Assembly: GCA_944380885.1 (NCBI GenBank)
Contig: CALWIZ010000007.1
Coordinates: forward strand, 5,122 to 69,121
Direction: 5' to 3'
Length of the DNA stretch: 64,000 nt
Origin: an uncultured Clostridia bacterium
GTDB taxonomy: Bacteria > Bacillota > Clostridia > Oscillospirales > Acutalibacteraceae
Made by a program: the position numbers and the translations under genes. Every line of letters begins with the position of its first letter. Positions within the stretch are counted from its first letter, which is position 1. Below, in pieces: positions 1 through 64,000 of the stretch. The notes below the pieces were generated by a model. The model made no database searches. It was not told the DNA's origin and saw only the letters and a list, made by a program, of their open reading frames with translations.

Positions 1-688
1 TGTCTGTTACAAGAGGGAAATCTTTATCAGCGGCAATGGCGTGGATTGCGCTCTTTGGATTTGTGCCCTGCATTGTGCCGAAGCAAAGTCCGCTGTTATG
101 ATCGTAACGGTAAGCGTATTCATCCACATTTGTTATCACAAAACAAAGAGAGGCGGGCATTAAAGTCCCGTTTTCACCGCCGTGTTCAAATTCAGCTCCT
201 GCCCATGCGGCAAGGTCGGCGTCGCCGGTGCAGTCGGCGTAAACCTTTGCACGGTAGACTTTTAATCCGCTTTTATTAGAGACCAAAATTCCGGTAACAT
301 TACCGGCGCCGTCGGTATTTACCGAACAAAGCTGAGTGCCGAACAATACGTCCACACCGTATTCATTTATAAAATCATCATATACCCTTTTGAGCACTTC
401 GGAATCTATCGGTACCCATGTTAAGTCCTGCGGCATTATATGAGGCGACTGGGCTTTAGCAGAATTAAGTATTTTTTCCGCCATGCCGCGGTAGATTATT
501 TTTTCATTGTCGGAAAACGGAGACCAAGAGGGAACAAGACCGCCTGTACCCATTCCTCCAAGCATATAGGAAGCTTCAATCAGCAGAGTTTTCGCGCCTT
601 CACGTGCTGCGGAAGCTGCGGCAGCGCAACCGGCAGGACCGCCTCCTGCTACTATTACATCATAATTATCGCATATATCCATACTCAT
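1..688 (-). CDS. FAD-dependent oxidoreductase, N-terminal ~229 codons (gene continues past the left window edge)
   Basis: Absent from the ORF track because it is open at the window edge. My reverse-complement translation from ATG 688-686 reads MSMDICDNYDVIVAGGGPAGCAAAASAAREGAKTLLIEASYMLGGMGTGGLVPSW... This is a Rossmann GxGxxG FAD-binding start of the FAD_oxidored type often found in glycan loci. The + strand ORFs 46..279 and 440..715 are its shadows. Confidence 0.8.
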   Translation of the reverse strand, partial: MSMDICDNYDVIVAGGGPAGCAAAASAAREGAKTLLIEASYMLGGMGTGGLVPSWSPFSDNEKIIYRGMAEKILNSAKAQSPHIMPQDLTWVPIDSEVLKRVYDDFINEYGVDVLFGTQLCSVNTDGAGNVTGILVSNKSGLKVYRAKVYADCTGDADLAAWAGAEFEHGGENGTLMPASLCFVITNVDEYAYRYDHNSGLCFGTMQGTNPKSAIHAIAADKDFPLVTD

Positions 689-975
689 TTTAAATTCTGC
701 TTTTTGCATATATAAAGCCCCTCTTCAAGCAATATATTTTTTGGTTACAGTATAATATAGAAATCTATATACAGGCAAGAAATTTATTGCTTTTGAACGG
801 ACAAATATTGTTTTTTAACTTTATTTGCCAAGAAAAGTATTTTTTTACTTGTAAAAAACAGTTTAAAATAAATAACTATGACAGAATTACATCTTATTAC
901 TGAAAAAAATTATTTATTTCAGTTTCTTTATTATTGCTTTTTGCAATAATTGTCCACATCAATTAAAAAAAATTC

Positions 976-1005
976 TTGTAATAATAAATGCCTCTTTGGT
1001 ATAAT
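976..1005 (+). promoter_or_regulatory. sigma-A-type promoter for the glycan locus
   Basis: -35 TTGTAA at 976-981, 18-nt spacer, extended -10 TGGTATAAT ending at 1005. It lies in a 350-nt AT-rich gap about 33 nt upstream of ATG 1039. Confidence 0.5.
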
Positions 1006-1038
1006 TTAAACAAAAGAGAGATTAAATGGGGTATTATT

Positions 1039-3963
1039 ATGACGAAAAATGCTTGGATTAATAAACGAATACTTCAAAAAATATTGTCTATATTTGTTAC
1101 CGGAGTTGTTTTTGCGACATTTTTCGCACAGACTCCAAAACTGAATGCCGAGGAAAATTCAGCAAATATTTTCGATTCGGACACGGTTTCGGCAGACAAT
1201 GTTCAAACAGGTGTGCCGGCTTATACTGATTATCTTGCGGGCTATTCAGATGCAGAATACTCGGACAATGAGGTTTTGATTACAGCTGATAACTATTCGG
1301 GCGGAAGCGATGATATAGAATTTATTACTAATTACTCCGGTTCGGAAGGTCGGTCGGTTTTAACGAGTGAAGACGGTTATGCCGAATGGACTTTTACCGT
1401 TGAGCAGGCAGGACTTTACAATATAGTTCTTAGATATTTTCCGTATGAGGGCAAGGGCGGCGACATTAACCGCAGCCTTACGATAGACGGAAAAGCTCCC
1501 TTTGAAGAAGCGCAGTATCTTACTTTTTACAGAGTATGGAAAGAGGTCTACGATGGAGAGCGTACCGACTCTGACGGCAATGATATACGTCCGAATGAGG
1601 AGGAAGTAAGGGAATGGACCGAAACTTTTTTAGAGGATTCAACCGGTTATGCCGGCGAGCCGCTTAAGTTTTATTTCACTGAGGGCATGCATGTTATAAG
1701 GCTTTCCTCGGATCGCGAGCCGATGCTTATTGAGAGCTTAAAGCTCTGCGGAACCACGGATGCCAGAACTTATTCAGAAGTAAAAGCCGAATATGAAAGC
1801 AAGGGCTATAAGCCGGCCGGCGGCAAAACTCAATATTTACAAGCTGAGGATATGTTTGAGAAATCATCACGGAGTATTTTTCCGCAGAACGACCGCAGTT
1901 CGGCGGCAACTCAGCCGCAGGATATCTTCTTAGTGAAGCTTAATTCAATGGGTGGAAGCAACTGGCAGAACTCCGGAGCATGGGTTTCATGGAAACTTAA
2001 GGTTGAAGAAAGCGGGCTTTATAAAATAGCTCCCAGATTCAAGCAGAATTTCTCATCCGGAAAGTATGTAAGCAGAAAGCTGACTATTGACGGAGAGGTG
2101 CCGTTTAAAGAAGCCGAAAGCTTAAAATTCGATTACAGCGGTGATTGGCAGGTTAAAGCGCTCGGCGACGAAGAAAACGGAGATTATCTTTTTTATTTTG
2201 AGGCAGGAAAGGAATACACGATATCCATGGAGGTTGTTCTTGGCAGTATGGGCGAAATACTGACAAGGGTAGACCGCGTTGTGGACGCGCTCAATGAGTG
2301 TTACCGCGAAATACTTATGATTACCGGCACCACTCCGGACAGCTACCGCGAATACAATTTTCAAGAGATTATTCCTGAAACTCTTGAGAAACTGGATTCA
2401 CAGGCGAAAGAGCTTGAAAGTATTTCGGAAATGATGGTTGAAGCCACGGGTGCTCGGGGCGAGAGTGTAACTACGCTCGATCAGCTTGTTTTTCTTATAA
2501 ATAAGATGACAGATGATCCGGATACTATCGGGGGACTTTTCACACAGTTCAAAGATAATATTTCGTCTCTCGGATCGTGGATACAGTCAATTTCGCAGCA
2601 GCCGCTGTCGCTTGATTATTTTGCGATAGTTCCGGCTGATAAGGAAATACCGAAAGCGGACGGAGGTTTTTTGGAGAATCTCGCTTTCGGATTCAAGTCG
2701 TTTATAGCATCGTTCGTGGTGGATTACAGTGCGCTCGGAAGTGAAAATGATGGTTCTTCCTCCGATTCGATAACGGTATGGCTTTCAACCGGACGCGATC
2801 AGTATAATGTTATTCGTCAGCTTATAGACGGTACATTTTCGCCGCAACATGGAACTAATGTGAATCTGCAATTGGTTGGAGAGGGTACTTTGCTGCCTTC
2901 TGTGCTTACAGGAAAAGGTCCCGATGTTTCGCTTTCCAACGCTGTTGACAGCACGAGTTCCATTGAAAATCCGATAGACTATGCCGTAAGACATGCGGTT
3001 GAGGATTTAAAGCAGTTTGATGATTACGAAGAAGTCATAAAACGTTTTCACGAAAGCGCAATAGTTCCATATCAGTTTGACGGCGGCACATACGCGCTGC
3101 CGGAGACGCAGACCTTCAGCATGATGTTTGTGCGGACTGATATTTTTGAAGAAATGAATCTTGAGATACCGAAAACCTGGGATGAGCTTGAGACTATAAT
3201 ACCGGAGCTTCAGAAAAAGAATATGTCGGTGGGCATACCGCACGATTTGAATGCCCTTTTAATGTTCATGTATCAGCGGAACACCCCGCTGTATCTCGAT
3301 GACGGTGCGAGAACAAACCTTGATTCAAAGGTTGCGATTCAGTGCTTCCAGAAACTTACTGAATATTTTACTCTTTATAATCTGCCGACAGATTATGATT
3401 TTTATAACCGTTTCCGTTCGGGTGAGATACCGATAGGAATTCAGGATTATACAGTTTATAACCAGCTTTCGCTTTTCGCACCGGAAATACGCGGGGATTG
3501 GATTATGACGTCTGTCCCGGGTACGGTAGATGAAAACGGCAATATAAACAATTCTATCACCGCAAAGGGAACGGCAGTAATGATGCTTAAAGGCGTAAGA
3601 AATAAAGAAGCGGCATGGGATTTCATGAAATGGTGGACTTCCGCCGAAACTCAGAGCGAGTTTACGAATCAGATGCAGAATATCTTAAGCTCCGGCATGC
3701 AGGCGACCGCCAATGTAGAAGCGCTTTCTATGCTTCCGTGGCCGGTAAGGGACTATAAGAATATAGAAGAACAGTGGTCAAATGTTGTGGGTACTCCAGA
3801 GGTTCCGGGCGGATACTATACAACTCGTGTGGTGAATTTTGCTTTTAATGATGTATACAATACCAAAAAAGATCCCGGAGATACATTACAGAGCTATATA
3901 GAGTCACTTAACAGCGAGCTTTCACGCAAGAGAAAAGAATTCGGAATTGAGCAAGGAGAATGA
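1039..3963 (+). CDS. giant extracellular sugar-binding protein: signal/anchor, two CBM6/35-like modules, family-1 ABC solute-binding domain
   Basis: Start moved to ATG 1039 (MTKNAWINKRILQKILSIFVTGVVFATFFAQ, hydrophobic signal) because the track start at 988 lies inside the promoter. There are two internally similar modules: YAEWTFTVEQAGLYNIVLRYFP...RSLTIDGKAPFEEA and AWVSWKLKVEESGLYKIAPRFK...RKLTIDGEVPFKEA. The C-terminal ~450 aa is SBP-like. Its stop overlaps the permease start (ATGA at 3960). Confidence 0.8.
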   Translation: MTKNAWINKRILQKILSIFVTGVVFATFFAQTPKLNAEENSANIFDSDTVSADNVQTGVPAYTDYLAGYSDAEYSDNEVLITADNYSGGSDDIEFITNYSGSEGRSVLTSEDGYAEWTFTVEQAGLYNIVLRYFPYEGKGGDINRSLTIDGKAPFEEAQYLTFYRVWKEVYDGERTDSDGNDIRPNEEEVREWTETFLEDSTGYAGEPLKFYFTEGMHVIRLSSDREPMLIESLKLCGTTDARTYSEVKAEYESKGYKPAGGKTQYLQAEDMFEKSSRSIFPQNDRSSAATQPQDIFLVKLNSMGGSNWQNSGAWVSWKLKVEESGLYKIAPRFKQNFSSGKYVSRKLTIDGEVPFKEAESLKFDYSGDWQVKALGDEENGDYLFYFEAGKEYTISMEVVLGSMGEILTRVDRVVDALNECYREILMITGTTPDSYREYNFQEIIPETLEKLDSQAKELESISEMMVEATGARGESVTTLDQLVFLINKMTDDPDTIGGLFTQFKDNISSLGSWIQSISQQPLSLDYFAIVPADKEIPKADGGFLENLAFGFKSFIASFVVDYSALGSENDGSSSDSITVWLSTGRDQYNVIRQLIDGTFSPQHGTNVNLQLVGEGTLLPSVLTGKGPDVSLSNAVDSTSSIENPIDYAVRHAVEDLKQFDDYEEVIKRFHESAIVPYQFDGGTYALPETQTFSMMFVRTDIFEEMNLEIPKTWDELETIIPELQKKNMSVGIPHDLNALLMFMYQRNTPLYLDDGARTNLDSKVAIQCFQKLTEYFTLYNLPTDYDFYNRFRSGEIPIGIQDYTVYNQLSLFAPEIRGDWIMTSVPGTVDENGNINNSITAKGTAVMMLKGVRNKEAAWDFMKWWTSAETQSEFTNQMQNILSSGMQATANVEALSMLPWPVRDYKNIEEQWSNVVGTPEVPGGYYTTRVVNFAFNDVYNTKKDPGDTLQSYIESLNSELSRKRKEFGIEQGE

Positions 3964-4892
3964 GTTCTATGTCTGTAACCCCATTAAAACGAAGCAATAA
4001 AAAGAGTCTTGGACATAAGATTAAAAGCAACGCAATATGCTACGCCTTGACATTACCGTATTTTGCTATATTTTTTATTTTTACGGTATGTCCGGTACTG
4101 ATTTCCATATTTCTTAGTTTCACAACATTTAATGTACTTGAAGCGCCGGTATTTATAGGCATTGAAAATTACGCAAGAATGTTTTTGGACGATGACGTAT
4201 TTATAATCGCTATAAAGAATACATTTATTCTTGCTGCCATTACCGGTCCTGTAAGCTATCTGCTGTCTTTGGCTGTGGCATGGCTTATAAACGATCTTAA
4301 CCGTTTTATGAGGGCGTTTATTACAGTTATCTTTTTTGCGCCTTCGCTCTCGGGAAACGCGCTGCTGATTTGGACGGTTCTTTTCAGCAGTGATGCCTAT
4401 GGCTATGCAAACGGTTTTCTGATGAATCTCGGAATTATCAATCAGCCGATTCGCTGGCTGCAGGATCCGAAGTATATGATGACACTTGTTATTGTAGTTG
4501 TGCTGTGGTCATCACTCGGTACAAGTTTCCTTTCGTTTATTGCCGGACTTCAGGGTATAAACCGTTCATATTACGAGGCGGGAGCGATTGACGGCATACG
4601 CAACCGCTGGCAGGAGCTTTGGTACATAACCTTGCCGGCAATGCGTCCGCAGCTCATGTTCGGCGCGGTAATGAGTATTTCCAGCGCGTTTTCAATAGGA
4701 GATGTCGTAACGCGTCTTGTCGGTTTTCCGAGCACGAATTACGCGGTTCATACAATTATCAATCATCTGCAGGATTACGGCGGAATCAGATATGAAATGG
4801 GTTATGCGTCAGCCATTGCCACGGTGCTGTTTTTGGCTATGATAATAACCAACAGAATAGTAAGAAATCTGCTTTCCAAGGTTGGCGAATAA
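3960..4892 (+). CDS. carbohydrate ABC transporter permease (CUT1, MalF/UgpA-like)
   Basis: 310 aa, six hydrophobic segments, EAA-type loop YYEAGAIDGIRNRWQELWYITLPAMRP. Translationally coupled to the upstream SBP gene. Confidence 0.9.
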   Translation: MSSMSVTPLKRSNKKSLGHKIKSNAICYALTLPYFAIFFIFTVCPVLISIFLSFTTFNVLEAPVFIGIENYARMFLDDDVFIIAIKNTFILAAITGPVSYLLSLAVAWLINDLNRFMRAFITVIFFAPSLSGNALLIWTVLFSSDAYGYANGFLMNLGIINQPIRWLQDPKYMMTLVIVVVLWSSLGTSFLSFIAGLQGINRSYYEAGAIDGIRNRWQELWYITLPAMRPQLMFGAVMSISSAFSIGDVVTRLVGFPSTNYAVHTIINHLQDYGGIRYEMGYASAIATVLFLAMIITNRIVRNLLSKVGE

Positions 4893-4911
4893 GCTCAAGG
4901 AGAATGACTAT

Positions 4912-5784
4912 ATGGCAACTGCAAAATTAGCTAAAAGAACCAAACAGCTGAATCGTTCGCTTGCAGGCAACCTAGGCGTTTATACGGTTCTCTTTATTCT
5001 GGCGGTTTTTATGGTGCTTCCGTTGGTGTATACTCTGGTATCATCAGTAAAGCCACTGGAAGAATACTGGGTTTTTCCGCCTAAATTTACAGTAGATCAT
5101 CCTACTATGAAAAATTATAAGGATTTATTTACCATGTTGACCGATTCTATGATTCCGTTTTCAAGGTATCTTTTCAATACCGCGTTTGTTTCAATCGTAG
5201 GTACTGCCGGTCATGTTATACTCTCTTCTATGTGTGCGTTTGGCCTTGCAAAGCACAGATTTCCCGGTTCAAAAATAATGTTTTCAATGGTGGTTCTGGC
5301 GCTTATGTTCAATACCACTGTTACCAGAATACCTAACTTTATTATAATGTCGAAGCTTAATATGCTTGATACATATGCCGCGCTGATTGTTCCGGCGTTC
5401 GGTTCCTCGCTCGGTCTTTACCTTATGAAGCAGTTTATGGATTCAATGGTAAACGACTCGGTGCTTGAATCCGCACGTATTGACGGTGCGGGTGAGTGGA
5501 GGGTGTACTGGAGAATGGTAATGCCGATGGTAAAGCCGGCATGGCTTACACTTATTATATTTTCGTTCCGTGACTTATGGAATATCGGCAGCACTACATA
5601 TATTCAGAGCGAACCGCTTAAAACCCTTAATTATGTTATGTCGCAGATTTCCGCGGGCGGCGTTGCGCGCGCAGGTGCAGCAGCCGCGGCAGGTGTAATT
5701 ATGATGATTGTACCGATAACGGTATTTATTATCACGCAGAGCAACGTTGTGGAAACAATGGGCTCCTCCGGCATGAAGGAGTAA
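4912..5784 (+). CDS. carbohydrate ABC transporter permease (CUT1, MalG/UgpE-like)
   Basis: Start chosen at ATG 4912, 9 nt after AAGGAG. EAA loop LESARIDGAGEWRVYWRMVMPMVKP. Multi-pass membrane protein. Confidence 0.9.
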   Translation: MATAKLAKRTKQLNRSLAGNLGVYTVLFILAVFMVLPLVYTLVSSVKPLEEYWVFPPKFTVDHPTMKNYKDLFTMLTDSMIPFSRYLFNTAFVSIVGTAGHVILSSMCAFGLAKHRFPGSKIMFSMVVLALMFNTTVTRIPNFIIMSKLNMLDTYAALIVPAFGSSLGLYLMKQFMDSMVNDSVLESARIDGAGEWRVYWRMVMPMVKPAWLTLIIFSFRDLWNIGSTTYIQSEPLKTLNYVMSQISAGGVARAGAAAAAGVIMMIVPITVFIITQSNVVETMGSSGMKE

Positions 5785-5788
5785 GGCA

Positions 5789-7912
5789 ATGAAGAATATA
5801 TTAGTAAAAGCAGCAGCGCTTCTGCTTGTGATGACAGCGCTTAGTTCCGGTTTGACGGCATTTGCCCAAACTGCGGCATATGTTCCCTATACTACCTATA
5901 CATACAGCTATGACGGTGAGGCACAGGAAAGTCCTAACGCTTTTGTGCCGGTTGAAAGATATGACGCTACGTCGCTTGGAACTGCGGAGCTTAAAAACCC
6001 AAGCGATTTGTTTGTTGATACTGAAAGCGGCAGGGTTTATATAGCCGATACCGGCAATAACCGTATTCTGATACTGGATAACAGCCTCAAACTCATAAAT
6101 ATTTTTTCGGAATTTGAAAACACCGAAAAGGGAGGCATGGATAAGTTTAACGGACCGCAGGGGGTTTTTGTTTCCTCACGTGGGCATGTATTTGTGGCGG
6201 ATACCGAAAACGGCCGTATTGTGGAATTTGATGCTCAGTTAAAAATGATTCGGATTTTAACCGAGCCGGTTTCGCCTTTTTGGCCTGAAGATATGTCTTT
6301 TAAGCCGATAGCACTGGTTGTGGACAGCGGAAACCGCATTTACGCCCTTTCCCAGAATATGAACGAGGGTGTTGTGAATTTAAGCGAAACCGGCGAATTT
6401 TTAGGATTTTACGGTGCTCAGAAGGTTCAACAAAGCATTTTCGACTGGTTTACTCAGCTTTTTCAGAATGAGGAAAAAAGCAAGCGTACCGTAAAAACCG
6501 TGCCGCGTGTTTATAACAGTATCGCAATAGACAGCCGTGATTTTGTATGGTTGACCGCGAACTCGATTGAAAAGCAGGATCAGATAGATTATATGACCTC
6601 AAAGTCTCTGACAAGCGCGCCGATAAAGCGTCTTAATCCCAAGGGAGACGATGTGCTTTTCCGAAATGCGAAATGGGCTCCGGGCGGCGACCTCGGTGAA
6701 GAGCCTTCAAGCATCGTAGATGTTACCATGAAGGACAACGGAATATATTCGATACTTGACAGTAACAAGAATAAAATTTTCACTTATGACAATAACGGCA
6801 ACCTGCTTTATGCCTTCGGCGCTTCGGGACAGCAGTTGGGAACTTTCAATCTCTGCACATCGATTTCCTACTTCGGTAATGATTTGCTGGTGCTTGATAA
6901 GGGCAACGGCACTATTACGCGTTTGGAACAGACTGATTACGGCGCTTTGATAGAAAGAGCGATAGTCGCAGATGCCAACCGTGAATTTGAAGAATCGCTT
7001 GAATGCTGGAATTCGGTTTTAAAGCAGAATCAGAATTTTGATATGGCATATACCGGAATTGCCGACGCTTTTCTGCGCAACGGCGATTACGAGGAAGCAA
7101 TGGAATATTTTAAAACCGCCCGTGATACTGAAAACTACTCAAGAGCTTTCAAAAGCTACCGTTCTGAATTTGTACGTGAAAATCTGATTTACATAGTTTT
7201 GGTTGTATGCGCGGTATTAGCGGTATTTTTCATTGTCAACAAGAAAATCAAAAAATTCAACAATAAGTTTTATTATTCTGACAGCAAACACACGCTGCTT
7301 GACGAATTCCTTTATTCGTTTTACAGTATTTATCACCCGATGAAGGGCGCATGGTGTATAAAGGCGGAAAGACGGGGCAGCGTCCGGGCGGCGCATATTA
7401 TAAATCTTCTTGTTATAGCGACCTTTATTTTCAAGGGCATAGGAACAGGATATATTTTCAATAATGTGTTGATTCAGAATTTTGATATTGTACGCACGGT
7501 CTTAAGTGTTGTTCTGCCAATACTTTTATGGTGTGTTTCAAGCTGGTCATTAACTACATTGTGCGGCGGCGAGGGAAATATCAAACAGATATATGTTGCC
7601 ACTTCTTATTCGCTTATGCCGCTTGTCGTGATAAATATACCAATGACCATTATAAGCAACTTTCTCGCAATAGAAGAGCAGGCGTTTCTGACCTTTATGA
7701 TTTTTCTTTCTTTTGCGTGGAGTCTGCTGCTGATTTTTGCATCTACAATGACAATACATGATTATACAATGGGCAAAAATCTGTTTACGGTAATTCTTTC
7801 GGTTGTGGGAATGCTTATAATACTTTTCCTTGCGATACTGCTGATTATTCTTTCGAATAAGATAGTTTCTTTCATACAGCAGATTTACGAGGAAGTAATC
7901 AACCGTTTATAA
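5789..7912 (+). CDS. secreted NHL-repeat beta-propeller + TPR + C-terminal Yip1-type multi-pass membrane domain protein
   Basis: Signal peptide MKNILVKAAALLLVMTALSSGLTAFAQ. NHL-type repeats GRVYIADTGNNRILILD and GHVFVADTENGRIVEFD. TPR-like segment WNSVLKQNQNFDMAYTGIADAFLRNGDYEEAMEYFKTA. About 5 TM helices follow from roughly residue 470 with Yip1-like spacing. Confidence 0.7.
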   Translation: MKNILVKAAALLLVMTALSSGLTAFAQTAAYVPYTTYTYSYDGEAQESPNAFVPVERYDATSLGTAELKNPSDLFVDTESGRVYIADTGNNRILILDNSLKLINIFSEFENTEKGGMDKFNGPQGVFVSSRGHVFVADTENGRIVEFDAQLKMIRILTEPVSPFWPEDMSFKPIALVVDSGNRIYALSQNMNEGVVNLSETGEFLGFYGAQKVQQSIFDWFTQLFQNEEKSKRTVKTVPRVYNSIAIDSRDFVWLTANSIEKQDQIDYMTSKSLTSAPIKRLNPKGDDVLFRNAKWAPGGDLGEEPSSIVDVTMKDNGIYSILDSNKNKIFTYDNNGNLLYAFGASGQQLGTFNLCTSISYFGNDLLVLDKGNGTITRLEQTDYGALIERAIVADANREFEESLECWNSVLKQNQNFDMAYTGIADAFLRNGDYEEAMEYFKTARDTENYSRAFKSYRSEFVRENLIYIVLVVCAVLAVFFIVNKKIKKFNNKFYYSDSKHTLLDEFLYSFYSIYHPMKGAWCIKAERRGSVRAAHIINLLVIATFIFKGIGTGYIFNNVLIQNFDIVRTVLSVVLPILLWCVSSWSLTTLCGGEGNIKQIYVATSYSLMPLVVINIPMTIISNFLAIEEQAFLTFMIFLSFAWSLLLIFASTMTIHDYTMGKNLFTVILSVVGMLIILFLAILLIILSNKIVSFIQQIYEEVINRL

Positions 7913-7923
7913 AGGAGATTGTT

Positions 7924-10539
7924 ATGAGAATACAAAAATTCAATTATGTATTGCGTTCGATCTGTCTGATGTTGATTGCAGGTATGTTAAGCTGTTTGGT
8001 CGCTGTTGGCACTTCCGGAAATGGAGAAGAAAGTGCCTCCGGCACATCTGCGCCGGATTTATCAAAGCACGGCATGTATGCCGGCAGCTCTGAAATGCTT
8101 GGCAATATGCAGCGTATAGCAACTTCAGGCGAATTAGAGCTTTATGCTAACAAAGAAACAGCTGAGATAGCGGTGCGCGATGTTTCCTCGGGCGAGGTGT
8201 GGTCCGCAATTCCGTATGACTACAATAAAGACGGTAAAGCCAGTGATGAAACCAAGGCGTCGCTCGCGTCCTTTATCAGTCTTACATATTACGATTCTGC
8301 CAGCAAGGAATACACGATGAACGGATATGAAGACTGTATTTCACGCGGACAGTTTGAATTTGAGACGATTGACAACGGTGTACGAATAAATATGCAAATC
8401 GGAACTCTCAAGGATCAGTTTAACGTCCCGTTTGCGGCAGAGGCCGAGCGTTTTGAGGAAAAGGTTTTAAGCAAACTTTCAGGTATAGCGAAACGCAGAG
8501 TGGAGGCGTTTTACACCAAATATTCCGCAGATGATGAAAAACTTGATTCGGAAGTGAAAGAAAGACTTTTGAATCTTTATCCGGGGCTTGCCGACTTTGA
8601 CTTTTATATTCTGCGCGACGACGCGACAGAACGCGATATTTCGGTTTTAAACGGATATATTTCCGAAACCGATTATACTGCAGAGGATTATAATGACGAC
8701 GCGAAAAAATCAGGTTCAGCCGAGCGCGGAGAAGCGGCGGCGTTATTTGAAATTCCGATTGAATTTTATTTGAGCGATAACAGCTTGGTTGTGAACATTA
8801 ACGCAAAAGAAATTTCTTACGACAAATCGTCTTTTGTGCTTAATAAAATCAGACTTATGGAATATTTCGGAGCCGGCAAATCGGTTAATTCCGGGTACAT
8901 TTTTGTACCGGACGGTTCAGGCAGTATTATAAACTTTAATACCGATGGGACAAAGAAAATTTTAAACACTGTAAACAGAGTTTACGGTCAGGACTATACG
9001 CTCTTGCAGAAGAATGAATATCAAAACCTTTCTGAACAGGCTTATCTTCCTGTTTTTGGGATAAAAGAGAATAACAGGGCATTTGTAGGCATTATTGAAG
9101 ACGGAGACGCGATGTCTCAGATCGTAAGCCAGTCAGGCAATATAATTTCAGGGTATGAAACCGTTTCAGCTGAGTTTAACTACGCGGTGGTACAGAGCTA
9201 CCTGTATGAGGACGGCAAAAAACAAAACGGTCAGTGGACATATATCAGCAAGGATTATTATGATGGAAATTACACAATCCGCTATAAATTCATGACCGGT
9301 GAGGATGCGGGATATGTCGGCATGGCAAAAGTATACCGTGATTATCTCATAAAAAACGGCAGTCTTAAAAAGCTTGAAAAGACAGATGATTCAGCCTTTT
9401 ATCTTGAGGTAATAGGTCTTATTACCCGCAAAGATTCGTTTTTCGGAATACCCTATAATAAAAAGATAGCAGTTACAAGCTTTTCAGACGCTGTCGAGCT
9501 TATGGAAGACCTGAAAGAAAACGGCGTAACAAATATCAAGCTGCGTTATAAGGGCTGGGCAAACGGAGGATTTAACAATACCGTGCCTTCTAAGGCGACA
9601 CCGGAAAAGAAGCTCGGAGGAAAAGACGGATTAGAAAGCCTTGCGGAATATATAAAGAAAAATAATTACTCGCTTTTCCTTGATGTCAACTTCCATATAG
9701 TGAGAAATAATAAATTATTTGACAGCTTTGTTCCGTTGTTTGATTCACCTCGTTCAAATGACGACAATATTGTGGCGATGACCCCGCCTGAAGAGCTGAA
9801 CAATATTTCCGCAGAACAGAATTTCTATTATGCGATAAAGCCTTCCAAGATGGGGGATTACTATTCGTCGTATTTTGATAGTTATAAAAAATACGGCATC
9901 GGAGCATCCTCGATTTCATATGCGGGCAATATGCTTTATTCCGATTTTGATAAGGATAACGGTGTGACGCGTCAAAAATCGCTTGAAATGCTTAAAGAAA
10001 ATTTGAATAACAACTCGGAAGCAATAGGAGATCTTCTTACAGACGGCGGCAATGCCTATATATTCCCGTATGCAGGCGATATACTTAATATTCCGCTATC
10101 TGACAGCGGAAATATCGTTGAGGACGAAAGCGTTCCGTTTATGCAGATAGTGCTTCACGGATACATACAGTATGCGGGAGCCGCTGTTAATCTTTCTGAT
10201 AATCTTCAGATATCGCTGCTGAAAAGCGCTGAATACGGAGCCAATCTTTATTTTACGCTCGGATATGAAAATACCGGCGCGCTTAAGGATACATCTCTTT
10301 CTTATATGTATTCGATAGATTACAGTACGTGGAAAAGCGATATCGTAAGCCTTTACAAAAAGTATAACAGCGTTTTTGCCACACTTCAGAATCAGGCTAT
10401 CAAAGGCCATGAAAAGCTGGCGGAAAATGTTTATAAAACTACTTATGAAGACGGCACTCAGGTGGCGGTAAACTACGGTGATAATGCGGTCAGAGTGAAC
10501 GGAAAGACCGTTGACGCTATGGATTTTGCCGTAGTCTGA
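7924..10539 (+). CDS. large exported protein of unknown function (DUF5696-like, recalled from memory)
   Basis: 871 aa, good RBS AAGGAG, N-terminal anchor LMLIAGMLSCLVAVG. I recognise no catalytic motif. Gene neighbourhoods of giant SBP, 2 permeases, a YIP1-family protein and this protein recur in Firmicutes annotations as DUF5696. I cannot verify this without a search. Confidence 0.5.
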   Translation: MRIQKFNYVLRSICLMLIAGMLSCLVAVGTSGNGEESASGTSAPDLSKHGMYAGSSEMLGNMQRIATSGELELYANKETAEIAVRDVSSGEVWSAIPYDYNKDGKASDETKASLASFISLTYYDSASKEYTMNGYEDCISRGQFEFETIDNGVRINMQIGTLKDQFNVPFAAEAERFEEKVLSKLSGIAKRRVEAFYTKYSADDEKLDSEVKERLLNLYPGLADFDFYILRDDATERDISVLNGYISETDYTAEDYNDDAKKSGSAERGEAAALFEIPIEFYLSDNSLVVNINAKEISYDKSSFVLNKIRLMEYFGAGKSVNSGYIFVPDGSGSIINFNTDGTKKILNTVNRVYGQDYTLLQKNEYQNLSEQAYLPVFGIKENNRAFVGIIEDGDAMSQIVSQSGNIISGYETVSAEFNYAVVQSYLYEDGKKQNGQWTYISKDYYDGNYTIRYKFMTGEDAGYVGMAKVYRDYLIKNGSLKKLEKTDDSAFYLEVIGLITRKDSFFGIPYNKKIAVTSFSDAVELMEDLKENGVTNIKLRYKGWANGGFNNTVPSKATPEKKLGGKDGLESLAEYIKKNNYSLFLDVNFHIVRNNKLFDSFVPLFDSPRSNDDNIVAMTPPEELNNISAEQNFYYAIKPSKMGDYYSSYFDSYKKYGIGASSISYAGNMLYSDFDKDNGVTRQKSLEMLKENLNNNSEAIGDLLTDGGNAYIFPYAGDILNIPLSDSGNIVEDESVPFMQIVLHGYIQYAGAAVNLSDNLQISLLKSAEYGANLYFTLGYENTGALKDTSLSYMYSIDYSTWKSDIVSLYKKYNSVFATLQNQAIKGHEKLAENVYKTTYEDGTQVAVNYGDNAVRVNGKTVDAMDFAVV

Positions 10540-10565
10540 TATTTACGGAAAAAGGAGTCGATACA

Positions 10566-11528
10566 ATGAAAAAGGCAAATCCGGTTTTCGTCAGGCGCCG
10601 TCTTTCGCTGTCATTCAGGCAGAAAAAGCAGCTTACATACTGGGCGTTTCTCATTCCGTTCTTATTGGGATTTTTCCTTATAATGCTCGGTATTTATATA
10701 AATTCGCTTCAATACAGCTTTAATGATGTTATAATTGACGGCGCGGACGGATTTCATCTGGAATGGCTGGGCTGGGAAAACTATAATTACGCGCTTAATA
10801 AAGATCCGAACTTTGTAACTAATATTCAGAGCTCAATAGTGACAATGCTCACCAATATACCTCTGGTAATACTTTATTCGCTGATGATAGCCGTAATACT
10901 GAACAGAGAAATGAAAGGACGTACATTTTTCAGGGCGGTTTTTTTCATACCGGTTATCTTGGCTACGGGTTTTATGACCAAGGCGGATTTAAACAATATG
11001 GTTTCCGACCAGATGTGGAACAATATGGGCGTGGCTACTTCTGCCGCGACAGACACCGAAATGGCTAACGGGCTTTTTAATTCGGTGGAGATGCAGAATT
11101 ACCTGACAAGCTTCGGTCTGAGTCCTGAAATTTCTCAGTATATTTTGACAGCCGCCCAGAATATATACGACATCGTAAATATTTCCGGCGTTCAGATGGT
11201 AATTTTTCTTGCGGGAATACAGTCAATTTCTCCTGCGATTTATGAGTCGGCGTCAATAGACGGCGCTACCGCGTGGGAGTCCTTCTGGCTTATTACCTTC
11301 CCGATGATAAGTCCGCTGATAATAGTAAATGTGGTGTATACGGTCATAGATTCGTTTACTTCATCAAACAATATTATAATGCAGCAAATCCAAGAGCAGA
11401 CATATCAATCCAACGGAATGGGACTGGCGTCCGCTATGGCGTGGTTTTATTTCCTTGTGGTGGCGGTATGCGTAATAATAATTACCCTTATTATACGCGG
11501 ATATGTTTACTATCAGCAGAGAGATTGA
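10566..11528 (+). CDS. carbohydrate ABC transporter permease (second system, MalF-like)
   Basis: 320 aa, multi-pass, EAA loop YESASIDGATAWESFWLITFPMISP, RBS AAAGGAG. Confidence 0.85.
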   Translation: MKKANPVFVRRRLSLSFRQKKQLTYWAFLIPFLLGFFLIMLGIYINSLQYSFNDVIIDGADGFHLEWLGWENYNYALNKDPNFVTNIQSSIVTMLTNIPLVILYSLMIAVILNREMKGRTFFRAVFFIPVILATGFMTKADLNNMVSDQMWNNMGVATSAATDTEMANGLFNSVEMQNYLTSFGLSPEISQYILTAAQNIYDIVNISGVQMVIFLAGIQSISPAIYESASIDGATAWESFWLITFPMISPLIIVNVVYTVIDSFTSSNNIIMQQIQEQTYQSNGMGLASAMAWFYFLVVAVCVIIITLIIRGYVYYQQRD

Positions 11529-11538
11529 GGTGGCAGAA

Positions 11539-12507
11539 ATGAAAGGTATTTTAAAGGGACAAAGAGAAAAAAAGCCATCACGTTTGGCGGAAGCTTTTTC
11601 TAAAAACCGTATAAGAAGAACGCTCGGTCAGATTTTTATATACGTACTGCTGATTGAAATTGCGTTTGTAATCCTGTTTCCTCTGCTTTCCAAGTTTTCG
11701 GCCTCACTTATGAGCAGCAGCGATATGTACGACCGCACGGTAATATTCATTCCGCGTAATCCCACGCTTGAAAATTACAAGGTTGTGTGGGAGGAAGCAT
11801 TCTTTCTTATAGCGACAAAAAATACACTTCTGATTTCGCTTTTAGCGGCGGTATTGCAGACGCTAATATGCGCTATGACAGGTTACGGTCTGGCTAAGGT
11901 TAAATCAAAACTGGGCAATTTGGTGCTTTTATTTGTTGTGCTGACAATTTTAATTCCGCCGCAAATAATACTTGTGCCTATGTTTTTAAAGTTCCGTTTC
12001 TTCGATATTGCGGGAATTATAAAGGCTATAAGCGGCGGTACGATAACTCTTATGAATTCTGTATGGCCCATTGTTATCCTATCGGTTACGGGTCTCGCTT
12101 TTAAAAACGGCTTATATATTTTCATAATGCGTCAGTTCTATAAAGGAATACCCGAGGAAATAGAGGAAGCGGCAAGCATTGACGGATACGGGATCTTCCC
12201 GACCTATTTCAAGGTTGTGCTTCCGATGTCCGTACCAATGATGATAACTATATTCATGTTCTCGTTTTCGTGGCAGTGGACGGATACGTTTTACTCCGGT
12301 ATGTTCTTTTCAGAGCTGAAAGTACTTTCAAATACAATATTTACTATGACCTCGGCGTTCCATTCGGGCAACTTTGCGGGCAATTACAGCACGTCGTCGC
12401 TTTTGCAGACCGGTGTGCTTATGGCAATAATTCCACTGGTTATAATTTATATTTTTGCACAGCGCAAGATAATAGGCGGTATAGAGCGTAGCGGTCTTGT
12501 CGGTTAA
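11539..12507 (+). CDS. carbohydrate ABC transporter permease (second system, MalG-like)
   Basis: Start set at ATG 11539 after GAGGTGG. EAA loop EEAASIDGYGIFPTYFKVVLPMSVP. Confidence 0.85.
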   Translation: MKGILKGQREKKPSRLAEAFSKNRIRRTLGQIFIYVLLIEIAFVILFPLLSKFSASLMSSSDMYDRTVIFIPRNPTLENYKVVWEEAFFLIATKNTLLISLLAAVLQTLICAMTGYGLAKVKSKLGNLVLLFVVLTILIPPQIILVPMFLKFRFFDIAGIIKAISGGTITLMNSVWPIVILSVTGLAFKNGLYIFIMRQFYKGIPEEIEEAASIDGYGIFPTYFKVVLPMSVPMMITIFMFSFSWQWTDTFYSGMFFSELKVLSNTIFTMTSAFHSGNFAGNYSTSSLLQTGVLMAIIPLVIIYIFAQRKIIGGIERSGLVG

Positions 12508-12546
12508 ACCGGCAGTTTAGGCTAAATTTTTAAGAGGAGAATTACT

Positions 12547-15500
12547 GTGTATAATAAATCGCAAATATTTCGTATTCTTGACAAGCAGTCAAATTTCAAT
12601 CAAACACTTGAACCTTACCTTTTTAAAACGGTAGATACTCTTGATGTAAAGGGCTATGAAACTTTTGACAGACTGGACAGCCCGCCCGCGGATGAGCTTT
12701 ACCGCGATATGCAGGAAGGATATGTTTGGGGAAAAGAGAAGATTTACTGCTGGTTTAAGGCTGAATATAAGGTGCCGGAAGAGCTTGCCGGCAAAAAGCT
12801 TTACCTTTATCCTGAGTTTGACGGATATGAGGGGCTGCTTTTTGTAAACGGAGTGCCGCATACCAATTACGCTTCTAAAATTTGCGTAAACACTCACGGG
12901 AATCATTATTGCAAGGCATTCACGTTAGGGGCCGATGCGGGAGAAGTTTTTAAGCTTGATCTTGAGGCTTACGCAGGTCATGATTTTGAGGGGAATCATC
13001 CTTTTGCCCCGGCGGCGAAACACAGCTACAATTTAAAGCTGGGAAAGTTTCGCGTATGTGTTAAAGACGAGCTTATATACAAATTTTATTACGATTATAA
13101 GGTTTTGCAGGATTTGCATGACGCACTGCCTGAAAACAACTTTAAGCGTGCGGAAATCTTAAAAGTATTTTTGAAGCTGCACGAGGTACTTTACTGCGAT
13201 ATAAAAAATTGCAGGGAGGAAGACTGGCGTGAAGGTGTGCGCTTAGGAATTGAAATAATGGCTCCTGTGCTGAAAAAGCATAATTCGGAGTCAGTTCCGC
13301 GCGCCGGAATATTAGGTCATTCTCATATGGATACCGCATGGACATGGGAAATAGATGAGACCATTAAAAAATGTGCCAGAACATATGCGAACCAACTGAA
13401 TTTAATGGATCAGTACCCCGATTATCTTTTTATTCAAAGCTCTTCTCTTCACCTTAAATTTATGGAGGAGCATTATCCAAAGCTGTTCGAAAGAATCAAG
13501 AAAAGGATTTTAGAGGGAAGATATGAGCCAAACGGAGGCGTGTGGGTCGAATGTGACTGCAATATCACAGGCGGAGAATTTATGGTTCGTCAGTTCCTCT
13601 GGGGACAGAACTATACCAGAAAGCATTTCGGATATACCTCAAATTCCTTCTATCTGCCTGATACTTTCGGTTACAGCGCGGCGCTTCCGCAGATTATGAA
13701 GGGCTGCCATGTTGATTATTTCCTTACAACTAAACTTGGCTGGAACGAAAACAACAAATTTCCGTATGAAACCTATTATTGGCAGGGTATAGACGGTTCA
13801 AAGGTACTTGTCCATCATAATGTAACTCATCTTCCCCCTTCTCCGTCAAGAATTATCGGAGCGCTTGATGCTTTACAGCAGAAATCGGTAAACAACGAAA
13901 GACTGGTTACCTTCGGTTACGGTGACGGTGGCGGCGGTCCGGAAGACGCTATGCTTGAAACGGCTGAAAGAATTAAGGATTTAGAAGGCTGCCCTAAGGT
14001 TTACTACACCACCGTAGGGGACTTTATGAAAAATTTAGAGGCCAATCTTTTTGAACCCTCTACTTACCGCGGAGAACTTTATCTTGAGAATCACCGCGGA
14101 ACACTCACCAATCAGCACACCATTAAAAGAAACAACCGAAAGGCGGAAATTGCTATCCATAACGCAGAACTCTTAACCGTTATGGATGCGGTGGATAAAG
14201 GCAAAACAGCTTCTTCCGAGAATATAAATCCGCTTGTTGAGACATTGCTTGTAAATCAGTTCCACGATATCCTGCCCGGAACCTGCATTCCTGAGGCGCA
14301 TGACCGCAGCATAAGAGAAACCACTAAGGTAATCACCGACGCTGAAGCGATTTGCGTAAACCTTATGCGCGGTAATAATGCCGACAGTACCGTAACGCTT
14401 TTCAACCCTCTTTCCTTTGAGAGGAAAGACGTCATTGAAATTCCGGGAGAGCATTATATTGAAGCCGCGGGAACGGCACAGCAGATAGTTACCAAAAACG
14501 ACGGAAAAACCTTTTTGCACGTTTGCGGAATAAAGCTGGGCGCTTTTGAGGGCAAAGCGTTTTCATTTACGGAAAATGCGGAAAATGGGACTTCTCCGTT
14601 TAAATTCGTCGGTAAAACGCTTGAAACTCCTTTTGCGGTTGTCACGTTTGATAAAAAAGGCTATATGTCCTCATTCATCGACAAGCGCACCGGAAGAGAA
14701 CTTAGGGGAGAGTCATACAGCCTTAATACATTTATCTTCGGTGAAGAGGTTTCGGCGGCGTGGGACTGCTGGAATATAGATATAGATTACGAGAAAAAAA
14801 TGTCCGACTGTGCCGAGCTTCTTTCATTCGAACCTGTAAGCGACGGAGCAGTAGAGTTCCGCATCCGCGCAGAATACAGAATTTCGGACAAAACAACTCT
14901 TTCACAGGACATAGTTTTCTATTCCGCGAGCCCGAGGGTTGATTTTGAAACGACTGTCGACTGGAACGATAAGCACAGACTGCTTAAGACGGTATTTGAC
15001 ACATCGGTCCGCGCGGAATATTCGGTGCATGAAATTCAGTTCGGAAATGTCAAGCGTCCGACTAACCGCAATACCGAGGTACAGCAGGCGCGTTTTGAGG
15101 TGTCAAATCATAAGTATACCGATATTTCCGAGCCGTCATACGGTATTTCAATACTTAACGACTGTAAGTACGGGCTTTCGGTGCTTGATTCCAATATATC
15201 GCTTACTCTGCATAAGGGCGGAAGCAAGCCGGATCCGCGCGGCGATAAGGGCGTACACAAGTTTACATATTCCTTCTATCCTCATACCGGTACTTTTTGT
15301 GCTGAAAACACTGTGCATGAGGCGTATTATCTCAATAATCCGGTGCTTAGCTTCGCCGGCAGCCGCGAGATGTCCGGAATTGTTCGGATTGAAAAGGAAA
15401 ATGTCATTGCGGAAACGATAAAACCATGCGAGGAAAATCAGAAGGCTTACATAGCAAGAGTATATGAGTCGGAGGGCAGTTTTGTCAAAACAGGTATCAC

Positions 15501-15630
15501 ATTCAAAGGTGCCGTAAGGGTCTGCAGAACCGATATGCTCGAGCAAAATGAACAAGAAATTACCGATTTCAACAATGTAAAGTATTCCTTCAAGCCCTTT
15601 GAAATCAGCACTTTCAAGGTATATTATTGA
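12547..15630 (+). CDS. GH38 alpha-mannosidase (cytoplasmic, no signal peptide)
   Basis: GTG start after AGGAGAA. GH38 hallmarks are HSHMDTAWTWEIDET, GGVWVECDCNITGGE, LPDTFGYSAALPQIM and NQFHDILPGT. 1027 aa. Confidence 0.9.
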   Translation: MYNKSQIFRILDKQSNFNQTLEPYLFKTVDTLDVKGYETFDRLDSPPADELYRDMQEGYVWGKEKIYCWFKAEYKVPEELAGKKLYLYPEFDGYEGLLFVNGVPHTNYASKICVNTHGNHYCKAFTLGADAGEVFKLDLEAYAGHDFEGNHPFAPAAKHSYNLKLGKFRVCVKDELIYKFYYDYKVLQDLHDALPENNFKRAEILKVFLKLHEVLYCDIKNCREEDWREGVRLGIEIMAPVLKKHNSESVPRAGILGHSHMDTAWTWEIDETIKKCARTYANQLNLMDQYPDYLFIQSSSLHLKFMEEHYPKLFERIKKRILEGRYEPNGGVWVECDCNITGGEFMVRQFLWGQNYTRKHFGYTSNSFYLPDTFGYSAALPQIMKGCHVDYFLTTKLGWNENNKFPYETYYWQGIDGSKVLVHHNVTHLPPSPSRIIGALDALQQKSVNNERLVTFGYGDGGGGPEDAMLETAERIKDLEGCPKVYYTTVGDFMKNLEANLFEPSTYRGELYLENHRGTLTNQHTIKRNNRKAEIAIHNAELLTVMDAVDKGKTASSENINPLVETLLVNQFHDILPGTCIPEAHDRSIRETTKVITDAEAICVNLMRGNNADSTVTLFNPLSFERKDVIEIPGEHYIEAAGTAQQIVTKNDGKTFLHVCGIKLGAFEGKAFSFTENAENGTSPFKFVGKTLETPFAVVTFDKKGYMSSFIDKRTGRELRGESYSLNTFIFGEEVSAAWDCWNIDIDYEKKMSDCAELLSFEPVSDGAVEFRIRAEYRISDKTTLSQDIVFYSASPRVDFETTVDWNDKHRLLKTVFDTSVRAEYSVHEIQFGNVKRPTNRNTEVQQARFEVSNHKYTDISEPSYGISILNDCKYGLSVLDSNISLTLHKGGSKPDPRGDKGVHKFTYSFYPHTGTFCAENTVHEAYYLNNPVLSFAGSREMSGIVRIEKENVIAETIKPCEENQKAYIARVYESEGSFVKTGITFKGAVRVCRTDMLEQNEQEITDFNNVKYSFKPFEISTFKVYY

Positions 15631-15709
15631 TATTTTCCTAAATATATCCATATATATTAGGATTATCTGACAATTCGCAAAAAATGTCCACATCTATTAA
15701 ATTTATTTC

Positions 15710-15738
15710 TTGCACAAAGTTTTTCAATTTTTTATAAT
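15710..15738 (+). promoter_or_regulatory. internal sigma-A-type promoter (TTGCAC-17-TATAAT)
   Basis: TTGCAC at 15710-15715, 17-nt spacer, TATAAT at 15733-15738, in the 138-nt AT-rich gap between the GH38 and GH30 genes. Confidence 0.5.
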
Positions 15739-15768
15739 AATTATATGCAAAATGGGAGGAAATTTAAA

Positions 15769-17073
15769 ATGAGCTCTATCAAATGGTTTTCCACAACCGA
15801 GAATGAATACTGGAAAGAAATCGAATATAAACCCTCTGACAATACAAATAAAACCACACTCGGCACTACGGGTGCAGTTGATCAGACGATAGACGGATTT
15901 GGCGGTTGTTTTAACGAACTCGGTCAGATAGCGTTAGAAAAGCTGCCCGAAAGCGACAGGGAAAAGATATTGGATTTACTTTTCGACCCGAATGAGGACG
16001 GTCTGCGCTTTAATTATTGCCGTACGCCTATGGGCGCGAGTGATTATGCTGAGCGCTGGTATAGCTACAATGAAACAGAAGAAGACTATGCAATGGAAAA
16101 TTTCAGCATAGACGGTGACAGAAAATATCTTCTTCCGTATATCAAAGCAGCGCTGAAGCGCAAACCCGATATGAAATTGTTTGCTTCTCCCTGGAGTCCT
16201 CCGACATGGATGAAATTCCCCAAGGCTTATAATTTCGGAACATTAAACTGGAACGAAAAAAATTTAAAAGCATATGCGCTTTATTTTGCCAAATATGTTG
16301 AGGCTTATAAAAAAGAAGGCATAAAGATAGATCAGGTACATATTCAGAATGAACCGTTTTCCGATCAGAAATTCCCGTCATGCAAATGGACGGGAGAGCA
16401 GTTCATTGACTTTATAGGCAATTATATAGGACCGCTCTTTGAAGAAAAAGGAATAGATACGGATATTTTTCTCGGTACCCTCAACAGCGGAATCATTGAG
16501 AGCTTCAACGGTTATGTAAACGCACTTATGCACGACAAGAAAGCCTCAAAATATACAAAGGGAATGAGTTTTCAGTGGGCAGGCAAAAATATGCTCCCGC
16601 TTGCGAAGGCGAGCTTTCCCGACCTTTACACAATACAGTCCGAGAACGAGTGCGGAGACGGCTGGAATTCATGGGGATACGCCTTATATGTTTACAGCCT
16701 CTTCAGGCATTATCTCAACTACGGGGTCAGGGCATATGTGTACTGGAATATGATATTAAGCGAAGGCGGAATGAGCACCTGGGGCTGGCGTCAGAACTCT
16801 ATGATTACCGTTGAGGACAACGGAACTTATAAACTTAACCCCGAATTTTACATAATGAAGCACTTCTCACGATATGTGGCTCCGGGTGCAGTTCGGCTTG
16901 AGCTTGCCGGCCGCTGGACTTCAAACTCAATAGCTTTCCGCAATACTGACGGCAGTATCGTACTTATTGCCCAAAATCCATTTAAAGAGGCACAGACAGT
17001 TGAATTTACCCACGAAGCAAATACTTATTCTTTTGAACTTCCTGCAGATTCGGTAAACACAATTATTTTATAA
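15769..17073 (+). CDS. GH30 glycoside hydrolase (glucosylceramidase/beta-1,6-glucanase-type fold)
   Basis: Start at ATG 15769 after GGGAGG. Motifs DGFGGCFNELG, ASPWSPPTWMK, acid/base HIQNEP and nucleophile-region IQSENECGDG. No signal peptide. Confidence 0.85.
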   Translation: MSSIKWFSTTENEYWKEIEYKPSDNTNKTTLGTTGAVDQTIDGFGGCFNELGQIALEKLPESDREKILDLLFDPNEDGLRFNYCRTPMGASDYAERWYSYNETEEDYAMENFSIDGDRKYLLPYIKAALKRKPDMKLFASPWSPPTWMKFPKAYNFGTLNWNEKNLKAYALYFAKYVEAYKKEGIKIDQVHIQNEPFSDQKFPSCKWTGEQFIDFIGNYIGPLFEEKGIDTDIFLGTLNSGIIESFNGYVNALMHDKKASKYTKGMSFQWAGKNMLPLAKASFPDLYTIQSENECGDGWNSWGYALYVYSLFRHYLNYGVRAYVYWNMILSEGGMSTWGWRQNSMITVEDNGTYKLNPEFYIMKHFSRYVAPGAVRLELAGRWTSNSIAFRNTDGSIVLIAQNPFKEAQTVEFTHEANTYSFELPADSVNTIIL

Positions 17074-17085
17074 GGAGGATTTTGT

Positions 17086-18471
17086 ATGAAAAAATGGGTC
17101 AGTTTGTTTCTCTGCGTTTTAATGGCGCTTTCGGCCGCGGCATGCGGCGACTCGAAAGGAAAAGGCGGGGACACTTCCGATAACGCTGTTTCTGATGAAG
17201 TCGTTGTTGATTTAGGGGGTTATACCTTCACGATTTTAGACGGCGACAAAGCGCATTTTGCTCCCGAATCGGGTACAGCGCTCAACGACCGCACGCTTGA
17301 AATTGTAGAAGAGGTTGAAAAAACTTTCAACTGCAATATTGAAGTACAGGTAGTCGACCCTTCCGCAATGTTCAACAAGATTCAGCCGAGCATTATGGCA
17401 GGGGATAAAACAGCTGACTTGGTGGTGAGCACCACATGGACATTCGGTCAGCTTATCAGCGCCGATTTAATGGCGGATCTCAACACTTTTGATGAGCTCG
17501 ATCTTTCGAATCCGTGGTGGAACCAGAGTGTTATTCCAAAATGCACCTTAAACGGCAAGGTGTTGGCCGCAAGCGGCTCTTTCCTTACCCATATCGAAAA
17601 AATATGGGTTATGTTCTTCAATAAAAAGATTTGGCAGGAGCTAAACTACGAGGACCCGTACCAGCTTGTACGCGACGGAAAATGGACATGGGACAAATGG
17701 GACGAGTTTGCCAAAGGAGCCATGCGCGATTATGACGGCAACGGAGTTGTGGATTCGGAAAAGGATCGTTGGGGACTTGTCGCTCCGGTAGGAGATTTTT
17801 CCAAAGCAATGTTTCTTTCAATGGGCGGCGAATATTATAAGGCGGACGGCAACGGCGGTATAACCCTCGCCTGCAATAATGAGGCATCTTATAATATGTT
17901 CAATAAAATGAGTAAGATTATACGCGAGGATAAGGTCATGTATAAGGATTCACCCGACGCCGCGGTAACCTTTACAGCGGATAAAAGCCTTTTCTTCTCT
18001 TATCTGCTTATGCCCGATCAGCATTCGCTTCATCCGCTCAGAGATATGGAAAGTGATTTCGGCGTGCTTCCTATGCCTAAATATGATGAATCGCAGGAAA
18101 ATTACATAGGGGCAGTAGATCATAACGCTCCTCTCTTCGGTGTTCCTAAGTCCAATCCCAATAAGCGCGAGGTTGGTATCATATTAGAGGCGTTGGGAAG
18201 ACGCTTCCAGGGAATAGATAAGTACAAGACAGACGACTGGGCAGGCGTTTACTGGCGCGACGATGAAACCGTTGAAATGATAGACGATTATATTATTCCG
18301 AGCGCGGGATACGATTACATAATCCGTAATGCCAACAGCACTCTTGGCCTTCCGGTATCTGCGATTGAGGGTGCCATATTCGGCAATAGTGAATCCGGAG
18401 ACCTTGCAAGTACGATGAAGGCTATTGAATCTCCTATAAATGAAGCACTGAAAGATTTATTTGGAAAATAA
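17086..18471 (+). CDS. ABC transporter sugar-binding lipoprotein (family 1 SBP)
   Basis: Signal with lipobox-like MALSAAAC|GDS, RBS AAGGAGG, 461 aa. The size and Trp-rich composition are typical of CUT1 binding proteins. Confidence 0.8.
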   Translation: MKKWVSLFLCVLMALSAAACGDSKGKGGDTSDNAVSDEVVVDLGGYTFTILDGDKAHFAPESGTALNDRTLEIVEEVEKTFNCNIEVQVVDPSAMFNKIQPSIMAGDKTADLVVSTTWTFGQLISADLMADLNTFDELDLSNPWWNQSVIPKCTLNGKVLAASGSFLTHIEKIWVMFFNKKIWQELNYEDPYQLVRDGKWTWDKWDEFAKGAMRDYDGNGVVDSEKDRWGLVAPVGDFSKAMFLSMGGEYYKADGNGGITLACNNEASYNMFNKMSKIIREDKVMYKDSPDAAVTFTADKSLFFSYLLMPDQHSLHPLRDMESDFGVLPMPKYDESQENYIGAVDHNAPLFGVPKSNPNKREVGIILEALGRRFQGIDKYKTDDWAGVYWRDDETVEMIDDYIIPSAGYDYIIRNANSTLGLPVSAIEGAIFGNSESGDLASTMKAIESPINEALKDLFGK

Positions 18472-18492
18472 TGAAAGGGAGAAATACCGTAT

Positions 18493-19650
18493 ATGAAAAT
18501 TAAAAAGTATGTTCCGATATTTGTAAGCGTAATGCTTCTTATTTCTGCCCTCTGCCCGCTTAACTCATCGGCGGCTGAAGAAACAAAAGCCCGCCCGAAG
18601 CTGACGATAGGCAAATTTGATAAGGCGCCTACTATAGATGGTAAGGTTACCGCGGCCGAGTGGGGAGAAAAATCCTTTTCAATCGGAGAAAATCAGCCCA
18701 ATGTTACGGTTTATAAAACCGAAATCAAGAATGAAGAAGGCGAGGTTACCGGTTACAAACCTCTTAATAAAACCACCACAGATGTATATATGGGCTGGGA
18801 TGATACTCATGTTTATTTAGGTGTTGTGGCAAAATATACCGATCATTATGCTTTGGCTATATTGGGAAATCAGCTCTGGCAGGATGACTGCATACAAACC
18901 AAAATTTCGGCAACCGAAAAAGGTACTCAGTATAATGATATTGACTTCGGTATCAGTTCAAGCACCGGAAAGGCACTTGCTCATGTATGGAATCCTACTC
19001 AGGGTGGTATGAAATACGGTCAGCTTCAGGCGGGCAAAGGCAAAGATTTCATGATCACCCGTGAGGGCGATGTAACGACATATGAAATTGCGTTCCCGCT
19101 CAAAAGCTTTGCAACCACGGTTTTGAAGCTGAAGCAGAACGATAAAATTTCCTTTTCGTTAGTTCAGCATATGAGCAAAAATGACACAAAAGGCAACGGT
19201 GCGGGCTTTTACGAGTTTGCCGGTGGAATAGTAATGGATAAGGAAATATCCAATACCGCGGTTATTACTCTCGGCGCGGCAAAAAAACTTGCCGGCTCAA
19301 ACACCAATGAGCCGGTTGCCTCAAATAACAGCAGCGGCGGGAACAATCAGGGCGGAAGCACCACGTCGTCTACGCAAAGCGGCAATAATTCCAATGTAAC
19401 TTCAAGTGATAATTCATCGTCGACCGGCAGTGATATTTCTTCTGATTCTTCGGATATTGAAAGTGATATTAACACTTCGTCGGACAGCAGTACAAATGAT
19501 GTTGATAGTGATACTGCCGGAACCAATGCCGATGAAACAAGCGAGAAAGAGCAAGGCACAAAAAATGTTTTAATTATTGTAATTGTATGCGTTGTGGCTC
19601 TCGCTGTTCTGGGCGCGGCGTTCTATTTCTTGATTTTGCGCAAAAAATAA
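18493..19650 (+). CDS. cell-surface protein: signal peptide, CBM9/DOMON-like sugar-binding domain, Ser/Asn/Thr-rich linker, C-terminal TM anchor
   Basis: The start GKFDKAPTIDGKVTAAEWGE is typical of family-9-like carbohydrate-binding domains. Low-complexity linker SNNSSGGNNQGGSTTSSTQSGNNSNVTSSDNSSS... C-terminal helix VLIIVIVCVVALAVLGAAFYFLILRKK. Confidence 0.55.
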   Translation: MKIKKYVPIFVSVMLLISALCPLNSSAAEETKARPKLTIGKFDKAPTIDGKVTAAEWGEKSFSIGENQPNVTVYKTEIKNEEGEVTGYKPLNKTTTDVYMGWDDTHVYLGVVAKYTDHYALAILGNQLWQDDCIQTKISATEKGTQYNDIDFGISSSTGKALAHVWNPTQGGMKYGQLQAGKGKDFMITREGDVTTYEIAFPLKSFATTVLKLKQNDKISFSLVQHMSKNDTKGNGAGFYEFAGGIVMDKEISNTAVITLGAAKKLAGSNTNEPVASNNSSGGNNQGGSTTSSTQSGNNSNVTSSDNSSSTGSDISSDSSDIESDINTSSDSSTNDVDSDTAGTNADETSEKEQGTKNVLIIVIVCVVALAVLGAAFYFLILRKK

Positions 19651-19680
19651 ACTGAAAATTTATAAATCGGAGGCAAAACG

Positions 19681-21606
19681 ATGAAAAGCGTTAAAAGATT
19701 TTCAGCATTATTGACATCAATTATAATGACATTTTCTCTGATTATAGTTTCAGCGTCCGACGCAGAAATAAAAATTATTAAAGAGGTTACTCCTGAGACT
19801 ATGGATTGGTCGGCGGAGGAAGTAGCATATATTGATTTTTCCGAAATTGACAGCATTTCCCTTGAGGACGGCGCTGTGGGACACGGAATAAAACTTTTAC
19901 CTAATAACGGCGCTACTTCATGGAAAGCGGCAAACCGGCTTTCGGAAGACGGATATCTGCTTTTCGGTAAAGAAGCAAATACTGACGGCGGCAATCCGGA
20001 AAAGCTGGATTTCGGCAATGTCTATTTTAATGTTGATGTACCGCTTGCGGAAAAGGCAAAAACCGCATATGCGTTAAAGGTGGATTATTACGGCGGCGGA
20101 ATCGGAGTTGACGCCGGTTCGTATATAACATTTTGCTACAATAATTCGGAAAAGGCGGAATATACCACCGGTCAGTATAAATACGGCTCTACCTATAACA
20201 GCGGTAAAGTTGAAAGTATGTATGTCCTGCTTTCAGACGCCAATCTTTCCGAAAACGTAGGGACTCCGAAGGGCGATATCCGTATGAATACATGGACCGG
20301 AGCCCAGCTTAAAATACGGCGTATTTCTATTGTCGAATATTCGCCTCTTGTAACGCCAGAGCTAAAAGAAGTATATAAGGGGCCCAAAAAGGAAATAGCC
20401 ACTATTGATTTTTCCGATTTTTCAGAGACAGATATAACAAACGGGAGCTTCGCCGGAAACGGACTCACATTGCTTACAACGCAGGATACGGGTGCGGCTA
20501 TGGCTTCCAATCTGATGGAGGACGGTTATCTTCTTCTCGGAAAACAGGCGCGGCAGACAGGCGCGGACAGCTATGCCAACGGCGCGATCTATTTAAAGCT
20601 GGATATTGCTCCCGCGGATAAGGGCAATACGGCATATGCCGTAAAAGTTGAGTATTACGGAGGAGGCATAGGTACAGATGCCGGCTCTTATATAGATTTG
20701 CGTTATAACAGCGCGACAAGCTCTGCTGCGAGCAAACGCAACACATACGGTGCTACTTATAACAGCGGAAATCTTGAAGCTATGTACTTCCTCCTCGATA
20801 ATGCCGATTTTTCCGAAACAATACAGAACAGCACCTGCGGCGCGGATTTCAGGCTTGAGACCTGGTGCGGAAACGGCACAACAACCGGCGCGCAGCTTAA
20901 AATCAAATCGGTTTCTGTTGTGGAATATGATCCGTTAAAAACTTCGGAAAACGCCGAAAAGCTTTTCAATGTATATTCTGAGGGCAGTGTTCCGACCGAA
21001 ACGGCCCTTATAAATGCGAATACAGGCGAATATACCGGAATGACTTATTCTTCGGCGGTGAATGTTTATAAGCTTATCGATTTGAATGACATTGAGCATT
21101 TTGTGGCTCTTCCCGCATATGACGCAAACGGTCTCGGCACATTCGGAGTTACCGTTTCTCCGGAGGATACGTATGTAAAGAATACCAAGCAGGCAGAAAT
21201 AACCGTATATTATTGGGATGTAGGCACAGGCAATTTCAATATTGAATATAATTCATCTGACGAGGGAGCATACAAGCGCACCGAGACAGTTGTCCTTGAG
21301 GATACCAAGGAGCTTAAATCGCACACATTTACATTGACTTCAGTTGCTTTTACCGGCGCTCAGACCGGAGGCTTTGATTTTAAACTGCTTACGCGTCAGA
21401 ACGATTTCTGTATTGAGAAAATAGTTTTGACAGCCGAGGTAAAATCGGGAGACGTTAACATGGACGGCGAGGTGGCGTCTGAAGATATCGCGGCTCTTGT
21501 CAAGCACCTTATGGGGTCTGAGGTTTACGAGAATACCGATGTTAACGGAGACAATGCTGTAAACATATTGGATCTGATAAGAATTAAAAAGCTCCTTGCT
21601 GAGTAA
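19681..21606 (+). CDS. secreted three-module putative glycan-binding protein with C-terminal type I dockerin
   Basis: Signal peptide, then two ~190-aa internally repeated modules (...DYYGGGIGVDAGSY...GAQLKIRRISIVEY / ...EYYGGGIGTDAGSY...GAQLKIKSVSVVEY) and a third beta-sandwich-like module. The dockerin duplicate Ca-binding loops are GDVNMDGEVASEDIAALVKHL...DVNGDNAVNILDLIRIKKLL. Confidence 0.8.
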   Translation: MKSVKRFSALLTSIIMTFSLIIVSASDAEIKIIKEVTPETMDWSAEEVAYIDFSEIDSISLEDGAVGHGIKLLPNNGATSWKAANRLSEDGYLLFGKEANTDGGNPEKLDFGNVYFNVDVPLAEKAKTAYALKVDYYGGGIGVDAGSYITFCYNNSEKAEYTTGQYKYGSTYNSGKVESMYVLLSDANLSENVGTPKGDIRMNTWTGAQLKIRRISIVEYSPLVTPELKEVYKGPKKEIATIDFSDFSETDITNGSFAGNGLTLLTTQDTGAAMASNLMEDGYLLLGKQARQTGADSYANGAIYLKLDIAPADKGNTAYAVKVEYYGGGIGTDAGSYIDLRYNSATSSAASKRNTYGATYNSGNLEAMYFLLDNADFSETIQNSTCGADFRLETWCGNGTTTGAQLKIKSVSVVEYDPLKTSENAEKLFNVYSEGSVPTETALINANTGEYTGMTYSSAVNVYKLIDLNDIEHFVALPAYDANGLGTFGVTVSPEDTYVKNTKQAEITVYYWDVGTGNFNIEYNSSDEGAYKRTETVVLEDTKELKSHTFTLTSVAFTGAQTGGFDFKLLTRQNDFCIEKIVLTAEVKSGDVNMDGEVASEDIAALVKHLMGSEVYENTDVNGDNAVNILDLIRIKKLLAE

Positions 21607-21684
21607 TCGGCTTATAGAAAATTCAGTTCACCTGTTTTTTTCAGACAGCGGAAGCGCTTTTGAAATATTTTGTGGAGGTTGAAT

Positions 21685-24600
21685 ATGTTCAACAAATTAA
21701 AAACATCTTTAGCAGCTTTACTTTCTGCTTTGATGCTTATTACGCTTGTGCCGGTATCTTCCGGATATAGGGCGGAAGCGGCTGATGAGACGCAGAATGA
21801 TATTCAAATAATAAGAGATGATCCGTCGGCTCTTGACTGGGAGGCTGAAGAAGTCGCGTATATAGATTTTTCGGAAATCGACCAAATTTCTCTTACAGAT
21901 GGCGCCGAGGGACACGGTATAACCCTTTTGCCGAATAGCGGAGCGACCAGCTGGAAGGCTGCCAACCGGCTTTCGGATGACGGTTATATGCTGCTCGGAA
22001 AAGATTCAAATACAGATGGCAGTGATCCCGAAACTTTTGATATAGGTCATATATATTTAAGGCTGGATATTCCTTTAGAGGACAAAGCCGATACACCGTA
22101 TGCTGTAAAGCTTGACTATTACGGGGGCGGTATAGCGGTTGACGGCGGTTCTTATGTAGATCTTTACTATAATTCAACTGCCGGCAAAGAGGCGTCCTCC
22201 CGTATAACCTACGGCAGCGATACATATAACACCGGTAAGGTTGAAACCAAGTATTATTCGTTACCTGAGGCTGATTTTGCCGAGTCTGTAGGAACACCTA
22301 AGGGAGATATACGTCTTTCGACATGGAATAATGCCCAGCTTAAAATACGCAGGGTTTCGATTGTTAAATACGATCCTCTTGATATTCCTGAAATGGTAGA
22401 ACTTTCAAAGGGCAGCGAGAGTGAGGAACCGATTGCGAAAATTGACTTTTCGGATTTGTCCGGTACAGATATATCCAACGGTGCTTTTGAAGGCGACGGT
22501 CTTACATTGCTTACCACGCAGGCTACGGGCAGTACAACTGCCTCAAACCGTATGGAGGACGGTTATCTGTTGCTCGGAAAGCAGGCAAGACAGACCGAGA
22601 CGGATACTTTAACCAACGGCGCTGTATATATAAAACTTGATATTCCGCTTGTTGAAAAAGCGGAAACACCATATGCGGTAAAGATTGAATATTATGGCGG
22701 CGGGTTAGGAGTTGACAGCGGTTCTTATATCAACCTACGATATAACAGTACTTCAAGTGATAATTCCGCCAAGCGAAATACTTATGGCTCTGCATATAAC
22801 AGCGGTAAGCTGGAAACTATGTATTATTTACTTGATGACGCGGATTTCAGCGAGACAATAAGAGACAGCGGCTGCGGCGCGGATTTCAGACTTGAGACCT
22901 GGTGCGGAAACGGTACGACGACCGGCGCGCAGCTTAAAATAAAATCTGTATCCGTTGTGGCATATGACAGTGAAAACCCGCCTGCCGATCCGTCTTCACT
23001 TTTTCCGAGCGAGGCTGTGGGAGAAATACCGGATGATACCGTATTTATCAATCCTAATAAGGGACAGTATTACGGTATTACCTATTCCAGCGGCACGCCT
23101 GTCGTTCAGATAATAGATAAAGACGGCGCTGCGCATTATGCGGCTCAGTCTGTTGACTATCTTAACTTTAAAATTACAGATCCGGAAGTAAAAGCGGCGG
23201 ATAAGGTTACGCTTATAATACGCTACTGGGATATAGGCAAAAGAACATTTTCGGTAGAGTATAATGCCGAAACACCGGATCCATTGCCGGAAAACACTTC
23301 GGAAAGCTACTATACCTATTTTTCAACGTCTTCAATAGAAATGACGGACAGCAAGGAACTGCTTACTGTTGAAATTCCTTTGGAGAATGCTGCCTTTGCA
23401 GGCAAGCAGAACGGAGCAAATGATTTCCGCATACGCTCAATGTATATTACTGATTTCTATATCGAAGAGGTCGCCGTGCGTATAGGTGTAGAGGATGTTA
23501 CACAGTACAAGCCTCCGGAATTCCCTGAAATGACAGATATAAATAATTTCAAGGATAAAACAGTCGTAGGCTATCAGGCATGGTTTAAGGCGTCTGACAG
23601 TGAAACCAGCGGTTGGGATCACTGGAATTCCGGTTCTGCTCCTGCCGGAGGAAAACAGACTTTTGATGTTTATCCCGATGTGAGTGAATATCCGGACAGC
23701 GTGCTGTATCAGACCGGTTATGCCGATTTGCTTAACGGGCAGCCTGCGGTACTTTATGACGGCACATCCAAGGAAGCCATTGATTTACAGGTAAAATGGA
23801 TGCAGGAATACGGTATTGACGGCTTTGCGGTTTCACGTTTCTATTCCGGCACAAGTTCATTCCAGATACCTGGAACCAATAAGATTGATTATATGGTAGA
23901 ATCTGCGGAAAAATATGATCGGCTGTTCTATTTGGGTTATGATCTTTCCGGAATCGGCGGTAACGGTGAGTCGGGCATCAGACGTCTTCAGTTCGATTTT
24001 GTGCTTAACGTTGAACAGAAGTTTGTATCTTCTCCCAATTACGCTCAGATAGACGGCAAGCCGGTTGTAAGTCTTTGGGGCTTCCAGGGTTCGCAGTTTG
24101 ACCGTTATCCCAATACCGAGAATGCGCTTATGCTTATTAACTGGTTTAAGGAAAGAGGATATTATGTAATCGGTGGTGTTCCTGACAACGACTGGGCTAA
24201 TGATACTTCGGATTATGCGGCGGTTTATGAAGCGCTTGATATGATTACCCCGTGGACTGTCGGACGTTTCAATCACACAAACGCACAGTCTTATCTTGAA
24301 GGCAAGTACGAACAGGACAGAGCATGGCTTGATGATTACAATGCGGAGCATCCCGATGATCAGAAGGAATATATGCCGACGATTTTCCCGGGATTTTCGT
24401 GGGCAAACTGGGCGTCAGGCGCACCAAACTCAACTGCGCGGCTTGCAGGAGAGTTTATGTGGGATCAGGCTACTCTTGCTAAAAAATACGGATTCACATC
24501 TTCTTTCATAGCTATGTTTGATGAATACGACGAAGGTACATCGATTCTGAAAATGGCAGAGGACTCTATGTCTATACCGAGTGATCAGTACTTTGTTACT

Positions 24601-25851
24601 GCGGCTGCCGACGGCAAATGGCTTTCTTCGGATTTTTATATGCGGCTTACCGGAGCAATCAGCGATATGCTGCGCGGCGAACTGCCGGCAACAGATGATG
24701 TTCCGATTCCGCACGCTACCGGTCCGGTATTTTGGCGCAACGGCTTTGAGAGACGTTACATCAACTATAAGGGCAACAATAATCAGATTACTACCGCTCT
24801 TGCTAACATCGATGTATGTGTACCCGATGGTGAAGTACTTATAAACAATGGTATAGAAGATCTTTATATGCTTGATATGTATGAAGATCCTTATAAGGAA
24901 GGCTATACCACAACCGGAGATTATTCGTTTAAGCTTAACGGTCTTGCGGCTCCGGAAAGCGGAAAGGGTCAGTTTTATTTCCAGATTGCCGAAACCGACA
25001 TAGAAGTTCGCGACAATATGGTGCTTTCCTATAACTTGCGTTCCGATAATGATCTTGGCGGATTTGTATTTGTTGATTTAATGCTCGATAACGGAAAGAA
25101 ACTGAGTGAAATAAACGGCAGCAAAGTGAAAGCTAAACGCGGGACAGACGGTGAATGGACCCCGGTAACTTTGGCACTTGATTCTTCACTTACGGGCAGA
25201 ACCATTGAAAGCGTTATTATAGCGTATGAGTCGGAGTACACCGGTGAATTTGACGCTTACATAGATGATATAGTTATTGAATATGCTGACGCTACGCAAG
25301 AGGGTCTGAAAGAATTGGTTGCACGTGCCGAATCAATTATTGCCGGAGCGAATGCTGAAAGCTACACTGCAGCTTCCGTAAAAGACCTGCAGGCTGCTGT
25401 TTCAAAGGCAAATAGTCTAATTAACAGCGGCAGCGCAAGCGAATCCGCTCTCAAAGCAGCCTATTATGAGTTGGTAGACGCAATGAACGCACTTGTCGGT
25501 ATAGTAAAGACCAAGCCTGTGGCTGAAGATCCTGATGAGAATAAAACGCCGTCTGATATGAACAATAATCAGGGTAACAGTCAGAATAGCAGTCAAAATA
25601 ACAATGAAAGCAGCGGTTCAGATAATAACAGCATCACTGAAGAACCTGAGGAGACTCCCGAAGAACCGATAGAGAATCCGAACGAGTCTACAGATAAGAC
25701 GCCCGAAGAAAATCCGGCGGACACCACCGGAACTGATACGGAAAAGGGATCGTCAATACCTTGGCTTCTTATTGGAATTATAGGCGGAGTAACGGTTGTT
25801 TTACTCGGACTGATGGTCATTTATTCGGTGAAAAAAGGTAAAAAATCTTAA
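21685..25851 (+). CDS. membrane-anchored multi-domain surface enzyme: the same three N-terminal modules as the preceding gene, GH99/GH71-like (beta/alpha)8 domain, CBM-like beta-sandwich, helical FIVAR-like segment, acidic/Asn-rich linker, TM anchor
   Basis: Start at ATG 21685 after GGAGG. The N-terminal ~590 aa is collinear with ORF 19681..21606. The catalytic-like region reads VVGYQAWFKASD..GWDHWNSG...WMQEYGIDGFAVSRF...IAMFDEYDEGTSIL, which resembles the GH99 pattern YYxWY..W.HW...SFNEWHEGTQIE. The C-terminus is IPWLLIGIIGGVTVVLLGLMVIYSVKKGKKS. Confidence 0.7.
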   Translation: MFNKLKTSLAALLSALMLITLVPVSSGYRAEAADETQNDIQIIRDDPSALDWEAEEVAYIDFSEIDQISLTDGAEGHGITLLPNSGATSWKAANRLSDDGYMLLGKDSNTDGSDPETFDIGHIYLRLDIPLEDKADTPYAVKLDYYGGGIAVDGGSYVDLYYNSTAGKEASSRITYGSDTYNTGKVETKYYSLPEADFAESVGTPKGDIRLSTWNNAQLKIRRVSIVKYDPLDIPEMVELSKGSESEEPIAKIDFSDLSGTDISNGAFEGDGLTLLTTQATGSTTASNRMEDGYLLLGKQARQTETDTLTNGAVYIKLDIPLVEKAETPYAVKIEYYGGGLGVDSGSYINLRYNSTSSDNSAKRNTYGSAYNSGKLETMYYLLDDADFSETIRDSGCGADFRLETWCGNGTTTGAQLKIKSVSVVAYDSENPPADPSSLFPSEAVGEIPDDTVFINPNKGQYYGITYSSGTPVVQIIDKDGAAHYAAQSVDYLNFKITDPEVKAADKVTLIIRYWDIGKRTFSVEYNAETPDPLPENTSESYYTYFSTSSIEMTDSKELLTVEIPLENAAFAGKQNGANDFRIRSMYITDFYIEEVAVRIGVEDVTQYKPPEFPEMTDINNFKDKTVVGYQAWFKASDSETSGWDHWNSGSAPAGGKQTFDVYPDVSEYPDSVLYQTGYADLLNGQPAVLYDGTSKEAIDLQVKWMQEYGIDGFAVSRFYSGTSSFQIPGTNKIDYMVESAEKYDRLFYLGYDLSGIGGNGESGIRRLQFDFVLNVEQKFVSSPNYAQIDGKPVVSLWGFQGSQFDRYPNTENALMLINWFKERGYYVIGGVPDNDWANDTSDYAAVYEALDMITPWTVGRFNHTNAQSYLEGKYEQDRAWLDDYNAEHPDDQKEYMPTIFPGFSWANWASGAPNSTARLAGEFMWDQATLAKKYGFTSSFIAMFDEYDEGTSILKMAEDSMSIPSDQYFVTAAADGKWLSSDFYMRLTGAISDMLRGELPATDDVPIPHATGPVFWRNGFERRYINYKGNNNQITTALANIDVCVPDGEVLINNGIEDLYMLDMYEDPYKEGYTTTGDYSFKLNGLAAPESGKGQFYFQIAETDIEVRDNMVLSYNLRSDNDLGGFVFVDLMLDNGKKLSEINGSKVKAKRGTDGEWTPVTLALDSSLTGRTIESVIIAYESEYTGEFDAYIDDIVIEYADATQEGLKELVARAESIIAGANAESYTAASVKDLQAAVSKANSLINSGSASESALKAAYYELVDAMNALVGIVKTKPVAEDPDENKTPSDMNNNQGNSQNSSQNNNESSGSDNNSITEEPEETPEEPIENPNESTDKTPEENPADTTGTDTEKGSSIPWLLIGIIGGVTVVLLGLMVIYSVKKGKKS

Positions 25852-25938
25852 ATTACAAAAAAATAGTTTTTAACGGCAAAATTCCCGTTTCGTAAAAGCG
25901 GACGGGAATTTGCTGCATCTAAATTACGAGGTTGAATC

Positions 25939-26910
25939 ATGTACAGTTCAGTAAATGTTATTAAAAAGGTCGAAAAACCTGTTCTTACCTATAAGGATAT
26001 ACCTTATAAAGCGGCGCTTATATTTAATGCCGGCGTAGCTAAAATTGACGGAAAATATGTAATGCTTTTCCGCAACGATTACGGGGACTATGAAAATCAT
26101 AAGTTAGAGGGTACCAATTTAGGTCTTGCGTACAGTGAAGACGGTATAAACTGGAAAGCTGAGCCGCAGCCTTGCTTTGCGATTTCGAGTGAGGAAATTC
26201 ACCGTATATATGACCCGCGTCTTACAGTGATAGACGGTAAATGCTATATTTGTTTTGCTATGGACACAAATCACGGTATTCGCGGCGGTATAGGTTATAC
26301 CGATGATTTTAAGGAACTTAAAATCCTTTCGTTAAGCACTCCTGACAACCGCAATATGGTACTGTTTCCGGAAAAAATAAACGGCAGTTATGTAAGGCTT
26401 GAAAGACCTATGCCGGTATATTCACGCGGAAAAGACCGTTTTGATATCTGGATGTCAAAATCACCTGATTTAAAATACTGGGGGGAATCTGAACTTGTAT
26501 TGGGAGTTGAGCAGGTACCGTTTGCAAACGATAAAATCGGTCCCGCGGCTCCTCCGGTCAAAACAAAGTACGGCTGGCTTACAACCTTTCATGCGGTAGA
26601 GCGTGACGAAACACGCGGCAAGCATGGCTGGGAACCGCGCTGGACAAAGATATATTACGCCGGTATAATGCTTTTAGATCTTTACAATCCCGCAAAAGTT
26701 TTGGGAATCTGCAAAACTCCGCTTATAGCGCCTGAGCTTCCGCATGAAACTGATGAAGGCTTCCGTACCGATGTTATTTTCCCAGGTGGTATGATACTTG
26801 AGGACAATGGAGAAGTAAAAATATATTATGGTGCTTCTGATACTGTTGAATGTTTAGCTACGGCAGACGCGGAAGCGCTTGCTGAACTTTGTTTGGAGAA
26901 CGGCATTTAA
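25939..26910 (+). CDS. GH130 beta-mannoside phosphorylase/hydrolase
   Basis: 323 aa five-bladed-propeller family pattern: IFNAGVAKIDGKYVMLFR, GLAYSEDGINW, IYDPRLTVIDGKCYICFA, NRNMVLFPEKINGSYVRLERP, GPAAPPVKTKYGWLTTFH, IYYGASD. Confidence 0.85.
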   Translation: MYSSVNVIKKVEKPVLTYKDIPYKAALIFNAGVAKIDGKYVMLFRNDYGDYENHKLEGTNLGLAYSEDGINWKAEPQPCFAISSEEIHRIYDPRLTVIDGKCYICFAMDTNHGIRGGIGYTDDFKELKILSLSTPDNRNMVLFPEKINGSYVRLERPMPVYSRGKDRFDIWMSKSPDLKYWGESELVLGVEQVPFANDKIGPAAPPVKTKYGWLTTFHAVERDETRGKHGWEPRWTKIYYAGIMLLDLYNPAKVLGICKTPLIAPELPHETDEGFRTDVIFPGGMILEDNGEVKIYYGASDTVECLATADAEALAELCLENGI

Positions 26911-27018
26911 CCAAGTAAGAAAAGAAACTATGTATTTAATGATATATTATATTAGGTTAAATACGAACACGCCCACAGAGCGAAGCGGTTTACCTTCAAA
27001 TAGTAAGATATCAAAATG

Positions 27019-27084
27019 ATTATAGGCGGCAATCCGATGCGTAATCTAAAGATATTTTCGCATCGAATTGCCGCCTATAATTTT
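27019..27084. terminator. long near-perfect hairpin (23-bp stem, 17-nt loop) between convergent units
   Basis: ATTATAGGCGGCAATCCGATGCG (27019-27041) pairs with CGCATCGAATTGCCGCCTATAAT (27059-27081) with one mismatch, followed by TTT. It lies 110 nt after the GH130 stop and 60 nt after the end of the minus-strand pseudogene. Confidence 0.45.
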
Positions 27085-27143
27085 AATCCAGAAGGTATAT
27101 ATTTGGCAGAGAAACTTCGGATAAATCCTTTGCCTTTATAATG

Positions 27144-28100
27144 TTACATAATTTCAAAACTGAATATATTGAAATTTTCTGCACCATAAGTCTTTTTCGG
27201 AACAAGTTTCACAGAGTTTACACGCCAGTTAAAATTTATATTTACCAGCCGTTGATGGTTGTTTTTTACTTTATATACATAAGTGTTACAGATGCTATCA
27301 CAGTCAATTATTTCAAATTCTGATATTAGTGTTTTAGGCACCCATTCGAATTCTGGGGTTAACGTGTATCTACATGGCATATTGTGATATTTTCGGTTTA
27401 ATTTACTGTCGAACACAATACGTATAGAAGTTATATCTGTGTCTTGTGCAAGGCTATATTCAATATAATCTCCGCTGTTTCAAATCCAGCAATTTTCTAT
27501 TCCTCTTTCGTATCCGTTGCGAACTATATCGTGATTGCACGAGGCTGAAGAAGATAGAAAAGATACATTTCTTTTTTTATTAGGAATAAAACAATCATCT
27601 TGCATAAGTGTGTTTTGAAGTTCTGAAACATTTAACTTTCGTATGTCTACTTGCTGATTTACAGCTTGTGCAACGGCTGTCCCTAATGCTTGACCTAGAA
27701 TGGAACAAGTAGCCATACTCTTGACGAGCTGAGCGCGGCATGAGTAATACTTATATTGCGACCTGCGAACACAAGATTTTCAATATTTTTTGATATCATA
27801 CACCTAAGCGGAAGCCCCATGGAGACGGAGCAGGATGATATATTATAGTAGGATACCCAATCCTTGTAATTAAAAACCGGCGGGAAAATGGTCGTCCATA
27901 GTCCAGCCTGCGTAAGCAACTACATCTTCGAAATTTCCACTGGACTGAACATCGTTTTGGGTTACGGTATATTCTCCGATATAGCGACAAATTTCTCGTT
28001 TCCCGGGCAGAAATCCAACCCATTCGAGTTCCCGGTTTTCAGCGCCGTGATCTCCTTTGTTTTTCATATGGTCCCATACGCCGTAACGAATTTTTATTAG
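27144..28100 (-). pseudogene. FAD-dependent oxidoreductase remnant (C-terminal two thirds; frameshifted and interrupted)
   Basis: Family-like pieces lie in different frames. GVWDHMKNKGDHGAENRELEWVGFLPGKREICRYIGEYTVTQNDV...[13 protein letters not shown] is in ORF 27870..28388. [34 protein letters not shown] is in 27695..27919. [19 protein letters not shown] is in 27480..27716. An in-frame TGA at 27480-27482 follows, after which the same frame continues NSGDYIEYSLAQDTDITSIRIVFDSKLNRKYHNM... (ORF 27144..27416). Confidence 0.7.
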
Positions 28101-28523
28101 CTCGTCACGACAATGATCTGTATCATGAATACAATCCCAGTTCAGCTTTGCATAGGTATCTTCATATGTATGCCAGACACATTCGGTATGTTCGCGGGAT
28201 AATTTTATCCCTTCTTTGCACTCAAAACCAAAAGTATATTCAGGAATTACATAAGTTTCCCTGCTCCAATATTGGCGATGTTTTTCAGAAATAACCGTAA
28301 CAGGAAGATAGGATAGACTTTTGAGTTCAACCCATTTATCCGACCGCACTCCGCCTTCTTCAAGAGCTTCTCTTTTTGCGGCTTCCAAAGGCGTTTCATT
28401 ATTTTCGCCCTCACCGCCTATGTATTACCATTGTTCAAAATCCGCACGATGAAATACGCAGAATCCCGTTATGTCATCAGTTGTTTGATATGGTATTGCT
28501 AAAATCTGAAACGGTGCGCGCAT
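28101..28523 (-). pseudogene. NUDIX hydrolase remnant fused in frame to the oxidoreductase remnant
   Basis: NUDIX box GGEGENNETPLEAAKREALEEGGV (Gx5Ex7REUxEExGU). The ATG 28523-28521 frame (MRAPFQILAIPYQTTDDITGFCVFHRADLNNGNT*) is shifted relative to the box frame. The box frame is itself closed by TAA at 28426-28428, at the position where homologues have Q (...EQW*YIGGEGE). Confidence 0.65.
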
Positions 28524-28829
28524 TTATGCTCCGCCTTCAAATTTAATTTTACGGTCATTTTTCGTTATTTTACTATAAAAAAATTATAACATATTGCGTA
28601 GTTTGGCACAACAAACAATAATTTTTATATTAAAAGAATTTTTACCTGATTTTAAATTATGGGGTTTACAGTGTGTGCTGAACGTTTTTATGCATTATTT
28701 TTTTGTGAACTCTCTGTATTTTAGAAACTTATTGCCCGAAAACGCATAAACAAAGCCTTAACAGCACGGCGATACACCGTGCTGCTTATTTATTCATCTG
28801 AAATCACGATTATTATTACTATACAAAAC

Positions 28830-28866
28830 CTCGGCTAAAATGTAAAATATTGTGATTTTAGCCGAG
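28830..28866. repeat. perfect 12-bp inverted repeat (CTCGGCTAAAAT-13 nt-ATTTTAGCCGAG) just upstream of a promoter
   Basis: Arms at 28830-28841 and 28855-28866, followed by TCTTTTG and then the -35 box. It could be a terminator for upstream remnants or an operator. Confidence 0.4.
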
Positions 28867-28873
28867 TCTTTTG

Positions 28874-28902
28874 TTGACGCGCGGAGCATAATAATATATA
28901 AT
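28874..28902 (+). promoter_or_regulatory. near-consensus sigma-A promoter (TTGACG-17-TATAAT)
   Basis: TTGACG at 28874-28879, 17-nt spacer, TATAAT at 28897-28902, about 35 nt upstream of ATG 28937. Confidence 0.6.
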
Positions 28903-28936
28903 GTAAACGAGATATTATACTCTGACGAGGTGTATT

Positions 28937-30166
28937 ATGAGCTATATTAATCGACATATGGAACAGCGCATAACCGAACTTTCAAAAACATGGCCGGCAA
29001 TTCTGCTTACCGGTCCGCGTCAGTCCGGCAAAACCACTATGCTTAAAAACCTTGCAGAAAAGGAAAATATCGGCCGTGAATACATTTCCCTTGATGATTT
29101 AACCGTAAGAGAAATGGCAAAAAACGACCCTAAAATGTTCCTGCAGCTGCACAAACCGCCGATTATTATCGACGAGGTTCAGTACGCTCCGGAGTTGTTC
29201 ACTTATATAAAAATTCATGTGGATACACATCATAACCCCGGTGATTTCTGGTTGACCGGTTCGCAGGTTTTCAGTCTGATGAAAGGTGTTCAGGAGTCGC
29301 TTGCCGGTCGTGTTGCGCTTCTGCATATGTCGCCCCTGTCTCAAAGAGAAATTATCGGTGCGGTGCCACGTCCCTTTACTACCGACTTCGATACATTAGC
29401 AGAGGACAGCAAAAACATTCAGGCTCTTACCGCCCCTCAGATGTACGCGCGTATATGGAACGGCTGTATGCCCGGTCTTGCAAGCGGAGAATATAGCGAC
29501 AGAAATATGTTCTACTCTTCTTATTTATCCACCTACATCGAGCGTGACGTCCGCGAACTTTCCGGAGCTATTGACGCCCTGAAGTTCTCAAGATTTATCA
29601 CAGCGGTCGCTGCCCGTGCATCACAGCTTGTGAACTATAAAGCGATGGCTGACGATGCGGATATCGATCAGAACACTGCAAAGGCGTGGCTTCAGATACT
29701 TGAGACGCTGGGAATTATCTTTCTTCTGCATCCGTATTCCAATAATGTTTTAAAACGCACAATCAAAACACCGAAACTATATTTTTATGATACTGGTTTT
29801 GTCTGCTATCTTACAAAATGGTCATCGCCCGAGGTTGCAGAAAGCGGAGCTATGAGCGGGGCATTGCTTGAAAACTTTGCCGTATCCGAAATTATGAAAA
29901 GTTATCAGAATGCAGGCAAAGAACCGTATCTCAACTATTATCGCGACCGTGATGCGAGAGAAATTGACGTTATTATCGAAGGTGACGGCAAACTGTGTCC
30001 GCTGGAGATAAAGAAAACAGCCAATCCTGACAAGAGAATCACAAAGGCATTCAAGCTTATTGATAAATCGCCTCTTATGCTCGGCACATCCGCTGTGCTC
30101 TGTATGAGCGACCGCCTTTCTGCCTTCGACAAAGATAATCTCATAGTCCCGATATGGATGATATGA
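28937..30166 (+). CDS. AAA+ ATPase of the AAA_14/DUF4143 type
   Basis: Walker A GPRQSGKTT, Walker B-like PPIIIDEVQY. 409 aa with the characteristic C-terminal region ...YFYDTGFVCYL...YYRDRDAREIDVII. Confidence 0.8.
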   Translation: MSYINRHMEQRITELSKTWPAILLTGPRQSGKTTMLKNLAEKENIGREYISLDDLTVREMAKNDPKMFLQLHKPPIIIDEVQYAPELFTYIKIHVDTHHNPGDFWLTGSQVFSLMKGVQESLAGRVALLHMSPLSQREIIGAVPRPFTTDFDTLAEDSKNIQALTAPQMYARIWNGCMPGLASGEYSDRNMFYSSYLSTYIERDVRELSGAIDALKFSRFITAVAARASQLVNYKAMADDADIDQNTAKAWLQILETLGIIFLLHPYSNNVLKRTIKTPKLYFYDTGFVCYLTKWSSPEVAESGAMSGALLENFAVSEIMKSYQNAGKEPYLNYYRDRDAREIDVIIEGDGKLCPLEIKKTANPDKRITKAFKLIDKSPLMLGTSAVLCMSDRLSAFDKDNLIVPIWMI

Positions 30167-30311
30167 AGGAGTAAAAAAACAACGATTATAAAAACTTTAA
30201 AATGTCTAGAAAATTATGTCATTTAAGGAAAACGGGAATATTTTTGATAAGTAATTTACTCCCTTTAATTTTCATTAAGCGCTGATTTTACAAATCGGAT
30301 ATATAGACAAG

Positions 30312-30689
30312 TTGCTTATTAGGGATTTTTCTGCGGATTCGGTGCTTTGGGGAATTGATGGCGATTGGATGGTAAATTTCTATCCCAAAGGCAATCAATT
30401 TTATCCTACCGACCATTGCGGTGTGCTGAGAGTGCTGACAGATAAAGTTCATCCTCGATATATGGCAAGAATTCTTGAAACCGAAGGCAAAAATATGAAT
30501 TTTTCCCGCACCTATCGTGCGTCAATTGATAGAATCGAGGGTATCTCTTTTAGTGTTCCTTCATTTGACGTTCAGGAAAAAGCTATGAAGCAGGTAGTAG
30601 AATTAGAAGCAAAAATTTATGAATTGGAAAGAAAATTAGAGACTTTTGAGGGCAAAAAGGCGGAGATTTTAGCATCTTTTCTTAATTGA
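30312..30689 (+). pseudogene. orphan fragment resembling the C-terminal TRD/conserved helix of a restriction-modification specificity (HsdS-like) subunit
   Basis: 125 codons opening with TTG and no convincing RBS. The tail ...RASIDRIEGISFSVPSFDVQEKAMKQVVELEAKIYELERKLETFEGKKAEIL has the (I/L)P(L/S)xxEQ plus coiled-coil look of HsdS ends. No hsdM or hsdR lies nearby. Confidence 0.4.
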
Positions 30690-30840
30690 CAAATAAAAAT
30701 TTGGAGTCAATTTATGAAAAAGCACTCTGTAAAGCGATAAGACTTCGGCAATAAACATAATTCGGCGTTTTAGAGCATACAATTAAATAGTCACCGGGCG
30801 CACTAAAACAAGGATGGGCGCCCGCAGGGGAGTTGATTGT

Positions 30841-31104
30841 ATGAAAGAGCCGGCACAGGATAGGGCGGAGATACTCGGAGAATACATACTTGATACCGGA
30901 GCTACCGTGAGAGCGACCGCAAAGGTTTTTAAAATCAGCAAATCCACCGTACATAAAGATGTTACCGAGCGTCTCTGCCACGAAAATCCGCAGCTTTACA
31001 GGCAGGTAAAGCAGGTACTTGAGAAAAATAAGCAGGAGAGACATATACGCGGCGGAATGGCAACCAAGCGTAAGTACAAGGGTGAGGAGATAAAAAGTCT
31101 TTGA
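30841..31104 (+). CDS. spoIIID: sporulation transcriptional regulator SpoIIID
   Basis: Start at ATG 30841 after GGGGAG. TVRATAKVFKISKSTVHKDVTERL...ERHIRGGMATKRKYK matches the highly conserved SpoIIID HTH and basic tail. Confidence 0.9.
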   Translation: MKEPAQDRAEILGEYILDTGATVRATAKVFKISKSTVHKDVTERLCHENPQLYRQVKQVLEKNKQERHIRGGMATKRKYKGEEIKSL

Positions 31105-31127
31105 CGCGCTGTTTTTTGCGGCGGCGC

Positions 31128-31156
31128 TTGACAAGGGAATAACAAAGTGATATAAT
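31128..31156 (+). promoter_or_regulatory. consensus sigma-A promoter (TTGACA-17-TATAAT) driving the TPP riboswitch
   Basis: TTGACA at 31128-31133 and TATAAT at 31151-31156. Confidence 0.7.
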
Positions 31157-31164
31157 CATTTTGC

Positions 31165-31263
31165 AATTCAGGGAGCTTGATGAAACTCAGGCTGAGAGGG
31201 AGTCCGTCTTTTGACTATGGCTCCGACCTGCGACCTGATACGGATAATGCCGTCGTAGGGAAA
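31165..31263 (+). promoter_or_regulatory. TPP (thiamine pyrophosphate) riboswitch aptamer
   Basis: Conserved cores ...GGGAGC...CTGAGAGGG... and ...ACCTGATACGGATAATGCCGTCGTAGGGA. It is followed by its own terminator and then thiT. Confidence 0.85.
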
Positions 31264-31279
31264 TACACAAAATGTATTG

Positions 31280-31308
31280 CCGCGGGCATTTCTGCCCGCG
31301 GTTTTTTT
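31280..31308 (+). terminator. riboswitch expression-platform terminator
   Basis: CCGCGGGCA-TTTC-TGCCCGCGG followed by TTTTTTT. Confidence 0.8.
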
Positions 31309-31370
31309 ATTCGCCGGGGAATTGCAGAAAATAAAAATGCCGGTTTGATCCGGCGAAGGAGAGTAAAAAA

Positions 31371-31955
31371 ATGGAAATGAAAAACAAACCTGTTTACAAA
31401 CTTGCTTTAAGCGCTATATTTGTGGCGCTCGCTACCGGACTCAGCTTTATTAAGATATGGGAAATGCCGCTCGGCGGCTCAATAACGCTTCTCAGCATGC
31501 TTCCTATCGTTATGATATCTATTATGCTGGGACTTAAATGGGGAATAGGCAGCGCGTTCGTTTATTCGCTTATCCAGCTTATGTTCGGTATATCTGAGGT
31601 GCTTAGCTGGGGTCTTACGCCTGTAATGCTTGTCGGCACAATGCTGCTCGATTACATACTTCCCTTTACGGTTCTCGGCGTGGCGGGAGCGTTTGTAAAA
31701 AAAGGCTACGCGGGAATCTGCGCCGGCGTTGTTCTTGCACTCGGACTGAGATTTTTAAGCCATTTTCTGTCAGGTGTTATTATTTTCCGGAATCTTGAGC
31801 AGTTTAAACTTTTCGGAACACTTTTTGCCAACCGTCCGTATCTTTATTCCTTCTGCTACAACGGATTTTATATGATTCCGGAAATAATCATCACCACAAT
31901 AGCTGCTGTAATTCTTTTCCGTATGTCTTCGGTCAAGAAGCTGATGGCGCAGTAA
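31371..31955 (+). CDS. thiT: ECF-type thiamine transporter S component ThiT
   Basis: 194 aa, 6 TM. N-terminus KLALSAIFVALATGLSFIKIWEMPLGGSITLLSMLPI. RBS AAGGAGAG. Sits downstream of the TPP riboswitch. Confidence 0.8.
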   Translation: MEMKNKPVYKLALSAIFVALATGLSFIKIWEMPLGGSITLLSMLPIVMISIMLGLKWGIGSAFVYSLIQLMFGISEVLSWGLTPVMLVGTMLLDYILPFTVLGVAGAFVKKGYAGICAGVVLALGLRFLSHFLSGVIIFRNLEQFKLFGTLFANRPYLYSFCYNGFYMIPEIIITTIAAVILFRMSSVKKLMAQ

Positions 31956-31971
31956 TTTCATACAATTTAAA

Positions 31972-32005
31972 ACCGCCGGAGTTTTTTACCTCCGGCGGTT
32001 CTTTA
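31972..32005. terminator. bidirectional terminator between thiT (+) and the MBL hydrolase gene (-)
   Basis: ACCGCCGGAG-8 nt-CTCCGGCGGT with A/T runs on both sides. It abuts the stop codon at 32003-32005. Confidence 0.7.
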
Positions 32006-32881
32006 TGCTTTTTTCCAGTAAAGCCTGTTGTCTTTGAAATCTGCTGTAAGCTCGCCTTTGTCGTAAAGATAAGAAAGATAAGAGCGCACCGTGCTGCCTA
32101 TAACGGCGTTCTGAACAAAATTCATTACAATCGAGTACCGTTCAAAAATACCGGCAATCACATCTTCGCAGGTTGAGGGTGAAGCGCATAAATCAAGTAC
32201 TGCACTGCAGATTTCAAGCGTTACCTCTTTATTAAGTAGGGCGAGCGGCTTTATGTCCTCCTGCGGCAACGCGTGCGACGGGATAAACAGACTTCCTTCG
32301 AGATTTTTAAGCCGTTCGAGGCTCTCAAGGTGCTTTCCGGGGTCGTACAGAAAGCTGACGCGGTATTTTTCAAGAATATTCTCCCCTACGGCTGCGTCGC
32401 CTAAAAACCAGACGCCGTCCGGCGTGCCGACCGCCGCCATTGCAAAAGAATGACCATCGAACCGCTTTATCTCAAGCCCTTCGGGAAGAACGGCGGTCTC
32501 AAGCGGCTTTGCGCTGCTGCCTGAGGCGTAAAGAAATTTTGTTTTTATTCCGTCAAAAGGTCTTCCGCCAAATAGAAAAGACGGCTCAAGCACAGGATAT
32601 TCAGTATAGCAGCAGTCCTCGCCCGGGGCATAAATTTCACAGCCGGTACGCTCCTCAAGCAGGTGATTGCCGCCTATATGGTCGGCATGCGAATGGGTGT
32701 TTATTATCATTTTAAGATTAAGTCCGTTATCATCAAGCAGCCTGAGCGCCTTTTTGCCGGCATCCTTGTCGTTGCCGCTGTCGATAAGGCAGACGTCGCG
32801 GTCATTTATAAGGTATACGCCCATATTGGTGGGGCTGTCAATGTAAAATGTGCGTTCTCCGACTTTGTTCAGTGAGTACAT
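32003..32881 (-). CDS. MBL-fold metallo-hydrolase
   Basis: HxHxDH motif INTHSHADHIGG. 292 aa. RBS GGAGGA. Confidence 0.85.
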   Translation of the reverse strand: MYSLNKVGERTFYIDSPTNMGVYLINDRDVCLIDSGNDKDAGKKALRLLDDNGLNLKMIINTHSHADHIGGNHLLEERTGCEIYAPGEDCCYTEYPVLEPSFLFGGRPFDGIKTKFLYASGSSAKPLETAVLPEGLEIKRFDGHSFAMAAVGTPDGVWFLGDAAVGENILEKYRVSFLYDPGKHLESLERLKNLEGSLFIPSHALPQEDIKPLALLNKEVTLEICSAVLDLCASPSTCEDVIAGIFERYSIVMNFVQNAVIGSTVRSYLSYLYDKGELTADFKDNRLYWKKA

Positions 32882-33011
32882 AATATAATCCTCCGTTTAT
32901 TCAGGAGTATATCACATGGTAAGATTTTTTGCAAGCGCATTTTGGTTGTTTTCCCGTAAATTGACACTTGTTTTTTGTGCGGTTTTATGGTAGAATGGCG
33001 GGAAGAAAGAG

Positions 33012-33458
33012 GTGAAGCGCGTGAAGTTTATCTTCGGAAGCTTTAAACGCGCCTTTTTTAACAAAAAATTTATCGGCTTCTGCCTTATAGGAATAATAAA
33101 TACTTTCAACACGGCGTTTTTCTCATGGCTCGCTCATCTTAGGCTTCAGGAAAACATTTCGGCTTATATAGGATATTTTGTATCGCTTTCGGTAAATTAT
33201 GTCCTCAACAGCCTGATTGTTTTCAAAAACAGACTGGGAATAAGGCGTTACTTAAGATTTCTGCTTTCATATATACCGAATTTTATTATATATACTCTGG
33301 TGACAGTGCTTACTATAAACGTCTACAATATAGACCAGTTCTGGGCGACCGTGCTTGCCACAATGGCCGGCGCTCCTATAACATTTGTCATAATAAAGCT
33401 CTATGCTTTCGGCAAGGTTAAGGGTGAGAAATCAGGTGTGCGGAAAAATTTTTTGTAA
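33012..33458 (+). CDS. GtrA-family membrane protein
   Basis: 148 aa, 4 TM, N-terminal FIGFCLIGIINTFNTAFFSWL pattern. GTG start after AAAGAGG. Confidence 0.75.
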   Translation: MKRVKFIFGSFKRAFFNKKFIGFCLIGIINTFNTAFFSWLAHLRLQENISAYIGYFVSLSVNYVLNSLIVFKNRLGIRRYLRFLLSYIPNFIIYTLVTVLTINVYNIDQFWATVLATMAGAPITFVIIKLYAFGKVKGEKSGVRKNFL

Positions 33459-33473
33459 AAAAGGAAAAAAATG

Positions 33474-33502
33474 TTGACATAATAAAAAAGCGGTGTTATA
33501 CT
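33474..33502 (+). promoter_or_regulatory. sigma-A promoter (TTGACA-17-TATACT) for T-box leader 1
   Basis: TTGACA at 33474-33479 and TATACT at 33497-33502. Confidence 0.65.
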
Positions 33503-33508
33503 ATTTGA

Positions 33509-33783
33509 AAATGATAAAGGCATTGACGAAGACGGTCCGGAATGACTGCTTTAAGAGAGCCGGTGGTTGGTGTGAACCGGCAGTACGTATTCCAGAGTGA
33601 CCCATCGCTTCCGAGCCGGAGCACTGAATTCGCAAGACAGTAGGTTCTCCCGTGATTGCTGCGTAAAGGCATAGGGATTGTTGGATCCCAAGAGGTGGCG
33701 GCTTTCATGCCGCAATTTGAGTGGTACCGCGGATGTATTTTCACACCCGTCTCAAGGATTTCTTGAGACGGGTGTTTTTATTT
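33509..33783 (+). promoter_or_regulatory. T-box riboswitch leader 1 (inferred specifier AUC, Ile)
   Basis: GA/K-turn TTGACGAAGA paired with CTTCCGAGCC. AG bulge AAGAGAG. Distal loop GGTTGGTGTGAA. T-box sequence AATTTGAGTGGTACCGCGG at 33713-33731. Terminator CACCCGTCTCAAG-5 nt-CTTGAGACGGGTG plus TTTTT at 33744-33779. Candidate specifier ATC at 33604-33606, followed by G and then the CTTC strand of the basal helix. Confidence 0.8.
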
Positions 33784-33803
33784 CACAAAGGAGGCTTTTA
33801 AAA

Positions 33804-36074
33804 ATGGCAACAGTATCAACCGACAGTCAGCTTAAAGAGGTTGCGGTGAGAATCCGCGAAATGCGTGAGATATGCGGCATTTCCGAGGCCGATATGGCGC
33901 AGAAGACGGAGGTAAGCGTAGAAGAATACAGACTTTACGAGGAAGGAAAAAAGGATTTTCCTTTCACCTTTATACATAAATGCTCGCTGGCGTTCGGCAT
34001 AGGCATTACCGACCTGCTTGAAGGACAGAGCGCTCATCTTTCTTCCTACACTGTTACCCGCAAGGGTCATGGACAGCAGACCGCCAAAGAGGACGGAATA
34101 GAAATACAGAACTTAGCCCCGCTTTTCAGAAAAAAGATAGCCGAGCCGTACTGGGTAAGATATGAGTATCATTCCGAGCTTCAGGATAAGCCGATACATC
34201 TTACAAATCATTCCGGTCAGGAGTTCGACTTTGTAATGAGCGGCAGGCTCAAGGTTCAGATAGGTGAAAATGTTGAGTATCTGAGCGAGGGAGACAGTAT
34301 CTATTACAACTCTTCCACGCCTCACGGAATGATAGCCGTTGACGGCAGGGACTGCCTGTTTGTTGCTGTGGTGCTCCCCGGTGAGGACGTAAAGGAGGAC
34401 ATAATCCGCGGAACGATAGTTTCGGCTCATTCGGGAACAAAGGAATATGTTTCCTCAAAGTTCATCGATACGGTTGAGGACGAGAACGGCGTGCTTCAGA
34501 AGATAGACTTCAAAAATGAGGATAAGTTCAATTTTGCTTTTGACATTGTCGATGCGATAGCCAAAAAGGAACCCGACAAGCTGGCGATGCTCCATATAGA
34601 TAAAAACAAGACTGAGCGCAGATTTACCTTTAACGATATGAAGCGTGCCTCCAACCAGTGTGCCAACTATTTCAAGTCGCTTGGCATAAAGAAGGGCGAC
34701 AGGGTAATGCTGGTACTTAAAAGGCACTATCAGTTCTGGTACGCAATACTGGCGCTTCACAAGCTCGGAGCGATAGCGATACCCGCTACCAACCTTCTGC
34801 AGCAGCACGACTTTGAGTACCGCTTCAACGCGGCGGACGTAAGCGCCATAGTCTGCACCGCCGACGGGGACGCAGCGCATCAGGTGGATCTGGCGGAGCC
34901 TTCAAGCCCGACGCTTAAGACCAAGATACTCGTAGGCGGCAAGCGTGACGGCTGGCACGACTTTGACGAGGAGTTTCCGCTGTTCAGCGCGCATTTCTAC
35001 CGCACCGAGGACACCGCCTGCGGCGACGACCTTATGCTTATGTTCTTTACATCAGGAACCACGGGATACCCGAAGATAGCCGCCCACAGCTACAAATACG
35101 CGCTCGGACACTACATAACCGCCAAATACTGGCACGGTGTTGACGAAAACGGATTGCACTTTACAATATCCGAGACCGGCTGGGGCAAGGCGCTCTGGGG
35201 CAAGCTGTACGGTCAGTGGCTCTGCGAGGGCGCGGTATTCACCTACGACTTTGACCGCTTTGACGCGTCGGATATACTCCCTATGTTTGCGAAATACAAC
35301 ATCACAACCTTCTGCGCTCCGCCGACAATGCTGCGCATGATGATAAAGGAGGACATATCAAAGTACGACCTTTCGTCGATAAAGCATATGACCACAGCAG
35401 GCGAGGCGCTTAACCCGGAGGTTTACAGGCAGTTTGAAAAGGCGACCGGCCTTCAGATAATGGAGGGCTTCGGTCAGACCGAGCTGACGCTCGTTATTGC
35501 AAACCTTATGGGTAATCCCCACAAACTCGGATCGATGGGTATGCCTACCCCGCTTTACGATGTCGATATACTTGATCCTGACGGAAATCCGGTACCTGAC
35601 GGCGAGACCGGCGAAATAGTTGTAAAGACCTCAGAGAAAGTTCCCTGCGGCCTATTCAAGGGCTATTACAAGAACGAGGAAAAGACAAAAGAGGTATGGC
35701 ACGACGGTTATTATCACACCGGAGATACCGCGTGGAGAGACGAGGACGGCTTTTACTGGTATGTCGGCCGTGTGGACGATGTTATTAAGTCATCGGGCTA
35801 CCGCATAGGGCCGTTCGAGATAGAGAGCGTAATAATGGAGCTTCCTTATGTGCTTGAGTGCGGAGTTTCCGCTGCGCCCGACGAGATACGCGGTCAGGTG
35901 GTAAAGGCGAGTATCGTGCTTGTAAAGGGCACCGAGGGTACGGAAGAGCTTAAAAAGGAAATCCAGAACTATGTAAAGCAGCACACCGCGCCTTACAAGT
36001 ATCCGAGGATAGTAGAGTTCAAGACTGAGCTGCCTAAGACCATAAGCGGAAAGATCCAGCGTAATAAGCTGTAA
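33804..36074 (+). CDS. tri-domain fusion: XRE-type HTH + cupin + AMP-forming (medium/short-chain) acyl-CoA synthetase, paralog 1
   Basis: Start at ATG 33804 after AAAGGAGG; the track start 33678 lies inside the T-box leader. HTH: LKEVAVRIREMREICGISEADMAQKTEVSVEEYRLYEEG. Cupin: HSGQEFDFVMSGRLKVQIGE...GDSIYYNSSTPHGM. Adenylation motifs MFFTSGTTGYPK, YHTGDTAW, SGYRIGPFEIES, and the C-terminal PKTISGKIQR. Confidence 0.85.
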   Translation: MATVSTDSQLKEVAVRIREMREICGISEADMAQKTEVSVEEYRLYEEGKKDFPFTFIHKCSLAFGIGITDLLEGQSAHLSSYTVTRKGHGQQTAKEDGIEIQNLAPLFRKKIAEPYWVRYEYHSELQDKPIHLTNHSGQEFDFVMSGRLKVQIGENVEYLSEGDSIYYNSSTPHGMIAVDGRDCLFVAVVLPGEDVKEDIIRGTIVSAHSGTKEYVSSKFIDTVEDENGVLQKIDFKNEDKFNFAFDIVDAIAKKEPDKLAMLHIDKNKTERRFTFNDMKRASNQCANYFKSLGIKKGDRVMLVLKRHYQFWYAILALHKLGAIAIPATNLLQQHDFEYRFNAADVSAIVCTADGDAAHQVDLAEPSSPTLKTKILVGGKRDGWHDFDEEFPLFSAHFYRTEDTACGDDLMLMFFTSGTTGYPKIAAHSYKYALGHYITAKYWHGVDENGLHFTISETGWGKALWGKLYGQWLCEGAVFTYDFDRFDASDILPMFAKYNITTFCAPPTMLRMMIKEDISKYDLSSIKHMTTAGEALNPEVYRQFEKATGLQIMEGFGQTELTLVIANLMGNPHKLGSMGMPTPLYDVDILDPDGNPVPDGETGEIVVKTSEKVPCGLFKGYYKNEEKTKEVWHDGYYHTGDTAWRDEDGFYWYVGRVDDVIKSSGYRIGPFEIESVIMELPYVLECGVSAAPDEIRGQVVKASIVLVKGTEGTEELKKEIQNYVKQHTAPYKYPRIVEFKTELPKTISGKIQRNKL

Positions 36075-36094
36075 AAGTATTTTATTTAAAAATA

Positions 36095-36123
36095 TTGACA
36101 AATTCCTTTTGTTGTGATAAGAT
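36095..36123 (+). promoter_or_regulatory. sigma-A promoter (TTGACA-17-TAAGAT) for T-box leader 2
   Basis: TTGACA at 36095-36100 and TAAGAT at 36118-36123, beginning 21 nt after the paralog-1 stop. Confidence 0.55.
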
Positions 36124-36129
36124 GTATTA

Positions 36130-36418
36130 CATCAAAATTCAAAGGCGCTGACGAAGAGGATACGGCTGATGCTTTTAAAGAGAGATAACGGTTGGTGTAA
36201 GTTATCAGAGAAAGGCCTGTATTTGTAGCTTCCGAGCCGGGAGGAAGAAAGTTTTTAACGAGTAGAACCTCCCCGTGACTGCTGCGTAAAGGCATAGGAA
36301 TTGTTTGATTCCAAGAGTGGCGGCTTTTCTGCCGCAATTTGAGTGGTACCGCGGGCTACCGATATATATGTATTTCGGCGCTCGTCTCAAAGTCATAACT
36401 TTGGGACGAGCGTTTTTT
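36130..36418 (+). promoter_or_regulatory. T-box riboswitch leader 2 (inferred specifier GUA, Val)
   Basis: Same architecture as leader 1. CTGACGAAGAGG paired with CTTCCGAGCC. AAAGAGAG. GGTTGGTGTAA. T-box sequence AATTTGAGTGGTACCGCGG at 36336-36354. Terminator CGCTCGTCTCAAAG-6 nt-CTTTGGGACGAGCG plus TTTTTT at 36379-36418. Candidate specifier GTA at 36225-36227, followed by G and CTTC. Confidence 0.8.
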
Positions 36419-36452
36419 CGTCCCGAAAGGCTGAAGCCGAGGAGGAAAAAGT

Positions 36453-38744
36453 ATGAAACAGATAACAGGGCTTGATTACAAAATCAAGGAAATGGCGGCG
36501 CGCATAAGGGAGTTGCGCGAGATTGAGGGACTTTCGGTTGCCGATATGGCACAAAAGACCGCCGTAAGCGAGGAGGAGTACACCGCCTGTGAAAACGGCG
36601 AGAGCGATTTAAACTTCGCTTTTATATACCGCTGCGCGCTTGCGTTCAATGTAGATGTCACCGATATTATAGAGGGTCAAAGCCCGACCCTGCGCTCCTA
36701 TACCGTAACGAGAAAGGGCGAGGGTCAGCGCATTGAAAAGGCGCACGGAATGACCTATTATAACCTTGCCGCCGCCTTCCAGAACAGGATAGCCGAGCCG
36801 CTTTACGTTAAAAGCGCTTACAGTGAGGAGGCGCAGCACCGTGATATTGAGCTTACCACTCATGCCGGTCAGGAATGTGACCTTATAATAGAGGGAAAGC
36901 TCAAGGTTCAGGTGGGCGAGCATAAGGAAATTTTAGGTCCGGGGGACAGTATTTATTACGACAGTTCAACTCCGCACGGAATGATAGCCGTTGACGGCAA
37001 GGACTGTATATTCTACGCGATAGTGCTTAACCCGACCGGTGAGCCTATCCCCGAGCTTGAGGACGAAAAGCCGGTCGCCCAGAATGTGGCGCCCCACACG
37101 CCGGACACCAAGAACAGAATATACAGAAAATACACCGAGGTCACAAAGGACGAAAACGGAACACCGGTTTCTATAAAGTTCAAGAATACCGAGCATTTCA
37201 ACTTCGCTTTTGACCTTGTGGACGCTCTGGCAGATAAGGACCCTGACAAGCTGGCGATGCTGCATATCTCAAAGGATAAGACCGAGCGCAGGCTGACCTT
37301 CAAGGATATGAAAAAGGCTTCCAATCAGTGCGCCAACTATTTCAAGTCCTTAGGCATAAGAAAAGGCGACCGCGTAATGCTGGTGCTTAAAAGGCATTAC
37401 CAGTTCTGGTACGCGATACTGGGGCTTCACAAGCTGGGAGCGATAGCGATACCCGCCACAAACCAGCTTCAGGAGCACGATTTTGAGTACCGCTTCAAAA
37501 CCGCCGGCGTTTCGGCGATAATCTGCACAGCCGACGGTGATACAGCTCATCAGGCGGATATAGCGGCGGCAAACTGTCCTGAGCTTAAGCATAAGCTGAT
37601 AGTAAACGGCACGCGTGAGGGCTGGCGCCCGTTTGACGAGGAGTACACCCTTTACAGCACCCATTACAACCGTCCGGACGACGCCCCCGGAGGGGACGAC
37701 CTTATGCTGATGTTCTTTACGTCGGGAACAAGCGGATACCCGAAAATCGCCGCTCACAACTATAAATATGCCCTCGGACATTTCCACACGGCGAAATACT
37801 GGCACAACGTCGATCCTGACGGACTGCACTTTACCATTTCGGATACCGGCTGGGCAAAGGCGATGTGGGGCAAGCTGTACGGTCAGTGGCTCTGCGAGGC
37901 GGCTACTTTCGTTTACGATTTCGACCGGTTTGACGCGGCGGATATTCTTCCGATGTTCGCGAAATACAATATAACCACCTTCTGCGCGCCGCCTACGATG
38001 CTCAGAATGATGATAAAGCAGGATATCTCAAAGTACGATTTCTCGTCTGTTAAGCATATGACCACAGCGGGCGAGGCGCTGAACCCCGAGGTTTACAGGC
38101 AGTTTGAAAAGGCCACGGGTCTTCAGATACTGGAGGGCTTCGGACAGAGCGAAAGCACCATGATAATCGGCAATATGACCGGCGCACCGCATAAGATAGG
38201 CTCAATGGGCAAGCCGGCGCCGATTTACGATGTGGATATAGTGGATTCCGACGGCAACCCGGTACCTCCCGGAGAGACCGGTGAAATAGTCATAAACATT
38301 AAAAACGGTTATCCATGCGGTCTTGCCGTAGGTTATTACGGCGACGAAGAAAAGACAAAGGAAACATGGCGCGACGGATATTACCACACCGGCGACACCG
38401 CGTGGAAGGACGAGGACGGCTTTTACTGGTACGTTGGCCGCGTGGACGATGTTATCAAGTCTTCGGGCTACCGCATAGGGCCGTTCGAGATAGAAAGCGT
38501 TATAATGGAGCTTCCTTATGTGCTTGAGTGCGGCGTTTCGGCGGCTCCCGACCCGGTGCGCGGTCAGGTGGTAAAGGCGAGCATAGTTCTTGTTGACGGA
38601 ACAGAGGGCACTGAGGAGCTTAAAAAGGAAATCCAGAATTACGTAAAGCAGCATACCGCGCCTTACAAGTATCCGCGTATAGTAGTATTCAGAGACAGTC
38701 TTCCTAAAACTACCAGCGGAAAAATTCAGCGTAATAAGTTATAA
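36453..38744 (+). CDS. tri-domain fusion: XRE-type HTH + cupin + AMP-forming acyl-CoA synthetase, paralog 2
   Basis: 763 aa, collinear with paralog 1. The C-terminal halves are nearly identical in places (ILPMFAKYNITTFCAPPTMLRMMIK, YHTGDTAW.DEDGFYWYVGRVDDVIKSSGYRIGPFEIESVIMELPYVLECGVSAAPD). The inter-domain linker and mid-region are more divergent. Confidence 0.85.
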   Translation: MKQITGLDYKIKEMAARIRELREIEGLSVADMAQKTAVSEEEYTACENGESDLNFAFIYRCALAFNVDVTDIIEGQSPTLRSYTVTRKGEGQRIEKAHGMTYYNLAAAFQNRIAEPLYVKSAYSEEAQHRDIELTTHAGQECDLIIEGKLKVQVGEHKEILGPGDSIYYDSSTPHGMIAVDGKDCIFYAIVLNPTGEPIPELEDEKPVAQNVAPHTPDTKNRIYRKYTEVTKDENGTPVSIKFKNTEHFNFAFDLVDALADKDPDKLAMLHISKDKTERRLTFKDMKKASNQCANYFKSLGIRKGDRVMLVLKRHYQFWYAILGLHKLGAIAIPATNQLQEHDFEYRFKTAGVSAIICTADGDTAHQADIAAANCPELKHKLIVNGTREGWRPFDEEYTLYSTHYNRPDDAPGGDDLMLMFFTSGTSGYPKIAAHNYKYALGHFHTAKYWHNVDPDGLHFTISDTGWAKAMWGKLYGQWLCEAATFVYDFDRFDAADILPMFAKYNITTFCAPPTMLRMMIKQDISKYDFSSVKHMTTAGEALNPEVYRQFEKATGLQILEGFGQSESTMIIGNMTGAPHKIGSMGKPAPIYDVDIVDSDGNPVPPGETGEIVINIKNGYPCGLAVGYYGDEEKTKETWRDGYYHTGDTAWKDEDGFYWYVGRVDDVIKSSGYRIGPFEIESVIMELPYVLECGVSAAPDPVRGQVVKASIVLVDGTEGTEELKKEIQNYVKQHTAPYKYPRIVVFRDSLPKTTSGKIQRNKL

Positions 38745-38776
38745 TTTTTTTAAATAGTATTATAAAGGGAGGAAGT

Positions 38777-39439
38777 ATGGATTACAAACGACTGACCCTC
38801 ATCTGCGGCCATTACGGCAGCGGAAAGACAAACGTCGCCGTAAATCTTGCGTTTGACCTTAAAAGGCAGTATAATAAAACATCGATAGCGGACCTTGATA
38901 TAGTTAATCCCTACTTCCGCACAAAGGACAGCATGGAAGAGCTTGAAAGGGCGGGAATAGAGCTTATCTGCTCGGATTACGCCGGAACGAATGTGGATAT
39001 TCCGGCTCTGCCTCAGCAGATGTATTCGATAACCGACGACCGCTCAAAAAAGGTGATACTCGATATAGGGGGAGACGACCGCGGCGCTCTGGCGCTTGGG
39101 AGGCTTGCTCCGGCGATACTTGCCGAAAACGATTACGAGATGCTTATGGTGATAAACCGGTTCCGTCCGCTCACAAGGGACGCGCGTTCCACGGTAGAGG
39201 TAATGCGTGAAATCGAGTACGCGGGGGGCATACCCTTTACGGGGCTTGTAAACAACTCAAATCTGGGCGAGGAGACGACAGCGGAGGATATTCTTTCTTC
39301 GGTTACTTATGCCAATGAGGTATCACGGCTTTCCTCACTGCCGGTAATTTGCACTACCGTACACGACACGGTTTATGCCGCTGTCGCGGGTAAAATAAAT
39401 AATTTATTCCCGTTAAAGCTCCAGCCGAAAATAGGCTGA
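38777..39439 (+). CDS. small SIMIBI/MinD-ParA-like P-loop NTPase of unknown role
   Basis: N-terminal deviant Walker A ICGHYGSGKTNVAVNLA, then DLDIVNPYF and ILDIGGDD. 220 aa. No CxC metal motif of CooC type. RBS GGGAGGAAG. Confidence 0.6.
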   Translation: MDYKRLTLICGHYGSGKTNVAVNLAFDLKRQYNKTSIADLDIVNPYFRTKDSMEELERAGIELICSDYAGTNVDIPALPQQMYSITDDRSKKVILDIGGDDRGALALGRLAPAILAENDYEMLMVINRFRPLTRDARSTVEVMREIEYAGGIPFTGLVNNSNLGEETTAEDILSSVTYANEVSRLSSLPVICTTVHDTVYAAVAGKINNLFPLKLQPKIG

Positions 39440-39465
39440 GGCGGGGAAATTCAAACAAAGGAGAC

Positions 39466-39678
39466 TTGAAAATGGCTAAGCTGACATTCAAAACCGATAA
39501 CTGCAAGGGCTGCGGACTGTGCGTAGACGCCTGTCCGAAGCATGTTCTGCAGTTGGCGGCGGACAAGATCAACAAAAAAGGACATCATCCGGTCGAGGCG
39601 GTAAAGGAAGACGAGTGCATCGCCTGCGCTTTCTGCGCCACAATGTGCCCCGACTGCATAATAAAAATAGAGAGGTAA
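39466..39678 (+). CDS. 2-oxoacid:ferredoxin oxidoreductase delta subunit (2x[4Fe-4S] ferredoxin)
   Basis: 70 aa with CKGCGLCVDACP and CIACAFCATMCP. Confidence 0.85.
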   Translation: MKMAKLTFKTDNCKGCGLCVDACPKHVLQLAADKINKKGHHPVEAVKEDECIACAFCATMCPDCIIKIER

Positions 39679-39687
39679 GTGAAAAAT

Positions 39688-40755
39688 ATGTCAGAAAAGG
39701 TTTTGATGAAGGGCAACGAGGCGCTGGCGGAAGCCGCCATAATCGCCGGCTGCCGTCATTATTTCGGTTATCCCATAACCCCGCAGACCGAGGTTGCCGC
39801 CTATATGGCAAAGAGAATGCCGAAAATCGGCGGAACATTTTTACAGGCTGAAAGCGAGATTGCCGCAATAAATATGGTTTACGGCGTATCCTCGACCGGC
39901 CACAGGGTCATGACATCGTCTTCAAGCCCAGGAATTTCGCTTAAGGGCGAGGGACTTTCCTATCTTGCCGGTTCAGATCTTCCGGCGCTTGTAATCAACG
40001 TACAGCGCGGCGGCCCGGGACTCGGCGGAATACAGCCGTCGCAGTCGGACTATTTTCAGGCTACAAAGGGCGGCGCACACGGCGACTTCCATATGATAGT
40101 TCTGGCGCCCGCTTCGGTTCAGGAAATGGCTGACCTTACCGTAAAGGGCTTTGAGCTTGCCGATAAATACCGTATGACCTCTATGGTTCTGGCGGACGGT
40201 ACTATGGGTCAGATGATGGAACCTGTTTCGCTTGAATACGATATAAAGCCTGCCCCCGAAAAGCCGTGGGCGACTACGGGAACAAAAATGCAGAGAGAGC
40301 ATAACATTATAAATTCGCTTTCACTTGTTCCCGAAGAGCTTGAGAGGTTAAATATAGAGCGCTACAAGAGATATGACGAGGTCGAGAAAAATGAGGTCAT
40401 GTACGAGGAGTATATGATGGACGACGCCGAGATCTGCATAGCGGCGTTCGGTATTGCCGCCCGTGTCTCAAAGAACGCGATTACCGAGGCGAGAAGACAG
40501 GGCATAAAGGCCGGTATGATAAGACCGATAACCCTCTGGCCGTTCCCGAAGGCGCCGTTTAAAAAAGCGGCTAAGAGCGTAAAGCAGTTTATTTCTGTTG
40601 AGCTTTCAATGGGACAGATGATAGAGGACGTTCGTCTGGCGACCGAATGCAGAGTGCCCGTAACTCTCTGCAACCGCGTGGGCGGTATGATACCGTCGCC
40701 TGAGATGGTACTTGAGGCTATTAAGGAAGCCGCGAAAAACGGAGGTGCAAGATAA
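39688..40755 (+). CDS. vorB: 2-oxoacid:ferredoxin oxidoreductase alpha subunit (VorB-like)
   Basis: Start taken at ATG 39688 (MSEKVLMKGNEALAEAAIIAGC...); GTG 39679 is an alternative. The ~355-aa size and N-terminal KGNEA..EAAI.AG pattern fit the KorA/VorB/PorA family. Confidence 0.8.
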   Translation: MSEKVLMKGNEALAEAAIIAGCRHYFGYPITPQTEVAAYMAKRMPKIGGTFLQAESEIAAINMVYGVSSTGHRVMTSSSSPGISLKGEGLSYLAGSDLPALVINVQRGGPGLGGIQPSQSDYFQATKGGAHGDFHMIVLAPASVQEMADLTVKGFELADKYRMTSMVLADGTMGQMMEPVSLEYDIKPAPEKPWATTGTKMQREHNIINSLSLVPEELERLNIERYKRYDEVEKNEVMYEEYMMDDAEICIAAFGIAARVSKNAITEARRQGIKAGMIRPITLWPFPKAPFKKAAKSVKQFISVELSMGQMIEDVRLATECRVPVTLCNRVGGMIPSPEMVLEAIKEAAKNGGAR

Positions 40756-41510
40756 TGGTAGTATTTGAAAAACCACACGCGCTGACAGATGTGCCGATGC
40801 ACTACTGCCCGGGCTGTACGCACGGTATAGTTCACCGCCTTGTCGCCGAGGTTATAGACGAGTTAGGGATAGAGGGAAAGACGGTTGGAATAGCGCCGGT
40901 CGGCTGTTCGGTTATGGCGTACAATTACTTTAACTGCGATATGATAGAGGCGGCTCACGGCCGCGCTCCGGCAGTCGCCACAGGCGTTAAGCGTGCCGAG
41001 CCGGACAATATCGTGTTTACATATCAGGGCGACGGAGATCTTGCGTCAATCGGTACCGCCGAAACGGTACATTCCGCCGCGAGAAACGAGAATATAACCG
41101 TTATATTCATAAACAACGCGATTTACGGTATGACCGGCGGACAGATGGCTCCTACCTCTCTGCCCGGTCAGGTGACCCAGACCTCTCCCTACGGCAGGGA
41201 CGTAAAGCTCTGCGGCTACCCGGTAAAGGTCTGCGAAATGCTTTCACAGCTTGACGGACCGGAATACCTTGAGCGTGTTGCGGTAAATAACGTAAAGAAT
41301 ATAAAGAACGCTAAAAAGGCAATTAAAAAAGCGTTCCAGAATCAGATAGACGGCAAGGGATTTTCGCTTGTCGAGGTAATCTCAAGCTGCCCGACAAACT
41401 GGGGTCTTACTCCGCAGAACGCGCTCAAATGGATAGACGAAAAAATGATACCATATTACCCGCTGGGCGTTTATAAAGACCGCTCTGCCGCCAAGGAGGA
41501 AACGAAATGA
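40755..41510 (+). CDS. 2-oxoacid:ferredoxin oxidoreductase beta subunit (TPP-binding)
   Basis: YCPGCTHGIVHR, GDGDLASIG, NNAIYGMTGGQ. The start overlaps the alpha-subunit stop. Confidence 0.85.
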   Translation: MVVFEKPHALTDVPMHYCPGCTHGIVHRLVAEVIDELGIEGKTVGIAPVGCSVMAYNYFNCDMIEAAHGRAPAVATGVKRAEPDNIVFTYQGDGDLASIGTAETVHSAARNENITVIFINNAIYGMTGGQMAPTSLPGQVTQTSPYGRDVKLCGYPVKVCEMLSQLDGPEYLERVAVNNVKNIKNAKKAIKKAFQNQIDGKGFSLVEVISSCPTNWGLTPQNALKWIDEKMIPYYPLGVYKDRSAAKEETK

Positions 41511-42052
41511 GTACAACACAGTTTTTGTTTGCCGGATTCGGCGGTCAGGGTATACTCTTCGCCGGAAAATTCGCGGCGTATAAGGGACTTATCGGGGAAA
41601 AGCAGGTGAGCTGGCTGCCGTCATACGGACCCGAAATGCGCGGTGGCACAGCGAGCTGCAGCGTTATTATAAGCGATGAGCCGGTAGGCTCTCCTATCGT
41701 TTCAAAGCCTGATGTGCTTATTGCCATGAACCTGCCCTCGCTTGACAGGTACGAAAGCGCTGTTGCCGTGGGAGGAACCATTTTTGTTGATTCCACTCTT
41801 ATCGACCGCAAGGTTGAGCGTGACGATGTCGCGGTTTACTATGTCCCGGCGACCCGTCTTGCAAGCGATAACGGTATGCCGACACTTGCCAATATGATAC
41901 TTATGGGAAATATTCTTAAGGTAATGAATGATTTTGACGAGGAAAGCGTTACCGAAGCACTTAAAAAGGTTGTTTCCGCGAAGCATGCGGATATGCTTGA
42001 TGTAAACCTTAAGGCGCTTAAAATAGGCGCTGAATATAAAGAGGAAGTGTAA
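41507..42052 (+). CDS. 2-oxoacid:ferredoxin oxidoreductase gamma subunit
   Basis: 181 aa, [14 protein letters not shown]...[10 protein letters not shown]. 4-nt overlap with the beta-subunit gene. Confidence 0.85.
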
Positions 42053-42055
42053 GTC

Positions 42056-43120
42056 ATGGAAATCAAGATTGTAAAAACCGATTCTCCCAAGGAAAAACCC
42101 GACAGCAGCACATTAGGCTTCGGAAAAATTTTCACCGACCATATGTTTATTATGGATTATTCGCGTGAGAAAGGTTGGCACGACGCGAGGATAGTACCGT
42201 TTGGCAATATTTCTCTGCACCCGGCGTCAACCGTACTGCATTACGGCTCCGAAATTTTTGAGGGTCTTAAAGCGTACCGCCGCGCGGACGGGAAGGTTCA
42301 GCTTTTCAGACCGATTGAAAATATCCGCAGAATGAATAATTCCGCTGAAAGACTCTGCCTGCCGCAGATAGACGAAAAGGACGCTATGCAGATACTTGAG
42401 ACTTTTGTTTCGCTTGAGCAGGACTGGACGCCGTCAGCTGAGGGAACTTCCCTTTACCTGCGCCCATTTATGTTCGGAAACGATGAGTCGCTGGGCGTTC
42501 ACGCGGTGCACAACGCGACTTATATGATTATCGCGTCTCCTGTCGGAAGCTATTATAAAGAGGGCATAAACCCCGTAAAGATTATGATAGAGGACGAGGA
42601 CGTGCGCGCGGTAAGAGGAGGCACAGGCTACGCCAAGTGCGGCGGAAACTATGCTGCCAGCAACCGCGCCGGCGAGAGAGCCGAGCAGAAGGGTTATTCT
42701 CAGGTGCTCTGGCTTGACGGCGTTGAGCGCAAGTATATAGAGGAAGTCGGCGCTATGAACGTTATGTTCAAAATCGGCGGCGAGATTGTAACCCCGAAGC
42801 TCACGGGTTCAATTCTTCCGGGAATCACCAGAAAGTCCTGCATTGAGGTGCTTAAAGACGAGGGCTATACCGTAAACGAGAGACTTTTAAGCGTTGACGA
42901 GCTTGGAGAGGCGCTTAAGAACGGAACGCTTGAGGAGGCATGGGGCTGCGGTACCGCGGCGGTCGTCTCCCCGATAGGCGAGCTTTGCTACAAGGACGTT
43001 AAATACACTATCAACAACGGCGAGATCGGCAAGGTCACACAGCATCTTTATGATACTCTCACCGGAATACAGTGGGGCAAAATCGAGGATAAGTACGGCT
43101 GGACATATCCGATTAAGTAA
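42056..43120 (+). CDS. ilvE: branched-chain amino acid aminotransferase
   Basis: 354 aa fold-type IV pattern: FTDHMF, LHYGSEIFEGLKAYR, LYLRPFMFG, GTGYAKCGGNYAAS, GITRKS. Confidence 0.9.
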   Translation: MEIKIVKTDSPKEKPDSSTLGFGKIFTDHMFIMDYSREKGWHDARIVPFGNISLHPASTVLHYGSEIFEGLKAYRRADGKVQLFRPIENIRRMNNSAERLCLPQIDEKDAMQILETFVSLEQDWTPSAEGTSLYLRPFMFGNDESLGVHAVHNATYMIIASPVGSYYKEGINPVKIMIEDEDVRAVRGGTGYAKCGGNYAASNRAGERAEQKGYSQVLWLDGVERKYIEEVGAMNVMFKIGGEIVTPKLTGSILPGITRKSCIEVLKDEGYTVNERLLSVDELGEALKNGTLEEAWGCGTAAVVSPIGELCYKDVKYTINNGEIGKVTQHLYDTLTGIQWGKIEDKYGWTYPIK

Positions 43121-43127
43121 CTAAAAA

Positions 43128-43163
43128 AAGCGTATCCGTTTTTTTGCGGATACGCTTTTATTT
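43128..43163 (+). terminator. rho-independent terminator after ilvE
   Basis: AAGCGTATCCG-loop TTTTTTTG-CGGATACGCTT followed by a T-rich tail. The same GCGTATCCG/CGGATACGC stem recurs after htpG. Confidence 0.85.
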
Positions 43164-43180
43164 GTCGAGAAACCTTGAAC

Positions 43181-43421
43181 GGAAAGCAAATTGTATAAAC
43201 GTAATTTCAGTCAAACCTTTTTGGAAGGTTTGCGTATTCTATCTAAAGGCGGAGCCTTTAGCCTCTTTCCGCAGAAAGCGGAACTTTTTTGTCTTATAAA
43301 ACTCAGGAAAGGGTGAAAAAACAGTCCGGTGGACTGTTCCTGTGGGAACCCCTCCTCGTTGGTTTCCTTTTAACTGACTATTTATTTGTGCAAGTTTTTA
43401 ATTGGAGATGACTTTCTTGAC
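43181..43421. repeat. multi-hairpin intergenic repeat, full-length copy A (MITE-like)
   Basis: Aligns with 61467-61706 over its whole length and with 51354-51455 over the left half. Hairpins: CAAACCTTTTTGGAAGGTTTG (43212-43232), TAAAGGCGGAGCCTTTA (43244-43260), TTCCGC-AGAAA-GCGGAA plus T6 (43267-43290), A-run plus ACAGTCC-GGT-GGACTGT (43315-43337). Confidence 0.8.
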
Positions 43422-43495
43422 ACTCTCAAGCACCCGAAAGGGTGCTTTTGTCGTTAAACGCAGCTATAAAATTTTTATATGTATACTCTTGAGCA

Positions 43496-44002
43496 TTAAG
43501 GTGTAATCGTAACATTTTTGAAAACCGCCGAAAATGAGCCGTTTATACTCTCTGCCGAAATCGGAAGTCCCGTTGCTCCGAGGTAAAGGTTGTATTCTGC
43601 GTCCTGCGCCTCGCCTGAAACGTATATGAGGTCCGCGTCGGCAGACGCTTTTGTTTCGGGGTCGAAAGTATCGGCAAGTATCGCATAAAGCCTGCCGCAC
43701 ATTCCGCTCTCGTCAAGCGGAGAAATGCTGTAAGGATATTCAAGCTCGTCAAATTCTGCATGTACTTCACTGCCACTGAAAATAAGGGTAAGCCCCTCTA
43801 CATTTTCAGGCGATATCAGCTCAAACCGAGTCTCGCCATCCTTTGAAACACTGACCTCGGCGGAGCAGCACTCGTTGTAAAGCGTTATATCCGCCGTAAA
43901 GGTTATGCCTTTTGTATAAGGCGTGATATCCGAACCGGAAGCGCCGCAGGCACAAAGCAGCATCGCAGATAAAGCGGCTAAAAAAGCTGTGATTTTCCTC
44001 AA
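43496..44002 (-). CDS. lipoprotein of unknown function
   Basis: TTG start after GAGGGAG. Signal plus lipobox MRKITAFLAALSAMLLCAC|GAS. 168 aa. Last gene of the nnr unit. Confidence 0.65.
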   Translation of the reverse strand: MRKITAFLAALSAMLLCACGASGSDITPYTKGITFTADITLYNECCSAEVSVSKDGETRFELISPENVEGLTLIFSGSEVHAEFDELEYPYSISPLDESGMCGRLYAILADTFDPETKASADADLIYVSGEAQDAEYNLYLGATGLPISAESINGSFSAVFKNVTITP

Positions 44003-44018
44003 GCTGAAAGACTCCCTC

Positions 44019-45467
44019 TTACAGCTCCTTTATCATATCAGACGGCAGCATCGCACGTTCGCCGCGTTTGGCGGCGGCCTTGTCGCCTGCCTGCCCGTGA
44101 AGATACACCCCGGCCTTTGCCGCATCATCAGCGGAAAATCCCTGAGCCAGCAGGGAAACTATTATGCCCGAAAGCAGGTCGCCGCTGCCGCCCGTCGCCA
44201 TACCGGGATTGCCTGTCAGGTTGAAAAATATTTCTCCTTCAGGAGTAGCAATAATGGTATTCGCGCCTTTGAGCACCAGTACGCAGCCGTATTCCGCCGC
44301 GAATTTGCGTGCTGCCCCCACTCGGTCAGCCTCGATATCCGTGACGGTAAGCGAGCACAGTCTTGCCATTTCGCCGGGGTGCGGCGTCAGAATGACAGGA
44401 GCTTTGCGTTTCTTAATAATATCTATGCTGCCGCACAGGGCGTTTATGCCATCTGCATCGATTACAAGCGGGATTTTTGATTTTTCGCAGAGGTTTTTTA
44501 CTATTTCTGCGGTATCACGATTATTGCCGAGACCGCAGCCGACAAGCACCGCAGAACAGCCGGCAAGTATTTTTTCGTAATCTATTCCGTCAGGCGGCAG
44601 CGTGCCTTTTTCGGTCTGCTTTAAGGGGACGCATACGGCTTCCGGAACCGAAGCGGTAAACGGAGCGTATATACCGTCGCACAAAACCGCCTTGAGTATC
44701 CCGACGCCGCTTCTGAGCGCTGCCTTTGCCGCGAGTATCGCCGCGCCCGCCATTCCGTAGCTGCCGCAGAACATGACCGCCGTGCCGAAGCTGCCCTTGT
44801 GGGAATTGCGGCGGCGTTTTTCAAAGACCGGCTTTTCAGTTGTAAGATAACTGTAAGAGACCGGCTCTGCCCCGATATCCGCCACCTGTACCTCGCCGCA
44901 CATATCGCTGCCGGCGGGCAGTACAAGACACGGCTTTAATGCTATGAATGTGACAGTAAGATCGGCTTTGACTGCCGTGCCGAGGATTTTTCCGCTGTCC
45001 GACTCGACTCCGCTCGGCACATCTACCGAGATTTTAACGCCGCTTGCGGTGTTAATTGCCTTTACTGCTTCCGCGGCGGCACCCTCAAGAGGACGGTCAA
45101 GACCTATTCCGAAAAGAGCGTCCACAGTTATGTCGGTATTTTCAGGTATAATTTTTCCTTTTTTCGCGAGGTACAGCTTGCCGTAATAATAAGCGGCGTT
45201 TTCGGTTTTGGGCGCGCCCAGCGGTGTTACCACCGTTACGTCGGCCCCGTGCTGAGCGAGTATTTCGGCGATAACGCAGCCGTCGCCCCCGTTGTTGCCT
45301 TTGCCGCATACTACCGCTATTCTTTTTCCGGCGCAGCCGTATTTCCGCATAATTATTTCAGCCGCGGCGCTGCCGGCGCGGAACATAAGCTCCCTTAAAG
45401 AAAAAGCGCCGCTTTTTACGGCGTTTTCCTCTGACTCTCTTATCAAAGCCACGGATAATACCTTCAA
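44019..45467 (-). CDS. nnr: bifunctional NAD(P)H-hydrate repair enzyme (epimerase/ADP-dependent dehydratase)
   Basis: 482 aa. YjeF-N part VVCGKGNNGGDGCV, C-terminal carbohydrate-kinase part GNPGMATGGSGDLLSG. TTG start after GGGAGGGAG. Confidence 0.85.
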   Translation of the reverse strand: MKVLSVALIRESEENAVKSGAFSLRELMFRAGSAAAEIIMRKYGCAGKRIAVVCGKGNNGGDGCVIAEILAQHGADVTVVTPLGAPKTENAAYYYGKLYLAKKGKIIPENTDITVDALFGIGLDRPLEGAAAEAVKAINTASGVKISVDVPSGVESDSGKILGTAVKADLTVTFIALKPCLVLPAGSDMCGEVQVADIGAEPVSYSYLTTEKPVFEKRRRNSHKGSFGTAVMFCGSYGMAGAAILAAKAALRSGVGILKAVLCDGIYAPFTASVPEAVCVPLKQTEKGTLPPDGIDYEKILAGCSAVLVGCGLGNNRDTAEIVKNLCEKSKIPLVIDADGINALCGSIDIIKKRKAPVILTPHPGEMARLCSLTVTDIEADRVGAARKFAAEYGCVLVLKGANTIIATPEGEIFFNLTGNPGMATGGSGDLLSGIIVSLLAQGFSADDAAKAGVYLHGQAGDKAAAKRGERAMLPSDMIKEL

Positions 45468-45481
45468 AACGGCTCCCTCCC

Positions 45482-45994
45482 TTATTTGAACGCGCTGTTC
45501 GCTATGAATTTAGGAACAAATTTCACTACAGCCGAACGCACACGCTCGTCCGGAGCGAAAACAAGATATATCGTTCCTTTGCCTTCGGCTGACGATACCA
45601 TAAGATACGCGTCCGGATCGTCTGTATTGCAGGCGACGGTAAGCTCCTTCGGATTTACCGAGGCTATCTGCGAAGGATTGAATTTATCGATTCTCGAAAC
45701 CGTCTGAAGTTCAAAGGAAAGCACACGCTTGCGGGAGCTTTTGCTTATTATTTTATCTATATCCATCGTGCCGTTGGTTACAATATACTCATACTCTATA
45801 TTGAAGCGGCAGCTTAGCTTGTACGCTCCGAAAATCACACCTGCCATAAGCAGAAAGGCAAAAGCGGCGAGGTATCCGCTGAACATGAAGAGCAGAAAGC
45901 AAAGCACAAAGGCGAGAAACCAGATACCGATTACGGCGGCGATATCCTTTCCCGTTTTCCTTATGGAAATTATCTGTTCAAAAAAAGTATCCAT
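45482..45994 (-). CDS. two-TM membrane protein of unknown function
   Basis: Start taken at MDTFFEQIISIRK (45994). Two adjacent TM helices, then a soluble tail. Family not recognised with certainty. Confidence 0.55.
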   Translation of the reverse strand: MDTFFEQIISIRKTGKDIAAVIGIWFLAFVLCFLLFMFSGYLAAFAFLLMAGVIFGAYKLSCRFNIEYEYIVTNGTMDIDKIISKSSRKRVLSFELQTVSRIDKFNPSQIASVNPKELTVACNTDDPDAYLMVSSAEGKGTIYLVFAPDERVRSAVVKFVPKFIANSAFK

Positions 45995-46112
45995 GTAATA
46001 TCCCCTCAACAAAGCAAATATAATTATATATACATTATACACCAAAGCTCATTGTACTTGCAATAGATTTTGTTTTAGTATATAATAAATTTACCTTTTA
46101 TTAACAAGTGAG

Positions 46113-46391
46113 GTGCTGATTTTGCGTATTAAAGACGGTTACAGCGTTGTAAATCTTCAGGGACAGAACACCGTAGTGGCAAACGCGGCTATTTCCGCGG
46201 AGCTTCAGAATACCATAGTGCTTACCGATACATCGCTTTTTCTCTGGAATATGCTGAAAAACGGCGATGTTTCAAAGTCCCAGATGCTCGACGCGCTGCT
46301 TGATAATTTTGATATTTCAACTGTGCTTGCGCTGAGTGATATTGATATTTTTATCAGGACTATGAGAGAGAACGGAATTATAGAGGAATAA
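46113..46391 (+). CDS. PqqD-family (RRE-like) small protein
   Basis: 92 aa, TTG start after GTGAGGTG. The pattern ...IVLTDTSLFLWNMLKNGDVSKSQMLDALLDNFDIS...DIDIFIRTMRENGIIEE is typical of PqqD-like peptide chaperones. Stop is immediately followed by the next ATG. Confidence 0.6.
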   Translation: MLILRIKDGYSVVNLQGQNTVVANAAISAELQNTIVLTDTSLFLWNMLKNGDVSKSQMLDALLDNFDISTVLALSDIDIFIRTMRENGIIEE

Positions 46392-48047
46392 ATGAAAAAC
46401 AGGGAAACTCTTAAATGGATATATCAGAGGATAAAGCTGTATTTTCCACTTGTGCTGCTGATTTCTCTGACGACCGCGTTGTCCGCGGTCTCGGGCGTGG
46501 CTATCGCGCTTATTACAAAGCGTGTGTTCGACGCGGCGACTTCTGAAGGCGGCGGAAGCCTTTTTTCGGCGGGGGCGCTGCTTTTCGCGGTTATAATTTT
46601 TCAGGTGCTGCTTAGCGCGGCGCAGTCGCTTCTTAACGCTTATGCCTCGGGAAAGCTGACCGTAAGTATAAGAAATTATCTGTTTAAAAGGGTTTGTGAA
46701 AAAAGGTATTCGGATATTTCCGCGTACCATTCGGGCGACCTTTTGAACAGGTTTACGTCTGACGCGGACGTTATAGTCTCAAGCGCCGTTTCGGTTATGC
46801 CGGGAATTGTCTCGATAATAACAAAGATAATCGCCGGCGTAGGCGCCATGCTGCTGCTCAATCCTCTGCTTGCGGCGGTGATACTGCTGCTCGGAGCGGC
46901 TGTTCCGGCTGTCGGCCGGCTGATAAATAAAAAATACAAGAAGCTGCACAAGGAAGTTCAGAAAACCGAAGGCGAAGTGCGCTCGTTTTTACAGGAGTGT
47001 TTTGAGAATATAGTTGTCATAAAGACCTTTGCAAGCGAACTCCCCTTTACCGGCAGACTCGGCGATCGTATGGATAAGAATTTCCGTATCAAAATGAAGA
47101 GGACAGGCATAACCGTATTTTCGCATATATGTCTTTATTCATTTTTTACTTTGGGATATTACGCGGTAATGCTGTGGGGAGCCGGAGGGCTTGCCGCCGG
47201 AACGGTGACTTACGGTACGCTTATGGCTTTTCTTCAGCTTATCTCCCAGCTCCGCGCGCCGCTTCAGAATGTTTCGGGCATAATGCCGCAGTATTATTCG
47301 GCGCTGGCGTCGGCAGAACGGCTTATCGAGCTGGACAGGCTTGAGACGGAGGAGGTTCCGCATGAAGCCGCAAAACTTGACAAGATTAAGAAAAATTTCC
47401 GCGAGCTTGAAATCAAAAACGTCAGCTTTTCCTACGGCGGCGAGAATATACTGGATAATTGCAGCTTTTCGGCGGGTAAAGGACATATAACTGCAATAAC
47501 AGGCGAATCGGGCAGCGGAAAAAGCACGCTTTTCAAGGTAATACTCGGGCTCTATACGCCGCAGAAAGGCAGTATTACGGTAAACGGGGATATCAAGGTA
47601 GATGCCTCTGTAAGGGGACTGTTCTCATATGTGCCCCAGGGAAATATGGTGCTTTCGGGAACCGTGAGGGACAATATAACTCTGTGCAACCCGAATGTAA
47701 GCGAGGAGCGTCTGGCCGATGCGGCAAAAGCGGCGGAAATATACGATTACATTATGTCTCTGCCGGACGGGTTCGATACGGTGCTTTCCGAAAGGGGAGC
47801 CGGTCTTTCAGAGGGACAGATACAGCGTATCTCGATAGCGCGTGCCCTGCTTGTGGACGCTCCGGTGCTGCTGCTTGACGAGGCGACCAGCGCGCTTGAC
47901 GAGCAGACCGAAACCGCCGTTCTCGCCAATATAAAGCAGATGACCGGCAAAACCGTGCTGTTCATAACCCACCGCAACACGAGCCTTAAGGTATGCGACA
48001 CGATAGTTCATGTATCAAACGGAAAATTTACGGATATAAGCCGGTAA
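46392..48047 (+). CDS. ABC exporter, fused permease/ATPase (MsbA/type I exporter-like)
   Basis: Six-TM N-terminal half. Walker A GESGSGKST, signature LSEGQIQR, Walker B LLLDEATSALD. Confidence 0.85.
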   Translation: MKNRETLKWIYQRIKLYFPLVLLISLTTALSAVSGVAIALITKRVFDAATSEGGGSLFSAGALLFAVIIFQVLLSAAQSLLNAYASGKLTVSIRNYLFKRVCEKRYSDISAYHSGDLLNRFTSDADVIVSSAVSVMPGIVSIITKIIAGVGAMLLLNPLLAAVILLLGAAVPAVGRLINKKYKKLHKEVQKTEGEVRSFLQECFENIVVIKTFASELPFTGRLGDRMDKNFRIKMKRTGITVFSHICLYSFFTLGYYAVMLWGAGGLAAGTVTYGTLMAFLQLISQLRAPLQNVSGIMPQYYSALASAERLIELDRLETEEVPHEAAKLDKIKKNFRELEIKNVSFSYGGENILDNCSFSAGKGHITAITGESGSGKSTLFKVILGLYTPQKGSITVNGDIKVDASVRGLFSYVPQGNMVLSGTVRDNITLCNPNVSEERLADAAKAAEIYDYIMSLPDGFDTVLSERGAGLSEGQIQRISIARALLVDAPVLLLDEATSALDEQTETAVLANIKQMTGKTVLFITHRNTSLKVCDTIVHVSNGKFTDISR

Positions 48048-48164
48048 AAACGCGGCTTATAGGTTAAAAAAGAACAGCCCATTGCGCCGCATCTGTCGCC
48101 AAAAAAACAAAATGCGGCTGAACGCCGCAAAAAAAAATGAAATTCGAGGTTTATCGACAGACTG

Positions 48165-48204
48165 AACCGGACACCCATAAAAAATGTGGGTGTCCGGTTT
48201 TTTA
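48165..48204 (+). terminator. rho-independent terminator
   Basis: AACCGGACACCCA-9 nt-TGGGTGTCCGGTT followed by TTTT. Confidence 0.75.
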
Positions 48205-48245
48205 CGGTAATATAAAGAAAATAAGCGGGCGATAATGCGAAAAAT

Positions 48246-49091
48246 TTAATTTCCGCTCAGCTTTTTATCGATTTCCTCCGCCGCGGAAGTAAGGTAACCG
48301 CACTCAAAGCGCTCGAAAACGCCGTTGTCCACCATCTGCGAGAGCGACGGGTCAACCGGCATTTTAGCAAGCAGCGGCACGCCCAGCTCTTTCGCCACGG
48401 TCTCGCTGCCCGAGCCGAAAAGCTCGATTTTCTTTCCGCAGTCGGGGCATACGACATAGCTCATATTCTCAACAATGCCGAGCACCGGAATGTCCATCAT
48501 AGCCGCCATATTGTAGGCCTTTTTCACTATAAGTGAAACAAGGTCCTGCGGAGATGTAACGATAACCACGCCGTCAAGCGGAATAGTCTGGAAAACGGTA
48601 AGCGGAACGTCGCCCGTTCCGGGAGGACAGTCAATTATAAGATAATCAAGGTCCCCCCATACTACATCGTGCCAAAACTGCTTTACGGCTCCCGCGATGA
48701 TAGGGCCGCGCCACAGCACCGGCGAATCCTTTTCGGGCAGCATCATATTTATTGAAATTATCTTTATGCCTGATTCGGTCTCAGCGGGGAGTATGCCTAT
48801 CTCGTTCTGCATAGCGGGCGAGGTAATACCGAAGGTTTTGGGTATTGACGGGCCGGTAATGTCCGCGTCAAGTATGCCGACATTTTTACCCATTCTGTTA
48901 AGCAGAACCGCAAGCATTGAGGCGGTCATTGATTTTCCGACGCCGCCCTTGCCGCTTACCACGCCGATAACGTGTTTAATATTGTTGTATTCACCTGTAG
49001 GCTCTATAAGGCTCTGAGGATCGCGCGAGGCGCAGCTTTCCCCGCATGACGAACAGTCGCCCGAACAGCCCTGATGTGTTTGTTCTGACAT
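48246..49091 (-). CDS. mrp: Mrp/NBP35/ApbC-family Fe-S cluster carrier ATPase
   Basis: Start at ATG 49091 after AGAGGA. Cys-rich N-terminus GCSGDCSSCGESC, Walker A SGKGGVGKS, and CPDCG. Confidence 0.85.
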   Translation of the reverse strand: MSEQTHQGCSGDCSSCGESCASRDPQSLIEPTGEYNNIKHVIGVVSGKGGVGKSMTASMLAVLLNRMGKNVGILDADITGPSIPKTFGITSPAMQNEIGILPAETESGIKIISINMMLPEKDSPVLWRGPIIAGAVKQFWHDVVWGDLDYLIIDCPPGTGDVPLTVFQTIPLDGVVIVTSPQDLVSLIVKKAYNMAAMMDIPVLGIVENMSYVVCPDCGKKIELFGSGSETVAKELGVPLLAKMPVDPSLSQMVDNGVFERFECGYLTSAAEEIDKKLSGN

Positions 49092-49247
49092 ATTTTTTCC
49101 TCTTTTCAATCATTATATAAAGTTATTATACCGCTGAGAAGCAGAAAAATCAATCGCCGCACACAAAAAATTCCAGCTGTATTTTTGTTTGTCTTTACGC
49201 CGCCATACAAGCAATATCCGCTTTGCTGCTTATATTTTAATTGTAAT

Positions 49248-49274
49248 TTAGCACTCTTTAAATGCGAGTGCTGA
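49248..49274. promoter_or_regulatory. CIRCE operator (HrcA binding site)
   Basis: TTAGCACTC-TTTAAATGC-GAGTGCTGA matches the consensus TTAGCACTC-N9-GAGTGCTAA at 17/18 positions. It lies 100 nt upstream of htpG. Confidence 0.8.
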
Positions 49275-49373
49275 AATTCTTATATTATTCATAATTTGTT
49301 AACACAATTAGCTCAAAAAGGCTCTATACTATATGTCAGTTAAAGTCAAACTCTTAAAAAAAGGTGATATAAA

Positions 49374-51281
49374 ATGCGTACAAAACAGTTTAAATCAGAA
49401 TCCAAAAAGCTTATGGATATGATGATTAACTCCATTTATACCCATAAGGAAATTTTCCTGCGCGAGCTTATCTCCAACGCCAGCGACGCGCTTGACAAGC
49501 TCTATTTCCGCTCTCTTACCGATAATTCGGTCGGAATAGCGCCCGACGATTTCGAGATCCGTATCGAGATAGATAAGGACAAAAGGCTTTTGAAAATTAT
49601 TGATAACGGCTGCGGAATGACCGAGGAGGAACTGGACAAAAACCTCGGAACAATAGCTAAGTCCGGTTCGCTTGCCTTCAAGCAGGAAAACGAGAAAAAG
49701 GAAAACGTGGATATAATAGGTCAGTTCGGCGTAGGCTTCTACTCGGCGTTTATGGTAAGCGACCATGTAACGGTTGAAAGCCGCGCGTTCGGCTCTGATG
49801 AGGCGTTCCGCTGGGAGTCAAGCGGTGCCGAGGGCTACACGGTAGAGCCATGCGAGAAAGAAACGGTCGGCACCACGGTTACCCTCCATATCAAGGAGAA
49901 AACCGAGGACGAAAATTACGACGAGTATCTTGACCAGTACCGCATAAGCGCTCTTGTCAAGAAGTATTCCGACTATATCCGCCACCCGATCAGAATGGAA
50001 TTTACCACAAAAGAGCCGGTTGAGAAAAAAGAGGGCGACGAAAGCAAGGAAACCGAGTACAGGGACGTTACCGAGCTTCGCACCCTCAACAGTATGATAC
50101 CTATCTGGAAAAAGTCGAAAAGCGAGATAAAGCCTGAGGAATACAACAGCTTTTACAAGGATAAATTTTACGATTACGAAGATCCGGCAAGGGTTATCCA
50201 CTCAAAGACCGAGGGTCAGGCGACCTATTCTGCGCTGTTGTTTATACCGAAGCACGCGCCGTTTGACTACTATACAAAGGATTTTGAGAAGGGACTTCAG
50301 CTTTACTCAAAGGGCGTGCTGATAATGGACAAGTGTGCCGACCTGCTGCCCGACTATTTCAGCTTTGTAAAGGGTCTTGTGGACAGTGAGGATCTTTCGC
50401 TCAATATTTCCCGTGAAACTCTCCAGCACGACGGTCAGTTAAAGCTCATCGCCAAAACGGTTGAGAAAAAGATAAAATCGGAGCTTGAAAAAATGCTCAA
50501 GGACGACCGTGAGGCGTATGAGGAATTTTTCAAGACCTTTGGAATACAGCTCAAATTCGGGGTATATAATGACTACGGTATGCACAAGGACACCCTTAAG
50601 GATCTGCTTTTGTTCCATTCTTCAAATGAAAAGAAATATGTCACATTAAAAGAATATGCCGGGCGTATGAAAGAGGGTCAGGATACTATCTACTACGCCT
50701 GCGGCGAGACCGATGAGAAGATAGAAATGCTCCCCCAGACCGACGCGGTGAAGGACAAGGGCTATGAGATACTTTACCTTACCGAGAACGTAGACGAGTT
50801 CGCGCTCAAAATGATGGGCGAATACGACGGCAAGAAGTTTATGAACATCTGCGACGATAATCTGAATCTCGACAGCGAGGAAGAGAAAAAAGCGCTTGAG
50901 GAGGAAAACACCGCCGCTAAGGATATGTTTGAGGCTATGAAGGAGAGCATAGGCGATAAGATAAACGCCGTAAGGTTCACCAACAAGCTGAAAAACCATC
51001 CGGTCTGCCTTACAAGCGAGGGCGGCATATCCCTTGAGATGGAAAAAGTACTCAATTCAATGCCCGGAGCGGCTGACAACAAGGTAAAGGCTCAGCTTGT
51101 GCTTGAGATAAACGCATCCCACCCGATAGCTGAAAAGCTCAAAGAGCTTTATGAAAATGATAAGGAGCTGCTCGGCAAATACGCTAAGCTGCTTTACGGA
51201 GAAGCCTGCCTGATAGGCGGCAAATCTGTTCCGGACCCGGCGGAGCACAGCGCCCTTGTCTGCGAGCTTATGGTAAAATAA
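49374..51281 (+). CDS. htpG: molecular chaperone HtpG (Hsp90)
   Basis: FLRELISNASDALDK, IGQFGVGFYSAFMV. 635 aa. Confidence 0.95.
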   Translation: MRTKQFKSESKKLMDMMINSIYTHKEIFLRELISNASDALDKLYFRSLTDNSVGIAPDDFEIRIEIDKDKRLLKIIDNGCGMTEEELDKNLGTIAKSGSLAFKQENEKKENVDIIGQFGVGFYSAFMVSDHVTVESRAFGSDEAFRWESSGAEGYTVEPCEKETVGTTVTLHIKEKTEDENYDEYLDQYRISALVKKYSDYIRHPIRMEFTTKEPVEKKEGDESKETEYRDVTELRTLNSMIPIWKKSKSEIKPEEYNSFYKDKFYDYEDPARVIHSKTEGQATYSALLFIPKHAPFDYYTKDFEKGLQLYSKGVLIMDKCADLLPDYFSFVKGLVDSEDLSLNISRETLQHDGQLKLIAKTVEKKIKSELEKMLKDDREAYEEFFKTFGIQLKFGVYNDYGMHKDTLKDLLLFHSSNEKKYVTLKEYAGRMKEGQDTIYYACGETDEKIEMLPQTDAVKDKGYEILYLTENVDEFALKMMGEYDGKKFMNICDDNLNLDSEEEKKALEEENTAAKDMFEAMKESIGDKINAVRFTNKLKNHPVCLTSEGGISLEMEKVLNSMPGAADNKVKAQLVLEINASHPIAEKLKELYENDKELLGKYAKLLYGEACLIGGKSVPDPAEHSALVCELMVK

Positions 51282-51297
51282 TTTTAAAAGAAAAAAC

Positions 51298-51337
51298 CGC
51301 GTATCCGTATTTTTGAGTGCGGATACGCGTTTCAGTT
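51298..51337 (+). terminator. rho-independent terminator after htpG
   Basis: CGCGTATCCG-12 nt-CGGATACGCG followed by TTTCAGTTT. Confidence 0.75.
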
Positions 51338-51353
51338 TGTTAAAAAACTCAAA

Positions 51354-51455
51354 CGAAAAGCAAATTGTATATATGCAGAAGTTTAGGTCAAACCTTTTCA
51401 AAGGTTTGCGGTTTCTAAAGGCAGAGCCTTTAGCCGCTTTCCGCAGAAAGCGGAA
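51354..51455. repeat. multi-hairpin intergenic repeat, truncated copy B (left half only)
   Basis: CGAAAAGCAAATTGTATATATG...TCAAACCTTTTCAAAGGTTTGCGGTTTCTAAAGGCAGAGCCTTTAGCCGCTTTCCGCAGAAAGCGGAA aligns with copies A and C. It ends at 51455, directly against the pyrI stop codon (51456-51458). Confidence 0.8.
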
Positions 51456-51872
51456 TTATTTCGCCTTTGTCTCGCAGTATATGCAGCGGTAGATCCTGCG
51501 GGCGCGGTCGGTTAATTTAAAAATCTGGGGCAGCTCCTGCTCGGTCGCCGAAATGCAGCGCGGATTTTTACAGGTCAGCACGCCGGTCAGCTTTTCGGGA
51601 AGGGCTATGCTCTTTTTCTCAACTGTTTTGCCGTCCTTTATTATGTTTACCGTGACGTCGGGATCAACATATCCCAAAATATCGGTATCAACATCAAAAT
51701 CCGAATCGATTTTGATAATATCCTTTTTGCCCATTTTGCGGCTGGAAACATTTTTTATAAGCGCCACCGAGCAGTCGAGCGAATCAAGCCCCAAAAGATT
51801 GTAAATCCGCATGCCCTGTCCGGCGGTAATGTGGTCTATCACTATTCCGTTCTTTATGGAATCAATATTCAT
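51456..51872 (-). CDS. pyrI: aspartate carbamoyltransferase regulatory subunit
   Basis: 138 aa. IKNGIVIDHI and the Zn motif CKNPRC...CIYCE. Confidence 0.9.
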   Translation of the reverse strand: MNIDSIKNGIVIDHITAGQGMRIYNLLGLDSLDCSVALIKNVSSRKMGKKDIIKIDSDFDVDTDILGYVDPDVTVNIIKDGKTVEKKSIALPEKLTGVLTCKNPRCISATEQELPQIFKLTDRARRIYRCIYCETKAK

Positions 51873-52784
51873 TTATTCCACCTCCAGCAGCATTAAAATA
51901 AGCGCCATTCTCATATATTTGCCGTAAAGCACCTGCTTGAAATAGCAGGCACGGGGGTCTTTGTCAACAGCAACGCTTATTTCGTTGACACGGGGCAGCG
52001 GGTGAAGTATACACATATCGGCGCGCGCGTTTTTGAGCTTTTCGGGAGTTAATATATAGCTGTCTTTGAGCCGGAGATAATCCTCTTCGTTGAAGAAACG
52101 CTCTCTCTGTACCCTTGTCATATAGAGAATATCAAGCTGCGGCATAGGCTCCTCAAGGCTTGTCGTTTCGGTGTAGGGGATACCCTTGTCGTCAAGCGTC
52201 TGCTTTACATAGCCGGGCAGCTTTAACTCCTGCGGCGAGATAAGCACGAATTTTACGCCCATATAGCGGGACAGCGCGGCTATTAGCGAATGTACCGTCC
52301 TGCCGAATTTAAGGTCGCCGCAAAGACCGACTGTCAGGTTCTCAAAGCCGCCCTTCTCGCGGTAAATCGTAAGCAGGTCGGCAAGTGTCTGGGTCGGGTG
52401 ATTGTGGCCGCCGTCGCCGGCGTTTATCACCGGAACGCTCGCGTTCATTGCCGCCACAAGCGGCGCGCCCTCTTTAGGGTGGCGCATGGCTATGATATCG
52501 GCATAGCAGGATATTACTTTAGCGGTGTCCGCCACGCTCTCGCCCTTTGAGGCTGAAGAACTCTGCGCCTCTGAAAAGCCTATTACGTTTCCGCCAAGCT
52601 CGTACATAGCCGCCTCAAAGCTGAGCCTTGTTCTTGTGGACGGCTCGAAAAACAGGGTGGCGAGCTTTTTGCCTTTGCATTTTTCACTGTATTTCGCCGG
52701 ATTTCCTATAATATCGTTGGCGGTTTTTATAAGCTGTTCAAGCTCGTCTGTATTAAGCTCTAAAATATCTATAAGGCTTCTCAT
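51873..52784 (-). CDS. pyrB: aspartate carbamoyltransferase catalytic subunit
   Basis: [22 protein letters not shown]. 303 aa. Directly abuts pyrI. Confidence 0.95.
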
Positions 52785-53425
52785 TTCGCCGCACCTATCC
52801 AGCTTTCGTCTGACGGGTTGTTTCTGAACGCTATAAGCCGCTTTATATCCTCCGGCTTTATATAGCCGTTCTCCGCCGCTACCTCGGCTATGCAGTCAAA
52901 ATCGGTAAGGCTTATGTTTTTAAGGTTCGCCGCGGCTAAGCGGTCAAGCCCCTTCTGCATTCCGTAGGTGAATATTGAGGCTATACCCAGCACTTCTGCG
53001 CCTGCCTCACGCAGAGCCTCCGCAACCTCGATAACGCTGCCGCCGGTGGAAATAAGGTCTTCTATGATAACTACCTTCTGACCCTTTTCGAGTCTGCCTT
53101 CAATGCGGTTCTGTCTGCCGTGGTCTTTGTTGCCCGAACGGACATATCCCATAGGCATATCAAGCAGGTGAGCTGTTATCGCCGCGTGGGCGATACCGGC
53201 GGTTGATGTGCCCATAAGCACCTCAGCTTCCGGATAATTTTCCTTTACCACTTTGGCAAGGCTTTGCTCAACGTCGTTTCTCACTTCGGGAGCTGTAAGG
53301 GTAAGCCGGTTGTCACAGTAAACCGGACTTTTAATGCCGCTCGCCCATGTAAAAGGCTCCTCGGGGCGGAAGAAAACTGCCTGTATTTTTAAAAGGTCGC
53401 TTGCTATAAGTCTTTTGATATCCAT
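52781..53425 (-). CDS. pyrE: orotate phosphoribosyltransferase
   Basis: PRPP motif [13 protein letters not shown]. 214 aa. 4-nt overlap with pyrB. Confidence 0.9.
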
Positions 53426-53437
53426 TTTTTCTGCTCC

Positions 53438-54136
53438 TTATCCTACAAATTCCTTAACGCAGCGTTCGTATGCCGCCACGGGGTCTTCCGCCGCGGTTAT
53501 CGGTCTGCCGACAACGATATAATCGCTGCCTATTTGCTTTGCCCTTTCGGGGGTTGTCACTCTTGACTGGTCGCCCTTGTCGCCGTCGGCGAAGCGAATG
53601 CCGGGGGTGACGGTGTAAAAGCCCTTTCCGCAGACGCTGTGCACCGCCGCCGCCTCGAGCGGTGAGCAGACAACGCCGTCAAGTCCCGCTCTTTTGGCGT
53701 TTAAGGCGTAGTGCATAACCACCTTTTCCATCGGCTTTTCTATAAGCAGGTCAGAGCGCATTCTTTCCTCGCTCGTTGAGGTAAGCTGGGTCACGGCTAT
53801 AAGTATCGGTCTTGTGCCGTCGGGACGGGTAAGCCCCTCAAGCGCCGCCTCCATCATAGCGACGGTGCCGCCCGCGTGCAGGTTGCACATATCGACATCA
53901 AGGCGGGAGAGCACCGCCATAGATTTTTTGACCGTGTTCGGAATATCGTGCAGCTTAAGGTCTAAAAATATTTTGTGACCTTTTTCCTTTATGTCCCTTA
54001 CAATCTGCGGGCCCTCAGCGTAAAAAAGCTCCATACCTATCTTGACAAAAGGCTTTACGCCGGTAAACTTATCAAGAAATGACATACATTCAGCTTTGCC
54101 GGCGAAATCGCAGGCTATTATAACGTCCTTACCCAT
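53438..54136 (-). CDS. pyrF: orotidine 5'-phosphate decarboxylase
   Basis: [19 protein letters not shown]. 232 aa. Confidence 0.9.
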
Positions 54137-55046
54137 TGTGCGCTCCTCCTATAATATCTTTAAGATTGTTTATACCGTATTTCTGCATTACACGCGGCAG
54201 GTCTTCTATAATATTTTTGCAGGCGAACGGCTCCACAAGGTTCGCCGCTCCTACCTCGACGGCGGCAGCTCCCGCCAGCATCATTTCAATTACGTCCTCG
54301 GCTGTGGAAATGCCGCCCATACCGACTATCGGGATTTTTACCGCCTCGTATACCTGATAGACCATTCTTACCGCAACCGGCTTTATCGCAGGTCCCGAAA
54401 AACCGCCGGCTTTGTTGGCAAGCACCGGCTTTTTGGTTTTAAGGTCTATTCTCATTCCGAGCAGGGTGTTTATAAGCGAAAGTCCGTCCGCTCCCGCTGC
54501 CTCGCAGGCTTTGGCTATCTCGGTTATATCTGTAACATTCGGGGAGAGCTTTATAAGCACCGGCTTTTTTGTCACCTTTTTTACCGCCGCGGTGACCGCC
54601 GCCGCGTTTTCGCAGCTTGTGCCGAAAGCCAGTCCGCCGCCGTGGACATTAGGGCAGGAAATGTTTATCTCAAACCAGCCTATCGCGTCCTCACGGTCTA
54701 AAATCTCGACCGCCGCCGTGTAATCCTTTACCGAAAAGCCGCTTACATTCGCCATAAGCGGTTTTTTGAATACCTTTTTAAGCCTCGGCAGCTCCTCTGT
54801 AAGCACCTTTTCGGCTCCGGGGTTCTGAAGCCCCACGGAGTTGAGCATTCCCGCCTCACATTCGGCGATTCTCGGTGTCGGGTTGCCGAAGCGCGGCTCT
54901 ATCGTCGTTCCCTTAAAGGAAATCGAGCCTAAGCAGTTAATATTGTAAAGCTCGGCGAACTCATAGCCAAATCCGAAAGTGCCGCTTGCCGGTATTACGG
55001 GATTGTCAAGCCTTACGCCGCAGAGAGTTACTTCAGTGCTTCCCAT
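54129..55046 (-). CDS. pyrD: dihydroorotate dehydrogenase B, catalytic subunit
   Basis: [22 protein letters not shown]. 305 aa. 8-nt overlap with pyrF. Confidence 0.9.
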
Positions 55047-55771
55047 TCGATTTCCTCCCTTTCAAATACCGGCCCGTCCTTGCAGACCCGCTTCGCGCCG
55101 TTTTTGGTCATTAAACTGCACCCCATACAGGCGCCGAAGCCGCAGCCCATACGCTCCTCAAAGCTGAACTGTCCTGACGTTTCAGCGTTCGCGTTTACCG
55201 CCTTAAACATGGGCAGCGGTCCGCAGGAATAAATATAGCTGTACTCGGTTTTGTCCATAGCCGCGGTCACAAAGCCCTTTATGCCGTGACTGCCGTCGGC
55301 GGTGGTGACAAAAACCTCACATCCGAGATTTTTGAACTCATTTTCGTAAAATATTTCTGTTCTTGTGTTAAAGCCTAAAATAACAGCAGGCTTTTTGCCC
55401 TCGCTTATCAGCTTTTTGCAGAGTGCGTATAGCGGGGGGATACCCACGCCGCCGCCTATTATAAGCGGTTTTTCGCCGCTTCCCCGTGTATCAAACCCGT
55501 TGCCTAAGGAGATAAGCAAGTCAAGCTCATCGCCGGACTTTTTAAGACTTAAATTCTCCGTTCCGCCGCCGACCGTTTTGTATATAAGGGTAAGGCTGTC
55601 GCCGTCATAATCGCATATAGAAATAGGGCGGCGCAGATAAAACCCCTCTAACTTTATATTGACGAACTGCCCGGGAGCGGTAATATCCGAGGTGTCCCCC
55701 GCCAGTACCATTTTATAGACTGACGGGGCGATATTTTCGTTTGATGTTATTTTAAAAATTTCCTGTTTCAT
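55028..55771 (-). CDS. pyrK: dihydroorotate dehydrogenase B, electron-transfer (FAD/2Fe-2S) subunit
   Basis: [16 protein letters not shown]-terminal [10 protein letters not shown]. 247 aa. 19-nt overlap with pyrD. Confidence 0.9.
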
Positions 55772-55780
55772 TTTATCACC

Positions 55781-58700
55781 TTAGGCGTCAATGGTGGAGA
55801 TGCCGAGGGTGGTTTCCTCAAGCACCGATAAAAGCACCTCTACCGTGTCGAGCGATGTGAACATCGTGACGTTGTTCTCAACGGCGCAGCGGCGTATCTC
55901 GTGGCCGTCGGTTATACCGTCAGGCGAGCTTATATCCCTTGTGTTTATAACATAGGTCACATAGCCCTGTCTTATGGCGTCCGGAATTTCACGGCTGCCG
56001 TCGCTTATCTTCTTAACCGCGTGGGTGCGTATACCGTTTTCCTTTAAGAATTTAGCCGTACCCTCGGTCGCCTGAATGTTAAAGCCCATATTGTAGAAAC
56101 GGCGGATAAGGGGCAGAGCCTCCTCCTTGTCCTTGTCGGCTATCGTGGCAAGTACCGTGCCGTAGTTCGTAACATTCATACCGCTTGCCTTAAGCGCCTT
56201 GTAAAGCGCCCTTGTCAGCCTGTCGTCGTAGCCTATCGCTTCTCCGGTAGACTTCATTTCGGGCGAGAGGTAGGCGTCAAGTCCTCTGAGCTTTGAGAAC
56301 GAGAACGCCGGAGCCTTTACATACCAGCGCTTTTTCTCCGCCGGATATATCCTGTCAAAGCCCTGCTCTTTAAGGGACTTTCCGAGTATTACAAGTGTAG
56401 CTATGTCGGCAAGACTGTAACCCGTCGCCTTTGAGAGGAAGGGGACTGTTCTTGACGAGCGGGGATTTACCTCGATTATAAATACGTTTTCGTCCTTATC
56501 GACTATAAACTGTATGTTGTAAAGTCCTACAATGCCTATGCCGAGCCCCAGCTTTTTTGTATAGTCAAGTATGGTTTCCTTGGTTTTTTCGCTTATGCTG
56601 AAGGTCGGGTAAACGCTTATAGAGTCGCCGCTGTGTATTCCGGTGCGCTCAACAAGCTCCATAATACCGGGCACGAAAACGTCGGTGCCGTCGCATATCG
56701 CGTCGACCTCTACCTCCTTGCCCGAAATGTACTTATCTACAAGCACCGGCTTGTCCTCGTCTATCTCAACGGCGGTGCGCAGATATCTGCGGAGCTGTTT
56801 TTCGTCGGCGACTATCTGCATGGCTCTGCCGCCCAGCACGAACGACGGGCGCACAAGCACCGGATAGCCTATTTCCGCCGCCGCTTTAACGCCGTCCTCA
56901 ATTTTTGTTACCGCCTGTCCGCGCGGCTGTGGTATGTCAAGCTCTTTGAGCACCTTTTCAAATAAATCCCTGTTTTCGGCGCGGTCAATAGCGTCGCAGT
57001 CGGTGCCGATTATCTTAACGCCGCGGTCGTGCAGACTGTCTGAAAGATTGATAGCGGTCTGACCGCCTAAAGACGCTATTACACCTATCGGGTTTTCAAG
57101 GTGGATAATGTTCATAACGTCCTCGGTGCAGAGCGGCTCAAAATACAGCTTGTCAGAGCAGGTGTAGTCGGTCGAGACGGTTTCGGGGTTGTTGTTTATG
57201 ATTATCGCCTCATAGCCGGATTTTTTGATTGTGGTTACGGCGTGCACCGTTGAATAGTCAAACTCCACACCCTGACCTATTCTGATAGGACCTGAGCCTA
57301 AAACGATTATCTTCTTCTTATCGGATACCACCGACTCGTTTTCTTCCTCGTAGGTCGAGTAGAAATAGGGGATATAGCTTTCAAACTCGGAGGCGCAGGA
57401 GTCTATCATCTTGTAGACCGGGAACATATTTTTTTCACAGCGTATATTATAAATATCCTTGCCGGTCATACCCCACAGCTTGCCGATAAAGTCGTCCGAA
57501 AAGCCCATTTTCTTCGCCTGATACAAAAGTTCGGTGTCGCCCTTGTTAGCGGCGAGCTTTCTTTCCATTCGGACGATATTTTTAATCTTTTCAAGGAAAA
57601 GCATATCGATTTTTGTCCGGTCGTATATAAGACCCATATCGGTATTACGGCGCAGAAGCTCGGTTACGGCGCATATGCGGTCGTCGGTGCCGTCGGCAAT
57701 GTAGCTTAAAAGCTCTTCCTCAGAATAGCTGTCAAACTTTTTCATATAAAGGTGGTTTATGCCTATTTCAAGCGAACGCGCCGCCTTTAAGAGGCTTTCC
57801 TCTATCGTTCTGCCTATGCTCATTACCTCGCCGGTCGCTTTCATCTGGGTGGAGAGCTTGTTGTTCGCGGATGAAAACTTATCAAACGGGAAACGGGGCA
57901 TTTTTGAAACAACATAGTCAAGCGCCGGCTCAAAAGACGCCGGAGTGTTGGCGAGCATAATCTCGTCAAGGTGCATACCGACCGATATTTTCGCCGATAC
58001 CCTCGCTATCGGGTAGCCGCTCGCCTTTGAGGCTAACGCAGAAGAACGTGAAACACGGGGGTTTACCTCTATGAGATAGTAATTAAAGGAAAGCGGGTCA
58101 AGCGCGAACTGCACGTTGCAGCCGCCCTCTATTTTAAGGGCACGGATTATTTTAAGCGCGCTGTCACGCAGCATATGGTATTCCTTGTTGGTAAGGGTCT
58201 GTGAGGGGCATACCACTATCGAGTCGCCTGTGTGTATTCCCACCGGGTCTATGTTTTCCATATTGCATATGGTAATGGCGGTGTCGTTCGCGTCACGCAT
58301 TACCTCGTATTCTATTTCCTTGTATCCCTTTATGCTTTTTTCCACAAGCACCTGATGAACAGGGGATAACTCAAGCGCGCCGCGCAGAATTTCGGCGCAT
58401 TCCCCGGCGTTGTCGGCAAAGCCGCCGCCCGTGCCGCCTAAGGTAAAGGCGGGGCGCAGTACGACAGGGTAGCCTATCTTTTCTGCGGCGTCAAGTCCGG
58501 CTTCCATGCTCTCGGCTATTATAGAGGGCAGTACCGGCTCGCCTATCTCCTCGCAAAGCTCCTTGAAAAGCTCTCTGTCCTCGGCGCGCTCTATGCTGCG
58601 GCTCGATGTGCCTAAAAGCTCCACATTACATTCACGCAGAACGCCTTTTTTCTCAAGCTGCATAGCAAGGTTGAGTCCGGTCTGACCGCCTATTCCGGGC

Positions 58701-58960
58701 ACAATAGCGTCGGGGCGCTCGTAGCGTATGACCTTCGCGAGATATTCAAGGTTTAAAGGTTCCATATAAACCTTGTCCGCTACCGTGGTGTCGGTCATTA
58801 TCGTGGCGGGGTTGGAGTTGCAGAGTACTACCTCGTAGCCCTCCTCTTTAAGCGCTAAGCACGCCTGCGTTCCGGCATAGTCAAACTCCGCCGCCTGACC
58901 TATTACGATAGGGCCGGAGCCTATTACAAGTATCTTTTTAAGGTCGGTTCTCTTAGGCAT
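55781..58960 (-). CDS. carB: carbamoyl-phosphate synthase large subunit
   Basis: 1059 aa. [23 protein letters not shown] is duplicated internally as [21 protein letters not shown]. Confidence 0.95.
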
Positions 58961-60047
58961 TTTCTTTCCCCTCCATCAGGCTGATAAACTGGTCGAACAG
59001 ATAGGCGCTGTCCTGCGGACCGGGCGCGCTTTCGGGGTGGTACTGAACGGAGAATATCATATCCTTTTCGTCCTTTACACCCTCGACCGTGTTGTCAAGT
59101 ATGTTTTTGTGCGTAACGGTAAGTCCTGTGCCTTTAAGGCTTTCCTCTCTTACCGCGTAGCTGTGGTTCTGCGAGGTAATTTCAATCTTTCCGGTCTCAA
59201 GGTTCTTTACCGGGTGGTTTCCGCCTCTGTGACCGAATTTCAGCTTGTAGGTTTCTGCGCCTAAAGCAAGCGAAATCATCTGATGACCGAGACAAATACC
59301 GAATATCGGGTATTTGCCCTTAAGCTGTCTTACAAGCCCGATTACCGGCGTTACGTCCTCGGGGTCTCCCGGGCCGTTTGATAAGAAAATACCGTCCGGC
59401 TTGCATTTGATGACGTCCTCCGCCGAGGTGTTGTAGGGCATTACGGTCACGTTACAGCCGCGCGCGTTAAGGCTTCTTATAATGTTGTGCTTTATTCCGC
59501 AGTCGATAGCGACCACATTAAAACGGGCGTTTGCGGTTCTTGAATACCAGCGCTTTTTACAGCTTACCCTTGAAACGGCGTCGTGCGGAACGGGGGTTTC
59601 TCTTATTATTTGGAGCGCTTTTTCGTCGGACGTATCAATATCGGTTATAATGCCGCGGCGGCTTCCGAGGTCTCGTATGCTTCTTGCTAATTTTCTTGTG
59701 TCTATACCCTCTATTCCGGGGATTTTGTATTCCTCCATAACTTCAGAGAGGGTTTTTGTATAGCGAAAGTTTGAGGGCAGATCGTTGTACTCCCTTACGA
59801 TAAGTCCGCCTATTGTCGGCACTTTAGTCTCATAGTCCTCGTCGGCTATACCGTAGTTGCCTATGAGCGGATAGGTCATAACCACCGCCTGATATGTATA
59901 TGACGGGTCGGAAATTATTTCCTGATATCCTACAACCGATGTGTTGAAAACCAGCTCGCACACACGCTCGCCGTCAAAGCCGAAGCCGTAGCCGGTGTAA
60001 ACCGCGCCGTCCTCGGTTACAAGTTTTTTCATCTTTCGCTCTGCCAT
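58953..60047 (-). CDS. carA: carbamoyl-phosphate synthase small (glutaminase) subunit
   Basis: GICLGHQ catalytic Cys, [16 protein letters not shown] 60047 has a GGAGG RBS. An alternative ATG at 60032 overlaps the pyrC stop. Confidence 0.9.
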
Positions 60048-61258
60048 ACCGTTTTACCTCCGCATACTGTAATAAGATTTCTGCCGTTTACCTTTACGCC
60101 CTCAAACGGGGTGCTCCTGCCCATCGAGAGAAATTCCGCCGGATTTATCACGTACTCCGCGCCAAGGTCATAAACGCAGAAGTCTCCTGTGTCTTCTATC
60201 CCGAAACGCTTTCTCGGGTTAATTGCCATAAGCTCTGTAAGTTTTTCAAGCGTTATTATTCCGGTCTTTACAAGGAAAGTATACAACACCGGAAAGGCGG
60301 TTTCAAGTCCCACAACGCCCATAAGGCTTTTTTCAAGCCCGCGCGACTTTTCCTCCGCCGAGTGTGGGGCGTGGTCGGTGGCTACCATATCTACCGTGCC
60401 GTCCTTTATACCCTCTATAAGCGCAAGCCTGTCCCTTGCCGAGCGCAGGGGCGGGTTCATTTTAAACCTGCCGTCTTCCTTTAAGTCGCTGTCGTCAAGC
60501 ACAAGGTAGTGGGGAGCGGTCTCGCAGGTCACGTCAAGCCCTTCGGCTTTCGCTTTTCTTATAAGCTCCACGCTCTCGGCGGTCGAGATATGGCAGACGT
60601 GGTATTTACAGCCGGTTTCTTTCACAAGCCGCAAATCACGCTCTATCTGCCGCCATTCGCTCTCACTGCATATGCCTTTGTGTCCGTGCGCTTTCGCGTA
60701 CTCTCCGTCGTGTATATATCCGCCCTTTAAAAGGGAGTTGTCCTCGCAGTGGGCGGCGATTATTTTTCCGAGCCGCTTTGCCTCAAGCATCGCGCGGCGC
60801 ATCAGATCCTCGCTCTGCACGCCCCTGCCGTCGTCCGAAAAGGCTATGCAGTTTGGTGCCGTACTTTCCAAATCGGCAAGCTCCGCTCCGGCTTCGCCCT
60901 TTGTTATGGCGGCGTAAGGGTGTACCTTTATAACGGCGGTTTCCTTTATAATGTCGGTCTCAATTTTTAAATTCTCGGCACTGTCGGGCACAGGATTCAG
61001 GTTCGGCATTGTGCAGACGTCGGTATAACCGCCCCTTGCCGCCGCAAGCGAGCCCGATTTTATAGTTTCCTTATAAAAAAATCCCGGTTCTCTGAAATGT
61101 ACGTGTACATCGCAAAAAGCCGGTAAAACATAAATATTATTAAAATCGGAAAAACTGCCGGCAAAGGAACCGGCGGAAATAAAGGAATCAAGCGGAAAAT
61201 CTTTCTTTATGAAAGAACCGTTTTTATATATGTTTGCGTTTTTGAGTCGCAGTTCCAT
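60029..61258 (-). CDS. pyrC: dihydroorotase
   Basis: DVHVHFREPG, ATDHAPH. 409 aa. RBS GGGAGAG. Confidence 0.9.
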   Translation of the reverse strand: MELRLKNANIYKNGSFIKKDFPLDSFISAGSFAGSFSDFNNIYVLPAFCDVHVHFREPGFFYKETIKSGSLAAARGGYTDVCTMPNLNPVPDSAENLKIETDIIKETAVIKVHPYAAITKGEAGAELADLESTAPNCIAFSDDGRGVQSEDLMRRAMLEAKRLGKIIAAHCEDNSLLKGGYIHDGEYAKAHGHKGICSESEWRQIERDLRLVKETGCKYHVCHISTAESVELIRKAKAEGLDVTCETAPHYLVLDDSDLKEDGRFKMNPPLRSARDRLALIEGIKDGTVDMVATDHAPHSAEEKSRGLEKSLMGVVGLETAFPVLYTFLVKTGIITLEKLTELMAINPRKRFGIEDTGDFCVYDLGAEYVINPAEFLSMGRSTPFEGVKVNGRNLITVCGGKTVWQSER

Positions 61259-61276
61259 AGCTTACTCTCCCGTAAT

Positions 61277-61306
61277 AAAATAAAAAACCTGCTTTTCAAG
61301 CAGGTT
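61277..61306 (-). terminator. leader attenuator hairpin directly upstream of pyrC
   Basis: On the minus strand, AACCTGCTT-GAAA-AGCAGGTT followed by TTTTTATTTT, 20 nt before the pyrC RBS. An upstream leader segment TTTAAGCAGGG could pair with the 5' arm as an antiterminator. Confidence 0.6.
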
Positions 61307-61392
61307 ACAGGCATAAAGACACAGACTGATTTTCAGCCTTTTTTACAATCTTGCCGGCGTCACAGCACCCTGCTTAAAGATTTGTTTTTATT

Positions 61393-61421
61393 ATTTTACC
61401 ACACGCAAGTTGTAAAGTCAA
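61393..61421 (-). promoter_or_regulatory. sigma-A promoter of the pyr operon (TTGACT-17-TGgTAAAAT)
   Basis: Minus-strand reading: -35 TTGACT at 61421-61416, 17-nt spacer, extended -10 TGGTAAAAT ending at 61393. Confidence 0.55.
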
Positions 61422-61466
61422 CACAAACCGGAAGAAAAAAATTCAGACTGTCGATAAATTTAAAAC

Positions 61467-61706
61467 GGAAAGCAAATTGTACAAATATAAAAGTTTCGGT
61501 CAAACCTTTTTTAAAGGTTTGCGGATTCCAAAGGCAGAGCCTTTGGACGCTTTCCGCAGAAAGCGGAACTCTTTTTGCCTAATTAAACGCAGGAAAGGGT
61601 GAAAAAACAGTCCGGTGGACTGTCCCTGTGGGAAACCCTCGTCGGGGGTTTCCCTTTAACCTGCTCTTTATTTGTGCAATTTCCCAATTAAAGATGACTT
61701 TTTTAC
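61467..61706. repeat. multi-hairpin intergenic repeat, full-length copy C (MITE-like)
   Basis: Collinear with copy A. It carries the block CAGGAAAGGGTGAAAAAACAGTCCGGTGGACTGT(C/T)CCTGTGGGAA, which differs from copy A at one position. Internal ends AAATTGTACAAATA (left) and TATTTGTGCAATTT (right) form a 13/14 inverted repeat. It lies between the pyr promoter and the AT-rich island. Confidence 0.8.
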
Positions 61707-61723
61707 AAGCCGAGAAAAAATCA

Positions 61724-61954
61724 TCAATCGTCCTCAAGCAGTTTTGAGGGCGGAATATTCAAGACCTGAGCGATTTTAAAAAGAGTTTCGAGTGAAATAC
61801 CTTTGACCGTTCCGGAACCTTCCACTTGTCCTACAAAGCTGACACTTTTATCAATCATTTCCGCAAGGACTTCCTGCGTTAAACCAGCCTTTTTTCGGTA
61901 ATATGCTATTTTAAGTCCAAGTGTTATATAACGCTCCGGAAATTCGGTTTTCAC
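61724..61954 (-). CDS. XRE-family HTH transcriptional regulator
   Basis: 76 aa, LGLKIAYYRKKAGLTQEVLAEMIDKSVSFVGQVE. Confidence 0.8.
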   Translation of the reverse strand: MKTEFPERYITLGLKIAYYRKKAGLTQEVLAEMIDKSVSFVGQVEGSGTVKGISLETLFKIAQVLNIPPSKLLEDD

Positions 61955-62011
61955 ACTATCGCCTCCCGCAAAACAATTATCTGTATATAAAGTGAGCGGC
62001 TGATATTTAAA

Positions 62012-62320
62012 CTACTTTATCAGTCCTTTGACAATGGAAGAAATACTATCAAGCTGTTTATCGTCCAAATGTTTTAAATCTTCAATCAGCGCACTTAATT
62101 TTTCAGGATTTTGAGATTTATAATCAAAAAATTCATCAGGTGTAAGTCCTAAATATTCGCAGATATAAAAGAAAGCAGACATTGACGGTAACGACTTGCC
62201 GGACTCAATATTGTTGATATAGCCAGCGTTTTGTCCGATAGATAAACTCATATCCCTTGCCGAAACACCTTTTTTGTTTCTCAACTGTGCTAATCTAAGC
62301 GGAAAATCTTCCTCATACAT
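62012..62320 (-). CDS. XRE-family HTH transcriptional regulator
   Basis: Start at ATG 62320 after GAGGTGG. LRLAQLRNKKGVSARDMSLSIGQNAGYINNIESGKSLPS. Confidence 0.8.
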   Translation of the reverse strand: MYEEDFPLRLAQLRNKKGVSARDMSLSIGQNAGYINNIESGKSLPSMSAFFYICEYLGLTPDEFFDYKSQNPEKLSALIEDLKHLDDKQLDSISSIVKGLIK

Positions 62321-62478
62321 TTGCGTCACCACCTCACATAACATTGTATCCTATAAAACGTTTAATAATTACGGAACATTTCCTTTAAATGTGTTGATAT
62401 ATAGGATTAAAAATGATATTATTGGTTATATGCTGGAATTAAAGCGATGACTTAAAATTTATATGTGAGGTTAGAAAA

Positions 62479-62958
62479 ATGTTTGAAAATACTTGTTGCT
62501 TTTTCGGTCACAGAAAAATAGAGGACAGCGAGGAGCTTCGCGCAAGACTGTATAAGACGCTTGAAAAACTTATTACACAGGAAAACATCGATACTTTCCT
62601 GTTCGGGAGCAGAAGCGATTTCAACAGGCTATGCTACGATACTGTAACGGTATTAAAACAAAAATACCCCCACATAAGACGTATCTATGTGAGGGCGGAA
62701 TACAGGTTTATAGACGACGAATACAAAAAATATCTTCTGTCCTTTTACGAGGATACCTATTATTCCGACAGGGCAGTATCCGCCGGAAAATATGTTTACA
62801 TAGAACGCAACCGCGAGATGATAGACAAAAGCCGGATATGCGTTGTATATTACAGTCCCGATTACCTGCCGCCGCACGGAAAAAACGGCACCGCCACCGC
62901 CTTTAATTACGCATTTAAAAAGGGGAGAAAACTTTTAAACTTTTACGTGGCGCAATAA
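62479..62958 (+). CDS. SLOG-superfamily (DUF1273/YpsA-like) protein
   Basis: 159 aa. The N-terminal CCFFGHRK motif, then FLFGSRSDFNRLC, resemble DUF1273 proteins (xTGHRP...G..G.D). Divergent from the XRE gene. Assignment is from memory only. Confidence 0.5.
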   Translation: MFENTCCFFGHRKIEDSEELRARLYKTLEKLITQENIDTFLFGSRSDFNRLCYDTVTVLKQKYPHIRRIYVRAEYRFIDDEYKKYLLSFYEDTYYSDRAVSAGKYVYIERNREMIDKSRICVVYYSPDYLPPHGKNGTATAFNYAFKKGRKLLNFYVAQ

Positions 62959-63053
62959 AATTATTATACGGATTTTCAGGCAAAAAAGAAAGGCGCCCGG
63001 ACATAAAACGCGGAAGCCTTTTTTAAATTCGATAAATCTAACTGCCGTAATTT

Positions 63054-63800
63054 TTATTTTTTAAATACAAACAGATATTCGTGCGCAATCAGTAAAAAAT
63101 TATATTTTACGCTGTTTGTTTTCCAATATCCTGTTGCCTTGCAGTTATGCTGTTCTTTTATAATAATTTCCTTTAGCTTGAAACCGGCGTCCTGAAATAT
63201 TTTCATTACTTCAAAGGACATTGGTATCATACAGCCTTTTTTGCGTGTATCGCCCATCAGTATGGCGCAAAACCTGTCTTTTTTCAAAACCCGATAACTC
63301 TCTGAAGCTACTTTTTTAATTTCTTTCAAAAACTCTTTGACACCGAACTGTGACAAATCGTTTTCCAAACCTTCGCTATATTTAATAATATCGGCATAAG
63401 GCGGGTGAGTACAGATAAGGTCTATACTCTCGTCCGGAACAAAATCAAGATTTCTTGCATCGCCCTTATGAATGTAAACCTTTCCGCAGGCTCTCTCATG
63501 TTCAAAGTCTGTCTTTTCACGGCAACGTGCAAGTGCCGCGTCGTTTACATCAACACCGATTATATCCCGATTCAAAAGTTTCGCTTCTACAAGAGTAGTT
63601 CCTCCGCCGGCGAATTGATCTAAAACAATATCCCCTTCTTTTGAATATCGCAATATAATGTTTCTGGGAATGTAAGGTGACCAATTACCGCGCCATTTTG
63701 CATCGTGAGTCGCCCAATCGCCGCGCTTCGGAAAAGACCAATGTGTAGTCATTTCCAATTCAAAATCATCCGGTTCCCATTTAGTTATTTTCTTAGCCAT
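63054..63800 (-). CDS. SAM-dependent DNA methyltransferase (N6-A/N4-C type)
   Basis: Motif I region GDIVLDQFAGGGTTLVEAKLLNRDIIGVDVN, then motif IV DLICTHPPYADII. 248 aa. The ATG overlaps the stop of the upstream gene (TAATG). Confidence 0.8.
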   Translation of the reverse strand: MAKKITKWEPDDFELEMTTHWSFPKRGDWATHDAKWRGNWSPYIPRNIILRYSKEGDIVLDQFAGGGTTLVEAKLLNRDIIGVDVNDAALARCREKTDFEHERACGKVYIHKGDARNLDFVPDESIDLICTHPPYADIIKYSEGLENDLSQFGVKEFLKEIKKVASESYRVLKKDRFCAILMGDTRKKGCMIPMSFEVMKIFQDAGFKLKEIIIKEQHNCKATGYWKTNSVKYNFLLIAHEYLFVFKK

Positions 63801-64000
63801 TACTTAAAAACCTCTGATATTATCCCGTTTTCCAAATCTTTAATATTGTATATATGATCCATCACATCAAATGTTTCTTCAAGATTATTGCGTGCACTTG
63901 TCCATCCCTTTCCGTCCGTGAACCATACAAATGTAAAACCGTCAATGGTGTCAGTCTCAATGGCAAGAGTCTTGTAGCTGCGGGCAGTTTCATTGAGCTT
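63800..64000 (-). CDS. 3' end of an unidentified gene translationally coupled to the methyltransferase (candidate restriction endonuclease)
   Basis: My translation of the minus strand gives ...KLNETARSYKTLAIETDTIDGFTFVWFTDGKGWTSARNNLEETFDVMDHIYNIKDLENGIISEVFK*. The frame is open to the window edge. The function is inferred only from position. Confidence 0.4.
   Translation of the reverse strand, partial: KLNETARSYKTLAIETDTIDGFTFVWFTDGKGWTSARNNLEETFDVMDHIYNIKDLENGIISEVFK

Follow-up and report, generated by a model that had tools for sequence, protein, structure and literature searches.

An XRE-like helical domain joined to a cupin is the common build of HppE, Psf4, HEPD and MPnS, mononuclear non-haem iron enzymes of aerobic actinomycetes and pseudomonads that carry no ligase and perform oxidative phosphonate chemistry; HppE is not known to bind DNA. 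The covalent union of a DNA-binding domain and a metabolic enzyme is familiar from BirA, PutA and NadR, enzyme-repressor fusions with defined operators, of which BirA is adenylate-forming. That rumen and gut anaerobes turn branched-chain fatty acids into amino acids by reductive carboxylation has been established physiology for decades, and their requirement for such fatty acids is a practical matter in animal nutrition and in the cultivation of gut bacteria. T-box leaders, for their part, usually control aminoacyl-tRNA synthetases, de novo biosynthesis genes and transporters. The XRE-cupin transcription factors ErfA, PsdR and PauR bind palindromes beside their own genes, and proteins of this kind act as local repressors of neighbouring enzyme genes (PMC7901475). 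Among the ligases, MacsMa of Methanosarcina acetivorans, a stand-alone protein of ~560 aa without an XRE-cupin module and, being archaeal, without a T-box, prefers 2-methylbutyrate and adenylates many acids without carrying them through to the thioester (PMC10455477). MbcS of Staphylococcus aureus, an isobutyrate and 2-methylbutyrate ligase whose preferred substrates are iC4 and aC5 (PMC13584741), lacks an N-terminal module as well, and feeds membrane fatty-acid synthesis rather than amino-acid synthesis.

The window analysed here, a stretch of 64,000 nucleotides from an uncultured Clostridia bacterium of the family Acutalibacteraceae, holds two neighbouring genes that bring these parts together. 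In a first-pass annotation they were described as duplicated fusions of an XRE-type helix-turn-helix (HTH), a cupin and an acyl-CoA synthetase (ACS), and this description holds, as each ORF encodes a single unbroken protein with XRE-HTH, cupin, AMP-binding and AMP-binding_C domains.

33804-36074, plus strand: gene 1 (ACS1), 756 aa from ATG, with an AAGGAGG ribosome-binding site upstream
~33828-34025, plus strand: XRE-like HTH of gene 1
~34161-34373, plus strand: cupin of gene 1, followed by a variable linker
~34503-36071, plus strand: MacsMa-type ACS part of gene 1
36453-38744, plus strand: gene 2 (ACS2), 763 aa
36480-36677, plus strand: HTH of gene 2 (aa 10-75), followed by a connector
36813-37031, plus strand: cupin of gene 2 (aa 121-193; H137/E141/H175)
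37032-37172, plus strand: linker of gene 2
37173-38741, plus strand: ACS part of gene 2

Searches against Pfam recovered in gene 1 and gene 2, respectively, AMP-binding (E 3e-67 and 6e-65; 227 and 220 bits, cut-off 29.9), AMP-binding_C (E 1e-19 and 1e-20; 72 and 75 bits, cut-off 24.5) and Cupin_2 (E 1.5e-10 and 1.8e-11, over the cut-off in both). The HTH passed in gene 2 (HTH_19, 33.2 bits against 30.2), whereas that of gene 1 stayed slightly below threshold (HTH_19, 22.0 against 30.2; HTH_3, 21.8 against 23). AlphaFold2 modelled the XRE-cupin module with a pLDDT of 88, and residues 6-74 of gene 2 form the anticipated five-helix XRE domain (block pLDDT 88-98 at residues 11-70). The full-length model, in which no interface between module and ligase was seen, is of low confidence (pLDDT 50.5, pTM 0.37) because the alignment of eligible sequences was shallow. 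End to end, the two proteins are 71% identical (537/756). Their divergence had been ascribed to the linker and the N-terminal part of the adenylation domain; the ACS C-domain is indeed the most alike (89%) and the linker the least (25%), but the HTH (50%), connector (45%) and cupin (60%) have diverged further than the ACS N-domain (70%).

The ligase part is the more readily placed. Residues 241-761 of gene 2 align with MacsMa (PDB 3ETC) from end to end (E 7e-185), the core motifs TSGT[TS]GYPK, GQ[TS]E, YHTGD, GRVDD and PKTxSGK are intact in both proteins, and both have, within 'AKYW', the Trp equivalent to the pocket residue Trp259 of MacsMa (PMC10455477). The best-scoring named family in NCBIfam is MbcS (NF047394), although the 452.3 and 437.4 bits obtained are well under its equivalog cut-off of 850. 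By these sequence criteria, both proteins qualify as MacsMa-type acyl-CoA synthetases of the ANL superfamily. Paralog-specific residues in the ACS part (G468A, L471M, G483A, L570M and A573G) are small/bulky swaps, and ACS1 is the more MacsMa-like copy.

Each gene is preceded by a promoter and a T-box leader of its own, which is predicted to respond to tRNA.

33474-33502, plus strand: promoter 1 (TTGACA, 17-nt spacer, TATACT, TG extended -10)
33514-33757, plus strand: T-box leader 1 (Rfam RF00230), with the specifier AUC (Ile) at 33604-33606
33743-33784, plus strand: intrinsic terminator of T-box 1, a 15-bp stem and then a T-run
36095-36123, plus strand: promoter 2 (TTGACA, 17-nt spacer, TAAGAT, TG extended -10)
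36139-36392, plus strand: T-box leader 2 (RF00230), with the specifier GUA (Val) at 36225-36227
36377-36420, plus strand: intrinsic terminator of T-box 2, a 17-bp stem and then a T-run

The best promoter-like and terminator-like sites of the locus flank the two leaders, promoter 1 being the top promoter-like site of the scan (11/12 matches). Its -35 box and extended -10 are kept across 55 orthologous leaders, and promoter 2 is kept across 71. In cmscan, leader 1 reached 95.2 bits (E 1e-20; gathering score 93), and its specifier was read from this alignment together with the sequence. Leader 2 scored 85.9 bits, under the gathering score of 93 but with E 3e-18 over the full-length model, and it also has a conserved AGUGGUACCGCG motif and the terminator. 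The specifier is ATC in 56/59 orthologous ACS1 leaders and GTA in 73 of the 78 orthologous ACS2 leaders, where no other codon was read; the residual 'odd' specifier codons in ortholog leaders are artefacts. A UUC (Phe) leader that precedes a PaaK/DAHP-synthase operon (locus L109) confirmed the reading frame of the specifier. The leaders have the canonical elements of other T-box-regulated amino-acid genes (Stem I, the specifier loop, the T-box sequence and the terminator), and neither AUC for Ile nor GUA for Val is an unusual specifier; the difference lies in the genes controlled, which here are fatty-acid-CoA ligases and a ferredoxin oxidoreductase. Literature searches on T-box control of acyl-CoA synthetases returned nothing directly relevant.

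Gene 2 heads an operon that continues with a P-loop protein, VorDABC and IlvE.

38777-39439, plus strand: P-loop NTPase, a weak CbiA/ParA-like match, conserved between ACS2 and vorD
39466-39678, plus strand: VorD-like 2x[4Fe-4S] ferredoxin subunit, 70 aa (Fer4)
39679-42052, plus strand: subunits of 2-oxoisovalerate:ferredoxin oxidoreductase (VOR), namely alpha/VorB 39679-40755, beta 40755-41510 and gamma 41507-42052
42056-43120, plus strand: IlvE, branched-chain amino acid aminotransferase (NF009897, 485 bits against a cut-off of 307)
43126-43159: hairpin after IlvE

The VOR ORFs carry POR_N, PFOR_II, TPP_enzyme_C and POR domains (Pfam), and their membership is indicated by VorB, which exceeds its model cut-off (NF005507, 539 bits against 399), with the beta, gamma and delta subunits adjacent. 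Vor genes lie downstream in 59/80 loci. The connection to branched-chain amino acid metabolism suspected from the outset is thus supported by the Ile and Val leaders, the VOR genes and IlvE alike. Because of the T-box specifiers and the homology to 3ETC and MbcS, gene 1 is most likely a 2-methylbutyrate-CoA ligase and gene 2 an isobutyrate-CoA ligase.

Taken as a whole, we lean, though not strongly, towards a starvation-switched locus that salvages branched-chain fatty acids into amino acids and in which the HTH-cupin module acts on the ligase, not on DNA. Transcription of gene 1 past its leader terminator would require uncharged tRNA-Ile (specifier AUC), and that of gene 2, the P-loop gene, vorDABC and ilvE would require uncharged tRNA-Val (specifier GUA). 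The C-terminal ~520 residues, a MacsMa/MbcS-type ligase, would yield 2-methylbutyryl-CoA in gene 1 and isobutyryl-CoA in gene 2; VOR, presumably running in this direction, would carboxylate the acyl-CoA reductively to the 2-oxoacid, and IlvE would transaminate the latter to Ile or Val. Because gene 1 is without its own Vor and IlvE genes, Ile synthesis would need read-through or leakiness of the Val operon, or genes elsewhere. A cupin presumed to be metal-loaded (His-x3-Glu...His) would bind a small molecule and tune, possibly allosterically, or assist the ligase, the most plausible ligand being the pathway end product, Ile or Val, or its 2-oxoacid. The module would in this manner overlay the slower T-box response with a fast control that is specific to each paralog, with the XRE-like helical domain serving as a structural or oligomerisation element, as in HppE.

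The fused architecture is widespread. Several hundred Oscillospirales gut genomes at species level carry it, and it recurs in more than 100 independent clusters at 90% identity and in at least 584 confirmed stretches of GTDB species-representative genomes, often twice per genome; the fusion is therefore no product of a sequencing frameshift or a misassembly. A recent tandem duplication was rejected as well, as the ACS1-ACS2 tandem occurs in 70/80 loci and the pair, with its distinct specifiers, is syntenic across 70/80 species. The HTH-cupin region is thus not a separate ORF disguised by a frameshift, a possibility raised in the first-pass annotation, yet in related bacteria the two parts are natively encoded by separate genes. 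Stand-alone relatives of ~190 aa are followed immediately by an ACS of ~550 aa in 11/11 cases examined, with gaps of no more than 26 bp or with overlapping genes, and these relatives are always co-transcribed, often in translational coupling, with the same type of ligase. These genes sit downstream of a T-box or within operons; an Ile T-box heads three of the split operons, and in loci L112 and L091 the module gene lies inside an operon without a promoter of its own. The N-terminal module is accordingly the fused version of a ~190-aa protein and no recent add-on.

In its two domains and its size, the stand-alone form resembles ErfA, PsdR, PauR (PMC7901475) and the uncharacterised 1Y9Q, and the genes of such transcription factors likewise adjoin enzyme genes. 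A tethered XRE-cupin transcription factor is the leading alternative. It follows the main idea of the first-pass annotation, a moonlighting enzyme-regulator. DNA binding would be governed by a ligand of the cupin or by the state of the enzyme with respect to its substrate or adenylate, as in BirA, PutA or NadR, and the protein, as an enzyme-repressor, would regulate its own locus or other branched-chain amino acid genes. An intact five-helix XRE fold is predicted with high confidence, the gene 2 HTH passes Pfam cut-offs, and the conservation profile (0.64-0.78 for HTH and cupin, 0.75-0.81 for the ACS N-domain, 0.38/0.59 for the linker) indicates that the whole module, HTH included, is under purifying selection. 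The adjacency of the split form to the ligase would also be predicted by a repressor, because characterised XRE-cupin proteins repress adjacent enzyme genes (PMC7901475).

The DNA around these genes and the HTH itself point the other way. Fixed-position information content, k-mer enrichment and palindrome scoring were all negative for an operator among the 126 (55 + 71) orthologous promoter regions, in which only the -35 box, the extended -10 and an A-tract are conserved and palindromes are scarcely above shuffled controls, and no shared operator-like element was found in the split operons. Defined operators are what mark BirA, PutA and NadR, which have no homology to the window proteins and are comparable by analogy only, and palindromes beside their own genes are what mark the XRE-cupin transcription factors; none is detectable at this locus or its orthologs. 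It could still be that the protein binds at another place in the genome, or that its site changes along with the variable recognition helix and so is missed by footprinting. In that helix, orthologs vary at the exposed positions 40, 41, 44 and 45 and retain an acidic E-[ED] pair, and the consensus is acidic (S-x-E-[ED]-Y; net charge of the helix -2.4 to -3.1), a pattern that is suggestive of a role other than DNA binding but does not prove it. Over the whole HTH, the net charge averages -5 to -6.4, compared, in the same alignments, with 0, -2 and +1 for DNA-binding XRE domains and -4 for HppE, although charge separates the two kinds poorly, since DdrO, a genuine repressor, stands at -2. That the HTH lacks DNA-binding residues, a possibility named in the first-pass annotation, is suggested but not proven by an acidic, variable recognition helix; the fold itself is intact and under purifying selection. 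Moreover, the supposed regulator itself lies behind a T-box or, as in L112 and L091, is promoterless within an operon. The subfamily also departs from XRE-cupin transcription factors in its tie to a single kind of enzyme, by co-transcription or fusion, and in its invariant metal triad, which, like the match to HppE described below, would be unexpected in a repressor. We infer that the module does not bind DNA, and the moonlighting role, left without support by the missing operator, the acidic HTH with its variable recognition helix, the ligase co-transcription and the HppE-like features, is regarded as unlikely.

The cupin offers more definite clues. The H137/E141/H175 triad (His-x3-Glu...His) is present in 62/62, 68/68 and 34/34 sequences, 164/164 altogether, and it aligns with the H-x-G-x-E-F...H of HppE (SGHAGNEF...VPHA), whose His, Glu and His we take to be the iron ligands of that enzyme. 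Against HppE, the family profile gives E 2e-7 across both domains, about as good a match as to any regulator. The two-domain matches in Foldseek are HppE, Psf4, HEPD and MPnS (E ~1e-14 to 1e-9; probability 1.0, TM 0.45-0.50), and the 'recognition helix' segment of HppE is acidic too. Sequence identity to HppE, however, is only ~18-20%, at a TM-score of ~0.47, and oxidative phosphonate catalysis is unexpected in an anaerobe; the module is therefore not assigned to the HppE family. HppE-type chemistry needs O2 or H2O2 and would hardly be expected of strict anaerobes; another metal, or simply a ligand, may be bound by the triad. The module holds 14 of the 20 paralog-specific positions and the recognition helix none; such residues surround the triad in the barrel and also occur in HTH helices 4-5, the best-conserved part of the HTH.

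That the nearest structural and profile matches are enzymes, and that the 2-His-1-Glu facial-triad pattern is invariant, could also mean that the cupin catalyses a second step, such as hydrolytic editing of straight-chain acyl-adenylates or acyl-CoAs, or an isomerisation, with the XRE-like domain in a structural role. Editing of straight-chain products is conceivable since the gut is rich in acetate, propionate and butyrate, and it has a rationale in that MacsMa adenylates acids it cannot thioesterify (PMC10455477). The known pathway, however, requires no further step, MacsMa and MbcS work alone, HppE-type oxidation is implausible in these organisms, identity to HppE is low, and beyond the three metal ligands no catalytic residues were matched, all of which renders a catalytic module improbable. 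Still less probable is a purely structural module that drives ligase oligomerisation, stability or complex formation (e.g., with VOR) without a specific ligand, for although XRE-cupin proteins dimerise (PMC7901475) and the conserved helices 4-5 with their paralog-specific residues suit a protein-protein interface, invariant His/Glu/His within the barrel and paralog-specific residues nearby are hard to explain without a metal or ligand.

Since neither MacsMa nor MbcS needs such a module for activity, its role would be accessory to catalysis, and the best reading of the sequences is a metal-dependent ligand-sensing or auxiliary domain that acts on the ligase. The second idea of the first-pass annotation, a cupin recruited as an allosteric or ligand-binding domain, would be compatible with all these observations. 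A more specific and tentative proposal, possible rather than probable, is that the whole subfamily annotated as 'XRE family / helix-turn-helix transcriptional regulators' is no set of transcription factors but consists of obligate regulatory subunits that contain a metal and serve the branched-chain carboxylate-CoA ligases; they would sense the cognate amino acid or 2-oxoacid and gate the enzyme, and would have become fused to it in Acutalibacteraceae and related Oscillospirales. The 'transcriptional regulator' annotation of this large protein subfamily is probably misleading.

The literature searches found no paper that describes or functionally characterises the XRE-cupin-ACS architecture. 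For the salvage route, the locus would represent a complete and widely conserved gene set (ligase, VOR and IlvE) with an explicit regulatory logic in which one ligase paralog stands under an Ile T-box and its partner under a Val T-box, and both substrate assignment and regulation are directly testable in hundreds of mostly uncultured Oscillospirales species. If the module is an enzyme subunit, it would be a clean case of a DNA-binding fold recruited to enzyme control; a regulatory subunit would further represent a new class of domain for enzyme control, one that descends from a regulator fold and works in tandem with amino-acid-specific T-boxes on the conversion of isobutyrate and 2-methylbutyrate to Val and Ile by gut anaerobes; and were the module to bind DNA after all, a new BirA/PutA-like bifunctional enzyme-repressor would be at hand.

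As to the origin of the fusion, the main fused clades group together in a neighbour-joining tree (without support values), which is compatible with one fusion followed by duplications. One fused variant, P0173, is degenerate, with FLQSYSYGMAKP, FHTGT and NGVVIR in place of the FFTSGTSGYPK, YHTGD and SGKIQR of the window protein. A metagenome scan for its context did not recover P0173 (best match, 40% identity), and a putative 'pseudo-enzyme sensor' clade thus comprises this single sequence. P0173 and the odd topology of L090 hint at further fusion events, which are not claimed here. Finally, the Phe T-box in L109 offers an analogy for the module as a partner of the ligase, as it controls a PaaK-like ligase that is paired with an ACT-domain protein.

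ACS1 and ACS2 (genes 1 and 2), which lie in tandem, each encode an XRE-like helix-turn-helix (HTH), a cupin and an acyl-CoA synthetase (ACS) in one polypeptide, as the first-pass annotation had claimed: all domains of each protein fall within a single unbroken frame, and Pfam matches AMP-binding (E 3e-67 in gene 1, 6e-65 in gene 2), AMP-binding_C and, above its cut-off, Cupin_2 in both. The accompanying claim of a complete XRE-type HTH in both holds for gene 2, which exceeds the Pfam cut-offs, and less firmly for gene 1, which falls slightly below them. Over their full length, the two proteins share 71% identity.

33474-33502: promoter-like site before leader 1, TTGACA-17-TATACT with TG extension
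33514-33757: T-box leader 1, directly upstream of gene 1 (Rfam, 95.2 bits)
33604-33606: specifier AUC (Ile) in the gene 1 leader (covariance-model alignment)
33804-36074, plus strand: gene 1 ORF, start ATG at 33804, 756 aa
36095-36123: promoter-like site before leader 2, TTGACA-17-TAAGAT with TG extension
36139-36392: T-box leader 2, directly upstream of gene 2 (Rfam, 85.9 bits, E 3e-18)
36225-36227: specifier GUA (Val) in the gene 2 leader (covariance-model alignment)
36453-38744, plus strand: gene 2 ORF, 763 aa
38777-39439: P-loop NTPase between ACS2 and vorD, 220 aa, weak CbiA/ParA/Mrp-like matches only

The four-domain architecture recurs in more than 100 independent 90%-identity clusters. 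The survey of its spread that had been proposed confirmed at least 584 stretches in GTDB species-representative genomes, two copies being present in many, and among these stretches the carriers are mainly Oscillospirales-type gut genomes, nearly all labelled Acutalibacteraceae, Oscillospiraceae, Ruminococcaceae or Eubacteriales and derived from human, ruminant, horse and deer. Because the proteins recur in this way, a sequencing frameshift that merged a separate HTH-cupin ORF with the ligase is excluded as the source of the fusion.

An exhaustive search with residues 1-246, the HTH-cupin module, returned few fused representatives and many stand-alone proteins of ~185-195 aa, which align with the module end to end at 35-45% identity. 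Among the genomic loci compared (with L001 standing for the uncultured Clostridia MAG from which the window comes), 11 with stand-alone relatives were chosen from different branches and sources: L081, L084, L087, L110, L111, L112, L090, L091, L092, L093 and L103. In all 11, a co-directional AMP-binding ligase of ~550-630 aa lies directly 3' of the stand-alone gene, separated by at most 26 bp or overlapping it; the L081 ligase shares 51% identity with the fused ACS part. An AUC T-box heads three of these split operons (L081, L087, L111) and also precedes two further fused forms, in L109 (the large clade of protein P0154) and L089. It follows that the window proteins are a fused version of a two-gene module that is old and tightly coupled. 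The main fused clades group together in an NJ tree without support values, a grouping compatible with a single fusion and a later duplication that gave the Ile- and Val-controlled copies.

L090, a single 2.4-kb metagenome contig, carries an HTH-cupin ORF (8-667) in frame behind the C terminus of a preceding ligase ('...EELPKTISNKIRR...'), followed by a separate ligase gene (734-2404); it may represent another fusion topology, ACS~HTH-cupin, or could be an assembly error on one short contig. In L112 (1-6233), the split pair lies 24 bp 3' of an aromatic amino-acid operon (DHQ synthase, EPSP synthase, chorismate synthase, chorismate mutase/prephenate dehydratase), a context which suggests that some pairs serve non-BCAA pathways.

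In the classical anaerobic salvage of the rumen, a branched-chain acid is converted to its acyl-CoA, then by reductive carboxylation to the 2-oxoacid, and by transamination to the amino acid. Rumen methanogens use branched-chain volatile fatty acids in the same way for Ile and Leu synthesis (PMC10658910). Residues 241-761 give an end-to-end alignment with PDB 3ETC (E 7e-185), the MacsMa of Methanosarcina acetivorans, for which 2-methylbutyrate is the preferred substrate (PMC10455477). The top NCBIfam model is MbcS (452 bits for gene 1 and 437 for gene 2, well under the equivalog cut-off of 850), an enzyme with isobutyrate and 2-methylbutyrate as preferred substrates (PMC13584741). The core motifs of adenylation are all intact, and in the ACS N-domain (415 aa) only six positions show one conserved residue in ACS1 and another in ACS2: H326N, G468A, L471M, G483A, L570M and A573G. 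These are mostly small/bulky exchanges within the segments TGWxKAxWGKLY and GQ[TS]E, with the Ile-controlled copy (gene 1) nearer to MacsMa, and would fit a preference for C5 versus C4 substrates.

Gene 2 is followed, without an intervening terminator, by the P-loop NTPase, a 70-aa two-cluster VorD-like ferredoxin, VorB (NF005507, 539 bits, cut-off 399) and the beta and gamma subunits of a 2-oxoisovalerate:ferredoxin oxidoreductase (VOR), and the branched-chain aminotransferase IlvE (485 bits, cut-off 307), with a hairpin 3' of ilvE. The ACS1-ACS2 tandem is present in 70 of 80 loci and Vor genes lie downstream in 59, most of the others being on truncated contigs. With Ile and Val specifiers, VOR and IlvE beside the MacsMa/MbcS homology, the locus is most simply read as classical branched-chain acid salvage; we consider this pathway and its T-box control well supported and probable. 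The position of the P-loop NTPase is kept in most of the 80 loci, and the protein could help to mature VOR or the cupin or to supply either with Fe-S or metal.

The promoter-like sites 5' of the two leaders are the best in the region, and its two strongest terminator hairpins form the leader ends. The specifier was read as the three bases before the helix closing the specifier loop. Among ortholog leaders from 80 species (59 ACS1, 78 ACS2), the T-box sequence was found in 58 and 76, respectively; by a structure-aware rule and manual inspection, the specifier is ATC in 56/59 ACS1 leaders, and in 73/78 ACS2 leaders it is GTA, no other codon being seen there. The rule's reading frame was validated on the unrelated UUC (Phe) leader of L109. 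Gene 1 is not accompanied by a separate set of Vor and IlvE genes, and no terminator was found between its stop codon and promoter 2/T-box 2 (36074-36139), so that making Ile from 2-methylbutyrate would rely on the Val-controlled operon, either by read-through into it or by its independent induction. In two species (L029, 3499-8100; L067, 634-5289), ACS2 begins 3 nt past the ACS1 stop codon, with the second promoter and T-box absent, and the Ile leader alone would control both ligases. L089 carries a second T-box leader (3073-3331, 85 bits) upstream of its Ile-controlled fused ligase, whose specifier appears to be UGG (Trp).

In the literature, we found no account of an XRE-cupin protein dedicated to a branched-acid ligase, as partner or in fusion, nor of a fatty-acid salvage route with paralog-specific control by Ile and Val T-boxes. 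These two things appear undescribed; the component parts (ANL ligase, T-box, VOR, XRE-cupin fold) are of known kinds.

As for the module, the best two-domain Foldseek matches beside the uncharacterised 1Y9Q are the enzymes HppE, Psf4, HEPD and MPnS (E 1e-14 to 1e-9), and the family profile matches both domains of HppE (E 2e-7) almost as well as 1Y9Q (3e-8). H137, E141 and H175 (gene 2 numbering) align with H-A-G-N-E-F...P-H of HppE, residues which we take to be its iron ligands, and this triad is present in 62/62 ACS1, 68/68 ACS2 and 34/34 stand-alone sequences. The helical domain of HppE is not known to bind DNA; its corresponding helix is acidic (domain segment net charge -4), as in the family HTH. 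Of 20 paralog-specific positions, 14 lie in the module. P0173, a 758-aa relative, keeps the HTH-cupin and triad context with degenerate adenylation motifs (FLQSYSYGMAKP, FHTGT, NGVVIR; FFTSGTSGYPK, YHTGD, SGKIQR in the window protein), and may thus have lost catalysis and become a sensor-like derivative; a metagenome scan for its genomic context did not recover it.

The moonlighting DNA-binding regulator envisaged at first has its arguments. The AlphaFold prediction suggested for the domains gave an intact XRE fold (AF2, pLDDT 88; helices 6-25, 29-35, 40-47, 55-65, 69-74), and the HTH (0.64/0.77) and cupin (0.74/0.78) are about as conserved among orthologs as the ACS N-domain (0.75/0.81) and much more than the linker (0.38/0.59). 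The XRE-cupin proteins that have been characterised act as local repressors on palindromes next to their own genes (PMC7901475). However, no operator emerged from 55 + 71 aligned orthologous promoters, in which only the -35 box, extended -10 and A-tract are conserved; position-independent k-mer enrichment recovered only these elements, the T-box start and the upstream coding end, and palindromes were barely above shuffled controls. No element common to the split operons was found, and two of these do not have their own promoter region. An acidic HTH is common to all groups, at a mean net charge of -6.4, -5.0 and -6.4, as against 0, -2 and +1 for DNA-binding XRE domains in the same PDB alignments. 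Its recognition helix begins with the consensus S-x-E-[ED]-Y, is variable at exposed positions 40, 41, 44 and 45 while helices 4-5 are almost invariant, and holds none of the paralog-specific positions. With the triad and the ligase pairing added, a classical repressor is disfavoured, with perhaps one chance in a few.

The balance of evidence favours a metal- and ligand-binding partner of the ligase, which we rate somewhat above even, because pairing or fusion with the ligase is obligate and expression lies behind the same riboswitch, because the triad is invariant and paralog-specific residues lie in and around the cupin and connector, and because no operator was found and the recognition helix is acidic and variable. 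The module is accessory to catalysis, since MacsMa and MbcS function without such a module. An auxiliary catalytic role is improbable, and a purely structural one more so. For such a ligase partner, allosteric sensing of Ile/Val or their 2-oxoacids would be the most economical proposal, by analogy with L109, where an ACT protein is paired with a PaaK-like ligase. There (2766-6004, minus strand), the Phe T-box leader (107 bits) precedes genes for this AMP-binding ligase, the small ACT-domain protein and DAHP synthase; the operon looks like an aromatic counterpart for phenylacetate to Phe salvage, in which the ACT protein stands where the HTH-cupin partner would be.

Upstream of the locus, a TPP riboswitch (31159-31278, 60 bits, over the gathering score) precedes a Thia_YuaJ/ThiT-type thiamine transporter gene (31371-31955), an ordinary pair, notable near a locus with a TPP-dependent VOR. 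The G+C content is ~0.50-0.52 over 34000-46000, comprising the ACS-VOR-IlvE locus and downstream neighbours, versus 0.40-0.45 over 1-34 kb, a rise that may be a compositional mark of high expression or of another origin.

Follow-up and report, generated by a model that had tools for sequence, protein, structure and literature searches.

The classical transcriptional T-boxes (Rfam family RF00230), such as those of Bacillus subtilis tyrS and glyQS, share an architecture that consists of Stem I with its features, Stem II, Stem IIA/B, Stem III, the T-box sequence with its UGGN bulge, and an antiterminator in competition with a terminator. In some cases, more than one T-box is present on one transcript: those of the classical tandem arrangements, of which the thrZ and trp operons are examples, are placed back to back in one leader and usually have the same specifier. 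Internal T-boxes also exist, as in the gltX-cysE-cysS operon of B. subtilis. Wels et al. (2008) described tRNA-ligase operons in which the second gene is preceded by a T-box of different specificity, as well as a case in the Bacillus cereus group in which T-box duplication was followed by a specifier switch, serving paralogous transporters (PMC2494555).

The locus described here lies in a 64-kb stretch of DNA from an uncultured Clostridia bacterium, and this whole stretch is referred to as the window. It contains two T-box leaders, each in front of one of two paralogous acyl-CoA synthetase genes (Table 1). Leader 2, which is the subject of this work, is a further member of a known riboswitch class, and its mechanism is that of an ordinary transcriptional T-box. 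It resembles the classical T-boxes in all of the elements listed above but scores 85.9 bits with the Rfam model, as compared to a gathering score of 93 bits, and has a short specifier loop (5' AGG, 3' UUGUAG) without the textbook AGUA/GAA S-turn. Furthermore, it differs from them by an extra covarying hairpin before Stem III and by its targets, which are not genes for a tRNA synthetase, a de novo biosynthesis pathway, or a transporter. As in gltX-cysE-cysS and the two-specificity operons, the T-box is located between genes, would be entered by transcripts from upstream, and would make the downstream genes answer a different amino acid; here, however, the genes are recent paralogs that have each kept a copy of the same duplicated promoter-leader cassette, and the specifiers have been retuned to two related amino acids. 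The B. cereus group case is similar in that a leader was duplicated, its specifier changed, and the specifier predicts the substrate of the downstream paralog, but there it serves transporters, whereas here it serves acyl-CoA synthetases that feed a shared oxidoreductase and aminotransferase. In this lineage, the two leaders of a given genome remain unusually similar to each other in their 3' halves. In contrast to the tandem T-boxes, a 2.3-kb gene and a promoter separate the two T-boxes of the window, and their specifiers differ.

As for the encoded enzymes, the closest described systems are the branched short-chain acyl-CoA synthetases MacsMa from Methanosarcina acetivorans and MbcS from Staphylococcus aureus. 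The likeness concerns the catalytic domain, and the best solved relative of both catalytic domains in the window is PDB entry 3ETC (E-value 7e-185), which corresponds to MacsMa and prefers 2-methylbutyrate as substrate (PMC10455477). The window proteins, on the other hand, possess at their N-terminus an HTH-cupin module (about 220 residues), which is absent from both MacsMa and MbcS. A literature search did not find a description of such an HTH-cupin-synthetase fusion.

Leader 2 is a T-box with a conserved structure

Model RF00230 matched leader 2 over its full length (model positions 1 to 219) with an E-value of 3.6e-19 in a search of 701 nt. Its score is under the gathering cut-off, whereas that of leader 1 is over it, and a scan of the whole window at this threshold listed leader 1 and missed leader 2, which was recovered by a regional scan based on E-values. 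Routine annotation would therefore miss leader 2. Since the threshold was passed by only three of the eight Val-type and three of the eight Ile-type leaders in eight related loci, this shortfall is a trait of the subfamily and not a sign of decay. A preceding interpretation made from the letters alone, referred to as the sequence-only reading, had proposed a second complete T-box leader that has conserved blocks in common with leader 1, and the full-length match and the alignment of the two leaders bear this out. Its Stem I fold, with GTA at 36225-36227, is the same as the minimum-free-energy fold and is correct in all of its positions.

The elements recognized in Stem I of leader 2 from model positions 1 to 103 and the fold are a K-turn at the base, the specifier loop, the AG bulge, and the distal loop, and the motifs AGAGA and GGUGNRA are conserved in Stem I across the aligned leaders. 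The T-box sequence AAUUUGAGUGGUACCGCGG (36336-36354) has a UGGN bulge and is located in an antiterminator that rivals an intrinsic terminator; GTGGTACCGCG is near-invariant across the loci. The UGGU bulge is compatible with the discriminator base A73. No tRNA genes were found within the 64-kb window. The antiterminator, which has a 24-nt insertion in its loop, forms in the fold once the 3' arm of the terminator is omitted. Positions 36377-36391 are common to antiterminator and terminator, and the two structures are thus mutually exclusive. When folded alone, the terminator has a free energy of about -27 to -32 kcal/mol and a z-score of -4.4, and it outranks all other terminator-like sites in the scanned 11 kb.

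A comparative set was assembled by a genome scan with one genome per species, which provided 80 loci, and three metagenome contigs were added. The initial homolog search gave near-identical proteins only, and diverse seeds for the scan were obtained from a 50%-cluster homolog search. The loci of the scan stem from metagenome-assembled genomes of Acutalibacteraceae, Oscillospiraceae, Ruminococcus, and Christensenellaceae from ruminant, horse, and human guts, and the nearest named genomes are metagenome-assembled genomes of Acutalibacteraceae and Oscillospiraceae with at most 85% identity. For the analysis of covariation, the helices of leader 2 were mapped to 65 aligned, distinct leaders of the Val type. 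Standard pairs were present in 90.3% of the cells (a measure that is somewhat favored since the structure was taken from one of the aligned sequences), as compared to 38 to 50% when the partners were slid by 1 to 3 columns. Changes on both sides occurred in 42 of the 55 pairs, which is beyond what this single-sequence bias explains. The covariation score was 0.418, with 0.08 to 0.16 for the slid controls, and none of 500 shuffles reached any of the observed measures. Covariation was seen in Stem I, in Stem II, in the antiterminator, and in the terminator, and it was strong in the extra hairpin. The lower stem of Stem I was paired in 100% and its distal helix in 92% of the cells, with compensatory changes in both; the two antiterminator helices (12 and 13) were paired in 97 to 99% and the terminator in 88.5%, the latter with at most 53% in the slid controls.

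Specifiers track the downstream paralog

In the Rfam alignment, the specifier occupies a slot with the consensus uuc, followed by an a, before the CCcu strand. This slot reads AUC-G-CUUC in leader 1 (33604-33611) and GUA-G-CUUC in leader 2 (36225-36232). In the minimum-free-energy folds of both Stems I, the specifier bases are unpaired and adjoin the GAAG/CUUC lower stem. The codon-then-purine position used here is the "+0" frame of TBDB (PMC7778990). The model alignment thus assigned AUC and GUA, and not the same specifier, to the two leaders, as the sequence-only reading had predicted.

This assignment is reproduced in about 80 species. All 52 leaders that precede paralog-1-type genes have an ATC specifier, and a valine codon was found in about 71 of the 72 leaders before paralog-2-type genes (about 64 GTA, 6 GTC, 1 GTG). 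The exception is locus L066, where the leucine codon CTG precedes a Val-type gene and the Rfam model also places CTG in the slot. Specifiers were called by a scored parser, and those of L015, L018, L043, L045, L054, and L063 were read by eye. Across these species, the specifier tracks the paralog that follows, in line with the sequence-only reading. A profile of 70 Val-type orthologs anchored on the codon has G and T in 100% at the first two positions and A, C, and G in 89%, 8%, and 1%, respectively, at the third, and the following base is a purine in 99%. Third-position changes that are exclusively synonymous are the signature of a triplet that is read as a valine codon. The specifier also matches the regulated genes, with GUN in 70 of 70 orthologs and VorB-type and IlvE proteins encoded downstream. 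Published specifier usage, in which AUC accounts for 0.99 of Ile T-boxes and Val T-boxes favor A or C at the third position (PMC7778990), agrees with the AUC/GUN pattern observed here.

A conserved predicted promoter precedes leader 2

The -35 box of the predicted promoter 2 lies 20 nt after the paralog-1 stop, and transcription from this promoter is predicted to start near position 36130. Taken individually, this match is weak evidence, because promoter-like sites are frequent in the 11 kb inspected (27 found, 10.9 expected by chance); the -10 box agrees with the consensus in 4 of 6 positions, and the site had a p value of about 0.045 versus shuffles of its own region. However, in 37 of the 45 tandem loci, the stretch between the paralog-1 stop and leader 2 contains a perfect TTGACA with a spacing of exactly 17 nt to a TAnnnT -10 box; this site lies 12 to 34 nt before the K-turn of the leader and usually has an extended -10. 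Among the Val-type leaders, the promoter score was at least 10 in 67 of 69, the -35 box was perfect in 60 of 69, and the TGn extension was present in 61 of 69. The same promoter also precedes Val-type leaders that have no paralog-1 gene in the upstream flank, and a promoter of the promoter-1 kind was found upstream of 50 of the 51 Ile-type leaders. Its hexamers, a spacing within 16 to 18 nt, a plausible distance to the leader, and its conservation are those of a sigma-70-type promoter. The TTGACA-17-TAAGAT promoter sequence put forward in the sequence-only reading is present, and both its position and its sequence are conserved across species. The alignment of leaders 1 and 2 extends through the promoter itself, which indicates that the duplicated unit consisted of promoter, leader, and gene.

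Table 1. Positions of the features of the operon, numbered from the first letter of the window
Feature	Position	Strand	Details or basis
Promoter 1 (predicted)	33474-33502	+	TTGACA-17-TATACT with TG extension
T-box leader 1	33514-33757	+	RF00230, 95.2 bits; specifier AUC (Ile) 33604-33606
Leader 1 terminator	33743-33775	+	
Paralog 1, HTH-cupin-AMP-forming acyl-CoA synthetase, 756 aa, linked to Ile	33804-36074	+	Pfam: HTH_19, Cupin_2, AMP-binding, AMP-binding_C; stop TAA 36072-36074
Promoter 2 (predicted)	36095-36123	+	TTGACA 36095-36100, 17-nt spacer, extended -10 TGaTAAGAT 36115-36123 (TGn 36115-36117, TAAGAT 36118-36123)
T-box leader 2 to antiterminator	36139-36392	+	RF00230 match, covariation on orthologs
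Stem I, leader 2	36144-36238	+	
Stem I, 5' strand	36153-36163	+	GAAG 36153-36156, AGG 36157-36159, ATAC 36160-36163
Stem I, 3' strand	36219-36232	+	GTAT 36219-36222, TT 36223-36224, GTA 36225-36227, G 36228, CTTC 36229-36232
Specifier GUA (Val), leader 2	36225-36227	+	Model alignment and fold; followed by purine G36228 and the CUUC lower-stem strand
Stem II, leader 2	~36239-36275	+	
Extra hairpin, leader 2	36297-36312	+	Between Stem IIA/B and Stem III
Stem III, leader 2	36320-36335	+	
T-box sequence	36336-36354	+	AATTTGAGTGGTACCGCGG; model alignment, fold
Antiterminator	36338-36391	+	Fold; UUUGAG/CUCAAA and GCGGGC/GCUCGU around the 7-nt bulge UGGUACC
UGGU bulge	36344-36347	+	Predicted partner: tRNA 3' end NCCA if the discriminator is A73
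Intrinsic terminator	36377-36418	+	17-bp stem 36377-36414, six T's reaching 36418
Ribosome-binding site of paralog 2	36440-36445	+	AGGAGG
Paralog 2, HTH-cupin-AMP-forming acyl-CoA synthetase, 763 aa, linked to Val	36453-38744	+	
P-loop NTPase (CbiA/MinD-like)	38777-39439	+	Conserved in the operon
Four-subunit 2-ketoisovalerate-type ferredoxin oxidoreductase	39466-42052	+	Pfam: POR_N/PFOR_II, TPP_enzyme_C, POR
Oxidoreductase delta subunit	39466-39678	+	70-residue, ferredoxin-type
Oxidoreductase alpha subunit	39679-40755	+	
Oxidoreductase beta subunit	40755-41510	+	
Oxidoreductase gamma subunit	41507-42052	+	
ilvE, branched-chain amino acid aminotransferase	42056-43120	+	NCBIfam; last gene of the operon
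Operon-closing hairpin terminator	43126-43159	.	Possibly bidirectional

Operon composition and divergence of the synthetase paralogs

The genes from paralog 2 to ilvE are separated by 0 to 33 nt, and no convincing terminator was found between paralog 2 and position 43126. As nothing separates paralog 2 from the oxidoreductase and ilvE genes, both are behind the switch of leader 2, in agreement with the earlier proposal for this block. By sequence, the oxidoreductase has the hallmarks of a 2-ketoisovalerate ferredoxin oxidoreductase, namely, four subunits and an alpha subunit that matches the NCBIfam VorB subfamily with 539 bits (cut-off 399). The aminotransferase is an equivalog-level match to IlvE (PRK13357, 485 bits with a cut-off of 307; TIGR01123, 400 bits with a cut-off of 250). 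Given the relatedness of the synthetases to MacsMa and the presence of VorB and IlvE genes, the operon looks like a route from fatty acids to amino acids and is likely to serve the salvage of branched-chain fatty acids. In such a route, a branched-chain fatty acid would be converted to its acyl-CoA, then by reductive carboxylation to the 2-keto acid, and by transamination to the amino acid.

The usual gene order across the loci is paralog 1, paralog 2, NTPase, VorDABC, and IlvE; in a few loci ilvE precedes the NTPase and Vor genes, the gene set being otherwise kept. In three loci (L029, L075, and L079), paralog 2 directly follows paralog 1 without a second T-box, and the internal switch is therefore not universal among related species. 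About 17 loci have a Val-type cassette without paralog 1 in the upstream sequence covered. Just after ilvE, eight related loci have a Leu T-box in front of an ORF of about 460 aa, and the two ORFs tested are leuA-like, which fits a role of 2-ketoisovalerate as a biosynthetic intermediate.

The two synthetases are 71% identical. The top NCBIfam model for both is MbcS, with 437 to 452 bits, scores that lie far below its equivalog cut-off of 850. In a neighbor-joining tree of 126 synthetases, all 51 Ile-linked sequences form one clade, which also includes a single Val-linked sequence (L069); as judged from this tree, the paralogs are separate clades that track the specifier. Eight alignment columns cleanly divide Ile-linked and Val-linked synthetases. 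Seven of them are in the N-terminal HTH-cupin module (residues 58 to 117). The only one in the catalytic domain corresponds to Gly461 of paralog 1 and Ala468 of paralog 2 in the motif GW[G/A]KAxWGK. Mapped via the YHTGD motif (431-435 in MacsMa, 454-458 in the 3ETC chain), this column is Gly255 of MacsMa, four residues before Trp259, which is in the acyl pocket and critical for substrate binding (PMC10455477). The Ile-linked clade thus has Gly, like the 2-methylbutyrate-preferring MacsMa, whereas the Val-linked clade has the bulkier Ala, which fits a smaller pocket for isobutyrate. The Val-linked paralogs may accordingly possess such a pocket, and paralog 2 would serve valine (from isobutyrate) and paralog 1 isoleucine (from 2-methylbutyrate).

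Because seven of the eight dividing residues are in the HTH-cupin module, it is conceivable that each synthetase is a bifunctional enzyme and sensor, the module of which would bind its own acid, the acyl-AMP, or the amino acid and act on DNA or on the enzyme. This idea, which we consider doubtful, is reminiscent of BirA, an adenylating enzyme that doubles as a repressor. If it applies, each paralog would need two signals, namely, its substrate, sensed by the protein, and the uncharged cognate tRNA, sensed by the T-box. A search for an operator of the HTH domains near promoters 1 and 2 gave only low-complexity A/T palindromes, and no conserved motif was found around either promoter beyond the -35 box, the -10 box, and an A-tract. 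The lack of a conserved operator-like motif at either promoter speaks against the enzyme-sensor idea.

Alternative explanations

The preferred reading, with an estimated probability of about 85%, is that region 36095-36418 combines a sigma-70-type promoter with a tRNA-Val-specific, classical transcriptional T-box in one working regulatory unit. Leader 2 may instead be a real T-box that lacks its own promoter and only attenuates, from within the operon, the transcription coming from promoter 1, the TTGACA-17-TAAGAT sequence being a chance match. The abundance of promoter-like matches in AT-rich intergenic DNA and the modest -10 box and p value of the window site are compatible with this, but a chance match is not expected to recur with a perfect -35 box and identical spacing in most tandem loci of different species, nor before Val-type leaders without an upstream paralog-1 gene, and the promoter belongs to the duplicated cassette; such a promoterless attenuator is unlikely. 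Even less probable is that leader 2 is a decaying, non-functional duplicate, in which case the expression of paralog 2 and of the genes after it would be constitutive or depend on read-through. While its score under the gathering cut-off, the insertion in the antiterminator loop, and the relatives that do without an internal T-box might suggest decay, all structural elements are retained with compensatory changes in 65 species, the specifier changes are only synonymous, and the 17-bp terminator is strong. We regard decay as extremely improbable, and least probable among the alternatives considered.

Two further alternatives concern the signal and the direction of the pathway. The specifier might be read in another frame, as UGU (Cys, 36224-36226) or UUG (Leu, 36223-36225), or leader 2 might respond to two tRNAs. 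T-boxes with alternative frames have been reported (PMC7778990), and 94% of the orthologs have a T in front of the codon, so that UGU is largely conserved. However, it is GUN that is present in all orthologs, with a third base that varies only among synonymous codons, and in L074 and L076 a C or G before the codon destroys UGU while GUC is kept. In addition, UGU represents 0.00 of the known Cys T-boxes (PMC7778990), the canonical frame reads GUA in the Rfam alignment and in the fold alike, and the downstream genes make branched-chain amino acids; another frame is hence highly improbable. A catabolic operon, in which amino acids are converted via keto acids and acyl-CoAs to acids and the T-boxes do not report a biosynthetic need, is very unlikely, if slightly less so than another frame. 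Four-subunit ketoisovalerate oxidoreductases and IlvE are reversible, and their oxidative use in other gut bacteria, yielding branched-chain fatty acids, has been reported. AMP-forming synthetases, however, drive the conversion of the acid to the acyl-CoA and not the reverse, which is established enzymology. Furthermore, T-boxes activate on uncharged cognate tRNA (PMC7778990), which is the opposite of a catabolic need, and both the Leu T-box with the leuA-like gene after ilvE in eight relatives and the carboxylation of isovalerate to leucine in rumen cultures (PMC7356843) point in the biosynthetic direction.

Proposed mechanism and origin

With leader 2 as a promoter-driven tRNA-Val T-box, RNA polymerase would start near 36130 and transcribe the leader, and Stem I would offer GUA to the anticodon (UAC) of tRNA-Val. 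If this tRNA is uncharged, its free NCCA end would pair with the UGGU bulge and stabilize the antiterminator, so that paralog 2, the P-loop NTPase, the four oxidoreductase subunits, and ilvE are transcribed; if it is charged, the 17-bp terminator would form and transcription would stop at about 36418. Transcripts that begin at promoter 1 and get past the Ile switch would cross paralog 1 and enter leader 2. Since no terminator was found between the paralog-1 stop and promoter 2 (36074-36095), these transcripts must pass both switches, and the absence of an intervening terminator matches the initial proposal that read-through from promoter 1 needs both tRNAs to be uncharged. With r as the read-through fraction, the expression of paralog 1 would scale as P1 x r(Ile) and that of paralog 2 through ilvE as (P2 + P1 x r(Ile)) x r(Val). 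Isoleucine and valine salvage are most likely switched on separately. A puzzling aspect is that Ile starvation alone would induce paralog 1 and lift the shared oxidoreductase and aminotransferase modestly, via basal read-through. As for the origin of this arrangement, a promoter-leader-gene cassette was duplicated, after which Stem I and the specifier (AUC to GUN) diverged together with the enzyme.

Biological significance

A full-text literature search did not find T-box control of these genes, which is absence of evidence and not proof of novelty; the control of genes for branched-chain fatty-acid activation and reductive carboxylation by T-boxes appears to be new. Of 16 synthetase leaders checked from eight related loci, ten stay under the gathering threshold, and standard annotation thus under-reports these T-box-controlled genes. 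Moreover, the locus illustrates cleanly how, in nature, a cassette of promoter, riboswitch, and gene was duplicated and then retuned through a change in one codon-sized element.

It is classical physiology that numerous Firmicutes of the rumen and gut require or utilize isobutyrate for valine, 2-methylbutyrate for isoleucine, and isovalerate for leucine. The carboxylation route is established for valine and isoleucine. The formation of leucine from isovalerate by direct carboxylation has been reported for rumen cultures (PMC7356843). For this pathway, the operon described here proposes the genes in Oscillospirales, namely, those for the synthetase, the ferredoxin oxidoreductase, and the aminotransferase, and its two specifiers predict which paralog serves which amino acid, a prediction that is directly testable. 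The value of this locus may therefore lie mainly in a clear, testable functional prediction for a pathway that is widespread in the gut and rumen.

Leader sequence and specifier exceptions

Within the window, the 3' 86 nt of T-box leader 1, which precedes the Ile-linked paralog 1, and of leader 2, which precedes the Val-linked paralog 2, share 90% identity over a stretch that spans Stem IIA/B through the T-box sequence (coordinates are collected in the table, where L-numbers denote related loci from other species). Among 47 genomes, the 3' parts of the two leaders of one genome resembled each other more closely (median, 0.78) than did those of same-type leaders from different genomes (0.72 to 0.73), and for Stem I the within-genome likeness was not higher. 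This pattern hints at gene conversion or at host constraints that act alike on the acceptor-sensing half of both leaders. An extra, conserved hairpin (GGAAU/AUUCC) that is outside the Rfam consensus separates Stem IIA/B from Stem III; one of its pairs is GC in 23 sequences, CG in 18, AU in 16, and UA in 6. The Rfam gathering threshold reports only 6 of 16 synthetase-associated T-boxes (L004, L006, L016, L023, L048, L051, L057, and L074), and most members of this synthetase-associated subfamily would thus be overlooked by annotation at this cutoff.

The arrangement differs among the related loci. In L066, whose operon contains VOR and ilvE and is devoid of paralog 1, the specifier parser and the Rfam alignment agree on CUG (Leu) in the specifier slot before a Val-type synthetase, which looks like a natural specifier switch. 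L044 carries a further T-box directly 3' of a Val-type synthetase. The codon in the specifier loop of this T-box (CUGAAU) would be GAA in the canonical frame or CUG one frame earlier, and the downstream gene is truncated by the contig end. In three species, paralog 2 follows paralog 1 immediately, without a second T-box or promoter, so that the entire operon is behind the Ile switch alone; the second genes of these loci keep the Val-type residue signature.

Features of the window and of related loci
Feature	Locus	Position
Leader 1, compared 3' part	Window	33641-33733
Leader 2, compared 3' part	Window	36263-36355
Extra hairpin	Window	36297-36312
HTH-cupin module, paralog 1	Window	33804-34460
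HTH-cupin module, paralog 2	Window	36453-37130
Gly461 codon, paralog 1	Window	35184-35186
Ala468 codon, paralog 2	Window	37854-37856
TPP riboswitch	Window	31159-31278
Thiamine transporter gene	Window	31371-31955
P-loop NTPase gene	Window	38777-39439
CUG T-box before Val-type gene	L066	7678-7940
T-box 3' of Val-type gene	L044	3000-3228
Tandem paralogs, no internal switch	L029	5534-10277
Tandem paralogs, no internal switch	L075	5548-10286
Tandem paralogs, no internal switch	L079	5566-10289
Post-ilvE CUC T-box	L009	7753
Post-ilvE CUC T-box	L010	9995
Post-ilvE CUC T-box	L015	14882
Post-ilvE CUC T-box	L016	15043
Post-ilvE CUC T-box	L023	15027
Post-ilvE CUC T-box	L043	15335
Post-ilvE CUC T-box	L048	15804
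Post-ilvE CUC T-box	L065	6777
Region with divergent upstream Leu T-box	L006	620-4879 (minus strand)
Similar divergent Leu T-box	L007, L021, L071, L072, L075-L077, L079, L081	

Differences between the synthetase paralogs

In both synthetases, the N-terminal ~220 residues form an XRE-type HTH and cupin module fused to the enzyme. Among solved structures, the nearest relatives of this module are small regulators of the HTH or HTH-cupin type (1Y9Q and DdrOC), and no conserved operator was found around promoters 1 and 2 or in the orthologous promoter regions. Because seven of the eight residues that cleanly split Ile-linked from Val-linked paralogs fall within it (residues 58 to 117), the comparison suggests that the module recognizes something paralog specific. 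The sole fixed difference between the two clades in the catalytic domain is Gly461 in paralog 1 versus Ala468 in paralog 2, within the motif GW[G/A]KAxWGK. The equivalent residue of the Methanosarcina acetivorans enzyme MacsMa is Gly255, four residues ahead of the acyl-pocket residue Trp259, and the position is a candidate determinant of 2-methylbutyrate versus isobutyrate preference.

Neighboring genes and leucine-linked switches

The oxidoreductase genes are adjoined in nearly all loci by a CbiA/MinD-like P-loop NTPase, which may take part in the assembly of Fe-S clusters or of the enzyme complex. The oxidoreductase requires TPP, and a TPP riboswitch (60.1 bits, above the gathering score) lies ~2 kb before the operon; the gene downstream of it encodes a YuaJ/ThiT-type thiamine transporter, and the proximity to the operon is probably coincidental.

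Leu-specifier T-boxes were found near related operons in two arrangements, both absent from the window. Eight loci have a third T-box, whose specifier is CUC, 3' of ilvE and 5' of an ORF of ~460 aa; in the two cases tested (L010 and L048), this ORF has HMGL-like and LeuA_dimer domains, as in leuA. In the other arrangement, the operon has a divergent T-box (CUC or CUG) on its upstream side. In L006, this T-box is predicted to control two genes, one of 467 aa and one for an ~840-aa protein in which a xylose isomerase-like TIM barrel (AP_endonuc_2) is fused to an AMP-forming synthetase. The same fusion is present in L075, and it may represent a third, leucine-linked acid-activating enzyme.

Follow-up and report, generated by a model that had tools for sequence, protein, structure and literature searches.

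The window, the whole 64-kb stretch of DNA analysed here, carries four copies of a short intergenic repeat that measures about 271 nt (271-272 nt) when complete. Two of them, A and C, are full length, B is truncated and D is a mini copy (Table 1). Copy A separates a class IV aminotransferase gene from a convergent ORF of 168 aa, copy D lies between an ABC transporter gene and the convergent gene of a ParA/Mrp-type NTPase, and copy B between htpG and the convergent pyrI; copy B stops directly past hairpin 3, at the pyrI stop codon (minus strand). Copy C has on one side the stop of a minus-strand XRE-type HTH gene and on the other the start of the pyr operon (pyrC), likewise on the minus strand. 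Copies B and C, in the same orientation, stand on either side of the pyr operon (51456-61258, minus strand).

Copies A and C can be aligned over about 260 nt with 83% identity, and the left 106 nt of copy B with 88% identity. An invariant 19-mer, CTTTCCGCAGAAAGCGGAA, is found at 43265, 51437 and 61550, against a chance expectation of 0.02 in the window. The repeat blocks quoted in the initial annotation of this DNA were all found where it had placed them. The extents that it gave to copies A, C and B (43181-43421, 61467-61706 and 51354-51455) were too short, and it counted three copies, having missed the 78-nt copy D. Its statement that the repeat contains no credible ORF holds: the only ORFs present, of 40-51 aa, differ or carry stops between copies, and none is conserved. 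A small toxic peptide starting from a GTG codon at 43310 was rejected as a candidate, because copies A and C differ there by many non-synonymous changes and other members of the family have a stop.

Copies A and B each adjoin, at their true left ends, a terminator hairpin formed by GCGTATCCG and CGGATACGC. The common stem of these two terminators had been noticed in the initial annotation; they are real and not a coincidence, with 0 such hairpins expected by chance. The same hairpin occurs at several loci of the species that are unrelated to one another, namely twice in the window and at positions 236, about 1310 and 1609 of a related locus (L043; loci in other genomes and metagenomes are cited in this form), and one of these sites has an inverted loop and no adjacent element. 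The hairpin may have spread through duplications made by the element and later rearrangements. One end of copy D is well kept (TCAGTCTGTCGATAAACCTC, reading the minus strand from 48165) and the other is degenerate (CATCTGTCGCCAAAAAAAC); a short hairpin, GCGGC TGAAC GCCGC, separates them. The ortholog of the copy D site in L043 has an identical hairpin and a spacer of 57 nt vs 130 nt; it was rejected as an empty site for copy D since, although the spacer is shorter, the divergence is too great for a clean empty site.

Table 1. Positions of the repeat copies, their parts and the adjoining features in the window
Feature	Position	Strand	Remarks
Terminator hairpin of the class IV aminotransferase gene, GCGTATCCG / CGGATACGC	43130..43155		A-run before, TTTT after; adjoins copy A left end
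Copy A of the predicted MITE, full length, 272 nt	43157..43428	+	sequence, fold, alignment
Copy A left end, degenerate, TTTATTTGTCGAGAAAC	43157-43173
Copy A hairpin 1	43212-43232
Copy A hairpin 2	43244-43260
Copy A hairpin 3	43262-43281		followed by T6 at 43285-43290
Copy A hairpin 5	43321-43337
Copy A hairpin 6	43344-43367
Copy A right end, CTTTCTTGACACTCTCA	43412-43428
Different terminator-like hairpin, AGCACCC GAAA GGGTGCT, then TTTT	43429..43449	+	adjoins copy A right end
Mini copy D, 78 nt	48088..48165	-	found by end pattern
Terminator hairpin, ACCGGACACCCA TAAAAAA TGTGGGTGTCCGGT, then TTTTTT	48166..48203	+	adjoins copy D
Terminator hairpin downstream of htpG, GCGTATCCG..CGGATACGC	51299..51328		adjoins copy B left end
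Copy B of the predicted MITE, left end and hairpins 1-3 only	51332..51455	+	right-truncated
Copy C target-site duplication, left, short and A-rich, GGAAGAAAAAAAT	61430..61442
Copy C of the predicted MITE, full length, 271 nt	61443..61713	+	left end TCAGACTGTCGATAAAT, right end TTTTTTACAAGCCGA
Putative sigma-70-like promoter, TTGACC-16 nt-TACAAT	61476..61503	-	inside left part of copy C; sequence reading
Copy C target-site duplication, right, GAAAAAATCA	61714..61723

Elsewhere in the window, Rfam identifies a TPP riboswitch and a T-box leader (31159-31278 and 33514-33757). A stretch at 36272-36354, located 2.6 kb downstream and before a paralogous gene, is 91-95% identical to part of the T-box (repeats D1, D2, D14 and D16) and does not reach the Rfam gathering score. 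Internally repeated segments of about 570-590 nt (repeat families D3-D8) in two adjacent large ORFs of 641 and 1393 aa (19681-25851) suggest repeated domains in surface-type proteins.

Family distribution, ends and target hairpins

Searching a single genome of each species, with the 19-mer as anchor, yielded 74 loci, mostly in metagenome-assembled genomes (MAGs) of uncultured Clostridia from animal guts, and thus provided the further copies that the initial annotation had proposed to look for. The hosts include Merdivicinus, Caccousia, 'E13__bin199' (about 17 loci in one MAG) and 'BRZ_F__bin41', which is 91-96% identical to the window in common genes. Public sequencing runs place the bacterium of the window in the chicken gut, and in DNA runs from this source the element's core is covered 10-30 times more deeply than the flanks, with contigs ending at copies. 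Among 47 copies with crude ORF calls, the convergent (+/-) gene context is the commonest (19/47), and 12 copies lie in a +/+ context, after a co-directional gene. BLAST of copy C against plasmid and phage collections gave no match, and matches of a degenerate right-end pattern in viral contigs were mostly chance, only seven of them being paired with a left end. Matches of the end pattern inside genes (L037:1702, L050:5593, L079:7878 and 11432) were likewise dismissed as chance. A tandem repeat (TTTCTGAA, in L040 ...TTTTCTGAATTTCTGAATTTCTGAATTTCTGAATTT...) adjoins the left side of a copy without a recognisable left end (L040:830-880). A text search of the literature for the end and core sequences returned chance matches only, and a description of the element or its ends was not found in the searchable literature.

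Alignments of many copies place the ends of the element at 16-17-nt imperfect terminal inverted repeats, TCAGNNTGTCGAWAAAC ... GWTTTTCGACANNCTGA, with the consensus TCAG-NN-TGTCGAWAAAC on the left and GWTTTTCGACA-NN-CTGA on the right; they are degenerate in copy A. Some way inward from each end, at about 30 nt, a second box is conserved (on the left AAATTATACAAACGTAAAAG, on the right, as reverse complement, AAATTGCACAAATAAAGAG). The sub-terminal inverted repeats described at first are not the true ends, which lie 6-24 nt further out on each side; the conservation seen past the right repeat was real, as the alignment of copies places the ends further out.

Many copies are flanked on both sides by the same hairpin. 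About 13 of about 45 copies compared in this family (fam1) have an identical hairpin on both flanks, with a sequence specific to each locus (CCGGACCTTTTCAGGTCCGG at L073, GCACCGTTCAAATGAACGGTGC at L048 and GGAGAGCGCGATGCGCTCTCC at L054; also at L061, L037 and L019). In L043, the ortholog of copy B, the GCGTATCCG..CGGATACGC hairpin stands on both sides of a full-length element. The duplication, 20-31 nt long, covers the palindrome to within a few bases, the A-run remaining with the left copy and the T-run with the right one. The initial annotation had left it undecided whether the flanking hairpin is part of the element or its insertion target. It is the target, duplicated whole, and the hairpin at the left end of copy A lies outside the element.

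This association was also found from the ends alone. A search of metagenomes for an 18-nt left-end pattern gave at least 120 loci. Among the matches listed, 75 of 113 distinct left ends adjoin a hairpin, compared with 13 of 436 control windows. A repeat of the flank beyond the opposite end was seen in 28 of the 69 elements listed, compared with 0/339 mismatched controls, and the orientation is direct in 33 of the 36 flank repeats among these matches. A duplicated flank is thus present in only about 40% of elements, and the rest may be old, rearranged or otherwise inserted.

Neither copy A, with its unlike hairpins, nor copy B, which has no right half, shows a clean duplication on its own. The mismatch between the hairpins of copy A suggests an exchange of flanks between copies, and recombination between copies best explains both these unlike flanks and the truncation of copy B. 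The breakpoint of synteny between the window (51455/51456) and L043 (position 1482) coincides exactly with the end of hairpin 3 of copy B. The target of copy C contained no hairpin, and its duplication is short and A-rich, of about 8-12 nt. A contig from run X24 joins position 61428 to 61724 by 14 other letters (TAAAGGAAAAAATC) and is therefore without copy C, which is thus missing in a related strain. This is a single contig, of depth 4.9, from a run labelled as RNA-Seq of a metagenome, and the empty site is supporting rather than decisive evidence. Four DNA runs searched for an empty site of copy A all carry the element.

In three loci (L020, L024 and L052) the loop of one of the hairpins is inverted. 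At another locus, sequenced in different samples, L200 differs from L203 and L281 by an inverted loop in the right-hand hairpin (GGCATTTTACC vs GGTAAAATGCC); the duplicated flank is there at least about 60 nt long and takes in the 3' end of a gene. The orientation of this loop is the only difference between L200 and L203, and the inverted loops of the first three loci can be explained by a secondary flipping of the same kind. Elements may also stand in series: in L078 (11517-11576) and L079 (11526-11543) a right end is followed by a single hairpin and then by the left end of another element, so that neighbouring elements can have one hairpin in common. Between rpmH and rnpA in L041, the 25-nt sequence GCGTCGCAGACTTCCGCTTTCCGCAG occurs twice (4551-4580 and 4930-4960) with about 370 nt between; this looks as if an insertion had taken place into the loop of the GCGTCGCAGACTTCCGCTTTCCGCAG hairpin, with duplication.

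Insertion sequences with the same ends

The autonomous element suggested as a search target in the initial annotation was found in other metagenomes and genomes; a transposase with these ends was detected neither in the window nor in 8-kb loci of the same genomes, and a search for multi-copy proteins among the ORFs of the 74 genome loci gave no transposase either. The metagenomic insertion sequence (L194:8927-10441) has the ends TCAGACTGTCGAAAAACC and TTTATCGACAGTCTGA, about 1.5 kb apart, and an ORF of 471 aa with the domains DUF772, DDE_Tnp_1 and DDE_Tnp_1_6. The encoded protein matches NCBIfam NF033551, 'IS1182 family transposase', with 410.6 bits (cut-off 270). The left end of the repeat, TCAGTCTGTCGATAAAC, agrees with that of the insertion sequence, TCAGACTGTCGAAAAAC, at 15 of 17 positions, and the right ends match likewise. 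Relatives with 69-72% identity (P0018, P0023 and P0014) have the same ends.

On long contigs, the relatives of this insertion sequence also have an identical hairpin on both sides, as in L312-L314 (with AGGCTCTACTATAAGGTAGAGCCT), in L315, in L319 and, on a 3.8-Mb contig, in L322 and L323. Among the short contigs of P0018, a hairpin found on the left of one contig recurs on the right of another, which is the behaviour of an assembler confronted with a multi-copy insertion sequence having duplicated flanks.

The ends and the insertion signature of the repeat in the window, as read from sequence, are those of a clade of IS1182-family insertion sequences. The presence of the same ends and of whole-hairpin duplication in these 1.5-kb elements argues that the repeat is a MITE of that family, with the flanking hairpin as its target. 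We consider it very probable that the repeat is a non-autonomous MITE moved in trans by an IS1182-family DDE transposase. Since its partner is known from other metagenomes, its activity in the organism of the window is putative. The earlier view of a MITE-like mobile family agrees with the inverted ends, the target-site duplications, the empty site, the many copies and the matching autonomous insertion sequence. A conserved structured core would not be expected in a plain DDE-type MITE and counts against this reading.

The proposed insertion path corresponds to pathway b of the cruciform model of IS1272 (PMC5678879). The transposase would join the two ends of the element to the two strands at the two feet of the palindrome, which is probably extruded as a cruciform or as a hairpin on the lagging strand, and gap filling would then copy the whole palindrome; on ordinary DNA the stagger would be only of about 8-12 nt. 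A terminator-like hairpin would be left on each side, the left copy lacking the T-run and the right copy lacking the A-run, and therefore transcription from either neighbour may enter the element. In the window copies, read-through on the plus strand would meet hairpin 3 followed by T5-6, and read-through on the minus strand would meet ACAGTCC/GGACTGT followed by T6, located at 43321-43337 in copy A and at 61607-61623 in copy C.

The hairpin interior

A core of 180 nt, from AAAAGTTTCG to GGGGTTTCCCC, consists of a chain of hairpins. The hairpins of the initial annotation are real. The third had been taken as TTCCGC/GCGGAA only, and its best and stable fold is CCGCTTTC-CGCA-GAAAGCGG. In 45 distinct left halves, 9 of the 22 predicted pairs show two-sided changes that keep the pairing, with up to four pair types per position, and in 27 right halves the same holds for 6/17 pairs. 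These compensatory changes affect hairpins 1, 2, 5 and 6, whereas hairpin 3 is invariant in the set because it was used as the search anchor. The core is retained in copies with decayed end regions.

The initial annotation had also proposed that a plus-strand and a minus-strand terminator together make the repeat a portable bidirectional insulator. This fails across the family. The T-run of hairpin 3 varies, and the minus-strand terminator (an A-run plus ACAGTCC/GGACTGT) is not a family feature: in most members the A-run and the T-run on either side of hairpin 5 pair with each other within a longer stem, AAAACAGTCC/GGACTGTTTT, and the terminator-like appearance is therefore particular to the window copies. 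Since these signals are not conserved, a bidirectional insulator would be, at best, a local property of the copies in the window.

The interior is modular. In Merdivicinus the same left half is joined to a different right half, and in Caccousia the left half stands alone in front of a gene. The same ends also enclose, in elements from the human gut, GC-rich hairpin interiors that are quite different. A second repeat family, present in other Clostridia (SUG277, Evtepia and RUG12702), has only hairpin 3, TTCCGCTTTCCGCAGAAAGCGGAA, in common with the first, in the arrangement ...GCGTCGCAGACTTCCG[hairpin]CAAAATCCAATCATTTTTTCGCCGG... (L016, L023, L032, L033, L035, L038, L041, L047, L051, L055, L062, L068 and L071; also L230, L233 and L245). 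Metagenomic relatives of this second family have the same transposon ends and a co-varying hairpin 3 with a preserved loop (TTCCTGCGGCCGCAGCCGCAGGAA, TTTGCGCCCGCAGGCGCAAA).

The left part of the element contains a promoter-like site directed outward through the left end; in copy C it faces pyrC, with which the pyr operon begins. Copy B also has TTGACC-16 nt-TACAAT, and the copies of the nearest genome TTGACC-16-TATAAT; in copy A a deletion of 3 nt reduces the spacer to 13 nt, and judging by this spacing the site is probably dead. The pyrC gene has a promoter-like site of its own at 61421-61393.

Structured interiors could also belong to a family of non-coding RNA genes, small or cis-regulatory, in which the ends of the repeat would form a closing helix and the lateral hairpins would be the RNA's own terminator and that of its neighbour. 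The preserved pairing of hairpins 1, 2, 5 and 6 (9/22 pairs on the left and 6/17 on the right), the retention of the 180-nt core where the ends have decayed, the hairpin plus T-run on the plus strand after nearly every copy, and the occurrence of hairpin 3, with its CGCAG loop, in an otherwise different repeat family would all fit such genes. The ends, however, belong to IS1182-family insertion sequences, the hairpins on the two flanks have the same sequence, which goes beyond complementarity, and an empty site exists. G-U pairs give no strand signal, about 10 fitting the plus strand and 8 the minus strand, and a plus-strand promoter with normal spacing cannot be read. Rfam searches, at gathering score for the window and 17 loci and up to an E-value of 10 for copies A and C, found nothing on the element, which bears out the absence of a known RNA family; the matches at gathering score were limited to the T-box and the TPP riboswitch elsewhere in the window and to tRNAs in related loci, and the best weak match on the element, to trpB, scored 30 bits, with a cut-off of 59. 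In DNA palindromes, moreover, template-switch correction can produce compensatory change without selection. An RNA gene family is accordingly judged improbable.

Even less probable is a REP/BIME-like or IS200/IS605-type palindromic element that a Y1 HUH transposase would move in the form of single-stranded DNA. The numerous hairpins, their compensatory changes, the intergenic position and the multiple copies would be in keeping with it, but elements of the HUH type have neither terminal inverted repeats nor target-site duplications, both of which are present here; no gene for such a transposase lies near any copy, and a DDE transposase with the same ends has been found. That the copies represent leaders or untranslated regions conserved with orthologous or paralogous genes, as the left module upstream of the same GTPase-like gene at the same place in two Caccousia species (L003 and L004) might indicate, can be practically discarded, because the copies of the window adjoin genes without relation to one another (aminotransferase, ABC transporter, htpG, pyrI, pyrC and HTH genes), most copies follow the ends of genes, often between convergent ones, and an empty site exists.

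For a MITE of the IS1182 family, the paired changes in the interior may reflect either a requirement in cis or an exapted function, or be a by-product of the correction of palindromes by template switching. It is conceivable, although we hold it only tentatively, that the interior is a functional module which the element needs or the host took over, that is, a cis site for the transposase or a host factor, or a portable terminator-plus-promoter cassette. This idea is put forward because the stems are kept by compensation, the core outlasts the ends, and the CGCAG-loop hairpin is common to unrelated interiors. If true, such a cassette would repair the termination disturbed by the insertion and re-wire neighbouring genes, here the pyr operon.

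Related systems and significance

Direct repeats recorded in ISfinder for the IS1182 family range from 0 to 60 bp. Two members from staphylococci, IS1272 and TnSha1, insert into stem-loops, mostly terminators, without sequence preference, and delete or replace the stem-loop without duplication (PMC4923244, PMC5678879). That some IS1182-family members target palindromes is stated in a review cited in both papers (PMC4923244, PMC5678879), and doubling of the entire stem-loop was drawn as a possible outcome for IS1272 (PMC5678879). The repeat described here resembles IS1272 and TnSha1 in its ends, which are inverted, of about 16 nt and associated with an IS1182-family DDE enzyme, and in the choice of a stem-loop by shape, usually the intrinsic terminator right after a gene. 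It differs from them in duplicating the whole stem-loop, in having no transposase and in its size of 271 nt. The MITE itself is of a known kind, as are terminator hairpins as targets; its mode of insertion is unusually neat.

Other small mobile repeats share part of these traits. Like Correia elements of Neisseria, RUP and BOX of the pneumococcus, and ERIC, the repeat is small, gene-less, multi-copy and intergenic, with inverted ends and possible promoter- or terminator-like signals that may affect neighbouring genes. Those elements have short, fixed duplications (TA for Correia) and are not known to target terminators by structure, whereas the present one duplicates a hairpin of 20-31 nt and has a modular interior that recombines under the same ends. 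Class C (IIC) group II introns recognise intrinsic terminator hairpins by structure and home to their foot, which is also the target here. They produce no target duplication and have no inverted ends; the repeat has both, and it has no intron RNA domain, reverse transcriptase or Rfam intron match. Extragenic hairpins are targets too for IS1397 and ISKpn1 and for elements of the IS110 family, which recognise a specific REP sequence and insert in or near its loop, unlike the element of the window, which takes any terminator hairpin, at its foot.

Elements with these ends are very common in gut Clostridia, as indicated by the at least 120 metagenome loci detected with one 18-nt end pattern. They sit precisely on terminators and would therefore alter the 3' ends, the read-through and, in some species, the promoter input of many genes. 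They also confuse the prediction of terminators, small RNAs and repeats in MAGs, and break assemblies at their copies. The duplication of whole hairpins constitutes a clean natural record of a transposase that reads the shape of DNA and not its sequence and, as a small substrate that is easy to mark, the element makes the cruciform-target model proposed for IS1272 directly testable.
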